From: Candidatus Heimdallarchaeota archaeon
Lineage (GTDB): Archaea; Asgardarchaeota; Heimdallarchaeia; Heimdallarchaeales; Kariarchaeaceae
Length of the DNA: 32,000 bases
Reading direction: 5' to 3'
Assembly (NCBI GenBank): GCA_030149205.1
Contig: JASBSB010000006.1
Location: 300,001-332,000 of the forward strand
The notes beneath the pieces were generated by a model. The model was not told the origin of the DNA. It saw only the letters and a list, made by a program, of their open reading frames with translations, and searched no databases. Shown here piece after piece: positions 1 to 32,000 of this stretch (within the stretch, counting starts at the first letter, position 1; the number at the start of each line of letters is the position of its first letter). The position numbers and the translations under genes were made by a program.

Positions 1-814
1 TGTAAGTAATTCTACGTGGGTCATCCTTATCCAATATGTCAATTATTACCTCTCCTTTTCCCTTTTCTAATGCTTTCTCCACAGAATCTGTCAGTCTACC
101 CTCAATATCCGCCTTCAAGATTAGTCTGTCTAAGATAATGGAGATATCGTGCCGATAGTTTTTGTCGAGTTCTGGAAACTCCTCATCTAACAAAACTTCC
201 CTGCCGTTAACCTCTAATCTGACAAATCCATCCTTTTTAAGCTGATTCAAAAGCTTCTTGTGAGTTCCCTTCTCATTTGTTATGACAGGTGCAATTAACC
301 TCAGACGAGTGCCATCCTTAAGTTTCATTATGTTCTCAACTATCTCCTCCGCACTAAGGGCTTGAATCGGATCCCCACAGATTGGACAGAAGGGTTTACC
401 AATGGTTGCAAACATGATTCTTAGGTAATCCATGATCTCAGTGACTGTTGCAACTGTTGAACGTGGATTGTGGGAGGAAGTCTTTTGTTCTATACAAATT
501 GCTGGACTTAAGCCAGAAATTGACTTGACACGTGGTTTCTCTAGCTGACCTAAAAACTGTCTGGCATAAGAGCTCAATGACTCAACAAACCTACGTTGTC
601 CCTCAACAAAAAGTGTGTCAATTGCAAGACTGGACTTTCCACTCCCTGATAAACCGGTTATAACCACAAATCTGTCTCTTGGGATCCAGACATCCACACC
701 TTTGAGATTATGTTCATTGGCCTCTTCCACGAAAATCCAGTTTCTTGGATCCTCTTTGGTGGGCAGCTCTAGATGCCTTTCAAACTTTTCTAACTCGTCT
801 ACAATGACCGTCAA
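1..814 (-). CDS. uvrA: Excinuclease ABC subunit A, N-terminal part (runs off the left edge of the window)
   Basis: Not in the ORF track. My minus-strand translation gives ...EEANEHNLKGVDVWIPRDRFVVITGLSGSGKSSLAIDTLFVEGQRRFVESLSSYARQFLG...GLSPAICIEQK...NPRSTVATVTEIMDYLR...CPICG, the classic UvrA Walker A and zinc-finger start. An in-frame TAG lies at 827-829, so the start is probably TTG at 814. Confidence 0.95.
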   Translation of the reverse strand, partial: MTVIVDELEKFERHLELPTKEDPRNWIFVEEANEHNLKGVDVWIPRDRFVVITGLSGSGKSSLAIDTLFVEGQRRFVESLSSYARQFLGQLEKPRVKSISGLSPAICIEQKTSSHNPRSTVATVTEIMDYLRIMFATIGKPFCPICGDPIQALSAEEIVENIMKLKDGTRLRLIAPVITNEKGTHKKLLNQLKKDGFVRLEVNGREVLLDEEFPELDKNYRHDISIILDRLILKADIEGRLTDSVEKALEKGKGEVIIDILDKDDPRRITY

Positions 815-841
815 GATACTAACGCACTAGCTGAATAAAGC

Positions 842-848
842 TATAAAA
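842..848 (-). promoter_or_regulatory. Putative TATA box for uvrA
   Basis: TTTTATA on the minus strand about 28 nt upstream of the TTG at 814, consistent with a leaderless archaeal transcript. Confidence 0.35.
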
Positions 849-1136
849 CTTCTCTGATAGGAGTTAGATAAATCTAAAATCGGGGGGTATATGCCTTCTA
901 ACCAGAAAATCCAATATTTTTGATTAAAGAACCACTGAGAAAATACCGTCATCCTTTTTTCTTGTGTTAAGGTTCTGAGTCTTTTAAAGACAATAGAAGG
1001 TTCTTAAAGAGAAGAAGATTATGAAACATCCCGGTTACATTTTGATATCCTTTAGTTTTGGGTATCCTTAGCTTACCTTTCATTCTTCCGTGTAATCCTC
1101 TAAAAGAATTAAATAATCAATAACCTTCAACAGTGT

Positions 1137-1769
1137 ATGGTAAACTTTGATGATAAATTTAGGATTAAAGATGATAATCAGCTTCTTCAACTATTGGGAT
1201 TGATGACTGGTATAACCCTAGGATTAGTCATCTATCTATTGATTAACCCCCCAAATACCACTTCGTTCAGAGGTTACGAATACCAGAGCTTAATAGCAAT
1301 TATTCCAGCCTTCCTAATTCAGTTTATCCTGCTCAGAGAGCTCGATTTTAGAGTTGAAGAGGATAGCCCCCTAAAATCCTCATATCTGAGGCTGTATAAA
1401 TCAGGTATCTATAGATTGCTAATAACACTGTTACTTGCATTAAACTGGGTATTCATCAACTCCGCAGAGGTGGGTGTACTGGTCTTTCTTCTTGCCCCAA
1501 CCTTCTTTGTTATCGCTTTGGTTCAGGATGGATACACCTTCTGGTTGACTCTGAAGCAGCCAGAACTGAAAAAATTACAAAATTATTCTGCCGCACTCTA
1601 TTTTCTGGTCGATCTCTCTCCCATCTACTTTGCATTAACATGGGATTATCTCCGTAGGGCCATACCTTCTGATTTTGGTCCTGTCATAAACCTTAGCCTT
1701 CTGATGATCCTGTTTGTTGTTCTTCCACTGGGTGTCACCTATCCAATGTACAGAAATCTCTCAGAATGA
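1137..1769 (+). CDS. Hypothetical integral membrane protein (about 6 TM helices)
   Basis: 210-aa ORF with about six hydrophobic segments; no family motif recognised. Confidence 0.75.
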   Translation: MVNFDDKFRIKDDNQLLQLLGLMTGITLGLVIYLLINPPNTTSFRGYEYQSLIAIIPAFLIQFILLRELDFRVEEDSPLKSSYLRLYKSGIYRLLITLLLALNWVFINSAEVGVLVFLLAPTFFVIALVQDGYTFWLTLKQPELKKLQNYSAALYFLVDLSPIYFALTWDYLRRAIPSDFGPVINLSLLMILFVVLPLGVTYPMYRNLSE

Positions 1770-1810
1770 TTATGGATTTTTTTCAACTTTACCCTTAAGT
1801 AATAAATGGC

Positions 1811-2224
1811 TTAAAAGTTTAATTTATAATACTTTACTCCAAAAATTTTACCATAGTCATCATCTGTGGAAATTATAATCGAATTATACTTTTTACTTAA
1901 GATTGAGTTTACGCAATCAACTAAAGATAATTCCCTATTTCTGTGTTTTAGCTCACCAACTTTTATTATATAATTAAACTGAGTTTCAACGATTATGTTT
2001 TTGGATTCATTTAATAATAAAAGTTGATATCGAGCAATTTTTTTCCCGAATTTTTCGATTGTCTTGTAACAAAATTCAATCAGTACAAGCGAAGGGATAT
2101 ATCCTTCGATATTGGTGGTTTAAGTTTGAGCCATGAGTTTTTTTGCCTCTTTATGATCTGCGAAGTAGAGAATCAATGCACCAGTATCCCACAAAAATGT
2201 CTTTTCTTGTTTTGCACTCTTCAC
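1811..2224 (-). pseudogene. vapC: PIN-domain VapC-like toxin interrupted by an in-frame TAA at codon 35
   Basis: GTG start overlaps the antitoxin stop (GTGA). Translation: MKSAKQEKTFLWDTGALILYFADHKEAKKLMAQT*TTNIEGYIPSLVLIEFCYKT...RELSLVDCVNSILSKKYNSIIISTDDDYGKI...KLNF*. The PIN acidic motifs DT, E, S-L-V-D and T-D-D-D are all in one frame on either side of the TAA at 2120-2122. Confidence 0.85.
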
Positions 2225-2448
2225 CAGTTTTCTTTGTTTCTCTCTTGCCGAATCTCTTTTACCGCTTGCACAGCCATTTTGTAATTATTCGGATTTGTTG
2301 CTGTTAGAATGCTCTTTTTAGGAATTAATAAAATTCCCTCATCAGTTAATATAAAAGAAATTTCATCTCCAGGTTTTAAATTTAACTTTTTCTGAAGCTT
2401 TGCTGGAAGATTTATCATTCCATTACTGGTTAATTTAGCAGTTACCAT
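2221..2448 (-). CDS. vapB: AbrB/MazE/SpoVT-family antitoxin (VapB-like)
   Basis: MVTAKLTSNGMINLPAKLQKKLNLKPGDEISFILTDEGILLIP fits the swapped-hairpin pattern, and it lies directly upstream of a PIN gene with a 4-nt overlap. Confidence 0.88.
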   Translation of the reverse strand: MVTAKLTSNGMINLPAKLQKKLNLKPGDEISFILTDEGILLIPKKSILTATNPNNYKMAVQAVKEIRQERNKENW

Positions 2449-2460
2449 GAATCTATCTTG

Positions 2461-2487
2461 TTTTCAATGATTTAAATTTTTTCAATG
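2461..2487 (-). promoter_or_regulatory. Direct repeat TTTTCAATG x2 upstream of vapB, possible autoregulatory operator
   Basis: TTTTCAATG at 2461-2469 and 2479-2487, 13-39 nt upstream of the vapB start. Confidence 0.3.
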
Positions 2488-2649
2488 CAAAAAAGTAACT
2501 GAAAAGGGAAATTTGAATGGTCAAATCCAAAATTTGATGATAATTGACCTCTAAAATCTAGATCTTAAGAGAATTAGATAATTATTAACTGGGTTCGTAA
2601 TTTTTATTACAAGCTTATGATCCTTAGCAGAAACTGTCTAGAGATGAGT

Positions 2650-5244
2650 CTATTTTGTACTTACAACAACATCCTCATTTTCATCGAGATCCACCAGAAG
2701 CACTGTCCCCTCAGGAACCTGATTCTTGAGTAGATATGATGAAAGTGGGTTCTCAACATAACGGGTGATTGCTCTCTTGAGTGGTCTTGCTCCAAAGGTT
2801 GGGTCATAACCGACCTCTGCTAAGAAGAGTTTCACTGATTCTGTTAGATCGACTTTTACATTTAACTTATCCAATCGTTTTTTGAGATCCTGTAACTGTA
2901 TCTCAACTATATCCATCATGAGGTCTCTGCTCAGTGTCCTAAAGATCACCACCTCATCAAGCCTGTTTAGAAACTCTGGCTTGAAGTACTGTCTAAGCTC
3001 ATGTTCAACAGTTCCCTTGATCTCATCATAGGATCTTCCCTGTTCTGTCATGTCAAAGATCTGCTGGCTACCGATGTTTGAGGTAGCAATGATGACCGTG
3101 TTCTTGAAATCCACAGTTCTTCCCTTTGAGTCAGTCAGCCTTCCATCATCAAGCACCTGTAAAAGCACATTGAAGACATCAGGATGAGCCTTCTCGATCT
3201 CATCCAAGAGGATAACAGAGTAAGGTTTGCGTCTGATTGCCTCTGTGAGCTGACCACCCTCATCATGCCCAACATAACCAGGTGGGGCACCTATAAGCCT
3301 GGCAACTGAGTGCTTTTCCATGTACTCACTCATGTCGATACGTATCATCAGCTTGTCACTGTCAAAGAGGAACTCTGCAAGGGCCTTTGCAAGCTCCGTC
3401 TTTCCCACACCTGTTGGACCAAGGAAAAGGAATGATCCCATAGGCCTATCTTCTGAGCTAAGTCCAGCTCTTGACCTTCGAATGGTCTCTGCGAGTGCCT
3501 TGATTGCCTCATCCTGCCCTCTGACTCGCTTTCTCAGCGCATCTTCCATGTGAATGAGCTTGTCAATCTCCTCCTGAGTTATCTTGCTAACAGGTATACC
3601 AGTCCATCTGGAGACAATCTCTGCAATGTCCTCTTCTGTGACCTCTTGTCTTAGCAGACCTCCTTTCTTCTCCTGTTCATCTGCCTCTTTCTGAAGTTTG
3701 TCAAGCTCCTTTTGGAGCTCGGGGATCTTACCATACTGTATCTGACCAACCAGCTCAAGGTTCCCCTCTCTTTGAGCCCTTTCAGCCTCAAATTTCAGGT
3801 GATCTATCTGTTCCTTGTTGTGGGAGATTTTCACGTAAATCTCCTTCTCTTTCTCCCACTGTGTCTTCACCTTGATGAACTCTGCCTTCTCCTTCTCAAG
3901 CTCGTCTTCTATCTGGGAGAGTCGCTTCTTTGACACCTCATCAGAATCTTTCTTGATGACTGCCCTCTCAATCTCCAACTGGTTGATCCGTCTCTGGATC
4001 TTTTCCAGCTCCTCAGGCATTGACTGCAACTCCATTGAGATCTTAGCAGCTGCCTCATCCATGAGGTCTATCGCTTTGTCTGGGAGAAACCTGTCAGAGA
4101 TGTACCTATGTGATAGAACCGCTGCTGCAACAAGGGCATTGTCCTGGATGTGTACCCCATGATGAATCTCATACTTGTCCTTTAAACCCCTAAGTATTGA
4201 GATGGTATCTTCAACACTCGGTTGATCGACAAATACTGGTTGAAATCTTCTCTCTAATGCTGCATCCTTCTCAAAGTACTTTCGATACTCATCATAGGTC
4301 GTTGCTGCAATGGTTCGAAGCTTCCCTCTTGCAAGCATTGGTTTTAGAAGATTGGACGCATCAAGCGAACCCTCACTAGCACCTGCACCAACTATGGTAT
4401 GTGCCTCATCTATGAACAATATTATCTTCCCTTGTGATTGCTCAATCTCATTTAAGACCGCTTTTAACCTGTCCTCAAACTCTCCACGATACTTTGCACC
4501 AGCTATCAGACTACCCATGTCCAGAGCAAGCAACCTGACATCCTTCAATGATTCAGGAACGTCCTCATGAATAATCCTCTGTGCAAGTCCCTCCACAATT
4601 GCAGTTTTTCCCACACCAGGCTCACCAATCAGAACCGGGTTATTTTTTGTTCGACGTGAAAGTACATGAATTACCCTACGTATCTCATCATCCCTTCCAA
4701 TCACTGGGTCAAGTTTACCGTCCTGTGCCAATTTGGTGTAATCTATCGTGAATCTGTCCAGAGCCTGAAACTTTGACTCCGCCTCCTGTGAATCCGCTTT
4801 GTTAGTGCCTCGCAATTCTCTGACCTCCTGTTCGAGCAGTCTCACCGAGAAGCTCGGGTTCAGACTCTTGAATATGTTCTGTAAGGGTTTTGACTCCTTA
4901 ATTGTTGCTAAAAAGAGATGATCAATTGCGACAAATTCATCACCCATCTCCTTTGCAGTCTTCTCAGCAGTTGCAAAGACCTTAGACAGTGACTGACTTA
5001 ACTGAAGATTTGCCCCTTGAACAGTCGGCTTTCTTGTCAGCTGCTCCTCGACCAACCCCTCCAACCTGTTATAATCTATCTCCAACTTGCTGAGCAGTGT
5101 TTGAATTATCTTGTCATCCATTGAAAAGAATGCTTTCATCAGGTGGAACTCATCCAACACACTGTGGTCGTACTGTGTTGCAATTGACTGAGCCTCACCT
5201 ATGGCTTCCTGTGATCTGCTTGTGTATTTGTTTATGTTTGCCAT
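2650..5244 (-). CDS. clpB: ATP-dependent chaperone ClpB
   Basis: Clp N-domain, NBD1 ([12 protein letters not shown]), coiled-coil middle domain and NBD2 ([20 protein letters not shown]). The start is moved from 5277 to ATG 5244 (MANINKYT), which is preceded by an AGGTGA SD at 5249-5254. Confidence 0.97.
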
Positions 5245-5490
5245 GCCTTCACCTATGATACAATTAGTATTACACATTAAATATTATAGTTGCAGTATAA
5301 AAATATTTCCCTGAGGTCCCATACAACCAACAATAACCAAAAAGGAAAAATCACAGGAGAACGCTACACAGACCAATAACAAAAAACAGGAGAAATCAAA
5401 CCAAATTACTGTGTGAAATTAAACCTAGAGAGACAGCATCATGAGAAGCTATTAAAGGTGTCAGCCACCAATCAAACAAGAGCTTAGAGA

Positions 5491-6060
5491 TCAAAGTTCA
5501 GTCTTAAGTGCGGATTCTATCGCCCGAGTTATGATCCACTCAAAAGCATCCTTAACCCCATCCCCATTAAGTGCAGATGTTTCAAAAACCGCATAAGAAT
5601 ACGCTGGCAGCATTGAACGGACGTAACTCAATACCTCATCTTCCTGCGGTTTCATGATTTGACGTGAATCTACCAGGTCAAGCTTGTTAAAGATGATAGC
5701 CAATGAAAATTCTTCAAGGTTTCCCACATTAAGCTCAAGGTCATCAACCCATGAATCTACCTGTTTTTTAAGATCAAGTGATTGAGTAAGGTCGAGCACA
5801 AGAAAAGCCCCAAGTGCACCTTTGAAGTACATATAACGGTGTGATTTGAACACCTCCTCCCCAGCGAGATCCCAGATGACTATCTTGTTTTGGACATCCC
5901 GGTACTTGTAAGAGAAAAAGGAAAGATCAACACCAAGTGTTTGGCGGTACTGACTCCCAAAGTTCTTCCCCATATAGCGTTTACGGAGTGAGGTTTTTCC
6001 AACCCTTGAGTTACCAAGGAGAATAACCTTCAAGATGAACTCATCATCAATCATAAACAT
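5491..6060 (-). CDS. Rab-like small GTPase (Ras superfamily)
   Basis: G1 GNSRVGKT, G2 T-LGVD, G3 WDLAGEE, G4 NKLD, G5 ETSAL, and Rab-like segments LGVDL, KIVIW, YFKGA and LVLDLT. No C-terminal Cys prenylation motif. Confidence 0.93.
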   Translation of the reverse strand: MFMIDDEFILKVILLGNSRVGKTSLRKRYMGKNFGSQYRQTLGVDLSFFSYKYRDVQNKIVIWDLAGEEVFKSHRYMYFKGALGAFLVLDLTQSLDLKKQVDSWVDDLELNVGNLEEFSLAIIFNKLDLVDSRQIMKPQEDEVLSYVRSMLPAYSYAVFETSALNGDGVKDAFEWIITRAIESALKTEL

Positions 6061-6232
6061 TCACATCTAAACGTCAACAGATAAAAACCTTATGGGTTAG
6101 GGAACAGTCTTTTGAATCCAATAAATATTGAAGAGATGACCTGAGGGGACTATTGCACCTAATTTGGCAATAGAGGGCTTAAAATAGGAAATTTTAATGG
6201 GATTGAGGAATAGGAGTTGTACAAAAAAAGAA

Positions 6233-6368
6233 TGACATGAAAAAGTCATGTCAAATTAAACTAAGACTTGACATTGACATAACAAAAACCCAAACACATT
6301 ATTGACATGACAAAAACATAACAATTCAAGATAAATTAAGCAATGACTGAACCCAGACATGACAAAAG
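6233..6368. repeat. Array of six GACAT-core operator-like repeats including a perfect 8-bp inverted repeat
   Basis: TGACATGA-AAAAG-TCATGTCA at 6233-6253, TTGACATTGACATAACAAAAA at 6268-6288, TGACATGACAAAAA at 6303-6316, AGACATGACAAAAG at 6355-6368. Confidence 0.8.
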
Positions 6369-6897
6369 ATATAAATCACCTTTGAAAATCCACTCCATGG
6401 CTAGAGAAGGTCAGCAAATTATCTCAATTTATGTCCCCCTCGAAACTTACGAAGAGATCAAGTTAGCAAGTAAGCAAGAAAACACCTCGATGAAAGAATA
6501 TTTACTCAGCCTACATAGATCGAAATCAAGCATAAAATCAGAGGAACAAAACCTGCTTGCTAGGCTTGAAAGAGCAGTTTCATTCTTGGAGAATCTTAGT
6601 GATTTAACACCACTCCAAACCAAACCAGGAGCAGCCCCAAAAACCAAATTCAATGTGGAAAGCCCACCTCAAGGAAAGTTATTTGACATAATCCAGAAAA
6701 TAAAAGCGAACGCAAGGACTATAAAGCAGGCTGAGACAATGATAAAAATTGTCGAAATAATACGTGATAGTGAACCAACTGGAGTTCCTTTAAGTATTAT
6801 CAGAAAATCAACCAACTCTTCTGCTCGTAACAACCTAATCAGACTAATTGATTGGGGTATAGTAAACTTAAGATCTAACCTTTACCATGTAAATTAG
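6343..6897 (+). CDS. Putative DNA-binding protein: N-terminal ribbon-helix-helix (CopG-like), coiled coil, C-terminal winged helix
   Basis: QQIISIYVPLETYEEIKLASKQENTSMKEYLLSL has the RHH strand-helix-helix pattern; MIKIVEIIRDSEPTGVPLSIIRKST...LIRLIDWGIVNLRSNLYHV has the wHTH pattern. The real start may be ATG 6397, which has TATAAA at 6370-6375. Confidence 0.65.
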   Translation: MTEPRHDKRYKSPLKIHSMAREGQQIISIYVPLETYEEIKLASKQENTSMKEYLLSLHRSKSSIKSEEQNLLARLERAVSFLENLSDLTPLQTKPGAAPKTKFNVESPPQGKLFDIIQKIKANARTIKQAETMIKIVEIIRDSEPTGVPLSIIRKSTNSSARNNLIRLIDWGIVNLRSNLYHVN

Positions 6898-6959
6898 GCT
6901 AAAACAATAGCTCAAATTGAAGAATAATCCAATCATGCTAGAGCCATCTTTACCCTTAA

Positions 6960-7950
6960 AACAATATAAAAAATATGAAATTATTTTGATTTAAATTAAT
7001 GAACATACAAATAAATCCAAACCAAAAATATGTAAATACAAAGCAAGAGAAAAAGAAATCATCATATTTATTCGATACATATAACGTACATATAATCTAA
7101 ATAATTATTTATGTTTAATTTTGACTAATATAATATATTATATCTTTTATAAAAAATTACTATAAGTTTTGTATTTGTGATTTTTAGTACCTAAACATTG
7201 CAAAATTTCAATAAATTTCAAGTTTTTCGCAACATGTTTAGTTTTGAATTTATTTTAATCCAAATATTTCCATAAAACATTAAATTTAGACTTATTATTT
7301 ATGAAATATATTGATTTTTAAATTTTTTAAATGTGGTTATTTTTAAATTTTGAATTAATATTTTGTAAATTAATTTTCATAAAATTATATAAATTAATGG
7401 TTTTTAAAATTATTATTCTTATAATAAAAATTTAGTAAATTAAATTTACTGGAATTATGTATATATGTTAAAATAGGTTGAAATTGCAAATTTATGTGAT
7501 CACTAAGATTTTAATTTAAAATATTTGAAGTATAATTTTACTCATCATTAGCTTTTTAATAGATATAATAAAGTTCGTAATATTTTTAGTGGTAGTGTTA
7601 AAAAAATACGATAGATTAAAACTTTTAATTTTTTACCTTTAATAATATATAATTTATTTAGACAAAAATAAAAAATAATTAATTTATTATTTTATTCAAA
7701 TAAACCCAATTAATTAGAATATTTTTAGATATTAAATTATTTTTTTGATAAACAAAAATATGACTAACAAATAATAAAATCATATTTCTGTTTATTGATC
7801 CAATAATACTTATTTAATTATAAATACTTTGAATATATAAAATAAACATATGAAATATTTTGTTCTCCTTATAAGTATTGAAATTGTGGGGTAATATATT
7901 AATGTCTGAATATATTCAACAAATTTAAAATTCTATCCAATTTGTTAGAA
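6960..7950. other. About 1 kb extremely AT-rich non-coding island
   Basis: Hand counts of 60-nt lines give about 8-20% GC (e.g. 5/60 at 7621-7680, 6/60 at 7321-7380) versus about 45% in a clpB line. No ORF of 60 aa or more in the track. Confidence 0.9.
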
Positions 7951-7952
7951 TT

Positions 7953-8747
7953 ATGAGTATCGATAATAATCAAGTGAACCTATTTCATGAGAAAATATTT
8001 TTGTGGTGGAAGGGAAACAAACGCAAACTTCCTTGGAGAGAGAACATTACTCCTTACAAAGTGTTGGTAAGTGAGTTCATGTTACAGCAAACACAAGTAT
8101 CAAGGGTCATCCCCAAATTCCAAAGCTTTGTTCAAAATCTTCAAGGTCTTAAAGAATTAGCTGCCTGTGACACGCCATCTCTATTAAAGTACTGGTCTGG
8201 ATTAGGGTACAACAGAAGGGCGTTGTATCTTAGGTCGGCAGCCAAAGCAGTTCTAAACGATCCCACAATCACATTGCATCCTGAAGAACTTCTCAAGATA
8301 AAAGGGATCGGAGATTATACCGCTCATTCAATACCAATATTTACCCATAACATTGATACTGTTACGATTGACACCAATATTCGAAAGGTACTCATACATG
8401 AGGGATTTGCAAACCTAGAGGCGAAACCTCGAGATCTTAAGAAAGTAGCACTAACACTCTTACCAAAAGGTAGATCAAGAGATTGGCACAACGCATTGAT
8501 GGATTATGCGGGTCAAAACCTTCGCAACTTTAAGCTGTTGCAAAAGAAGCAACCAAAGTTCTTAGGGTCAAAGAGAGAGGTTAGAGGGAATATTATCAAA
8601 CATTTGCTTCGGGTTAAGTCATTGAACTTGGATGAACTGAAAAAGAGGGTCGGGACAAATTTTATGGTAGTTGATCAGGTGATACAAGATTTGGTATCTG
8701 AGGGATTTATAACGAAAGTTGGCAACCAGTACCAGATAACGAAATGA
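7953..8747 (+). CDS. mutY: A/G-specific adenine glycosylase (MutY-like, HhH-GPD) lacking the 4Fe-4S cluster, with a C-terminal wHTH-like domain
   Basis: VSEFMLQQTQVSRV, WSGLGYNRRA, HhH LLKIKGIGDYTA, catalytic DTN and WHNALMDY are present. No Cys cluster follows. Confidence 0.85.
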   Translation: MSIDNNQVNLFHEKIFLWWKGNKRKLPWRENITPYKVLVSEFMLQQTQVSRVIPKFQSFVQNLQGLKELAACDTPSLLKYWSGLGYNRRALYLRSAAKAVLNDPTITLHPEELLKIKGIGDYTAHSIPIFTHNIDTVTIDTNIRKVLIHEGFANLEAKPRDLKKVALTLLPKGRSRDWHNALMDYAGQNLRNFKLLQKKQPKFLGSKREVRGNIIKHLLRVKSLNLDELKKRVGTNFMVVDQVIQDLVSEGFITKVGNQYQITK

Positions 8748-8751
8748 ATTA

Positions 8752-9999
8752 TTAGATTAGTTTTTGTAAGGTGTCCTCTGCCAGACCCTGTAATTCATTC
8801 ATTGGGAGTGCGTCAAGATCAGAGTAAGAAGAAACCAATGTTTTGATTGAGCGCTCAATCTGTCGGATGAACGAGAATGTGAAGGGGATATCTTTAGGAA
8901 GTAATATGGTGAAGACTGCTATTACAGTTCCCTTAAGTCTTTCATCAGTGACAGTGTCAGAGTGAATTTGGAAGCTGAAATTTATTCCATTGAAGTTGTA
9001 ATCTCGATCATAAGGAACAACAAACCATGATTGTCTGAAAGAATCATTCATCCCAGAAAGTGATATTGCTATCGTACTGTATAATTTAATAGTTATCTCA
9101 GGAATTTGGTACCTTTTGATAAATTCTTTGGTTATGGAATATGGTTGGGGACCATCATCAGAGAATGTGGAAAGCTGCCAACCAACTACTCCATTTTCAA
9201 AGAGATATTTGATATTTGAATGCGTAAAGGATATTCGTTCAATTAACACCAATGCAACAAAGTTTAGTACAATAGCAAGAGAAAAGGCAGTCACAAAGAG
9301 CATTACTTCAACAATTTCAGCTGCTGATAATAATTGAGATTGAGCTAACTGTCTCTCAAAAGTCAGTACCAAGACTCTAAATAGCTGGGCAAGAATCATA
9401 ACAAGTCCAAACACCCTTCCCACAATTATTCTTCTTGAGGAATCATCATTCATTCCAAACAGTCTAAGACGACCCCTGATAATGCTTGATTCACCTACAA
9501 ACAAGAAAACTAAGATTGAAAACACAAGGATAAGTGCCATATTGTAATATATATCACTAACTTCTACCCAAGATTTCGTTGTGATATCGTATTTAAGTGT
9601 ATAAAACTTGAAAACTGAATAGTTAACGAATGAATAAATTCTTAGGCTGATCAGGACCAATAGAGAAAAAATAAACAAATTTAGGATATAGTTGACACCA
9701 CTGTATTTTTTTTTCACCTTATAGTAGTAGTTTAAGGCATGAAGTGCGACCACAAAGAAGAAGAGAATTGAGCCCCAGAAATTAATTGTTCGAAACCATC
9801 CCGCATCTGCCCCCTTAGGAGTGACAATGATAGTGGTTTGGATAAGGGTAAATGTGAAGACAACTAAGTGAGTTAAAAGAACAAAGACCCGGAAGTAGAA
9901 AGCGCTGGTAATGGTATTTTGATAGAGTCTAATACCTGTAACTATAAAGACTACACCCATTAAAATTGTGATTAAAAGATAGAGGATATAGTTTAACAT
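8752..9999 (-). CDS. 7TM protein with cytoplasmic longin/uDENN-like domain, type A
   Basis: Seven hydrophobic helices in aa 1-255, then a soluble alpha/beta domain (GWQLSTFSDDGP...WFVVPY...DERLKG). Paralog of 11246-12520. The longin/uDENN call is an inference. Confidence 0.7.
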   Translation of the reverse strand: MLNYILYLLITILMGVVFIVTGIRLYQNTITSAFYFRVFVLLTHLVVFTFTLIQTTIIVTPKGADAGWFRTINFWGSILFFFVVALHALNYYYKVKKKYSGVNYILNLFIFSLLVLISLRIYSFVNYSVFKFYTLKYDITTKSWVEVSDIYYNMALILVFSILVFLFVGESSIIRGRLRLFGMNDDSSRRIIVGRVFGLVMILAQLFRVLVLTFERQLAQSQLLSAAEIVEVMLFVTAFSLAIVLNFVALVLIERISFTHSNIKYLFENGVVGWQLSTFSDDGPQPYSITKEFIKRYQIPEITIKLYSTIAISLSGMNDSFRQSWFVVPYDRDYNFNGINFSFQIHSDTVTDERLKGTVIAVFTILLPKDIPFTFSFIRQIERSIKTLVSSYSDLDALPMNELQGLAEDTLQKLI

Positions 10000-10001
10000 T
10001 G

Positions 10002-11189
10002 TTACACCAACGGGCTCAAAATTTTTGCCAGAGTATAATTTTCTAAGGGCGTATCTTCTAGCTGTTCATAGATGGACACGTATTTATGGACATAATCAAG
10101 GCTTTTCATTTGATGAGTCAGCTTGATAGGAATGGTTTGAGGAAAGACAAAATAGAAAAATACATTTACCAGATTACCCTGTTTATCTGGGAGTTTAACT
10201 GGCATAAAGACCACCTGTAGATTATTATTGTTTGGGAATGGTAAGGAAAAGACACCCAAATCCCGGAATTGGTTCTCTTCCAAGGAATTCTTTAATGTAT
10301 TACCTATAGCTGTGATGAAGCTCACCTCAAATGCAAGCAGATCTTTTCGAGAAATTTGATAATGCTCTTGAAAGCTGGAATTTGACTGGAGCTGTGAAAT
10401 ATTTAATTTATCGACTCGAAAGACGCCCCATCCAAAGATCCCAAAATCCATGAACCTTTTTATGTTATCAGTAAATTGAAACAGGGTCATAGGGATGAGC
10501 AATAGGCTTACGAAAAGGAGGTTGGTTGTTATCACACTATCCAAAAGAGTTATTTCCATAGCGGGGGCAGGAAACAAGATAACAAGGACAATTATGATTG
10601 GTTTTATTACAAAGAGCAGGGTAGTAACCAGAGCATAAATAACAGAATACTGATTACTCTCCTTTAGATTGGGCTTTACTACCAGGATGAATTTTCGGAT
10701 TAGGTAGAAATTAAAGAGGAGTATGAATGTATTTGTCAATGAAAGTAATACTGCTACTGTGTGATTTACATTAAGGACAAAAACCCCCACGTTCAATACT
10801 GACTCATTCGATCTTACAAAAACGAACTCTGAAACAGCAATAGGTAAAAGGAATGCAAAGCTGAAGGGAATAAAGAATCTGATAACAAGATGCATAAACA
10901 CAGATTTGTAGTCACTTAATAGGGAAATAAAAAGGAACAATAGTACCAATTCCAAGGAATTGAGTACCTTCACCAACGACAGATACCCCTCATTAATTGG
11001 GAGCTGAAGTGCATTGTCATAAGACAGCTTAAGAAAAGCTATGAGAGCGAGATTTGAGAAGAAAGCCATTATCCAAACTAAGAATTTTAATTGGGTGGCT
11101 TCTCTTAGTGTCATAATTGTCTCAAAGAGCAGCAAGAAACCAGCAATCCAGATTGCTGTTATGAAGAGAGTTATCTCAAGTTGGCTCAT
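10002..11189 (-). CDS. 7TM protein with cytoplasmic longin/uDENN-like domain, type B
   Basis: Seven TM helices, then GIFGWGV...LAFEVSFITAIGN...SLPFP...LPDKQG. Paralog of 12567-13754. Confidence 0.7.
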   Translation of the reverse strand: MSQLEITLFITAIWIAGFLLLFETIMTLREATQLKFLVWIMAFFSNLALIAFLKLSYDNALQLPINEGYLSLVKVLNSLELVLLFLFISLLSDYKSVFMHLVIRFFIPFSFAFLLPIAVSEFVFVRSNESVLNVGVFVLNVNHTVAVLLSLTNTFILLFNFYLIRKFILVVKPNLKESNQYSVIYALVTTLLFVIKPIIIVLVILFPAPAMEITLLDSVITTNLLFVSLLLIPMTLFQFTDNIKRFMDFGIFGWGVFRVDKLNISQLQSNSSFQEHYQISRKDLLAFEVSFITAIGNTLKNSLEENQFRDLGVFSLPFPNNNNLQVVFMPVKLPDKQGNLVNVFFYFVFPQTIPIKLTHQMKSLDYVHKYVSIYEQLEDTPLENYTLAKILSPLV

Positions 11190-11245
11190 CAGTCTATGTA
11201 AAGCACCATCGTTTTTATTTGTTTGTAAGCACTTTCAAACAGGGC

Positions 11246-12520
11246 CTACAAAATGAGTGAGAAAACTTTCGAAACTATACTATTTATCATTGCTTCAGTG
11301 TAAATTGGTATATCTATATCATGGAATCTGCTGAGATACCCCTCAATTTCTTGAATGTAGATCATGGTAAAGGGTGTTGATTCTGGAACTACCAGGGATA
11401 GAATGAATGGAGCCTTTTGTTCCAATCTGTCGTCCTTCAGCTCAGAATTTTGAACTGTGGTTTTGAGATTCAGTGTGGCTAAATTGTTATGAAATGGGAT
11501 AACAAACCAATTGTTACCTCCTTCATTATCACTCACTAAGCCACTGAGAGAGATTGTAATAGCAGAAAAGGTTTGAATATCTTCGACAGATAAGTTGTAG
11601 AATCTCTTTAGATTCTCGGAGACCGCATGAGTCTTTGGACCTGTGTTAGCTAGGGTGGAGGTAACCCACCCGAGGTAACCACTATCTAAAAGAAATTTGA
11701 TATTTTTTTTGTTAAATGTTATTCCGTTGGTGCTGAGAATAAATGTACTGGTGAAGATCATGGTAAAAATTAGTGAGGGAACAATGATAAGCATGTCGAA
11801 TAGGTTTTGCATGTTCAGTTCGAGTGTGATAAATGAATCTCCTGTAATAATTTCAGTGAAAATAAAACTAAGAATAGAGTACGCTGCTAGAATGCGGATG
11901 TACTTAAGATACGTCTTGAGTGAATTATAATTACCAAAAAATTTAAGCCTGGACAAAATAAATGACCTCTCACCCAGGAAGAACCAAATTACTAACAATC
12001 CTGTAACTGCATAAATTGAGATCAGGAATGGTGAGATGTAAGGATGCCAAAGTGCGACCTCTTGCATATACTCTATTTTGTAGAGGGGAAACTCTTGGAA
12101 ATCAATGAATGAGAAGGTGAGTATGGAGAATATTAGTGATACATCAATTATCAAGAGATTTAGCACCAAGGTTGACCTGCTGTACTTCCTTCTAACTCTG
12201 TAATAATATTTTATTATGATGTATAAGACGGATAGCAGAAGCAGTTGATTGATTAGAAAATCGTAGAATGGGAATGAGGGGTTGTTGAAATAGGAGTTTC
12301 CAACAAATTTGGCAACATAAGAGAGGGAGAACAAATAGACAGACACTAAAGCAGAGATATCTAGATAGTAGTCTGTAGATTTGGGAACGGTTGTTTTTCT
12401 TGTGTACTGTGCAATCAGATACATGAAACTAAAAGTAACTATGATGATACTTATCCAAAAGTATGTGTTGTTGACTGCCATGAAGTCCCTCAAATCAATA
12501 AGTGAATGATAACTATACAA
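11246..12520 (-). CDS. 7TM protein with cytoplasmic longin/uDENN-like domain, type A'
   Basis: Shares blocks with 8752-9999: YYYRVRRKYS/YYYKVKKKYS, LGE..I..RL..FG, NIK.L..G..GW, ISLSG, WFV.P, D.RL. Confidence 0.7.
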   Translation of the reverse strand: MYSYHSLIDLRDFMAVNNTYFWISIIIVTFSFMYLIAQYTRKTTVPKSTDYYLDISALVSVYLFSLSYVAKFVGNSYFNNPSFPFYDFLINQLLLLSVLYIIIKYYYRVRRKYSRSTLVLNLLIIDVSLIFSILTFSFIDFQEFPLYKIEYMQEVALWHPYISPFLISIYAVTGLLVIWFFLGERSFILSRLKFFGNYNSLKTYLKYIRILAAYSILSFIFTEIITGDSFITLELNMQNLFDMLIIVPSLIFTMIFTSTFILSTNGITFNKKNIKFLLDSGYLGWVTSTLANTGPKTHAVSENLKRFYNLSVEDIQTFSAITISLSGLVSDNEGGNNWFVIPFHNNLATLNLKTTVQNSELKDDRLEQKAPFILSLVVPESTPFTMIYIQEIEGYLSRFHDIDIPIYTEAMINSIVSKVFSLIL

Positions 12521-12566
12521 ATTTCAGTGAACTCTTTTATAAGCTTTCTTTAAAATAATTCAGAAT

Positions 12567-13754
12567 TTAACGAATTAGTGGGCTGATTATCTCCGACACC
12601 TGAGGTGATGTGATGTATTTGACATTTAAACTTTCATATTTTGAGTTTAGTCTATAGATACCTGCTTCTGACTCTCGGAGAGCAGAGAGGTTTAACTGGG
12701 TTCGTGGAGAAGTTATCATAAAAATTAGTAATGTTCTGAGTCTACCATTTTTATCGGGCAAATAAATTGGGAGAAATAGAATTCGATGGTTTTTTGAAAA
12801 TGGGAATGGAATTGAAAGATAACGGAGATATGTACCAGATTCTTTTTGAGCTAATGCAGTAAGAACGGAGGTTTCAAAGGCTAAAATTGATTTTTGTGTG
12901 ACATTATTTCTTTTGAGGTATCCATCAGAGATAAATTTCAATTTAGGGTTATTCCCTTCTATCTCGAGAATGCCCCATCCAATATTTCCTGAATCTATCA
13001 ACTCCGCAAGTGTCTCTTTCATATGAAATAAAACCTCAGGATATGCTATTAAAGTTATAATCAAAGTTTGGAGGCTGGTGGTGAGAACAATCATGGACAG
13101 TTCAAAGGAAACAGATGGAAAATTTGCGAATGTAATGAGAGATGCTGGGATAAGGATTACAAGCATCAGGTCTGAAGCAAATAACAAACTTTGAAGTCCT
13201 CTTCTCTGAACTTCAAATGTTAGTGAATATTTCCTGATAAGATATCTGTTTGAGATCAGTGCCATTGCACTTCCGGAGAGATAAAAAATTCCAATGATGT
13301 ACTCTAAGGGGATATTTTTTATTGAGGTGTTAGGTATAGAGATACTGCTGTAAGGATATTGATAGGGTTGATCGGAGAGGAAGATCAATGTGATAAATGT
13401 AATTAAGAGAGGGGAAAAAAATTTGCTAAATAAATGCATTTCAATTGATTTATACTGAATATTTCTGCTGATAAAAAGATAAATGACTATGGTCTCACTT
13501 ATCAAAAATACCTTGACAAATCCTAATAGGAGGGTGAATTTGACCGGAAGAATAGAATTTGAATGTAAATATAGAACTTCAGCCTCTATAAAGTAAAAGA
13601 GGTAAAGTGATGTAGCAACGGTTATTAATAATAAAATCAACCAAACCTTTTTTCTTTCTTTGTTTGGATTAAATAGATAGATGGCAGTACCCACTATAAA
13701 TGAGCCTAAATTAATGACTAATGAAATAACCAGCAGGATGATGTCTATATCTAT
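12567..13754 (-). CDS. 7TM protein with cytoplasmic longin/uDENN-like domain, type B' (start uncertain)
   Basis: Shares blocks with 10002-11189: VKV...E.....LFIS...YKS..MHL..FF.P, YLIRK, GWG, LAFE.S..TA, PFP, LPDK.G. The open frame extends upstream of the called GTG at 13694 with a hydrophobic TM1 (IDIDIILLVISLVINLGSFIV). Confidence 0.7.
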   Translation of the reverse strand: MDIDIILLVISLVINLGSFIVGTAIYLFNPNKERKKVWLILLLITVATSLYLFYFIEAEVLYLHSNSILPVKFTLLLGFVKVFLISETIVIYLFISRNIQYKSIEMHLFSKFFSPLLITFITLIFLSDQPYQYPYSSISIPNTSIKNIPLEYIIGIFYLSGSAMALISNRYLIRKYSLTFEVQRRGLQSLLFASDLMLVILIPASLITFANFPSVSFELSMIVLTTSLQTLIITLIAYPEVLFHMKETLAELIDSGNIGWGILEIEGNNPKLKFISDGYLKRNNVTQKSILAFETSVLTALAQKESGTYLRYLSIPFPFSKNHRILFLPIYLPDKNGRLRTLLIFMITSPRTQLNLSALRESEAGIYRLNSKYESLNVKYITSPQVSEIISPLIR

Positions 13755-13909
13755 GTCATATCCCTCAAGATATATACTGCAATTTTGTTTAAATGCTTTA
13801 TAGTTGAAGAGACCTAAAGCTTGATACTTTTTTCATGGAAGATGTCTCAAATTTGTTGAGAACCCAGAGGACTTAGAAGTTATCAAAGAGAGGTAAGTCT
13901 GTGAATTTT

Positions 13910-14374
13910 TCACACCGATGAGTATTTATAGAAGAGCAGACTTAGAATGAAGAGAGTGTATGATGAGATAGCTGATAACATGCAGTACAGGCAGATGCTT
14001 ACCAGAATTGCAACTTGTATAAATATTAGTCCTGTAGAGGCCAGAAATCCTACGCTAGTTAAAGCAGTGATAAATTTAGGATATTGGATGTTCTTTTGTT
14101 GAAGAAAAGCTAAGACCTGTCTCTCGAACATGACAATTAGTATTAAACTCAGGTAGTAGAGCATTCCAAATATGGAAATAGGGAGTCCAATAATAGTTGC
14201 ATACTGTGAGGTTAATATTGCACCGCAGTCCACTGGAATCCCAAAGATGTTAGATATAAATTGAGTTGTGCATGCAGCTGGATCGCTGTAATGACTGTTG
14301 GTCAGGTAAAGTGAGTCAAAGAAGCCTACAAGTGCCACCAACAAAACAGATATTGAGAATGTCTTCTGGTTCAT
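13910..14374 (-). CDS. Vitamin K epoxide reductase (VKOR) family membrane oxidoreductase
   Basis: Loop cysteine pair (C...C-GAILTSQYA), G-LP-S-FG motif, active-site CLYC and multiple TM helices. Confidence 0.92.
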   Translation of the reverse strand: MNQKTFSISVLLVALVGFFDSLYLTNSHYSDPAACTTQFISNIFGIPVDCGAILTSQYATIIGLPISIFGMLYYLSLILIVMFERQVLAFLQQKNIQYPKFITALTSVGFLASTGLIFIQVAILVSICLYCMLSAISSYTLFILSLLFYKYSSV

Positions 14375-14685
14375 ACCCTTGTTTCTGAATTCGTTATATT
14401 AAGATGTTCAAGCAATTAGGAAATATTGTTCTGAATAGATTGAACCTTTAGTAGAGGGGTTATTGGGTGGGTAGATCATTGAGTCCATCATTTGTCCTTA
14501 GAAATTCTTTCTAAAACCTGAGGTTGTAATGGATTGTTTCTAAGAATAGGGATAATCAAACTGATTTAGACATTAAATACCAACAATTTTCAAGATGTTG
14601 TTCAGTCTGATTTTGATAAAACAGTGAATAAGTCATATCTCTTGGTCTGGAAGCTTCAAGTTTTTAGATATAGTGGATCGAAGGT

Positions 14686-14762
14686 TTATGATGTTATGAT
14701 GCTAAGATATGAATCTAATGGTTATGATGCTAAGTTATGATGCAAATGGTTATGATGCTAAG
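14686..14762. repeat. Short direct-repeat array with 14/28-bp period, core GTTATGATGCTAAG
   Basis: Exact GTTATGATGCTAAG at 14693, 14721 and 14749 (28-bp spacing), with degenerate copies at 14686, 14707 and 14734. Confidence 0.85.
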
Positions 14763-14772
14763 ATACTTATGA

Positions 14773-15480
14773 CTAGATTTTTGGTTTAAGTGATTTCTCT
14801 TTCCCTTTTTTTTCTGGTTGGGGTATGGATTCACTGTTTGGTTTTCGGTTGATGAAGAGGTAAAGTCCAACGAGAATGCTTCCTCCAATCCCTGCCTGTA
14901 TAATGGGGTTGCTGAACAGTGCACCTAGTACACTTGGAGGGGTTCCTGGGTTTCCAACATAATTATTTGTAAGGGTAGTGTATGAAACCTTTCCCTGAAC
15001 CAGGGGGGAAATATAATTATACAATGTATTGAAATCAGTAAGCCCATTCCAGCTTTTCACCAGATACCCATTGGGGTCGAAAAGAATCATGGTGGGAGTA
15101 CCAGTTATACCAAACTTTTTTGCAAAAGCATCTGACTTGTCTAGACCCATAACCCAAGAAGTTATGTGTTGAGCTTTGAAATCCTTTATCGTGGTCAATG
15201 TATCTCTAGATCCTGCGAGAGAAACCATCGTGAAATTTCCTGTGATTGCATTGTTTAGTTTTTCAAGGTCAGGGTGTTGTTGAATGCAGAAATGGCACTG
15301 TGTCCAGAACCATTCCACAAATAGCCACTTACCTTGATAACTGCTGAACAATACACTGTTTCCACCGAGATTTGTAAATCCAAGGTTCAGATTATAAGCC
15401 TGAGCCTGAGTTTGGTTCATGGAAAATACAAGAATAATTAGTGTTAATGTCAACAACAGACTTTTAGATTTGAATCTCAT
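14773..15480 (-). CDS. TlpA/redoxin-family thiol-disulfide oxidoreductase, exported, with a C-terminal TM anchor
   Basis: Signal-like N-terminus from ATG 15480 (MRFKSKSLLLTLTLIILVFSM), WTQCHFC CxxC, cis-Pro GTPT motif and a C-terminal hydrophobic helix. Confidence 0.88.
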   Translation of the reverse strand: MRFKSKSLLLTLTLIILVFSMNQTQAQAYNLNLGFTNLGGNSVLFSSYQGKWLFVEWFWTQCHFCIQQHPDLEKLNNAITGNFTMVSLAGSRDTLTTIKDFKAQHITSWVMGLDKSDAFAKKFGITGTPTMILFDPNGYLVKSWNGLTDFNTLYNYISPLVQGKVSYTTLTNNYVGNPGTPPSVLGALFSNPIIQAGIGGSILVGLYLFINRKPNSESIPQPEKKGKEKSLKPKI

Positions 15481-15774
15481 AGATACAATTTGATATTTGG
15501 GGTTGATTTGATAAACATTTGTTTTGTAGACCTGTATCACGAGTATTTATGGGTAATTGAGTATATAAGACTCTTAGAAATTCATGTGTAATGACAAAAA
15601 CATTGATCCCAATATATTCATTTAGGAGATGGGAGTCTTTAGAATGAAAGTAAGAGTCTTTGGTTTGAAAATACCTGAGAGCACATACATGGGCTATATA
15701 TAATTCTTAATGAAGAGGTGTAATACCCCTGTGAGTTTGGGAAAAATTCAAAACAATGAGGTTAAGTCAGAGCT

Positions 15775-16590
15775 ATGGATTCTGATTTTACGGTTCTTGT
15801 AAGTAATGACGACGGTATTTATTCATCTGGGATACTGGCTCTTGCACAGGCGGCAGAACGATTAGGTAAGGTGAAAATTGTTGCGCCAACGAGCCAACAA
15901 ACTGCTCAGGGTAAGTCACTAACATTTAACAAGCCAATCAGGTTTGAACGGATTCAGGAGCTTGAGGGGGAAGCAATAGGCCATAATGGGTCACCAGCTG
16001 ATTCAATCGTAATACATCATCACTTTGAGGGTAGTAATCCCTCAATTATTCTAAGTGGAATCAATGGTGGTGAAAACACCTCAATTCACAGTATTCTCAC
16101 ATCAGGTACCTGTGGTGTTGCGATGGAGGGTGGGCTTAGAAACATTCCTTCATTTGCCATCTCGTTAGATGTTCCAGAGGAATATTTTTTTGCCAAGTCA
16201 CTTCCTTTTGACCTTTCACTCATAGCTAAACTTGCCGTAGACCTTTCTGAGGTCTTATACCATGCACCACGGGAGTTTTGGGAGAAGGTGTTGTTTGTGA
16301 ACATCAATTTCCCTCATAAGGTCACAGAGTCAACAAAGATTGAGGTGGTAGGGTTAGAGACGTACAAATATAAAAATTATCTTGTTGAGAGGACAGATCC
16401 CAAGGGATTGACTTACTTCTGGTTATGGGGAAACAAGAGGGATGATTGGGACAGTACCAAGGATAGTTACAAGGTGTTGTTTGAGGATACAATCACTGTC
16501 ACGCCAGTTACCTTTGGGGTGTTTGATGAGTCTCTGCAGGTAACCGATCAAATTTTAAGAGAAAGTAGTTTAGCAAAGCTAATAAAATAA
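15775..16590 (+). CDS. surE: 5'/3'-nucleotidase SurE
   Basis: VLVSNDDG, VAP...Q, GSPADS, SGINGGEN and SGT motifs. Confidence 0.96.
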   Translation: MDSDFTVLVSNDDGIYSSGILALAQAAERLGKVKIVAPTSQQTAQGKSLTFNKPIRFERIQELEGEAIGHNGSPADSIVIHHHFEGSNPSIILSGINGGENTSIHSILTSGTCGVAMEGGLRNIPSFAISLDVPEEYFFAKSLPFDLSLIAKLAVDLSEVLYHAPREFWEKVLFVNINFPHKVTESTKIEVVGLETYKYKNYLVERTDPKGLTYFWLWGNKRDDWDSTKDSYKVLFEDTITVTPVTFGVFDESLQVTDQILRESSLAKLIK

Positions 16591-16655
16591 AGCTGAAAGA
16601 ATTTATTCCATAGAAAAGCTTTTTGTAGTTTTGAGGACATAGATATTTTATAGGA

Positions 16656-17600
16656 GTGGGTACAACGCCAACTTGTTATGAATGTGAAGAGAAAGTTGCT
16701 ATTCCCTTCAAATGTAAACTCTGTGGCAACAGTTACTGTAGCAGACACAGGCTACCAGAGAATCATAACTGTACAGAGATCGGACATTATAACTCTGCTG
16801 AGTATAAGTCTGCTAAGGCAAGAGGGGTTTATTCTACATTAAAAGAGACTGCTCAACCAGAGAAGACGTCTCCCATCTTTCAATTTCCCAAAAGAGGTAC
16901 ACCTAGAACCTCCAGCACCAGTACAGGTGGTGGAAGGCATTTCAGAAATGCAGCGATGACACAGTTTGAAAATAGGTTTTACGAGAGGGCATTGCTCTCT
17001 CACCCTGATGTTATCTCATTTGGAAGAGAGAGTGTGGATCTGCTTGTTGCGTTTATTCTGATCACATTCGCAGTTTCATTTAATCGATTGGTCAGCGGAA
17101 CATATACAGGAGAAGATGTGTTGATACTGGCAATTGCTCTGGCACCTGCCTTTATTTTACACGAGCTTGGGCATAAATACATGGCTGTTTATCTGGGGAG
17201 ATTCGCCAGATTCACCCTTTTCAAGCGATTAACACTGATAACACTACTTATGGGCCTTCTTCCATTCTTTATTGGTACACCTGGTACAACTATTATTCAG
17301 GGTGAGGAGATGAACAAGCAAGAACTTGGTGTTACAGCTTTAGCTGGTCCAATGGTGAATCTAGTATTAGCCTTAGGAGGACTGCTTGTTCTTCCATTTA
17401 TTCCTTCTGGAATATTTTACACCGCTACTTTGATGATTGTTACAATTAATCTAATACTTGGCATATTCAACTTAATACCTGTTTGGGTATTAGATGGTAA
17501 GAAAATATTTAACTGGTCAAAAGGTGTCTATGGATTAACTCTGGTGACTTTCATAGCTTTATTGGTTTTTCAGGTATCTATTTTTGGTTTGCCTTATTAA
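16656..17600 (+). CDS. AN1-type zinc finger fused to a site-2 protease (peptidase M50)
   Basis: CYECEEKVAIPFKCKLCGNSYCSRHRLPENHNC matches zf-AN1. HELGH, AGP-VN and NLIP-WVLDG give the M50 HExxH and NxxPxxxxDG motifs. Confidence 0.92.
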   Translation: MGTTPTCYECEEKVAIPFKCKLCGNSYCSRHRLPENHNCTEIGHYNSAEYKSAKARGVYSTLKETAQPEKTSPIFQFPKRGTPRTSSTSTGGGRHFRNAAMTQFENRFYERALLSHPDVISFGRESVDLLVAFILITFAVSFNRLVSGTYTGEDVLILAIALAPAFILHELGHKYMAVYLGRFARFTLFKRLTLITLLMGLLPFFIGTPGTTIIQGEEMNKQELGVTALAGPMVNLVLALGGLLVLPFIPSGIFYTATLMIVTINLILGIFNLIPVWVLDGKKIFNWSKGVYGLTLVTFIALLVFQVSIFGLPY

Positions 17601-17955
17601 GTGTTCTTTCCACAAGGTCTTGAGTTGTTCTCGGAGTTGAAGAAAGAGGAAAGCGTTCTTTGTTCCTCTTCATTTTATCAGTAGCTGCAGCTACGGGATC
17701 GATGTCAGTGGCATTACAAAGAGAGAGCAGATAGACCAAAACATCTGCTATTTCTGAACTGAGGGCCTTTTTAAAGTCAGGGTAGCTTTTGACAGCCTCT
17801 TTGCTCTCGGTGATGCTCATCCATTGGAAGAGTTCCATAATTTCCGCTGCCTCAATGGCAACTGACATAGCAAGGTTTTTTGGGTTATGGTACTTCCCCC
17901 ACTCTCTCTCTTTTGTAAATTCTTTGATAATCTGTTGCAGATTTTGTAAATCCAT
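17578..17955 (-). CDS. MazG-like nucleotide pyrophosphohydrolase (RS21-C6/DCTPP1 type)
   Basis: EREWGKYHNPKNLAMSVAIEAAEIMELFQW...EIADVLVYL. Confidence 0.92.
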   Translation of the reverse strand: MDLQNLQQIIKEFTKEREWGKYHNPKNLAMSVAIEAAEIMELFQWMSITESKEAVKSYPDFKKALSSEIADVLVYLLSLCNATDIDPVAAATDKMKRNKERFPLSSTPRTTQDLVERTLNKANQK

Positions 17956-18111
17956 GGTCTATTTTAGCTTGAGACTTTATTATTGTTTGTAAATGTGTGT
18001 TTGTAGCCCATCTCTTTACAACATGGGAAGTGGGCATCTTTGTTCCTGAACGATATTATATTATTGAAGTCTAATTAGTATAACCGCTTTTCAATAGAAA
18101 GGAGTTTTACA

Positions 18112-20403
18112 ATGAAGTATTTTAAATCACAGTTCACACTGCTTCTTCTCTTAAGTTCTTTAATGTTGGCAGGATCAATTGCATCAGACCAGACTTCCGT
18201 TGAAGAAATAAGCATTCAAGCAGGTGATTTGACCTTATATCCTGATACAGATCCAGATCTTTTAGCTCGAACAAGAACAGCAAATTTTGTTAAGTCTAGT
18301 CGAGCACTTCCTTCAAGTAACGGGAGTTCATTGGATCAGGTCTATTATCGGGTTGCTGCATTAAGAGTCCTAGACCCTAGTTTAGGGAACTTAAGCTCAT
18401 CGCAGAAACAATTTTACATTAATCAGGTTCTATCTTTCCAAAATACAAATGGTGGGTTTGGAGGTTGGTGGAAGGATAGAAGTTCCCTCGGAAACACCTA
18501 CAAGGCAGTTCAGGCGCTTAGCTGGCTAGGACACACAGGGTTAGACACAGTCAAAGTTAAAACTTATTTAGATAGGTTACAGAACACTTTAACCAAAGGT
18601 TTTAACTCTCACTTAGCTGACAGTGATAGTGATGTCTACACCACCTCACAGGCAGTTGAGACCTACACTCTTCTAGGTCAATCAATACCTTCTAGGGCAG
18701 ATGTGTTGAATCTATTGCAGAACTCTCAAAACCTCAACGCAGCAAAGGTATCTCCTTCAGAAATAGGTGGATTCGGATTGCAAACAAATGTCCTAAAAAA
18801 CATTTACTGGAAATCAGAGGTTACAACAACCAGTGCTGTGTTACATGCACTAAATGTTCTGGGTAGCAATGCAAAGAATTCTACTGAAGCAGCAAACTAT
18901 CTAAAAAATACACAAACCTCTTCTGGAGGATTTGTGAATGATTATATTTTAAAGAAGATCAGTGGGTCCTACACTGAGGCAGCTTTGGAAGGCTTACAGG
19001 TTTTAAGCACACTACCTACGGATTCAGTTAAGGCTGAGACCTATTTACGAAGCTTAGAACTCCCAAACGGTGGTTTTGCGCTTAAAACTGCAAGTGTGGA
19101 CTCAAGCCTGAAAGGTACATTCTTTGGTGTAAAAGGGTTGGAACTGCTTGGTGTAAAACCTACAAATGTTACAAAAACAATTGAATATTTACTTACCTTA
19201 CCTGACATGAATGATGGTTTTGGACAGCAGCCAGGAGAACTTGCCTCTCTAAGAGAGACCTTTGATGGTGTAGCTGCCTTGACTCTTGGAGGGAGGACTG
19301 TAAGCAATGTCCCAAATCTATTAGCTTATCTTGAACAGTACAGACAGACAGATGGTGGGTATGGTGTTACTGGTTCCTACATAGATAGTACCTCCAGAGT
19401 TATTAACACCTACGATCTTCTGAAGCAGACAGTACCAGCAAAGGCAGATGTAATAAAATTTATTCAGGACAGACAGCAGACAAACGGTGGATTCTCAAAG
19501 AAGCCACTGAACACCACAACTTTTGTCATTTCTACCTTTAGGGCTGTTGTTTCCTTGAGCTTACTTGGTGCCACACCTAAAGATGTTAGTGGAGCAATCA
19601 GCTATCTAAAGAGCACACAAAACACTGACGGAGGATTTGGAGGTTTTCCAGGTGACTCAAGTGATGTATCTAGTACCTACAGGGCGGTTCGTGCCCTCTC
19701 ACTTCTAGGAGACACAAGCTTCAATAAAGCAGGTGCTGTGAAATTCTTGCAAGATTCGCAGAACCCAAATGGTGGGTTTAAGAGAAGTGTGAATGATGTT
19801 GCACTTCCAAAGAACGCTTCCAGTGCAGTATACACCTACAGTGCTGTGAGAGCTCTCTACCTGCTAAGTTCAAAACCAAGTAACTTCAGTGGGGTTTATC
19901 ATTATGTTGTAAGTCTTCGGAACAATGATGGTGGGTATGGCAAGCATCCGAACTTCAGCTCAGATATTGCTTATACGTTCACATCACTTTGGATACTGAA
20001 GCACATGAATTCTGTGACAGGCTTCTCACTTACTGCTTCTCCATCACTTGGATCTACCAGAAACAGCTATTCTAGTGCGACCCTCCAGATAAATGGAGGT
20101 GTTCCCACATTTAACTACAGTGTTGGTGTTGCAAACGTAACCGCAAGAGTTACTGGAGTGATATCTTCTAGAACTGTCAGTATTGACACGAGTTCCATGT
20201 CTCCAGGTACATATGAGTTCGAAATTAACCTTAAGGATCTGACTGGTGCAGCAATCTCTGGCAAGTTCAAGGTGTACATCGGATCAGTACCACTTACCAA
20301 CCAGCCGACAAGCACCCCCAAACAGGGTTCTCCATTGCTCCTCTTGCCCTTGATTATAACACTATTCGGTGTTGCTTTCATTTCCATCAAGAGAAGGACT
20401 TAG
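18112..20403 (+). CDS. Exported prenyltransferase/squalene-oxidase-repeat protein (two alpha6/alpha6 barrels) with Ig-like domain and C-terminal TM/basic anchor
   Basis: Signal peptide, about 11 QxxxGG[FY]-type repeats, a beta-rich C-domain, an S/T/P-rich linker, a hydrophobic helix and KRRT. No Cys; about 10 N-x-S/T sequons by hand count. GGAG SD before the ATG. Confidence 0.85.
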   Translation: MKYFKSQFTLLLLLSSLMLAGSIASDQTSVEEISIQAGDLTLYPDTDPDLLARTRTANFVKSSRALPSSNGSSLDQVYYRVAALRVLDPSLGNLSSSQKQFYINQVLSFQNTNGGFGGWWKDRSSLGNTYKAVQALSWLGHTGLDTVKVKTYLDRLQNTLTKGFNSHLADSDSDVYTTSQAVETYTLLGQSIPSRADVLNLLQNSQNLNAAKVSPSEIGGFGLQTNVLKNIYWKSEVTTTSAVLHALNVLGSNAKNSTEAANYLKNTQTSSGGFVNDYILKKISGSYTEAALEGLQVLSTLPTDSVKAETYLRSLELPNGGFALKTASVDSSLKGTFFGVKGLELLGVKPTNVTKTIEYLLTLPDMNDGFGQQPGELASLRETFDGVAALTLGGRTVSNVPNLLAYLEQYRQTDGGYGVTGSYIDSTSRVINTYDLLKQTVPAKADVIKFIQDRQQTNGGFSKKPLNTTTFVISTFRAVVSLSLLGATPKDVSGAISYLKSTQNTDGGFGGFPGDSSDVSSTYRAVRALSLLGDTSFNKAGAVKFLQDSQNPNGGFKRSVNDVALPKNASSAVYTYSAVRALYLLSSKPSNFSGVYHYVVSLRNNDGGYGKHPNFSSDIAYTFTSLWILKHMNSVTGFSLTASPSLGSTRNSYSSATLQINGGVPTFNYSVGVANVTARVTGVISSRTVSIDTSSMSPGTYEFEINLKDLTGAAISGKFKVYIGSVPLTNQPTSTPKQGSPLLLLPLIITLFGVAFISIKRRT

Positions 20404-20416
20404 GTGCCTTAAGGTA

Positions 20417-23400
20417 ATGAATACCAAATTCTTGCTCATTTTTGTATTAATTTTTTCAATTGGTATATTCATTACTCCAACTCAGAGTTATATGGATAAT
20501 AACCTTTATCCATCTCTGGAAACTCAAGCTACAGACAAAATTTTAACTAATAGCACAGTTATTGATGATCTGGAAAAGTTTCTGACTCTCACACAGGATG
20601 ATAAACAGTTCGCAATCAAATCAATGGATCAAGCATTTTATTTAGGTCTAAGTATAAGATTTATTGAGACAATTCAAAATCCACCTCAAACATTGGTAGG
20701 AGATGTTGAAGAATTAAAGCTAAGGGTTTTAACCTATATCAACAATGTCCGCAACACCAATGGAGGATATGGAAATTGGAGAGGGGCTAAAAGTTCTGCT
20801 GAATCTACAGTTCAAGCAATAGATGTGTACAACGCACTTGGATTTCCACAGAACTTCACCTCAAAACAGGCTAATGAGACCATCGGTTTCATGAACACAT
20901 TAAAAACTAATTTGGGAGGGTTTTATCCTCTACAGGATTGGGACGCACCTGACATCACATCAACTTATCGAGCAGTATACATACAGAATCTTTTAAACAA
21001 ACAGTTCAATGTCAAAGCCATCAACAAAACTGGAATTAAGCAATTTGTTCAGAACAACTACATCACGCCTTTCTTTATTTCTGGAGCTTCGGGATATTCA
21101 GAGGTAAAGGGAGGAAAACCAGAGGTTCTTGCATCATTGGATGCATTAGAGACTTTTCTTGGTTTGAATCAAACTGATCCTTACAGAAGCTCGGTTATCA
21201 GGTTCATCAATTCACTCACCTCACCTAACGGTGGGGTTGCAGGATTTGAGGGCAAGCTTCCTAAGACAGGGTATACTTCTGCTGCAATACAGTATTACCT
21301 CAGAATCAAAAATTATTTCCCCGGTAACCTATCCGAATTTAACCTTGGTTTTTTGGATAGAGCGATAGATTATTTATTGGGGAATCGGGCACCAGATTCT
21401 GGGTTTACTGCTGCAGACACAGACAGCACCCCCGAACTTAGTAGTACATATTTTGTGCTGAGAAGCATTTATGAATTAAAACAGAACAATCTTTGGAATC
21501 GCTCAGTAGACCTAACGGGTGTCTACTCATTCCTCTTGAGTGGTCATGAACCTACTTATGGGTTAGGTGAGTATCCCGGAGATATAGCAGAGTTGTCGTA
21601 TACCAGTAGAGCTGTGCTTTTAGGCAGACTGATCAATCGAACGGATTGGATGAGTCCAAAGCTGATAGATTATATTTTAAAAAGCTTTGATGAAAAGAAC
21701 AGTGGATTTGGGTACAGACCGGGAGGGACTGCGCGTATAAAGTACACTTACTACGCATTGGCTGCACTGCGAGCATTGCATCACCCATTTTCGAACATTG
21801 ATCTGATAGTAGATTTTATTCTATCAGCTCAGACCCCAGATGGTGGCTTTGGGCAGATAAGCAAAGCAAAGATAAGCTATATCTCTCACACATTTTGGGC
21901 TATAAGCGCGTTAAAATCCTTGGGTCAACTGACAACTCTGACACTTGATTTTGCACAGATCTATAATTGGTTACAAGGGTTGAGAGACCCTGTAACTGGG
22001 ATGTATAAGAATTCCATAACTTCACAACCGTCCATACTTTCAACCTATAGGGCCATTCAGATTATGACTTATCTGGGATATTCTGTCGATAGTACTGATA
22101 CTGTTCATCAATCAATACATCAGTATCAAACAACATCTGGAGGATTTGTGAATGACCTTACTAAGACCCTTGCAACAATGGAAGCAACATATTTTGCGGT
22201 GAGAACCATGAGATTGTTAAACACTACCTATAATGAAAGCAAGGTCTACAAATATGTTAGGGGTCTTCTTAATAGTGATGGAGCATTTGCTCTTCGGGAG
22301 GGATTCTCAAGCAGAGTTTCTTCCTCATTTTATGCGGTTTCACTACTTAGAAAGATTGAGGGGGTGTCTAAAGACCTGTCACCTATAGAAGGAGGACTAC
22401 CTGACTTGTTTGCCCCAATCATAGAACCTGCTTTTGTTGCAAATCTACGAAAACAAAACAAAATATCTGGTTCATTCTCTCTGACAGCCCAGGTCAAGGA
22501 TCCAGAGGGAAACGTCTCAGGGTCTTGGATAGAGGCAAAATGGCAGAGATATTCAGATAATCAGACATTCTCTTACAGAGAATCAGGCACTAATCTGGGG
22601 AGAGACCAATGGGAATTTACTGTCGGTCCTTTTAACCAGACAGGTGTTCTTCTGTTTAGACTCATAGCAACGGATCTAAACAACAACACAGCCACCACAT
22701 CGTGGTTGGCATTAGATACCACAGGGATACCTGTGGGTGGGGGAGTCTTTGCAAGCATCAATTGGGAACGGATAATTCTAAATGTCCTTCCATACCTGAT
22801 GCTCTTCTTTGCGCTAATTGAGATGTTCTATGAGCGTTCAAAGAAAAAAGAAATATTAAATGAGAAGGTGAAAATGGTGTATCAACCCAAAAATCAGGAA
22901 GGTGACATAAACTTCGAGATGTTCAGCGCATTGCTGGTGATACTAGCGATGGTGGTTCTAAGTTTTGTTGCCAGAATCTATATTCAGGATGCTTTAATAA
23001 TCATACAAAAGTCAATATTTCTCTTCAGATTCTTATTGGCTGTTGTGGTAATAATTATAACAAAATATGTGCTTGGATTAGACACCTACGGGCTTTTTGC
23101 CCCAAGTGTCTTAGTTATTGCAATGCTTCAGGTGGGCCCATTCTGGGGTTCTGTGATATTTTTCAATGTGTTTGGACTATTGTATATCATTAGATCGCTC
23201 ATGGAGCCCTTGAATTTTCCCGTTGGATTCAGGATTGGGATAATGATGGTCTTCAATGTTGCATTTCTAGGGGTGTTGGAGCTGATTGGAGAGGTTTATC
23301 GGATCCCCTTTCTAGCTCAGGCACTCTTTGTTCCAATCATTATCATGCCTTGGATAGCCGACAGATATATCTCTAATGCAAGACAGTTTGATCAATTATT

Positions 23401-24553
23401 CGCCTTTACAAGGTTAATCATCAGCCTTCTCATTACACTTCTTGCATATGTCTTTATGTCTAATTCTGCCTTGGTAACCTTTGTTGCTGTGAATCCTGAG
23501 ACTTGGGTGGTCTTAATCGCGTTCTTGGTCTTCTTTGGTAAATACCGAAAATATACCATACTTGATAAGAGGAGGTTCTACCGGCTATTTAGAATCAAAA
23601 ACACCCCAATGTCTATGATGATTAGAAACCGTAACTATATCGCACAATACAATCCACCAATAATTCATCCTCTGATCAACAAGTATGACATGAAGGGTCT
23701 CTTCGATAAATGGGGCGTAGCCACCGCTGAACTTTTGGCTGTTGTGGATAATGTAGACCAGCTTGATCCCTTGTTCAAGAGGTTAAGCACTGAGGTTGTC
23801 TTCAAGAACGGATTTGTCATTAAACCTTCTCAAAGTTATGGAGGCATGGGGATAGTTGTGGTACAGGAAGTGACACCTGAAGGGAATTTCAGGGTTGGTT
23901 CAGATATTTACCACCCAGATGCACTCAAAGAGGAGTGTAAACGAATTATACAGGGTGAGTATCTGACAGCACACACCACCTCAGAAAATGATATCATAGT
24001 CATTGAGGAAAAGATTAACCTTGCTGATAGCATGAAATCTATCTCTATTGGGCTTCCAGACATAAGAGTAATAGTCTTTAGAGGTATCCCAGTGATGGCA
24101 ATGGCAAGGCTTCCAACCAAGGAGAGTGACGGAAAAGCCAACCTAAAACAGGGGGCTATTGGAGCAGGAATTCATCTCTCTTCAGGTCTTATTTTTAGAG
24201 CTGAGTGGAAGACAAACCCCCTCAATATTCATCCTGACACAGGAAATGAAATCATTGGATATCAATTCACGAAATGGGATGAGATATTAGCTGTTGCCTG
24301 TCTGGCGCAGAAAAGCACTGGGTTGGGTTATGCAGGTGTGGATCTTGTACTCGGACAGAAGAATGGAGAGGAAAAGATCTATGTGCTAGAGATCAACAAG
24401 AGGCCCGGTTTGGAGATACAAAATATCAACCTTGCAAGCCTAATGGAAAGGTTAGATTATATAGAGGACAATGACCTTGATATGACAGACAAGTCACCAA
24501 CAGCAGTTGTTAGATATGTGAAACAGTTATCTAAAGAGTATTGGGAGGTGTAA
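20417..24553 (+). CDS. Fusion protein: signal peptide + prenyltransferase-like barrels + Ig-like + 7TM_transglut-type membrane domain + RimK-related (alpha-L-glutamate ligase-like) ATP-grasp
   Basis: Start moved to ATG 20417 (MNTKFLLIFVL), 14 nt after the upstream stop. About 11 GG[FY] repeats; GLDTYGLFAPSVL...PIII...DR...NPE...GKYRKYT matches the PF14402 pattern; RNRNYIAQYNP, VIKP, PDIRVIVF, MARLPTKESDGKANLKQG, HPDTG, GVDLV and LEINKRPGL match TIGR02291/PF14397. Confidence 0.88.
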   Translation: MNTKFLLIFVLIFSIGIFITPTQSYMDNNLYPSLETQATDKILTNSTVIDDLEKFLTLTQDDKQFAIKSMDQAFYLGLSIRFIETIQNPPQTLVGDVEELKLRVLTYINNVRNTNGGYGNWRGAKSSAESTVQAIDVYNALGFPQNFTSKQANETIGFMNTLKTNLGGFYPLQDWDAPDITSTYRAVYIQNLLNKQFNVKAINKTGIKQFVQNNYITPFFISGASGYSEVKGGKPEVLASLDALETFLGLNQTDPYRSSVIRFINSLTSPNGGVAGFEGKLPKTGYTSAAIQYYLRIKNYFPGNLSEFNLGFLDRAIDYLLGNRAPDSGFTAADTDSTPELSSTYFVLRSIYELKQNNLWNRSVDLTGVYSFLLSGHEPTYGLGEYPGDIAELSYTSRAVLLGRLINRTDWMSPKLIDYILKSFDEKNSGFGYRPGGTARIKYTYYALAALRALHHPFSNIDLIVDFILSAQTPDGGFGQISKAKISYISHTFWAISALKSLGQLTTLTLDFAQIYNWLQGLRDPVTGMYKNSITSQPSILSTYRAIQIMTYLGYSVDSTDTVHQSIHQYQTTSGGFVNDLTKTLATMEATYFAVRTMRLLNTTYNESKVYKYVRGLLNSDGAFALREGFSSRVSSSFYAVSLLRKIEGVSKDLSPIEGGLPDLFAPIIEPAFVANLRKQNKISGSFSLTAQVKDPEGNVSGSWIEAKWQRYSDNQTFSYRESGTNLGRDQWEFTVGPFNQTGVLLFRLIATDLNNNTATTSWLALDTTGIPVGGGVFASINWERIILNVLPYLMLFFALIEMFYERSKKKEILNEKVKMVYQPKNQEGDINFEMFSALLVILAMVVLSFVARIYIQDALIIIQKSIFLFRFLLAVVVIIITKYVLGLDTYGLFAPSVLVIAMLQVGPFWGSVIFFNVFGLLYIIRSLMEPLNFPVGFRIGIMMVFNVAFLGVLELIGEVYRIPFLAQALFVPIIIMPWIADRYISNARQFDQLFAFTRLIISLLITLLAYVFMSNSALVTFVAVNPETWVVLIAFLVFFGKYRKYTILDKRRFYRLFRIKNTPMSMMIRNRNYIAQYNPPIIHPLINKYDMKGLFDKWGVATAELLAVVDNVDQLDPLFKRLSTEVVFKNGFVIKPSQSYGGMGIVVVQEVTPEGNFRVGSDIYHPDALKEECKRIIQGEYLTAHTTSENDIIVIEEKINLADSMKSISIGLPDIRVIVFRGIPVMAMARLPTKESDGKANLKQGAIGAGIHLSSGLIFRAEWKTNPLNIHPDTGNEIIGYQFTKWDEILAVACLAQKSTGLGYAGVDLVLGQKNGEEKIYVLEINKRPGLEIQNINLASLMERLDYIEDNDLDMTDKSPTAVVRYVKQLSKEYWEV

Positions 24554-24554
24554 C

Positions 24555-25685
24555 ATGAGAAACAAAACAAAGATTTATTTTATAATTCTTGCCATCCTGT
24601 TGTTCTCTGGTTCCTTTACAGTTCTATATTTCAATGAGGCAGATGAGGTGAAAAAGGGGGATGCTGATTATCAGCTCTCTTACAGATTCCGGATGCAAAA
24701 CCTTGGACCACTGAACCTTACAAGTGTATCTCTTCGATTAGCTCTACTAAAGACATGGGATCCTGTACAGACAGTCCACAACATTTCTGTGGAGACCCCC
24801 TTTAATTATACCTCCACAGACCAATACAACAATTCATACATTCATTATGATTACAGAAACTTCAGAGTTAATCAGACTGTGGATCTCATTGTTAGGGCGA
24901 ATCTTACAATCCCATTTCTGGATTATTCAAGAGCAAATATCAGAGCAAAGGAATATGACCAACAATCTAGCACATACAGGCTTTATACAGCATTCAATCC
25001 ATTAGCAGACAGCACAGATCCGGGAATTGTGAATCTAGCACAAAGCCTTACAAGATCGACTAACCCTATAGATATCGCATTTGAAGCTTACAATTTCTCA
25101 TCAACTTATCTCAAGTACAGACTGCTTAGCAATAGTCGTGGTGCTAAATTTGCCCTGCATAATGGATATGGTGACTGTGACGAGTACACAACACTCTTTA
25201 TGGCACTATTAAGAGCCAGAGGAATACCTGTGGTGGAACATACCGCATGGCTTGCTGATTTCATAGAGGGATATGAGGGGACTGATGATGGAGCTGCCGC
25301 TCATGCTTATCCAATGTTCTTTGTCGAAGGAATAGGAATGCTTCCCGTGGATCCAACCCGTGGAAACAAAAATCTTTTTGACAATTTCCTTAAAACTGAT
25401 CACAAGAGAATCACCCTGACTAGAGGTTACAATCAACCATATCGGTTGTTAAGATACAAATGGGTTCCAAATGCAAATCTTACTGATCCATTGGTTCAAA
25501 GCAACTACACCATCAAAATTGAAAAGTTAGCGATCAACTTTTTCTCAACCCTTAGAAGCAGCATCTACATCGTCTTGGTTGCAATTCCCATTATTTTCAT
25601 CCTTTACACAGGATTAGCAGGGAGAAAAGCTCAAAGGGAACGTCAGAAGAAGGTGAGACGAATACTGAAACAAGACCTATTCTAA
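24555..25685 (+). CDS. Membrane-anchored transglutaminase-like (Transglut_core) protein with intact catalytic triad
   Basis: GDCDEY (Cys), HAY (His), VDPT (Asp); N- and C-terminal TM helices; about 9 sequons; GGAGGTG SD at 24544-24550, start 1 nt after the upstream stop. Confidence 0.9.
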   Translation: MRNKTKIYFIILAILLFSGSFTVLYFNEADEVKKGDADYQLSYRFRMQNLGPLNLTSVSLRLALLKTWDPVQTVHNISVETPFNYTSTDQYNNSYIHYDYRNFRVNQTVDLIVRANLTIPFLDYSRANIRAKEYDQQSSTYRLYTAFNPLADSTDPGIVNLAQSLTRSTNPIDIAFEAYNFSSTYLKYRLLSNSRGAKFALHNGYGDCDEYTTLFMALLRARGIPVVEHTAWLADFIEGYEGTDDGAAAHAYPMFFVEGIGMLPVDPTRGNKNLFDNFLKTDHKRITLTRGYNQPYRLLRYKWVPNANLTDPLVQSNYTIKIEKLAINFFSTLRSSIYIVLVAIPIIFILYTGLAGRKAQRERQKKVRRILKQDLF

Positions 25686-25782
25686 AATTAATTTCTAACT
25701 ACTTTCGATACACTTTTTATAATTGCAGTGATTTGTTAAAAACAATCATTTACTCCTCAAGAACTATACAAATTCACAAAAT

Positions 25783-25816
25783 TTCACTAAATAAAATATC
25801 ACGATTATTTAGTGAA
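25783..25816. repeat. Perfect 12-bp inverted repeat (hairpin or operator)
   Basis: TTCACTAAATAA (25783-25794), 10-nt spacer, TTATTTAGTGAA (25805-25816). Confidence 0.7.
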
Positions 25817-25871
25817 GTTTCTTATTTGGTCATTGAGTAAAGGTTATGTAAATGATGCCCTTTTTACAGCT

Positions 25872-26705
25872 ATGGATTTAAATCTTAAGGATAGACATTT
25901 CTTCGTTACTGGGGCCAGTGGAGGGATTGGATTGGCAACCGCAAAGCTGTTACTCGATGAAGGAGCCATTGTATCACTTCATTATAACTCAACCAGAAAC
26001 ACATTGAACAGCATTTTAGATGAATATAGCATGAGATGTAACCCTGTTCAAGCAGATCTAAAGAATGAAGCACAGGTTAAGCGTGCTTTTGAAGATGCAG
26101 AGAAGAATCTAGGTGTCGTACACGGTCTAGTGGTGAATCATGGGATTTGGATTGTGAAACCTGCACCCCTGGATGAAATGACCTTGGAACAATGGCAACA
26201 CACGATTGATACCAACCTTACTGGTGCTTTCTTGTCAATAAAATACTTTTTCAAACAAATTAAAAGAAACGGGATAAAGGATCCCTCTGTTGTCCTTATT
26301 GCTTCAACCGCAGGAATATTTGGGGAGGCTGATCACTCTGATTATGCCAGCTCAAAATCAGCACTCATGTATGGTCTAATGAGGTCTGCGAAAAACGAGA
26401 TAGTCAAATTTGCTCCGCTAGGAAGAGTTAATACTGTTGCACCTGGTTGGGTAATCACACCTATGGCAACTGAATCTCTTAAAGACAAAGAGCTTATTGG
26501 AAGAGTGTTTCAAACCACCCCACTTCGAAAAGTAGCCACCCCTGAGGATGTTGCAAATTCTATTGCATTTCTTCTTTCACCAAAGGTGAGTGGCCACCTA
26601 ACTGGTGAGATCATTGAGGTGACAGGTGGAATGGAGGGAAGAGCACTTGCGACAGTGGATGAGGTCACCAACAACAACAATCTAGATTCTCTGGGTATCA
26701 ATTAA
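25872..26705 (+). CDS. Short-chain dehydrogenase/reductase (SDR)
   Basis: TGASGGIG, VNHG, YASSK and VNTVAPG motifs; start moved to ATG 25872 (MDLNLKD). Confidence 0.93.
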   Translation: MDLNLKDRHFFVTGASGGIGLATAKLLLDEGAIVSLHYNSTRNTLNSILDEYSMRCNPVQADLKNEAQVKRAFEDAEKNLGVVHGLVVNHGIWIVKPAPLDEMTLEQWQHTIDTNLTGAFLSIKYFFKQIKRNGIKDPSVVLIASTAGIFGEADHSDYASSKSALMYGLMRSAKNEIVKFAPLGRVNTVAPGWVITPMATESLKDKELIGRVFQTTPLRKVATPEDVANSIAFLLSPKVSGHLTGEIIEVTGGMEGRALATVDEVTNNNNLDSLGIN

Positions 26706-26773
26706 GGAAGTGTGACAACAATTCAGTTGAATGAAAACGAAATCAACTATCATGGTATCATAGTGCTTAATTC

Positions 26774-26804
26774 AATCAATAGAGATTTTAAAATCTAGTT
26801 GATT
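26774..26804. repeat. Imperfect palindrome with 14-bp core AGATTTTAAAATCT
   Basis: Core at 26783-26796 flanked by AATCAA and TTGATT; intergenic. Function unknown and possibly chance in AT-rich DNA. Confidence 0.3.
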
Positions 26805-26991
26805 CAAAGATTATTGATCTTGATCAATTTTAGCCTTAGCTCCTCCATCTTTATCTATTGTAACAGGTGCAAGAAGCATTTTATGATCATACTTTCCACA
26901 TATTATTCTCCCGAGAGCTTAACAGGTTAGTTATTTGATTTTAAATCTCTCAAATGGGAATATTCTTTAAGGTGAAAGTAGTATAAATAGT

Positions 26992-27555
26992 ATGGCACAT
27001 CCTCCGTTTGGGCATCATTTAGAAATTTGTATGTCTGTTCCAGATATGCAGCAAACTGTTGACTATTACCTCTCACTCGGATTTGAGATATACTCTGGTG
27101 GTGTAGACAAAGGCTGGTGTACTGTCACAGATGGATTGATACATCTTGCTTTTTTTCCTCAGGGATTCATTGAAAAGGAATTTGGAGTGAAGGTGCTCCT
27201 GAACTACAGAGGTGGAAATATAGCCAAGATAATCAAGTACCTCGAAGAACGGAAAGTCAAGTTAGACAAGAAGAAGTTGAATACTGACGGAACTGGCGAT
27301 GCATTGCTCACAGACCTCAACGGTGTAAAACTATATTTTGACACTGTTGATTATGAAGAACGAGTCCACACCGATGAAATCATTATTCCTAAGTCAATAA
27401 ACACCCCAGAAACTATCGATATCCCAAGAGATTTAGGTGTCCCAGAATCAGTTGAGATACCAAGCGATCTACCGGTTCCAAAGGATTTGAATACCCCTGA
27501 AACACTCAAAGTTGCTAAAAATGCGTTGTATCAAGAAGACTTAGAAATGCACTGA
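26992..27555 (+). CDS. VOC/glyoxalase-family protein with a Pro-periodic hexapeptide-repeat tail
   Basis: HHLEICMSVPDMQQTVDYYLSLGFE and ...TDLNGVKLYF fit the VOC beta-alpha-beta-beta-beta pattern; the tail carries seven hexapeptides. Confidence 0.75.
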   Translation: MAHPPFGHHLEICMSVPDMQQTVDYYLSLGFEIYSGGVDKGWCTVTDGLIHLAFFPQGFIEKEFGVKVLLNYRGGNIAKIIKYLEERKVKLDKKKLNTDGTGDALLTDLNGVKLYFDTVDYEERVHTDEIIIPKSINTPETIDIPRDLGVPESVEIPSDLPVPKDLNTPETLKVAKNALYQEDLEMH

Positions 27556-27595
27556 AATGGGTAAATCCTTTTAAAAATTCTGTAAATCTTGTCCT

Positions 27596-28807
27596 ATGAA
27601 GAATTCAAAAATACCACATGATCTTTTGTTAGAGATTGTAGAAGAGAAGCACCAGATGCTTGAAAAAATAATGGTTGAGGAGGGCATTGGTTGTTGGGTG
27701 GTCTTCATGAGAGAGACATCAATAAACCCAGAACCTGTTCAAAACCTCGTGATAGGTGGAGATATTGTCTGGGAAAGTGCTTTTGTATTCACCTCTATTG
27801 GAAAATTTCGAAAGATTGCCTTGGTTGGTAACTTTGATGCTAAAGCAGAGGAATCAAAAGGGATCTGGACAGAGGTTAGGTCATACGTTAACGGTATTTC
27901 TGATGAGCTGAAAACCTTAATCAAGGAGATCTCTCCAAATAGTATAGCAATAAACTATTCTGAGGATGATGTTAGTGCTGATGGACTTTCTCATGGGATG
28001 TATCTCAAGCTCAGAGAGATACTCCCCAACCAGAAATTTGTGTCAGCTGAGAGAATTATCCAAAGAATCAGAGCAAAGAAGACTGAAAGCGAATTGGAGC
28101 AGATTAAACTTGCAGCACAACTGACTGAGACAATCAACCAAAAAGCTATATCGAAAGTTCGACTTGGAATGACTGAAAGGGAGATCCAGTGGATATTTCA
28201 TCAGTTGATGGACGAGTATGAGGTTGAGGAGGCATGGCAAAGAGTTTCCTGTCCAGCCATCGATGCTGGCCCCGAGAAAGAGATGGGACATGTGGGGCCA
28301 ACAGACCTGTCAATTACCAAATATAACACTTTACACAATGATTTTGGAATAAGATACAATGGATACTGTTCTGATATACAACGAATGTGGTTTTTTGGAG
28401 AAGATGAAGAGATTCCTGAAATGTTGACTCATGCCTTTGAGACAGTTAGAACCGCAATTCACATCGCAGCCAAATTTATTAGACCTGGAGTCAAGGGGTT
28501 TGAGGTGGATAAAATTGCAAGGGATTACGTGATCTCCAGAGGGTATGAAGAATACAAACATGCGTTGGGACATCAGGTTGGCACCCAGGCACATGATGGA
28601 GGAACAATATTGGGACCAAAATGGGAGAGGTATGGGAAGCTCCCTGAGGGGATAATCGAGGAGGGAAATGTCTTTACTCTTGAATTATATGTTAAAACTG
28701 CTCACTTTGGAATGGTCTCCCTTGAAGAGATGATCATTGTAAGAAACGGTCTCGCAGAGTTCATTGTACCCCCTCAAGAAAAATTCATTACTATATCTCA
28801 TCATTAA
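27596..28807 (+). CDS. Xaa-Pro aminopeptidase/prolidase family (M24B)
   Basis: Metal-binding motifs DFG...GYCSDIQR, HALGH, AHD, TLE and SLEE. Confidence 0.93.
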   Translation: MKNSKIPHDLLLEIVEEKHQMLEKIMVEEGIGCWVVFMRETSINPEPVQNLVIGGDIVWESAFVFTSIGKFRKIALVGNFDAKAEESKGIWTEVRSYVNGISDELKTLIKEISPNSIAINYSEDDVSADGLSHGMYLKLREILPNQKFVSAERIIQRIRAKKTESELEQIKLAAQLTETINQKAISKVRLGMTEREIQWIFHQLMDEYEVEEAWQRVSCPAIDAGPEKEMGHVGPTDLSITKYNTLHNDFGIRYNGYCSDIQRMWFFGEDEEIPEMLTHAFETVRTAIHIAAKFIRPGVKGFEVDKIARDYVISRGYEEYKHALGHQVGTQAHDGGTILGPKWERYGKLPEGIIEEGNVFTLELYVKTAHFGMVSLEEMIIVRNGLAEFIVPPQEKFITISHH

Positions 28808-30069
28808 CCTAGTTCTCTTAGAATCAACTCTCTCAAACCAGGTGGTTCAAGCATTGAAGTCTTTTCAAGGAGTGTTCGGTTTTCGTACACTTTAAGAAAT
28901 TGATAAACGTCCTTAGATAGTTGATTTAAGATGATATCCAAAAATTTGCTCAATCTCTCAGCAACTACTGCAAACAACCATATTTCATCTCCAACCTGTA
29001 TCTTTTTAATTATGACTGCCCTCATATCCATACGAACAACGATCTCTTCATTATTAAGTCCATTCAAGGAGTTAAAATACATGAAGATTGCACTAACAAA
29101 TCCACCTTTCAAAAGTTTATTTGAGGTCGATGTTTTAGTCAACTGAAATTGATACACCGGTACCCCTCCATTTTTAATTATGAATAATTCGTATACAGGT
29201 GAAACCAAAGTTGTCAAGAAGTTTGGGTCTCTTAGGTAAAGTATTAGCAAGGGAATAAAGAACAGAGGGATTACTTCACTTCCAAAAAACACCTTTGGAA
29301 ATCGGAATAATGTGTATGTGGTCATGAGAATCAAGGCCTCAACAAGCCCAAGAACTAGAGTGAACTGAAATCGAGCTGAGCGTGTAAAATCTCTGGAATT
29401 TAAACGTAGATTTAAGCAGTTATAATAAGAATAAGCAGCATAAATTGAAACAAATAGGCCACCAGCAAAGTAAATTGTAAATTGAATAAAGGGAGCGATT
29501 ACAGGGTCTTGAAAATAATCAACTCCGCTGATAGAATAGACGATTGTTAAAAAAATCGCTGGTGCAACCCCTATGATTATTATGAAGGATTTTAATATTG
29601 TAACTCGTAAATTTCGTTGGTATTCTAAATGTAAAAAGGTGAAAAATATAAAGAGGGCAAAGAAAAGAAACCAGAAATAATCGTGAAGATGGTAATCTAA
29701 ATAATCTAATTTGTCAGGCACAAACGCTTTAGAGCTTGATTGAACATAAGCACTCCAAAAATAAGATAATGACACACTTAAGATACTAAGAGCAAAATAC
29801 TTGCTGACTCCCAACCTTTTAATTCGAATCGCTTGGAGCACAAAGATCAAATCAAACAGGAAAAGGATTAACCCCGGTACAACAAAATATAGAGGTAAAT
29901 GTTGCCATTCCATTGTTCGAATTACAAAGTAGTTGCTGGAATAAACCGGTTCAGAAAAAAAGTAGACAGCACTTACATAAAGTAGTTGAATTACCAAAAC
30001 GGGAATCCCTATGGTTTTTACAACCTTCTTCGACCCATCTTTGAATCCAACCAACTCATATGGATTCAT
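28804..30069 (-). CDS. Multi-TM (about 8) protein with C-terminal longin-like domain
   Basis: Hydrophobic helices to about aa 280, then VYELFIIKNGGVPVY...LLKGGFVSAIFMYF...LFAVVAE...LNQL, a longin-like beta-beta-alpha-beta-beta-beta-alpha pattern. Confidence 0.7.
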   Translation of the reverse strand: MNPYELVGFKDGSKKVVKTIGIPVLVIQLLYVSAVYFFSEPVYSSNYFVIRTMEWQHLPLYFVVPGLILFLFDLIFVLQAIRIKRLGVSKYFALSILSVSLSYFWSAYVQSSSKAFVPDKLDYLDYHLHDYFWFLFFALFIFFTFLHLEYQRNLRVTILKSFIIIIGVAPAIFLTIVYSISGVDYFQDPVIAPFIQFTIYFAGGLFVSIYAAYSYYNCLNLRLNSRDFTRSARFQFTLVLGLVEALILMTTYTLFRFPKVFFGSEVIPLFFIPLLILYLRDPNFLTTLVSPVYELFIIKNGGVPVYQFQLTKTSTSNKLLKGGFVSAIFMYFNSLNGLNNEEIVVRMDMRAVIIKKIQVGDEIWLFAVVAERLSKFLDIILNQLSKDVYQFLKVYENRTLLEKTSMLEPPGLRELILRELG

Positions 30070-30183
30070 GATAGCTCAATGTCTATATTCTTTATAAAGA
30101 CAAATGGTTGGATGTTATGAAATTGAATTTAATTTGTTAGCTTTTTTTTAACTCATTTAGTGACTTCTTAAAACGAACTAATC

Positions 30184-32000
30184 TTAAGAATTTAGAAACT
30201 TTTTGAACTGTAGACGTATCTCAAGCTGCTCAAATGCCACATCAACGGCATCACTGACTCTAGGATTCTTAGAGACATATCCCTCAAAGAATTTTTCCAT
30301 GTCTTCTTTTTGCTCATAGCTCTGTTGTACCACATTTAGAATAGCACCCTGAAACATAAAATTGTTAAGAGCTTCAAAAGAGTCTAAGTTTGCAATATAC
30401 CACTCCCAGATATCCTTTCTTACAACCTCATTTCTGGTCAGGCGTGATATCGCAACACCACGATTCCTGCTTGGTATATCTGTGAAAACAAGACCCATCA
30501 CATCTTCTAATAGATTCTTATCTGAAAGTGAGCAAAGCGCATTGATTGAGTAAATAAATTCTGTTTCACTACTTGGAGACTTGAACTGTTTCATCAACCA
30601 ATCATAATCATTTGTAAATTCAGCACCTACAGCAAAAAGAACAGAACGCAGATCAGCACTAACTGCTTTTCCAGCCTTAAGTTTTTCGAATTCTCCAAGA
30701 GCGAATCTCTTAGCCTCCTCTAGACCCATCTTTATTGCAATATAGAGTAAGCTTCCCCTGATAATAGAGATCCCCATACCCTCATCATCCTTGGGTGAGT
30801 AACCTATACGAGAGAATACCTTTTGAAGAAAAGTGGTTCCAAATTTTTTAACTTTTTCTTTGACCTCACCATCTTCGAGCAGATCATAGATGTAATGGAG
30901 ATGAGAGGCTACAGAGAAAATTCCAAGGTGTGAACTCTCATCGCTAAAGCTATCAGCAAATTCTAGATATTGATCCAAGGATATTTTTTTAGCCTTCAAT
31001 AGAGCAAAGAGATTATCTTCCAAGCCAAATCGATCCTTTGAATTGATTGTCTTGTTTCTGACTAGTTCTGAGTGACTTGCAATCAAATCAGAGGGATAGT
31101 TTATCCTGTAAAAGCCACTAAAGTCCTCATTTAATGTGAAAGTATCAAAGCTGGGTACCGTTTCAGTATGTGATTGACCATCAAAACTGAATTTTCTGCG
31201 CTCGAGTAATTTGTTATCTTTATAGAGATTTAAGGTCACAGGCACTACCCAAAGCATTTTAGAATCAGACGAAAGGTAAGTGAATCTTTTTTGTGAAAAT
31301 CTTAGCTGATTCCCTTCATGTACTATGTTTACAATTGGAATCCCTTCCTGTAAGACCCACGATTCCATCATCTTCACGATAGGTTTTCCGGTTGCCTCCT
31401 CTAGGCTTTCCCACAGGTTATTGCTTTTGGTCACCCCAAACGCATGTTTCTTGAAATAAGCCCTCAAACCCTTTCTGAAATCATCTTGACCCAAAAAGTA
31501 CTCGACCTGCCTGAGGATAGAACCACCCTTACTGTACAATATTGGAACTGTTTTGGCAGTAAATGAAATGGCCGCATCACCTTCAATTTCAATTGGTGAG
31601 GTTTTAATCATGCTATCCCAATCCATCACACCACTCGTACTTCTTGCCCCTCTAGGAAGGCCTGTATCCATCACAAAGTAATCAAAAATGTGTTTCTCTG
31701 GATAGTAGTGATCCACCACCCTAGTTGCGAAGAAGGTTGCAAAGGATTCATTTAACCATAGATATTTCCATGTCTCAGGGCTAACCAAGTTTCCAAACCA
31801 TTGGTGTGCAATCTCATGTGCTATAACGGACAAAATTGAGTTCTCTTGTGATTTTGATGTCATCCCCTCATAGTGGAGAAGTGCATTCTCTCGATAGAGG
31901 ATAGCACCCCAGTTCTCCATTGCACCAGCTGCAAAATCAGGTGTGGCTATCTGATCAAGTTTGGGGAGTGGATAAGGTTGATCAAAGTATTCCTCATCAA
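30184..32000 (-). CDS. M1-family aminopeptidase (PepN/tricorn-interacting-factor type), 5' part beyond the window edge
   Basis: The frame is open to the right edge: ...YFDQPYPLPKLDQIATPDFAAGAMENWG...HEIAHQW...WLNES, followed by an ERAP1-like C-terminal domain. Confidence 0.95.
   Translation of the reverse strand, partial: DEEYFDQPYPLPKLDQIATPDFAAGAMENWGAILYRENALLHYEGMTSKSQENSILSVIAHEIAHQWFGNLVSPETWKYLWLNESFATFFATRVVDHYYPEKHIFDYFVMDTGLPRGARSTSGVMDWDSMIKTSPIEIEGDAAISFTAKTVPILYSKGGSILRQVEYFLGQDDFRKGLRAYFKKHAFGVTKSNNLWESLEEATGKPIVKMMESWVLQEGIPIVNIVHEGNQLRFSQKRFTYLSSDSKMLWVVPVTLNLYKDNKLLERRKFSFDGQSHTETVPSFDTFTLNEDFSGFYRINYPSDLIASHSELVRNKTINSKDRFGLEDNLFALLKAKKISLDQYLEFADSFSDESSHLGIFSVASHLHYIYDLLEDGEVKEKVKKFGTTFLQKVFSRIGYSPKDDEGMGISIIRGSLLYIAIKMGLEEAKRFALGEFEKLKAGKAVSADLRSVLFAVGAEFTNDYDWLMKQFKSPSSETEFIYSINALCSLSDKNLLEDVMGLVFTDIPSRNRGVAISRLTRNEVVRKDIWEWYIANLDSFEALNNFMFQGAILNVVQQSYEQKEDMEKFFEGYVSKNPRVSDAVDVAFEQLEIRLQFKKFLNS

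Follow-up and report, generated by a model that had tools for sequence, protein, structure and literature searches.

The closest described counterparts of the locus analyzed here are the eukaryotic longin GAP heterodimers, namely FLCN-FNIP2 (directed at RagC/D), NPRL2-NPRL3 within GATOR1 (RagA/B) and SMCR8-C9orf72 (Arf/Rab). According to the sections of PMC12290439 devoted to these motifs, a Gly-Pro (GP) motif, which closes the loop ahead of strand 2 or opens that strand, and an arginine finger are specific to FLCN, NPRL2, SMCR8, C9orf72 and one class of Asgard longins, and are reported to be absent from the longins of FNIP2, NPRL3, DENN and TRAPP proteins. In Asgard genomes, GTPase genes seldom lie close to those of their candidate regulators, so that pairs are hard to assign (PMC10933270); the present locus bears on how small GTPases are regulated in these archaea, and on what they sense.

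We analyzed four genes within a 32,000-nucleotide window of the genome of Candidatus Heimdallarchaeota archaeon (GCA_030149205.1, JASBSB010000006.1:300001-332000; all positions are counted from the first nucleotide of the window). Judging from sequence and structural models, the best explanation, to which we assign a probability of roughly 0.5, is that the genes, two B-A pairs in tandem from a single rare Asgard family, would encode receptor-GAPs rather than receptor-GEFs.

Organization and descent of the four genes

All four genes lie on the minus strand: A' (P0001, 8752-9999; 415 aa), B' (P0002, 10002-11189; 395 aa), A (P0003, 11246-12520; 424 aa) and B (P0004, 12567-13694; 375 aa as called). 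Each encodes a seven-helix transmembrane (7TM) region followed by a longin tail, which is of the catalytic type in A and A' and degenerate in B and B'. An earlier note on this DNA had described four consecutive 7TM genes with a soluble C-terminal domain, and this description is confirmed, with the domain measuring ~150 aa. The stop codon of B' lies 2 bp ahead of the A' start, and the region of the four genes contains no further ORF of at least 80 aa on either strand. The true start of A is probably the ATG at 12481, which yields a 411-aa form (P0007). The open frame of B runs on upstream of the called GTG at 13694 to about 13830 (421 aa) and there encodes TM1 (IILLVISLVINLGSFIVGTAIYLF), and profile matches extend past the called start, to 13706 and 13733 in window coordinates; no ATG, GTG or TTG that would initiate the TM1-containing form was found in this upstream frame. 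The ATG at 13759, where the gene end was previously placed, is out of frame and runs into a stop codon.

The VKOR-redoxin genes located upstream are conserved neighbours within the genus. A tie to these genes was considered and dropped, because none of the four proteins contains a cysteine. Contigs of a second strain (X2) span the region piecemeal; among the listed SNPs, those in A and A' comprise 20 synonymous and 20 non-synonymous changes, but the contig depth (5 or less) is too thin for these counts to be used.

BLASTP comparison of the four proteins revealed an alternating pattern, as had been noted earlier for the genes starting at 8752 and 11246 and for those starting at 10002 and 12567. 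A' and A share 26% identity over 319 aa (E 5e-35) and B' and B share 26% identity over 330 aa (E 6e-32), similarities that are far above chance, and the cross pairs yield weak matches confined to the C-terminal domain (E 4e-3 to 2e-6). The proposed duplication of a B-A pair as a unit also holds, with A and A' being sisters, B and B' being sisters, and relatives from the same genus carrying a single B-A pair at the same locus. Such pairs are limited to this one syntenic locus of the genus (4 genomes, with B directly upstream of A each time). A-type genes stand alone at 16 other loci and B-type genes are restricted to the one genus, and the suggestion that A and B form an obligate heterodimer is thus not supported as a property of the family. 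Since most members are singletons, heterodimerization is not required for function in general. It is well supported that type B was derived from type A inside this genus. The 7TM-longin subfamily as a whole, a separate and fast-evolving family, is represented by 43 sequences among 1.84 billion searched; word-indexed homologue searches recovered at most the query itself or one relative, with hydrophobic words flooding the candidates.

Architecture, fold and signature motifs

In the model that AF2 produced for A' (pLDDT 86, pTM 0.78), seven transmembrane helices span residues 2-27, 31-59, 64-96, 100-125, 150-180, 185-218 and 226-255, and a beta-hairpin at 133-148 lies on the outside. Lysines and arginines number 10 in the odd loops versus 5 in the even ones, indicating a positive-inside topology, and it is well supported that each protein consists of an N-out/C-in seven-helix module joined to the tail. 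Residues 1-255 of A' match GPCRs, Ste2 and microbial rhodopsins with Z-scores of 12 to 14.3, a range that unrelated helical bundles can also reach. By shape, residues 2-300 come closest in the Atlas to HisKA_7TM (TM-score 0.40/0.46).

In the same model, the A' tail (pLDDT 90-97) follows the order beta-beta-alpha-beta-beta-beta-alpha-alpha, which is that of the longin fold. The top Foldseek match is the Lokiarchaeal longin 8yqg (E 2.7e-3, probability 1.00), followed by the longins of GATOR1, SEA, FLCN-FNIP2 and Lst4. An exhaustive VIA search with residues 260-415, taken from an earlier A' model in which the transmembrane part had been trimmed for low confidence, likewise retrieved 8yqg (Z 11.2 over 136 aa, rmsd 3.6, 18% identity), as well as C9orf72-SMCR8 (Z 9.4), Lst4 (9.3), the FLCN complex (9.1), SEA (9.1) and GATOR1 (8.6); in searches with the better model, the 7TM bundle filled the results. 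No roadblock entry appears among the VIA matches listed. Roadblock/LC7 domains of the MglB type have a helix before strand 1 and one C-terminal helix (PMC10933270), and in the modelled A' tail strand 1 is preceded only by a short linker helix (260-268) and the C-terminal helices are two, the longin arrangement. Shape neighbours in the Atlas include Asgard clusters, one with Pfam Folliculin on 23% of its members, and a eukaryotic uDENN cluster of FLCN/SMCR8.

At the sequence level, hhalign aligned the tail family (56 sequences) with Folliculin-type Asgard proteins (16 sequences above the Pfam Folliculin cut-off) at 96.5% probability (E 7.4e-10), pairing GP with GP and the tail arginine with the invariant arginine of the Folliculin-type A-R-G-G motif. 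The link is made by hhalign alone: a tail HMM gave no direct match to Folliculin-positive Asgard ORFs at E <= 10. The four proteins and all 43 relatives have no Pfam match, including to Folliculin (PF11704) and NPR2 (PF06218), both of which are without a match anywhere in this genome, and PDB sequence searches with one tail and with the 56-sequence profile returned chance-level matches. Taken together, Foldseek, VIA, the Atlas and hhalign bear out the longin/uDENN-like assignment made earlier and place the tail, with good support, among the cytoplasmic longin domains of the folliculin/NPRL2/SMCR8 class.

The longin domains occupy 8755-9228 in A', 10005-10478 in B', 11249-11716 in A and 12570-13025 in B, all on the minus strand. 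As observed earlier, a G-x-x-G-W motif is common to all four and invariant (GVVGW, 9178-9192; GIFGW, 10428-10442; GYLGW, 11666-11680; and GNIGW, 12975-12989, respectively). The proposed type-specific motifs stood in part: GP and D-x-R-L distinguish A and A', and LPDKxG distinguishes B' (LPDKQGN, 10173-10193) and B (LPDKNGR, 12741-12761), but PFP occurs throughout the family. In A', the GP motif (within 9145-9159) is G283-P284 and opens strand 2 (283-289), and R354 lies in T-D-E-R354-L-K-G (8929-8949); in A, the corresponding elements are NTGPK (11633-11647) and KDDRLEQ (11417-11437), the latter containing the candidate arginine finger. Both R354 and the DDR of A sit in the loop between strands 4 and 5. 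It is well supported that type A retains both features, GP and Arg, that mark the catalytic subunit in eukaryotic longin GAPs such as those of FLCN, NPRL2 and SMCR8. At the GP position, B' has LNI (10398-10412) and B has NNP (12942-12956). B has lost the glycine, and its arginine, if any, is shifted or uncertain; B' has lost both Gly-Pro and Arg. Type B therefore resembles the non-catalytic FNIP and NPRL3. Across the five B-type genes the glycine is missing in all and the arginine in two, and because the other three keep an arginine near the aligned position, B' and one relative are the only proteins to which the term non-catalytic firmly applies.

When the A' and B' tails were co-folded, the heterodimer proposed earlier was modelled through the canonical longin interface with a score of 0.67, against 0.00 for the best control. 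Of 80 solved complexes, 58 attain this mark, as do 2 of 110 mismatched pairs. Agreement between the runs extends to at least 43% of contacts, with partner pLDDT of at least 83. The modelled interface is formed by alpha1 and beta3 of both chains (residues 306-329 in A'), and because this is the known dimerization mode of longins, the result may reflect likeness to solved structures.

Such a dimer could also act without catalysis, recruiting or scaffolding a GTPase or a longin/roadblock protein in the manner of Ragulator, with the 7TM part serving mainly as an anchor. Longin/roadblock dimers often serve as platforms (PMC10933270), motif loss is tolerated in the B-type copies and the transmembrane region has almost no invariant residues. 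We nevertheless regard a purely scaffolding role as quite unlikely, given that GP and Arg are strongly kept in A-type proteins and their soluble relatives, and that seven bundled helices and a conserved hairpin on the outside exceed the needs of an anchor.

Candidate partner GTPases and the predicted activity

The earlier note interpreted the proteins as receptor-GEFs, in which a Rab-like GTPase would have its nucleotide exchanged by an A/B longin heterodimer, in the way of Mon1-Ccz1, TRAPP and DENN proteins. Most known longin/roadblock platforms are indeed GEFs, in the accounts given in parts of PMC3747258 and PMC10933270, and the longin fold and the heterodimer model are supported. A Ras-family small GTPase gene is also real (5491-6060, minus strand; Pfam Ras, E 1e-28) and lies 2.7 kb from the four genes, but the inferred link by proximity is not supported. 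Members of the 7TM-longin family show no conserved association with neighbouring GTPase genes; orthologues of the 5491-6060 gene in three relatives adjoin ClpB, with no family member within the surrounding 18-20 kb. With 27 Ras-family matches in the 3.3 Mb genome, which encodes roughly 29 small GTPases, a GTPase gene would fall within 3 kb by chance in an estimated ~9% of cases, and we rejected proximity as an argument for this gene as a specific partner. Furthermore, the proteins stop at the longin domain, and the layout of the DENN family is not found: cDENN and dDENN are lacking, as is any Pfam DENN match. The closest solved eukaryotic folds, among the matches listed, are longins of GAP complexes rather than Mon1/Ccz1 or TRAPP. 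Because the type A motifs match the GAP-longin signature, which the relevant sections of PMC12290439 report as absent from DENN and TRAPP longins, we favour a receptor-GAP and consider nucleotide exchange decidedly improbable.

A third interpretation dispenses with GTPases: the tail would be a PAS/GAF-like sensor or adaptor of two-component-like systems, and the proteins ordinary archaeal 7TM sensors whose output is a protein-protein contact. The same domain occurs fused to REC, PAS, GAF and TPR domains, and NPRL2-like longins with two-component fusions are described in part of the preprint of Liu et al. (10.1101/2020.10.19.343400). LOV/PAS domains are close Foldseek runners-up of the A' tail, with E-values ~10-fold worse than those of longins. 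The language-model neighbours are GAF-like (SpoVT_C, PocR) at scores of just 0.75; in this Atlas feature search, values reached at most 0.83 for the whole protein and 0.76 for the tail, below the useful level. A conserved GTPase neighbour is also absent, as noted above. Against this interpretation, G, P, D and R, at the catalytic GP and D-x-R positions of the FLCN type, are near-invariant across the REC-, PAS-, TPR- and GTPase-fused as well as standalone forms (Arg is conserved in at least 90% of the family). The domain is also fused directly to small GTPases, in this genome and in an Asgard Atlas neighbour cluster of 107 members (Arf/Ras GTPases), and the REC-longin combination makes better sense as an output under regulation than as a sensor. 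We therefore consider a module unconnected to GTPases unlikely.

The fusion of a GTPase with the same longin type encoded in this genome (C4:64794-65822) and the 5491-6060 GTPase, in which Glu replaces the catalytic Gln (DLAGEE), group in a single clade (SH-aLRT 97) that comprises five Gln-less paralogues. This Gln-less Ras-like subfamily, including the neighbouring gene, is our best lead to the clients.

In the receptor-GAP that we favour, the tails would form an asymmetric longin dimer, with helix alpha1 and strand beta3 as the modelled contact, on the cytoplasmic side of the membrane; the dimer would dock a small GTPase and supply an arginine, stimulating GTP hydrolysis, and the 7TM halves would sense a cue outside or within the membrane and gate the activity of the tails. 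More specifically, and tentatively, the proteins may be self-contained receptor-GAPs in which a tail dimer of the folliculin/GATOR1 type, with one catalytic and one pseudo-catalytic subunit, turns off a Gln-less small GTPase when a signal arrives from outside or from the membrane. The locus provides short, soluble and expressible tails, with the prediction that the A/B dimer has GAP activity dependent on the arginine and on GP, type B as a built-in negative control, the 7TM module as the membrane input and the five Gln-less paralogues, one fused to the same longin type, as a shortlist of candidate clients. If the reading is correct, an off-switch of the folliculin/GATOR1 kind would already be coupled to membrane receptors in archaea, forming a direct pathway from receptor to small GTPase in the archaea most closely related to eukaryotes. 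The asymmetry of FLCN-FNIP and NPRL2-NPRL3 would then have been re-invented independently, and catalytic/pseudo-catalytic longin pairs would arise readily through tandem duplication.

Comparison with known systems

Plant 7TM-RGS proteins, such as AtRGS1, carry, C-terminal to a seven-helix receptor-like module, a cytoplasmic domain with GAP function towards a G protein, and the putative receptor-GAP would be functionally comparable to them; there is no homology, the plant proteins having an RGS box and a G-alpha client in place of a longin and a small GTPase. Bacterial HisKA_7TM proteins (PF16927) similarly couple a 7TM input to a cytoplasmic signalling output, although the Asgard output is a longin rather than a kinase and none of the 43 members has a Pfam match.

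Among archaeal proteins, the longin domain of 8yqg, a Lokiarchaeota Roadblock-Longin protein, is the best solved structural match and is dimeric, whereas the title of this entry points to a roadblock-longin protein without a 7TM module. With the Asgard FLCN/SMCR8- and NPRL2-type longins described in parts of Liu et al. (10.1101/2020.10.19.343400) and PMC12290439, the tails share the domain class, the GP motif, the arginine and fusions to prokaryotic signalling domains. The word "transmembrane" does not occur in the main text of either source, nor "7TM" in that of Liu et al., and we found no tandem catalytic/degenerate longin pair in those parts of the two.

The resemblance to the eukaryotic longin GAPs comprises the longin fold (Z 8.6-9.4), the modelled alpha1/beta3 dimer, a probable site of action at the membrane surface and, in one subunit, a GP that opens strand 2 and an arginine between strands 4 and 5, both of which the partner lacks. 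In contrast to the eukaryotic proteins, the Asgard tails have no direct Pfam Folliculin or NPR2 match and their GAP role is predicted; they lack DENN or other C-terminal domains, and their A/B asymmetry evolved independently, in one archaeal genus. Moreover, where the eukaryotic complexes are recruited by Ragulator, KICSTOR or WDR41, each Asgard protein is fused to a 7TM module of its own.

A tandem cluster of 7TM-longin genes

Four consecutive minus-strand genes encode seven-transmembrane (7TM) proteins with a C-terminal longin domain (the tail) of ~150 aa, spanning residues 258-415 in A' and 238-395 in B': A' (8752-9999, 415 aa), B' (10002-11189, 395 aa), A (11246-12520, 424 aa) and B (12567-13694, 375 aa). 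The ORFs are separated by 2 bp (B'/A'), 56 bp (A/B') and 46 bp (B/A; 85 bp if A begins at its ATG), and the opposite strand carries no ORF of at least 80 aa across 8752-13694. The alternating similarity described in the earlier note was confirmed by BLASTP, with A' matching A (26% identity over 319 aa, E 5e-35) and B' matching B (26% over 330 aa, E 6e-32) far above the cross pairs, which reached E-values of 4e-3 to 2e-6 at best and were confined to the C-terminal ~150 aa. The G-x-x-G-W motif is invariant in all four proteins. The PFP motif, regarded in that note as a mark of type B, is found family-wide, and the cluster does not end at 13759: the ATG at that position lies outside the reading frame and is followed by a stop. 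Cysteine is absent from all four proteins, although a conserved, disulfide-forming redoxin-VKOR gene pair lies immediately upstream of their genes.

About 46 further open codons precede the GTG of B (13695-13830, minus strand) and encode the otherwise missing TM1, a good TM helix. This extension contains no ATG, GTG or TTG; therefore, gene B has an unusual start codon, a damaged 5' end or an assembly error. A second strain (run X2) carries 19 bp inserted behind 13800, and its contigs break at 13622 and 13657.

The AlphaFold2 model of A' (43-sequence alignment; pLDDT 86, pTM 0.78) displays seven long TM helices, with a beta-hairpin in the TM4-TM5 loop, followed by a beta-beta-alpha-beta-beta-beta-alpha-alpha tail. 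Lys and Arg residues number 10 in the odd loops versus 5 in the even loops, which predicts that the N-terminus is outside and the tail cytoplasmic. All seven helices align with GPCRs, Ste2 and microbial rhodopsins at Z 12-14.3, a range also reached by unrelated helical bundles, and the TM-scores of 0.40/0.46 against a bacterial HisKA_7TM cluster of the Atlas are likewise within the range of such bundles. Because of these values, we describe the modelled 7TM module as receptor-like and do not call it a GPCR.

When 1.84 billion representative proteins were searched exhaustively with a profile, no more than 43 relatives reached E <= 1e-3; almost all have lengths of 350-420 aa, and neither these nor the four proteins have a Pfam match. 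The relatives and the taxa of the Atlas neighbours are consistent with an Asgard affiliation of the genome. In a set of 400 genomes from the phylum, proteins combining the 7TM part with the tail are restricted to a few families (f1-f6), all from the same class as the window's own genome, whereas the tail alone is widespread in other architectures. The 7TM-longin genes evolve unusually fast: syntenic A and B proteins share only 20-27% identity with those at three same-genus loci (L017, L026 and L027), compared with 41-78% for VKOR, redoxin, HhH-GPD and two further genes that flank them in the same genomes. The catalytic-type motifs persist through this divergence. A 364-aa protein from another Asgard family (L070:3218-4312, plus strand, genome G313) matches the 7TM part (E 2.5e-8, profile positions 6-234), and its tail appears by eye to be roadblock/longin-like and lacks the Gly-Pro (GP) signature and the Arg, which suggests that the 7TM module has been combined with differing members of the roadblock/longin superfamily.

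Asymmetry and pairing of A and B

The B-type set comprises five proteins, two from the window and one from each of three same-genus genomes. The Gly of GP is missing in all five; the Arg of the D-x-R motif is also missing in B' and one relative, and an Arg occurs at or close to the aligned position in the other three. Each B is located directly upstream of an A, always at one syntenic locus with the gene order redoxin, VKOR, B, A. In a quick maximum-likelihood tree, which has long branches and is indicative only, all genes of the B/A locus fall into one clade (SH-aLRT 89), A and A' are sisters (99), and B and B' are sisters (97) that join the B genes of the relatives (80). These sister relationships support the proposal that the B-A pair was duplicated as a unit. 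In our reading, A would have been duplicated in the genus ancestor to yield B, and the B-A unit duplicated once more in the lineage of the window. Sixteen full-length family members outside the locus are solitary, with no 7TM neighbour; therefore, the A/B pairing is a local innovation rather than a family rule, contrary to the obligate pairing that had been envisaged.

As to the heterodimer proposed in the earlier note, complex prediction for the A' and B' tails gave a score of 0.67 versus 0.00 for the best control, so that a tail complex is modelled, by a score that does not separate heterodimer from homodimer. Of 80 solved complexes, 58 attained the 0.67 mark, as did 2 of 110 mismatched pairs; the prediction runs agreed in at least 43% of contacts, with a partner pLDDT of at least 83. 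The modelled interface involves helix alpha1 and strand beta3 of both chains. As this is the classical longin/roadblock dimer mode, the predictor may have reproduced solved dimers.

A longin fold with a GAP signature

The longin fold of the tails is supported by structural comparisons. Among PDB structures, Foldseek ranks first a Lokiarchaeal longin domain that belongs to a roadblock-longin protein (8yqg, E 2.7e-3), followed by the GATOR1, SEA, FLCN-FNIP2 and Lst4 longins, interspersed with LOV/PAS domains. An exhaustive structural search, effectively with the tail alone, again placed 8yqg first (Z 11.2), ahead of C9orf72-SMCR8 (9.4), Lst4 (9.3), the folliculin complex (9.1), SEA (9.1), AP5 (8.7) and GATOR1 (8.6). 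The Atlas neighbours are Asgard clusters, one with Pfam Folliculin on 23% of its members and another fused to an Arf/Ras GTPase, as well as a eukaryotic uDENN FLCN/SMCR8 cluster. The tail HMM had no direct match to Folliculin-positive proteins at the sequence level. Profile-profile comparison of a 56-sequence tail alignment with 16 Asgard longins above the Pfam Folliculin cut-off yielded a probability of 96.5% (E 7.4e-10, 107 columns), with GP opposite GP and Arg opposite Arg.

In the A' model, strand 2 is opened by G283-P284, and R354, the candidate arginine finger, lies in the strand 4-5 loop. The G, P, D and R residues are nearly invariant across the family and are also retained in REC-longin, PAS-longin, PAS-longin-GAF-GAF, TPR-longin, standalone and GTPase-longin forms. 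According to a 2025 survey of the three eukaryotic longin GAP complexes, FLCN, NPRL2, SMCR8, C9orf72 and a class of Asgard longins share an arginine finger and a GP motif with which strand 2 begins; both features are reported missing in FNIP2, NPRL3, DENN, TRAPP and adaptin longins (PMC12290439). The GP and D-x-R-L motifs ascribed to type A in the earlier note match these published features, and the tail is best assigned, from sequence and model, to the longin domains of the GAP class. The GEF reading of that note is not supported, since the signature of type A is that of longin GAPs and is reported missing from DENN and TRAPP longins; it points to a GAP rather than a GEF.

Candidate client GTPases and comparison with known systems

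The Ras-family GTPase at 5491-6060 (minus strand), which has Glu for the catalytic Gln (DLAGEE), had been linked to the receptors by its distance of 2.7 kb. The genome encodes roughly 29 small GTPases and contains 27 Ras-family matches, and we estimate the chance of such a gene within 3 kb of a 5-kb cluster at ~9%. Furthermore, its orthologues in three relatives (44-48% identity) adjoin ClpB, with no 7TM-longin family member in the 18-20 kb examined, and no Ras-like genes were found near other 7TM-longin loci. Proximity is therefore no evidence for a link. Between gene 6343-6897 and the HhH-GPD gene, GC drops to 25% (6000-8000, 2-kb bin).

More telling than proximity is a 342-aa protein encoded elsewhere in the genome (C4:64794-65822, plus strand), in which a Ras-like GTPase (DLAGEE, without the catalytic Gln) is fused to the same type of longin, with GP and D-E-R motifs intact. 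Here a candidate client and the proposed enzyme class are naturally joined in one polypeptide. This fusion and the window GTPase fall together in a five-member paralogue clade (SH-aLRT 97), with further Gln-less paralogues at C4:378985-379551 and C8:471019-471585. In four, the G3 motif was found and carries Glu or Asp at the position of the catalytic Gln, e.g., DLAGEE; the fifth, on a long branch, has no match to the motif. Judging from these sequences, the Gln-less subfamily is the best candidate client. The genome also has a Rag-like gene at C2:203695.

A second signalling cluster lies outside the window (C7:32378-40168). Its products are a REC protein with a GP-containing strand in the C-terminal part, an MCP-like protein, a protein of 343 aa with a degenerate GTPase at its end, a 251-aa protein without assignment and a 255-aa GP/D-x-R longin protein (C7:39401-40168).

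In the best-supported mechanism, to which we assign a probability of about one half, a 7TM-anchored, asymmetric longin dimer would be a GAP for a small GTPase or, at minimum, provide it with a docking platform. The 7TM part would have a sensory role, and the longin dimer would carry out the GAP step on the GTPase.

Longin domains of this class, and signalling proteins of Asgard archaea that use them, have been published (PMC12290439; Liu et al.), and Asgard NPRL2-like longins fused to two-component domains were already noted by Liu et al., the text of which makes no mention of transmembrane or 7TM forms. The features that appear to be new here are the joining of a 7TM module directly to a longin domain and the catalytic/degenerate pair in tandem, the A/B asymmetry of which parallels that of FLCN-FNIP and NPRL2-NPRL3 but has an independent origin.

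Follow-up and report, generated by a model that had tools for sequence, protein, structure and literature searches.

Gene neighborhoods of the Rlo type were reportedly predicted by Iyer et al. 2009 (Mol Biosyst 5:1636) to encode a peptide-modification system. The closest known system to the locus described here is the RloABC operon of Pseudomonas aeruginosa, for which there is genetics but no biochemistry (Lormand et al. 2025, PMC11957051 / PMC12239564). In the canonical Rlo system, an inactive transglutaminase is paired with a secreted retropepsin, RloA. The operon has a role in hypo-osmotic tolerance and envelope integrity in Pseudomonas, where the ligase-side genes are epistatic to the outside enzyme and a mutant without the protease is rescued by loss of rloB or rloC (PMC11957051). 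Bacterial Rlo-type systems, which combine a seven-transmembrane (7TM) domain with an ATP-grasp ligase, have effects on the shape of cells, on their tolerance of antibiotics, and on the formation of biofilms and vesicles (PMC11957051, PMC12096838).

Here, we analyzed a three-gene cassette in a 32,000-nucleotide stretch of DNA (the window) from a Candidatus Heimdallarchaeota archaeon. The cassette appears to be a self-contained three-gene membrane module and a structural variant of the 7TM and ATP-grasp (Rlo-type) envelope systems. Its genes carry only generic names in public records, and a literature search with Pfam names and accessions, and with Asgard plus transglutaminase plus ATP-grasp, found no paper describing it.

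Layout and co-conservation of the cassette

The three genes (Table 1) are co-directional, with gaps of 13 nt between the ORF1 stop and the ORF2 ATG at 20417 and of 1 nt between the ORF2 TAA and the ORF3 ATG at 24555, and purine-rich motifs resembling Shine-Dalgarno (SD) sequences (aggag, aaggt, and gggaggtg) stand ahead of the starts. The original prediction had taken these gaps and motifs, at the same coordinates, as signs of a single operon, and they are borne out as an operon-like unit. A MazG-like gene lies upstream of the cassette on the opposite strand. In the database record, the ORF2 product has 1353 aa, since its start is placed 25 codons downstream of 20417, and the signal peptide is lost; we favored the start at 20417 because homologues have hydrophobic N termini. 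Export and transmembrane (TM) signals had been proposed for all three proteins, and hydrophobic N termini and TM segments were indeed found in each of them. The domain assignments proposed for the three genes were, every one, confirmed by a Pfam HMM scan.

Table 1. Coordinates of the cassette and its features within the window
Feature	Residues	Coordinates	Strand	Description
Three-gene cassette		ORF1 18112-20403, ORF2 20417-24553, ORF3 24555-25685	+ (all)	
Divergent intergenic region 5' of ORF1		17956..18111	+	AT-rich TATA-like stretches, aggag SD-like motif; putative promoter
ORF1	763 aa	18112..20403	+	Exported Cys-free surface protein
ORF1 signal peptide	1-25			
ORF1 toroids	~55-640			Two prenyltransferase-type alpha/alpha toroids, 11 GG[FY] repeats
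ORF1 beta-rich domain	~640-720			Followed by short S/T/P stalk
ORF1 TM helix	741-759			Followed by basic tail
ORF2 outside part	1-782	20417..22762	+	Signal peptide, toroid region (~45-650), beta-rich segment (~655-775)
ORF2 membrane domain	783-1043	22763..23545	+	PF14402 7TM_transglut type
ORF2 ATP-grasp ligase domain	1070-1350	23624..24466	+	PF14397, TIGR02291-like; predicted cytoplasmic
ORF3	376 aa	24555..25685	+	Predicted doubly anchored transglutaminase-fold enzyme
ORF3 N-terminal TM helix	7-27			
ORF3 beta-sandwich	33-123			
ORF3 transglutaminase (TGase) core	139-329			
ORF3 C-terminal TM helix	~332-356			
ORF3 cytoplasmic basic tail	357-376			
Cys208 codon	208	25176..25178	+	Putative nucleophile; sole Cys in ORF3
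His250 codon	250	25302..25304	+	Triad; invariant (27/27), also kept in bacterial fusions
Asp266 codon	266	25350..25352	+	Triad; invariant (27/27)

We then surveyed co-occurrence across 400 genomes of the phylum. ORF2 was present in 17 of them, 16 of which also had a strong ORF3 orthologue (E value of 1e-47 or better). No such orthologue turned up in the 383 genomes without ORF2, where ORF3-like matches were at the paralogue level only (E values of 1e-15 to 1e-23). ORF1 was present in all 17 ORF2 genomes and in two fragmented genomes, and its orthologues adjoined ORF2 wherever the locus was long enough to tell. The order ORF1-ORF2-ORF3 and the tight spacing were kept in 9 complete loci, which are all the retrieved loci with the three genes on the contig; further loci were cut by contig ends. 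No flanking genes were common to the compared loci. The three genes are present together or not at all, in a patchy set of Asgard archaea, a result strongly in line with the co-conservation that had been expected of them.

Membrane topology

N-x-S/T sequons numbered 10 in ORF1, 14 in ORF2, and 10 in ORF3. The 14 in ORF2 are confined to residues 45-756, and all but one of the 10 in ORF3 belong to the ectodomain. Relative to each region's own composition, enrichment was clear in the ORF3 ectodomain (9 versus 3.1 expected, P ~0.002), marginal in the ORF2 ectodomain (14 versus 8.2 expected, P = 0.04), and absent in ORF1 (10 versus 9.7 expected), and the zero count in the ATP-grasp part of ORF2 was not significant alone (1.7 expected). 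Across 26 homologues, sequon density was 1.62 per 100 aa outside and 0.52 in the ATP-grasp part, and several ORF3 sequons are conserved alignment columns. The earlier argument was that sequon-rich exteriors and a sequon-free ATP-grasp part support the topology; we downgraded sequon enrichment as a proof of topology, its significance being confined to ORF3. Taken together, the presence of signal peptides, loops that follow the positive-inside rule, the distribution of sequons, and ectodomains free of Cys support the outside/inside topology of the cassette proteins in outline.

Membrane and ligase domains of ORF2

ORF2 is a single chain in which a double toroid on the outside is followed by a PF14402 domain in the membrane and by an amino-acid ligase domain like those of RimK, ArgX, and MptN. 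The PF14402 profile scored 55.5 bits (cutoff, 25) over residues 873-1057, which correspond to profile positions 63-247, and PF14397 scored 164.1 bits (cutoff, 31.4). The proposed kinship with the bacterial system of an ATP-grasp and a 7TM-inactive-transglutaminase protein is supported. Eight hydrophobic helical segments were predicted in the membrane domain, with a Lys-rich loop after the first and 11 Lys/Arg residues after the last, and the alignment places conserved polar residues within it. Set against the odd number of passes needed, the eight predicted segments allow 7 or 9 membrane passes.

The putative nucleotide- and Mg-binding positions of the ATP-grasp domain all lie on invariant columns of an alignment of 31 sequences. 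From knowledge of the family, we take them to be Lys in the strand (F/V)xxKP, the loop GxGI with its Gly residues, Asp in GxD, and the C-terminal ExN. The top solved folds were ArgX (Z score = 16.3, rmsd = 3.1, 219 residues aligned), RimK (Z score = 15.9, rmsd = 3.7, 223 residues aligned), and LysX/ArgX (Z score = 14.9), and the top Swiss-Prot folds were MptN and alpha-L-glutamate ligases, including RimK-like entries. Of these nearest folds, ArgX/LysX and RimK attach amino acids to the C-terminal residue of a protein. A PDB sequence search with the ATP-grasp part returned no match. Although the domain has the ATP-grasp fold in common with RimK, ArgX/LysX, and MptN, it falls outside their families by sequence (TIGR00768 [RimK], 22.6 bits versus a cutoff of 143.4; MptN, 31.7 bits versus 350). 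It also differs from these ligases in being tethered to a membrane domain and in that the N-terminal acceptor-binding lobe usual in ATP-grasp enzymes had no match, the Swiss-Prot fold matches beginning at about residue 94-100 of the targets.

The transglutaminase-fold protein ORF3

PF01841 matched residues 161-267 of ORF3 with 38.7 bits (cutoff, 23). The Cys-His-Asp triad is intact, as had been claimed: all 27 family members have the His and the Asp, and 26 have the Cys, which is Ser in one variant (G076). We searched a structural model of ORF3 (pLDDT, 89.6) with Foldseek, and the match to 3isr, a Cytophaga putative Cys protease, was first (E value = 8e-14), followed by TgpA, TglA, TG2/TG3, LapG, and PeiP, with factor XIII also among the matches. 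Like 3isr, TgpA, LapG, and PeiP/PeiW, ORF3 combines a beta-sandwich with a papain-like TGase core, has a Cys-His-Asp triad, and is extracytoplasmic, but it is 13-18% identical to them, and its two TM helices, one at each terminus, and its conserved cytoplasmic tail set it apart. The modeled fold does not separate a hydrolase from a transamidase, as true transglutaminases match too.

The cytoplasmic tail of ORF3 carries a conserved K-L-x-x-L-L-x-P motif. We also considered the ORF3 C terminus as a substrate of the ligase, in the manner of bS6 for RimK, and dropped this idea: conservation covers the tail motif but does not extend to the terminal residues. Co-folding of the C-terminal part of ORF2 with ORF3 gave a score of 0.45, versus 0.00 for the best of 3 controls, in a range (0.60 or under) in which only 7 of 80 solved complexes reached our mark, as did both of the mismatched pairs that passed; over all scores, the mark was reached by 58 of the 80 solved complexes and 2 of 110 mismatched pairs. 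At least 80% of the contacts agreed between runs, and partner pLDDT was at least 82. These models weakly support a pairing of the ORF2 C-terminal part with ORF3.

Relation to RloABC and to bacterial fusions

The cassette resembles RloABC in that a PF14397 ATP-grasp, TIGR02291-like, occurs with a PF14402 7TM protein bearing an extracytoplasmic domain, in having a separate extracytoplasmic enzyme of the protease/transglutaminase kind, and in forming a three-gene envelope unit. In contrast to RloABC, the cassette comes from an archaeal host, has its ligase and 7TM domain in one chain, and includes a second toroid protein. A double alpha/alpha toroid, with no PF14400 match, forms the outside domain, whereas that of RloB is an inactive transglutaminase; the Asgard transglutaminase-fold protein is separate and doubly anchored, and its triad is intact. 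Both relevant models scored far under their cutoffs on ORF2: the NCBIfam equivalog TIGR02291 reached 212.9 bits (cutoff, 314.2), and the RloB model NF052267 reached 39.2 bits (cutoff, 900), matching the 7TM stretch only. The retropepsin RloA (PF05618) had no match in the host genome, which is 93.5% complete, and none in the cassette. Since the cassette is without both the Rlo retropepsin and the inactive transglutaminase, it is a variant and not a member of the Rlo system, and we consider it very probable that its three genes act jointly as such a variant. To the earlier account of the bacterial system, which was right about the kinship, we can add the name RloABC, the genetics, and a third component, the secreted retropepsin.

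A second group of relatives consists of bacterial single chains of about 812-832 aa (P0034-P0036, P0039, and P0042) made up of a TGase core, a 7TM domain, and an ATP-grasp. They resemble the cassette in the placement of their modules, with an intact-triad TGase core on the outside, a membrane part of the PF14402 type, and PF14397 on the inside, and a helical-repeat partner is encoded next door; no retropepsin was called within 5-6 kb of three such loci with a fused active TGase. The triad Cys and His are kept in 5/5 of the fusions and the Asp in 4/5. Differences are that the three modules form one chain without toroids, that the partner is a large TPR protein, that the TGase part is 14-19% identical to ORF3, and that an ECF sigma factor lies upstream in one lineage. 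Because these fusions keep the triad, an active transglutaminase is not unique to Asgard archaea. The ORF3 transglutaminase, which had been said to set the cassette apart, is thus separate and intact as described, but an intact TGase is found in bacteria as well. The fusions provide Rosetta-stone evidence that TGase core, 7TM domain, and ATP-grasp are linked. Active TGase and retropepsin appear complementary across Rlo-like systems, on the basis of one genome and three loci with no systematic control.

Proposed mechanism and alternatives

We tentatively favor a mechanism in which the ligase, placed at the cytoplasmic face of its own membrane domain, would extend a membrane-held carboxylate acceptor by at least one amino acid; acidic residues in alpha linkage are the most likely. 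The 7TM domain would provide the route, through it or along it, by which the product gets to the outer face, and there noncatalytic toroids would bind it and the Cys-His-Asp enzyme ORF3 would process it. ORF3 would be mainly a hydrolase (peptidase/isopeptidase), standing in for the retropepsin RloA, which counteracts the RloB/RloC product in Pseudomonas. We infer product, acceptor, and export alike, since none of the Rlo-type systems has a known biochemical function. For ORF3, a hydrolytic role like that of the Rlo protease fits at least as well as cross-linking; the conserved tail motif is left unexplained by the hydrolase model, and we count it against that model.

On the model of the original prediction, ORF3 is a true transglutaminase/transpeptidase that would join either what the ligase makes or side chains of Gln/Lys covalently to surface glycoproteins like ORF1, giving a cross-linked or peptide-decorated Asgard envelope. 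This is rather unlikely. ORF3 has an intact and conserved triad, and its structural matches include TG2, TG3, factor XIII, and TgpA, but the better structural matches and characterized prokaryotic relatives are proteases or isopeptidases (3isr, LapG, and PeiP). The same cassette encodes ORF1, an abundant-looking, anchored, sequon-rich surface protein, and the co-conservation of the three genes is strict; however, no acceptor motif was identified, and the cassette, found in only 17/400 genomes, cannot be a general Asgard wall. Moreover, the outside enzyme antagonizes the ligase-side genes in Pseudomonas, which hydrolysis fits better than coupling (PMC11957051). As a whole, the earlier interpretation is partly supported: the operon-like unit, domains, triad, topology in outline, kinship, and co-conservation stand, and the uniqueness of the intact TGase does not.

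It is improbable that the cassette is a transmembrane sensor, in which the toroids would bind an external ligand, the 7TM domain would relay, the ATP-grasp would modify a cytoplasmic target (e.g., a protein C terminus, as RimK does), and ORF3 would trim or mature the ectodomains. RimK and ArgX/LysX, the nearest ligase folds, act on cytoplasmic proteins (bS6 for RimK and LysW for ArgX/LysX), but the acceptor-binding N-lobe used for protein substrates was the part left unmatched in the fold search. A ligand-binding ectodomain followed by a 7TM domain and a cytoplasmic enzyme is a receptor-like architecture, and the conserved tail motif of ORF3 is cytoplasmic; yet the cassette encodes no cytoplasmic substrate or regulator, and in Pseudomonas the protease with a genetic interaction with RloB/RloC resides in the periplasm, placing the relevant product outside (PMC11957051).

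Quite improbable, too, is that the cassette builds a covalent peptide-based surface layer, with the ligase polymerizing an acidic peptide, the 7TM domain exporting it, the toroids holding it, and ORF3 stitching it as a transpeptidase to anchored glycoproteins. If such a layer did exist, wall cross-linking would have been solved independently a third time, in addition to murein and pseudomurein, and the function of bacterial Rlo-type systems would be revealed.

The Asgard version is a natural rewiring: its ligase and membrane domain form one chain, toroids take the place of the dead transglutaminase, and a predicted live transglutaminase-fold enzyme takes that of the retropepsin. Such variants narrow the role of the conserved core of Rlo-type systems and offer new biochemical handles, such as an enzyme with one Cys and a ligase that shares a single chain with its membrane protein. 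The cassette is also a defined, lineage-restricted addition to the little-known Asgard archaeal cell surface; the ORF3 family comprised 42 clusters (all E < 1e-100), with every source label archaeal and all but one Asgard.

The toroids as likely binding modules

PF00432 scored 181.8 bits on ORF1 and 138.1 bits on ORF2, and GG[FWY]-type hairpin repeat motifs, by which we recognized alpha/alpha toroids, numbered 11 and 5, respectively. ORF1 is 25% identical to the ORF2 ectodomain over ~600 aa and, by this comparison, is its membrane-anchored paralogue. The beta-rich segments of both proteins matched no significant Pfam family. No Cys occurs in ORF1 or in ORF2 residues 1-1173, and the toroids contain neither DxDD nor DDxxD motifs. 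Without Cys, the toroids can have neither the zinc Cys ligand of prenyltransferases nor a thioester Cys, and an alpha-2-macroglobulin TED-like (thioester) reading was ruled out on this ground. They have the toroid of hairpin repeats in common with prenyltransferase beta subunits and class II terpene cyclases but are missing the zinc-site Cys or the DxDD acid motif, and judging from these residues they are most likely binding modules rather than enzymes. Their first description as prenyltransferase-like barrels was right about the fold.

That the toroids are catalytic, as extracellular prenyltransferase/terpene-cyclase-like enzymes acting on envelope isoprenoid lipids with the ligase and transglutaminase as accessories, is most improbable despite the strong PF00432 scores and PDB sequence matches to solved squalene-cyclase-like proteins and farnesyltransferase beta subunits, given the missing catalytic residues, the coverage by these PDB matches of only repeat-level stretches of 75-140 residues, and, to our knowledge, the absence of an isoprenoid diphosphate supply outside the cell. 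A search of the ESM Atlas with ORF1 gave sub-threshold leads only (0.81 to archaeal PKD plus TED/squalene-cyclase-like surface proteins). ORF1 had no match to the NCBIfam CTERM models of archaeosortase-type sorting signals (PGF-CTERM and kin). The 11 ORF1 C termini that we aligned share no motif but have in common a TM helix and a basic tail.

Organization and domain content of the cassette

The three ORFs are co-directional, with gaps of 13 nt between ORF1 and ORF2 and 1 nt between ORF2 and ORF3, and a purine-rich SD-like motif precedes every start. A MazG-like gene lies upstream on the opposite strand, and a short-chain dehydrogenase gene lies downstream beyond a 126-nt spacer with a T-run. 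Searches against Pfam confirmed all of the domains named in the original prediction: PF00432 in ORF1 (181.8 bits) and in ORF2 (138.1 bits), PF14402 and PF14397 at residues 873 to 1057 (55.5 bits) and 1070 to 1350 (164.1 bits) of ORF2, and PF01841 in ORF3 (38.7 bits). Against NCBIfam, ORF2 scored 212.9 bits with TIGR02291, under the cut-off of 314.2, and its 7TM part matched the RloB model weakly (39 bits; cut-off, 900).

Coordinates of the cassette genes, of related loci (L, fetched loci; G, surveyed genomes, G000 being that of the window) and of other features of the window
Feature	Location	Position	Strand	Content
ORF1	Window	18112-20403	+	763 aa
ORF2	Window	20417-24553	+	1378 aa counted from ATG; GTG at 20369 also open
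ORF3	Window	24555-25685	+	376 aa
Two-frame ORF2	L030 (G069:C102)	1214-5384
Divergent copy	L031 (G076:C445)	1929-4552
Single-chain TGase-7TM-ATP-grasp locus	L034	4718-11449		Then TPR protein (623-764 aa over the three loci)
Single-chain TGase-7TM-ATP-grasp locus	L038	5001-9787		Then TPR protein
Single-chain TGase-7TM-ATP-grasp locus	L039	4546-10354		Then TPR protein
7TM-ATP-grasp protein	L036	2864-6597		770 aa
Second transglutaminase-core match	G000:C7	53036-53215	-	Within 1066-aa open frame
AT-rich stretch	Window	6960-7950		About 1 kb, GC near 16%
Four consecutive ORFs	Window	8752-13694	-	375-424 aa
ORF scanned among these four	Window	12567-13694	-
VKOR-family and redoxin genes	Window	13910-15540	-
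AN1 zinc finger-M50 fusion	Window	16656-17600	+
Candidate longin protein	Window	28804-30069	-	421 aa

Co-occurrence across the phylum

A word-based protein search returned about 28 clusters of proteins built as toroid-7TM-ATP-grasp (1340 to 1510 aa), whose source labels were all archaeal and, except for one, Asgard. The ORF3 family was tight (42 clusters, each with an E value of <1e-100), and its labels were likewise Asgard except for one. Among 400 genomes from the phylum, 17 had ORF2, and these belonged to 11 of the 85 genera. Strong ORF3 orthologues occurred in 16 of these 17 genomes, while the remaining 383 had at most paralogue-level matches; in the seventeenth, ORF2 was interrupted by the contig end. 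ORF1 orthologues were found in the same 17 genomes and in two fragmented ones (400 searched). In the fourteen loci that we fetched, the genes kept the order ORF1-ORF2-ORF3 and their close spacing wherever the contig permitted, and none of the window's nine flanking genes recurred. Joint occurrence and kept order, without recurring neighbors, thus show obligate co-occurrence of the three genes over the 400 genomes and fourteen loci, the point on which the original prediction had staked itself.

Two variants were seen. In one genome (G069), ORF2 occupies two frames that are 7 nt apart; the break falls within the loop following TM helix 1 and reflects either a split gene or a frameshift. In another (G076), the cassette copy is divergent: its 7TM-ATP-grasp part is a gene of its own, and the ORF3 homologue has Ser at the position of the catalytic Cys.

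Toroid proteins

ORF1 begins with a signal peptide and continues with about 11 GG[FY] hairpin repeats, equivalent to two toroids. Beyond these come a beta-rich domain and a short S/T/P stalk, and the protein ends in one TM helix with a basic tail. The stalk varies among relatives, some lacking it and others having one of more than 60 residues, and their aligned C termini share no common sorting motif ahead of the TM helix. At about 25% identity to ORF1 across some 600 residues (E values of 1e-25 to 1e-35 between family members), the ORF2 ectodomain is its paralogue. Since the toroids contain no Cys (ORF1; ORF2 residues 1 to 1173) and neither DxDD nor DDxxD (ORF1 and ORF2), a prenyltransferase zinc site, a class II cyclase acid and a thioester were ruled out. 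Their sequences are best read as those of binding modules.

Membrane domain and ligase

The C-terminal part of ORF2 (residues 765 to 1378) was modeled with confidence (pLDDT, 84.4) as eight hydrophobic helical segments followed by the ATP-grasp domain. The loop after the first helix is rich in Lys, and eleven Lys/Arg residues come after the last one, a charge pattern that fits an outside N terminus and an inside ligase; not all eight segments can be single passes, and 7 and 9 are the candidate counts. The positions that we take, from knowledge of the ATP-grasp family, to bind nucleotide and Mg are invariant columns among 31 aligned sequences. The closest solved folds to the ATP-grasp domain were ArgX (Z, 16.3), RimK (Z, 15.9) and LysX/ArgX (Z, 14.9), and the closest reviewed entries by fold were MptN and alpha-L-glutamate ligases. 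These matches start at target residue ~94 to 100, the usual N-terminal acceptor lobe of the targets being unmatched in ORF2 in the fold search, and the distance between the matched region and the last TM helix is only about 40 residues. We infer that the membrane domain helps to hold the acceptor with its cytoplasmic face.

Orientation in the membrane

The original prediction had cited sequons (N-x-S/T) in support of its topology; there are 10 in ORF1, 14 in ORF2 and 10 in ORF3. Compared with shuffles of each region, enrichment was clear in the ORF3 ectodomain (9 versus 3.1 expected; P ~0.002) and marginal in that of ORF2 (14 versus 8.2; P = 0.04), but ORF1 was not enriched (10 versus 9.7), and the lack of sequons in the ATP-grasp part (1.7 expected) was not significant alone. 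Across 26 ORF2 homologues, sequon density was 1.62 per 100 aa outside versus 0.52 in the ligase, and there were 16 Cys in 20,640 ectodomain residues versus 38 in 8,710 ligase residues. Together with the signal peptides and positive-inside loops, these distributions make the predicted orientation, with the toroids and transglutaminase outside and the ligase inside, clear in outline and well supported, though not proven. Elsewhere in the window, a VKOR-family gene adjoins a membrane-type thioredoxin/redoxin gene in what looks like an extracytoplasmic disulfide-forming pair; in contrast, the cassette ectodomains are nearly Cys-free.

The transglutaminase-fold enzyme

The ORF3 model (pLDDT, 89.6) consists of a TM helix, a beta-sandwich (residues 33 to 123), a transglutaminase core (139 to 329), and another TM helix followed by a basic tail; this tail, which is cytoplasmic, carries a conserved K-L-x-x-L-L-x-P motif. 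The catalytic residues are conserved: of 27 family members, 26 have C208, the sole Cys, and H250 and D266 are invariant. The top solved match was 3isr, a two-domain putative cysteine protease (E value, 8e-14; TM score, 0.66 by target), followed by TgpA, TglA, TG2/TG3, LapG and PeiP.

Co-folding of the ORF2 C-terminal part with ORF3 scored 0.45 (best of three controls, 0.00). Of 80 solved complexes, 58 attained this mark, as did 2 of 110 mismatches; scores of ≤0.60 included only 7 of the 80 solved complexes but both of the passing mismatches. With contact agreement of at least 80% between runs and a partner pLDDT of at least 82, the models lend weak support to contact between the two.

Paralogue-level relatives of ORF3 (25 to 34% identity; open frames of 400 to 800 aa) occur without the ligase in about 49 other genomes of the phylum; the beta-sandwich-transglutaminase surface enzyme therefore represents a wider Asgard family. 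The window's genome itself has a second transglutaminase-core match.

Relation to Rlo systems and bacterial fusions

Among described systems, RloABC of Pseudomonas aeruginosa comes closest; it comprises a secreted retropepsin (RloA), an inactive transglutaminase-7TM protein (RloB) and a cytoplasmic ATP-grasp protein (RloC), with no known biochemical activity (PMC11957051). Cells that have lost the three RloA proteases die under hypo-osmotic conditions and show envelope defects, and deletion of rloB or rloC rescues both (PMC11957051). In Shewanella, an rloB-type mutation leads to excess membrane vesicles (PMC12096838). RloABC and the Asgard cassette have the PF14402-PF14397 core in common, but the 7TM domain of the cassette carries no inactive transglutaminase, and no retropepsin was found in the window's genome (93.5% complete). 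Because these two defining features fail, we file the cassette as a variant of the Rlo type and not as a member.

Single-chain proteins of 812 to 832 aa unite a transglutaminase core with PF14402 and PF14397. Since these fusions keep Cys and His (5/5) and mostly Asp (4/5), an intact transglutaminase beside a 7TM-ATP-grasp protein is not Asgard-only. As Rosetta-stone evidence, they suggest that an active transglutaminase-fold ectodomain works physically with the 7TM-ligase. Three such loci have bacterial-type neighbors. Directly after the fusion gene comes one for a large TPR protein and then, in two of the loci, one for a ~375-aa protein of no family; within 5 to 6 kb, no gene was called as a retropepsin. 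At L034 and another locus, L035, the region immediately upstream of the fusion gene codes for an unknown protein of 243 aa and an ECF sigma factor. The protein at L036 has no ectodomain and bears a ~190-aa C-terminal extension; a 462-aa no-family protein is next in line, and haloarchaeal-type HTH regulators adjoin.

Our literature search found no paper on the Asgard cassette, and the public-record gene names are only sugar-transfer associated ATP-grasp protein and transglutaminase family protein. The cassette is a clear, well-conserved, lineage-restricted variant of a known, biochemically unsolved kind and is relevant to work on Rlo systems and Asgard surfaces.

Proposed mechanism

We propose that the ligase would attach amino acids to a carboxylate acceptor, and that this would take place on the inner side of the membrane domain to which it is fused; judging from the closest relatives of the ligase, the amino acids are most likely acidic and alpha-linked. 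The product would get to the outside, the toroids may bind it, and ORF3 would process it, in our favored reading as a hydrolase replacing RloA. Hydrolysis is favored because, in a small sample, systems with a live transglutaminase had no retropepsin and the canonical one combines a dead transglutaminase with a retropepsin, because in Pseudomonas genetics the outside enzyme antagonizes the ligase side, and because the better structural matches of ORF3 are proteases. Given the size of that sample, and because the fold alone cannot separate a hydrolase from a transamidase, cross-linking by ORF3 is a live rival, if an unlikely one. A sensor model is more improbable still.

Other features of the window

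The AT-rich stretch has no ORF of ≥100 aa, and GC in the rest of the window is 34 to 47%. Among the four consecutive ORFs, the one scanned matched no Pfam family. Another gene fuses an AN1-type zinc finger to an M50 (site-2 protease) peptidase domain. Finally, one product, possibly a eukaryote-like trafficking protein, weakly matches the first longin domain of INTU/CCZ1/HPS4 (E value, 2e-4; below the cut-off).

Follow-up and report, generated by a model that had tools for sequence, protein, structure and literature searches.

What could a single archaeal protein do that has two prenyltransferase-fold barrels and an Ig-like domain outside the membrane and an amide ligase inside it? Such a protein is encoded in the window analysed here, the whole stretch of 32,000 nucleotides from a Candidatus Heimdallarchaeota genome, and its anatomy, with barrels and Ig domain outside, a membrane domain and an ATP-grasp ligase inside, had been proposed in an initial annotation and is fully supported by Pfam, structure models and topology signals (see the table). 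The domain spans given at that time agree with Pfam and model boundaries to within a few codons. A free barrel protein, the fusion and a transglutaminase-fold enzyme make up an archaeal cell-envelope cassette of three genes, in which the fusion is the central subunit, and this cassette is an undescribed archaeal version of the bacterial Rlo envelope system, with the fusion as its core.

Features of the fusion gene and its two neighbours (positions in the window)
Feature	Residues	Positions	Strand	Basis
Upstream gene, 763 aa, paralogue of the fusion ectodomain		18112..20403	+	Pfam Prenyltrans, E 2.7e-53
Fusion ORF	1378 aa + stop	20417..24553	+	ORF call, Pfam, NCBIfam, homologues
Signal peptide or signal anchor	1-23	20417..20485	+	Hydropathy peak 2.21 at aa 1-19
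Alpha/alpha toroid 1, extracellular	46-356	20552..21484	+	AF2, pLDDT mostly >90; Foldseek
Alpha/alpha toroid 2, extracellular	367-647	21515..22357	+	Pfam, AF2 model, Foldseek
Ig-like beta sandwich, extracellular, membrane-proximal	668-768	22418..22720	+	Strands in both models
Nine TM helices, the last ~seven being 7TM_transglut	783-1043	22763..23545	+	Hydropathy, model, Pfam
Cytoplasmic juxtamembrane helix with family-wide R1053-F1054		23558..23593	+	Model, family alignment
Cytoplasmic ATP-grasp ligase, ATPgrasp_ST / RimK-related	1065-1350	23609..24466	+	Pfam, E 5e-48
C-terminal helix and short tail	1351-1378	24467..24550	+	Model, C-terminus comparison
Downstream gene, 376 aa, transglutaminase-fold		24555..25685	+	Pfam Transglut_core, E 1.3e-9

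That one uninterrupted ORF encodes all of these domains, as first reported, is confirmed by the ORF list, by 27 full-length homologues (39-48% identity) and by independent contigs. The homologues come from Heimdall, Thor and Odin MAGs of different studies, all 27 have the same architecture, and the unbroken ORF is found in 13 genome loci. The fusion ORF itself is carried on a single 89-kb contig at depth 80, and in an independent metagenome from a vent (X2), contigs that mostly share 95-99% identity with the locus span the barrel/Ig, TM/ATP-grasp and fusion-stop/next-gene-start junctions without indels, so that several of the junctions for which a check against misassembly had been proposed are supported by a second study. 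A chimeric ORF, produced by assembly or annotation, could be argued from one Heimdall relative in which barrel-Ig and 7TM-ligase are separate ORFs (L017; G069, in-frame stop), but against the homologues, the 13 loci, the deep contig and the junction-bridging contigs its probability is vanishingly small, and we regard it as refuted as far as sequence data go. In the public gene call (P0002, 1353 aa) the start lies 25 codons further downstream, so that the signal peptide is lost; the N-terminus is hydrophobic in the fusion homologues too, and the ATG at 20417 appears to be the better fit to their N-termini. Nor is the architecture one that is commonly annotated, which would have counted against the initial annotation, the homologues having only generic names such as ‘hypothetical protein’ or ‘sugar-transfer associated ATP-grasp domain-containing protein’.

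The membrane domain belongs to the Pfam family 7TM_transglut (PF14402), which matches aa 873-1057 over profile positions 63-247 of 248 (E 7.5e-15, 55.5 bits against a gathering threshold of 25). A model of aa 655-1378 (pLDDT 81.9) contains nine TM helices, as does the hydropathy profile; its pTM is only 0.61, and the arrangement of the domains is therefore uncertain. Residues conserved family-wide are G887, G892, P896, G911, R926, R939, P973, P1027-E1028 and G1041; R926, R939, P973, P1027-E1028 and R1053-F1054 are common to the fusion and 36 bacterial and 30 archaeal members, and few of the family-wide positions are polar (R926, R939, E1028 and R1053). Separate bacterial 7TM proteins end a few residues past the equivalent of R1053-F1054. 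The topology of the fusion is N-out/C-in, because all 14 of its N-x-S/T sequons lie within aa 45-756 and K/R-rich stretches are found in the loop 805-837 and after TM9. Across the 27 homologues, the ectodomains contain 350 sequons against 223 expected, and the remaining regions 70 against 67. The ligase is cytoplasmic; outside the membrane lie the barrels and Ig domain of the fusion and the transglutaminase core of the downstream protein.

The ligase matches Pfam ATPgrasp_ST (PF14397) at aa 1070-1350, covering profile positions 2-277 of 278 with 164.1 bits (gathering threshold 31.4). K1136, E1197, D1309, E1325 and N1327 are invariant, and four of them (K1136/D1309/E1325/N1327), unchanged across the 27 homologues, align with K141/D248/E260/N262 of Escherichia coli RimK in an hhalign alignment. 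Judged from these alignments, the ligase keeps its catalytic residues, namely the ATP-binding Lys and the Asp/Glu/Asn Mg ligands, the loss of which would have counted against the initial annotation. It scores 212.9 bits (E 5e-63) with TIGR02291 (rimK_rel_E_lig, the RloC-type equivalog), below the cut-off of 314.2, which places it, on sequence score, as related to but outside that curated equivalog. The RimK family TIGR00768 gives 22.6 bits (cut-off 143.4), so the likeness to RimK is at the level of the fold only, and the PDB contains no sequence-level match. By VIA-align, the nearest folds are ArgX (Z 16.7) and RimK (Z 15.9); ArgX/LysX and RimK all attach amino acids at C-terminal carboxylates.

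Pfam Prenyltrans repeats span about aa 50-650, and in the AlphaFold2 model of aa 24-790 (pLDDT 89.4) two alpha/alpha toroids precede a beta sandwich. Foldseek relates toroid 1 to the beta subunits of RabGGTase/GGTase-III (E about 2e-9, target TM 0.75, 17% identity), and the matches of the barrels include squalene-hopene cyclase. VIA-align superimposes 100 residues of the sandwich on the Ig-like domain of 5ak7 (Z 10.7, rmsd 2.6 Å). The Foldseek matches of the barrels, together with the strong Prenyltrans score, could suggest that the barrels are working isoprenoid enzymes, either prenyltransferases or cyclases, and that the fusion builds a lipid-linked product. However, aa 1-1173 of the fusion contain no Cys, and the ectodomains of 16 of the 27 homologues are likewise Cys-free, so that the Zn-binding Cys of protein prenyltransferases is missing; in addition, the fusion ectodomain contains no DxDD, DDxxD or CxEQ motif, and the barrels are extracellular, sequon-rich and distant from prenyl-diphosphate pools. 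We therefore consider isoprenoid chemistry highly improbable, and neither the lipid-binding role suggested earlier nor prenyl transfer finds support. Having neither a Zn site nor DxDD, the barrels are presumably binding modules.

On either side of the fusion gene lies a gene for a further envelope protein. The upstream protein consists of a signal peptide, a double prenyltransferase-fold barrel, an Ig-like region and a C-terminal TM anchor, is 25% identical to aa 1-790 of the fusion over 600 aa, and has 0 Cys and 10 sequons. The downstream gene, which starts 1 nt past the fusion stop, encodes an N-terminal anchor, an extracellular core (Transglut_core, 38.7 bits against a cut-off of 23), a C-terminal TM helix and a cytoplasmic tail rich in K/R. 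Its triad is C208, H250 and D266, C208 being the sole Cys, and it has 10 sequons. All aligned orthologues have the His and the Asp; as nucleophile, the Asgard orthologues all have Cys and those of Thermoplasmatota Ser. A complex prediction of the 9TM+ligase part with the transglutaminase scored 0.51 (best control 0.01; contacts agreeing at 86% or more between runs, partner pLDDT at least 82). Of 80 solved complexes in a calibration, 58 reached the 0.51 mark, as did 2 of 110 mismatched pairs, scores of 0.60 or below being found in only 7 of the 80 solved complexes and in both passing mismatches, and the prediction thus lends weak support to a putative complex of the two proteins.

The order barrel, fusion, transglutaminase, with genes abutting or overlapping, is found in 13 Asgard loci, and the same order with the barrel unfused (barrel, 7TM-ligase, transglutaminase) in six Thermoplasmatota loci and one Promethearchaeota locus (L021, where the barrel match is cut at the contig start). 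In L023 (Thaumarchaeota), L026 and L028 only 7TM-ligase and transglutaminase are visible; a barrel gene occupies the upstream position in all archaeal loci with sufficient contig, except L028. The initial statement that 7TM_transglut and ligase are usually separate genes holds for the sampled bacteria, where they are neighbours (RloB/RloC), but not for several archaea or some metagenomic proteins: the two are fused in Thermoplasmatota and in single genomes of Promethearchaeota and Thaumarchaeota, and many metagenomic proteins, about 820 aa long, join a transglutaminase core at the N-terminus to 7TM and ligase. Hence, the 7TM-ligase fusion is not rare, and the unusual part is the barrel-bearing form only, which is confined to about 5% of Asgard genomes. 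In the ligase tree, all full fusions fall into one clade (support 100/99), and in its sister, L004, the gene directly upstream encodes barrel-Ig in unfused form; a single event joined neighbouring barrel-Ig and 7TM-ligase genes into the fusion. More widely, ligases of the ATPgrasp_ST kind repeatedly adjoin, or share a polypeptide with, peptidases, and these have four folds (retropepsin, MATCAP, subtilase and transglutaminase-like).

The bacterial counterpart of the 7TM and ligase parts of the cassette is the RloB/RloC pair. In the RloABC system of Pseudomonas aeruginosa, RloB is an inactive transglutaminase joined to a 7TM domain, RloC a cytoplasmic ATP-grasp protein and RloA a secreted retropepsin (bioRxiv 10.1101/2025.03.18.643919; PMC12239564). 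The system has its role in tolerance of hypo-osmotic conditions and in the processing of polyglutamate. RloA cuts runs of at least eight Glu, its polyE-binding residues are required in vivo, and deletion of rloB or rloC rescues a triple rloA mutant (bioRxiv 10.1101/2025.03.18.643919). Rescue and polyE cleavage together imply that the ligase/7TM pair has a product which needs to be removed by a periplasmic polyE peptidase. This published work favours, though indirectly, a product acting outside the membrane.

In the model to which we give tentative, not quite even, weight, an acidic peptide is assembled where the membrane domain opens to the cytoplasm, and is handled outside by the barrels and the transglutaminase. 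The RimK-like ligase would use ATP to add amino acids, most likely glutamate (a choice guided solely by distant kinship to RimK), and would thus make, at the cytoplasmic mouth of the 7TM domain, an acidic oligo- or polypeptide. This peptide the 7TM domain would pass or present to the outside, where the non-catalytic barrels would hold it and the Cys-His-Asp enzyme would trim it or transfer it onto surface proteins, taking the role of the polyglutamate-cleaving RloA. The more specific version, a non-ribosomal peptide-polymer machine in which a ligase-7TM translocon extrudes a polyglutamate-like chain that the barrels capture and the transglutaminase fixes to the surface, is doubtful. Against the model in general count the lack of a recognised transporter fold in the 7TM domain and its small number of conserved polar positions, the Ser nucleophile in Thermoplasmatota and the low pTM of the model of aa 655-1378.

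Signals could instead run from outside to inside, with barrels and Ig domain binding a ligand, which the transglutaminase-fold enzyme might make or destroy, the 7TM domain transmitting the event and the ligase modifying a cytoplasmic target. An ectodomain, 7TM domain and cytoplasmic enzyme form the classic layout of prokaryotic receptors; the outside module, which is an inactive transglutaminase, a set of barrels or missing altogether, is swapped by lineage around an unchanging 7TM and ligase, as is often seen for sensor domains, and the Pseudomonas genetics would fit equally well if the peptidase removed an activating ligand. Yet the minimal archaeal forms without an ectodomain of their own retain both the transglutaminase and a barrel protein encoded separately, the cassette has no conserved gene for a cytoplasmic target, and the RloA substrate, polyglutamate, is the product type of RimK, which ties the outside enzyme to ligase chemistry. 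On balance we think a receptor-gated ligase rather unlikely. It is improbable, too, that the ligase extends a cytoplasmic C-terminal tail by glutamates, its own or that of the transglutaminase partner, and so tunes the outside complex, as RimK acts on RpsF and TTL/TTLL enzymes on tubulin. The nearest folds, RimK and LysX/ArgX, all work on protein C-termini, the separate 7TM proteins of Patescibacteria have EE or EEE as their last residues, and the short C-terminal tail is acidic in most Asgard orthologues, with a mean of 2.6 acidic residues in the last six positions of Asgard fusions against 0.5 in stand-alone ligases, counts that are non-independent as the rows are related. Asgard transglutaminase tails, moreover, share a K-L-x-x-L-L-x-P-[D/E] motif near the C-terminus. 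This motif, however, is absent outside Asgard, the window's fusion ends in W-E-V and Thermoplasmatota forms in basic residues, and a cytoplasmic tail would be out of reach for periplasmic RloA.

In Pseudomonas, the RloB/RloC pair influences biofilm formation as well as osmotic tolerance and susceptibility to antibiotics, and the archaeal fusions provide a natural Rosetta stone for it: 7TM and ligase work as one physical unit, the outside barrel module of the Asgard fusions belongs to that unit, and the outside partner can be a transglutaminase-fold enzyme that is, by its triad, catalytically intact. Fusions and cassette offer concrete constructs and predictions for biochemistry, and point to an unstudied, patchily distributed surface-modification system in the closest prokaryotic relatives of eukaryotes. 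If the peptide-polymer reading were true, some Asgard archaea would have a coat or tag made of peptide, and it would become clear what the RloB/RloC family as a whole does biochemically, a function long sought.

Several known systems share parts of this design. The barrels have the alpha/alpha toroid fold of protein prenyltransferase beta subunits and recall, in their pairing, the double-barrel layout of squalene-hopene cyclase, but differ from prenyltransferases and class II terpene cyclases in being extracellular, sequon-rich and Cys-free, with neither Zn site nor DxDD. RimK/RimB and LysX/ArgX share the ATP-grasp fold (Z 15.9-16.7) and aligned ATP/Mg ligands with the fusion ligase, and the pairing of a poly-alpha-L-glutamate ligase with a retropepsin partner in RimK/RimB is a ligase-peptidase pairing as in the cassette; RimK, however, is distant in sequence, soluble and acts on ribosomal protein S6, whereas the fusion ligase is membrane-bound. 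Poly-gamma-glutamate synthesis by CapBCA(D)/PgsBCA likewise combines a cytoplasmic amide ligase, exporting membrane subunits and an extracellular anchoring or cutting enzyme. CapB has a Mur-ligase fold, CapD is a gamma-glutamyl transpeptidase, and the membrane proteins CapC and CapA are unrelated to the 7TM domain; profile searches (Pfam and NCBIfam for the fusion, Pfam for its neighbours) gave no match to the CapB, CapC or CapA families, and the resemblance is one of analogy, not homology. In contrast to RloABC, the Asgard system has 7TM and ligase in one polypeptide rather than in adjacent genes, two barrels and an Ig domain in place of the inactive transglutaminase of RloB, a separate transglutaminase-fold protein with an intact triad and an additional free barrel protein, and its host is an archaeon without periplasm or peptidoglycan. 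No RloA-type retropepsin (PF05618) was matched in the cassette or elsewhere in its own genome (93.5% complete), and profiles detected no similarity between the archaeal transglutaminase and RloB N-terminal domains, which makes an evolutionary link between the outside modules conjectural. What the two systems have in common is a membrane domain of the same Pfam family with the same family-wide residues, a ligase of the same Pfam family, the topology of outside module, 7TM domain and cytoplasmic ligase, a hydrolase-fold enzyme outside the membrane and tight gene linkage.

The fusion ORF encodes Prenyltrans repeats, a 7TM_transglut domain and an ATPgrasp_ST ligase in one frame, and lies between two partner genes with which it forms a cassette. 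NCBIfam models also match TIGR02291 (a RimK-related, RloC-type ligase; E 5e-63, score under the cut-off) and the 7TM part of RloB, RloC and RloB being, respectively, the cytoplasmic ATP-grasp protein and the inactive transglutaminase with a 7TM domain of the Pseudomonas RloABC system. An AlphaFold2 model of aa 24-790, for which 27 homologues served as input, is confident (pLDDT 89.4, pTM 0.87), with alpha/alpha toroids at aa 46-356 and at aa 367-647 and, after them, a beta sandwich at aa 668-768. Using Foldseek, prenyltransferase beta subunits match each barrel (E about 2e-9, target TM 0.75, 17% identity) and squalene-hopene cyclase matches the barrel pair. The model of aa 655-1378 (pLDDT 81.9, pTM 0.61) contains the sandwich, nine membrane helices and the ATP-grasp domain; the list from a wide VIA-align search with the fusion model was taken up by ATP-grasp and Ig domain matches, and an Atlas feature search with aa 780-1062 returned 7TM_transglut clusters only (score 0.75). 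The initial annotation had described a trans-envelope fusion of a double barrel, an Ig-like domain, multiple TM helices and an ATP-grasp domain, and Pfam and the models bear out this observation, with domain coordinates correct to within a few codons.

Features of the window, with domain positions of the fusion protein in amino acids
Feature	Position	Strand	Size	Remarks
Ras/Roc-family small GTPase	5491-6060	-		eukaryote-like signature gene typical of Asgard archaea
16% G+C stretch	7001-8000		about 1 kb	no ORF of at least 80 aa; between a 184-aa ORF and an HhH-GPD glycosylase gene
Four consecutive genes	8752-13694	-	375-424 aa	no Pfam match at E <= 0.001
VKOR-family membrane protein adjoining a secreted-type thioredoxin/redoxin protein	13910-15540	-		
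zf-AN1 finger fused to M50 peptidase	16656-17600	+		eukaryote-like signature of Asgard archaea
Upstream gene	18112-20403		763 aa	paralogue of fusion ectodomain, 25% identity over 600 aa
Fusion ORF	20417-24553	+	1378 codons	uninterrupted
Prenyltrans repeats in fusion	four stretches			Pfam, E 5.5e-40, above gathering score
7TM_transglut in fusion	aa 873-1057			Pfam, E 7.5e-15, above gathering score
ATPgrasp_ST in fusion	aa 1070-1350			Pfam, E 5.1e-48, above gathering score
Downstream gene	24555-25685		376 aa	Transglut_core domain
Longin-like domain protein	28804-30069	-		Intu_longin_1, E 2e-4; eukaryote-like signature of Asgard archaea

The fusion protein starts with a signal peptide or anchor, and hydropathy analysis gives nine TM segments at aa 783-1043, with seven K/R residues in the loop 805-837 and a K/R-rich stretch directly after TM9. 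All 14 of its N-x-S/T sequons fall within aa 45-756, with none beyond; in the 27 homologues, the ectodomains contain 350 sequons compared with 223 expected from composition, and the remaining parts 70 compared with 67. Sequon distribution, hydropathy and K/R placement put the barrels and Ig domain outside and the ligase inside. The public gene call P0002 (1353 aa) starts 25 codons 3' of the ATG at 20417 (at 20492) and lacks the signal peptide common to the homologues, with which the ATG at 20417 agrees better.

That the fusion is an artefact is unlikely. When 5.8 billion proteins were searched by a word-indexed method, 27 full-length clusters proved to share the Pfam set of the fusion (39-48% identity, 96-100% coverage); those that bear names come from MAGs of Odin-, Thor- and Heimdallarchaeota. 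One 89-kb contig of the sample that is the probable source covers the stretch at a depth of 80, and vent metagenome contigs from a second study, mostly 95-99% identical, cross the barrel/Ig, TM/ligase and fusion/next gene junctions without indels. The misassembly that the initial annotation had wished to exclude is thus countered by two sets of contigs.

In the upstream paralogue, a signal peptide precedes a Cys-free double barrel and an Ig-like part, and the C-terminus is an anchor. The downstream protein carries a sequon-rich Transglut_core between an N-terminal anchor and a C-terminal TM helix, and its cytoplasmic tail is basic. The gaps flanking the fusion gene are 13 nt upstream and 1 nt downstream, leaving no room within the cassette for a small precursor-peptide ORF. 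The identical three-gene order, with differing flanks, is found in Heimdall, Odin and Thor contigs. The triad of the downstream transglutaminase is C208, H250 and D266, C208 being the sole Cys of the protein. The H and D are present in all aligned archaeal orthologues; the nucleophile is Cys in Asgard archaea, Ser in Thermoplasmatota (among loci L020-L028 and L079) and in the Promethearchaeota locus L021, and Ala in L028. The Ser-bearing proteins may represent either a Ser-His-Asp version of this fold or inactive enzymes. An origin of the RloB pseudo-enzyme from an active archaeal transglutaminase is not proposed here, because hhalign detected no similarity between the archaeal transglutaminases (alignment A5) and the bacterial RloB N-terminal domains (A6; probability 0.15%).

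The resemblance of the barrels to prenyltransferases and cyclases raises the possibility of a catalytic prenyl enzyme, which is unlikely: the fusion ectodomain has no Cys, as is the case in 16 of the 27 homologues, and lacks DxDD, DDxxD and CxEQ motifs. The conserved polar barrel residues belong to a recurring structural motif of Prenyltrans repeats and therefore do not point to an active site, and the barrels are probably non-enzymatic. Further matches of the model of aa 24-790 are chain P2 of 9n9j, a secretory-translocon entry (E 6e-7), and Atlas clusters from archaea, members of which have both Prenyltrans and Ribophorin_II N-terminal hits. This hints that the luminal domain of an oligosaccharyltransferase subunit has its fold in common with extracellular barrels of archaea.

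Within the ligase domain, all 27 homologues retain K1136, E1197, D1309, E1325 and N1327 without exception. When the family profile is compared with Escherichia coli RimK using hhalign, K1136, D1309, E1325 and N1327 align to K141, D248, E260 and N262, which we take to be the RimK ATP/Mg ligands, and the D-I-R and N-L-x-x-G motifs align likewise. The ATP/Mg ligands, whose loss would have counted against the reading of the initial annotation, are hence kept, and the domain is predicted to be a competent cytoplasmic RimK-like ligase. Among solved folds, ArgX/LysX come closest (Z 16.7, rmsd 2.8 A over 215 residues), together with RimK (Z 15.9), and cyanophycin synthetase, D-Ala-D-Ala ligases and TTLLs are lower in the ranking. 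By sequence, no PDB entry matched at E <= 0.01, whether the query was the ligase domain alone or the A2 profile.

A profile of aa 655-1378, searched in 1.84 billion representatives, gave 3230 matches, on a sample of which Pfam was run. Among the matches are seven full-length Asgard representatives and 7TM-ligase proteins of about 545-580 aa that lack an ectodomain, as well as fusions of about 820 aa with Transglut_core ahead of 7TM and ligase; a C-terminal subtilase occurs in one form and TPR repeats in another. In the Atlas, 7TM-ligase fusions form an archaeal cluster, and there are bacterial clusters whose proteins join the ligase with an aspartyl protease or with MATCAP. At locus L006, the 912-aa protein P0049 (6001-8739) combines 7TM, ATP-grasp and a C-terminal subtilase (Peptidase_S8), and is encoded near a gag-asp-protease-like gene and a further S8 peptidase gene. 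Loci were scanned in one genome per species and scored with HMMs from our own alignments. The order barrel, barrel-Ig-9TM-ligase, transglutaminase was found at 13 Asgard loci; barrel, 9TM-ligase, transglutaminase at L004, at six Thermoplasmatota loci and at one Promethearchaeota locus where the contig start truncates the barrel hit; 9TM-ligase, transglutaminase, with no barrel match, at L023 (Thaumarchaeota), L026 and L028 (Thermoplasmata); and a 7TM gene followed by a ligase gene in Porticoccaceae, Binatia, Patescibacteria and others. These layouts show that many archaea have 7TM and ligase fused, and that what is special is the barrel-bearing form alone; the initial annotation was right to place barrels outside and ligase inside, but its view that 7TM and ligase are usually separate does not hold for archaea. 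In the window's phylum, 18 of 400 sampled genomes match at E <= 1e-20 (6 of the 90 genomes of high quality; 12 of 85 genera), indicating a patchy, accessory system. Its barrel-bearing cassette is conserved across scattered lineages of Asgard archaea, and its relatives in other archaea are unfused.

A ligase-domain tree built by maximum likelihood (86 rows, midpoint root for drawing only) separates a bacterial from an archaeal group with support 99/93. All full fusions fall into a single clade (100/99), and its sister (100/98) is L004, in which the 9TM-ligase gene is immediately preceded by a barrel-Ig gene that is not fused to it; this fits one fusion event between adjacent genes. Three rows in the clade show less than the full fusion: two are ended by contig edges and one (L017 3681/G069:C102, a Heimdall relative nested in the clade) has a stop codon between the barrel-Ig and 9TM-ligase ORFs, which may reflect secondary splitting, decay to a pseudogene or an error in sequencing. 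Residues G887, G892, P896, G911, R926, R939, P973, P1027-E1028, G1041 and R1053-F1054 of the 7TM domain are kept in 66 archaeal and bacterial members; E955, E959 and D982 are invariant solely within the Asgard group. The R1053-F1054 motif sits in a cytoplasmic helix right after the last TM helix, where bacterial 7TM proteins stop a few residues later and the fusions begin the ligase. At L034, L043, L057, L067, L070, L074, L076, L080, L083 and L084 (Patescibacteria and similar), separate 7TM proteins end in EE, EEE or QE just past this motif, most beside ligase genes of about 780 aa (by length alone, the ATPgrasp_ST-MATCAP class); in Asgard fusions, acidic residues are instead found at the ligase end. 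Elsewhere in the window, the VKOR and thioredoxin/redoxin proteins are likely an extracytoplasmic disulfide-forming pair, and the adjacent surface proteins are nearly Cys-free.

The cassette thus unites a RimK-like ligase inside, welded to a 7TM domain, with non-catalytic barrels and an intact-triad transglutaminase-fold enzyme outside, and is inherited as a unit. In Pseudomonas, the RloA retropepsins are secreted and cut runs of at least eight Glu in vitro, their polyE-binding residues are required in vivo, and the death of a triple rloA mutant at low osmolarity is averted by deletion of rloB or rloC (bioRxiv 10.1101/2025.03.18.643919). In the model that we tentatively favour, at somewhat below an even chance for the whole, the ligase would make an acidic peptide, the 7TM domain would move it outward, the barrels would hold it, and the transglutaminase-fold enzyme would trim or transfer it in RloA's stead. 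Support comes from the Rlo genetics and polyE cleavage, and from the repeated pairing of ligases of this family with peptidases that have four different folds. A predicted complex of the 9TM-ligase and the transglutaminase scored 0.51 (best control 0.01), with contact agreement between runs of at least 86% and partner pLDDT of at least 82. Among solved complexes, 58 of 80 scored at least this high, as did 2 of 110 mismatches, with scores of 0.60 or less in just 7 of the 80 and in both passing mismatches, and the prediction weakly backs the acidic-peptide model.

Alternatively, the outside modules could act as a receptor that gates the ligase, for which the domain layout and the swapping of outside modules speak and with which the Rlo genetics are also compatible; we consider this rather unlikely. 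More doubtful still is an enzyme that writes tails onto proteins: the nearest folds have C-terminal specificity, Patescibacteria 7TM proteins end in EE, the C-termini of Asgard fusions are acidic and the Asgard transglutaminase tail carries a conserved motif, but these tail patterns are not universal and the compared rows are related.

The domains were reportedly defined by Iyer et al. in 2009. Our literature search found no paper describing the cassette in Asgard archaea, nor one with the Pfam names or the combination of 7TM, inactive transglutaminase and ATP-grasp; the sole experimental work found was that on Pseudomonas RloABC, beside a Shewanella study tying a 7TM/inactive-transglutaminase gene to membrane-vesicle production. 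Whereas the Rlo system has the RloA retropepsin on the outside, no RloA was found in the window's genome (93.5% complete), and, judged by its domains, the cassette is best described as an Rlo-type 7TM/ATP-grasp system in variant form.
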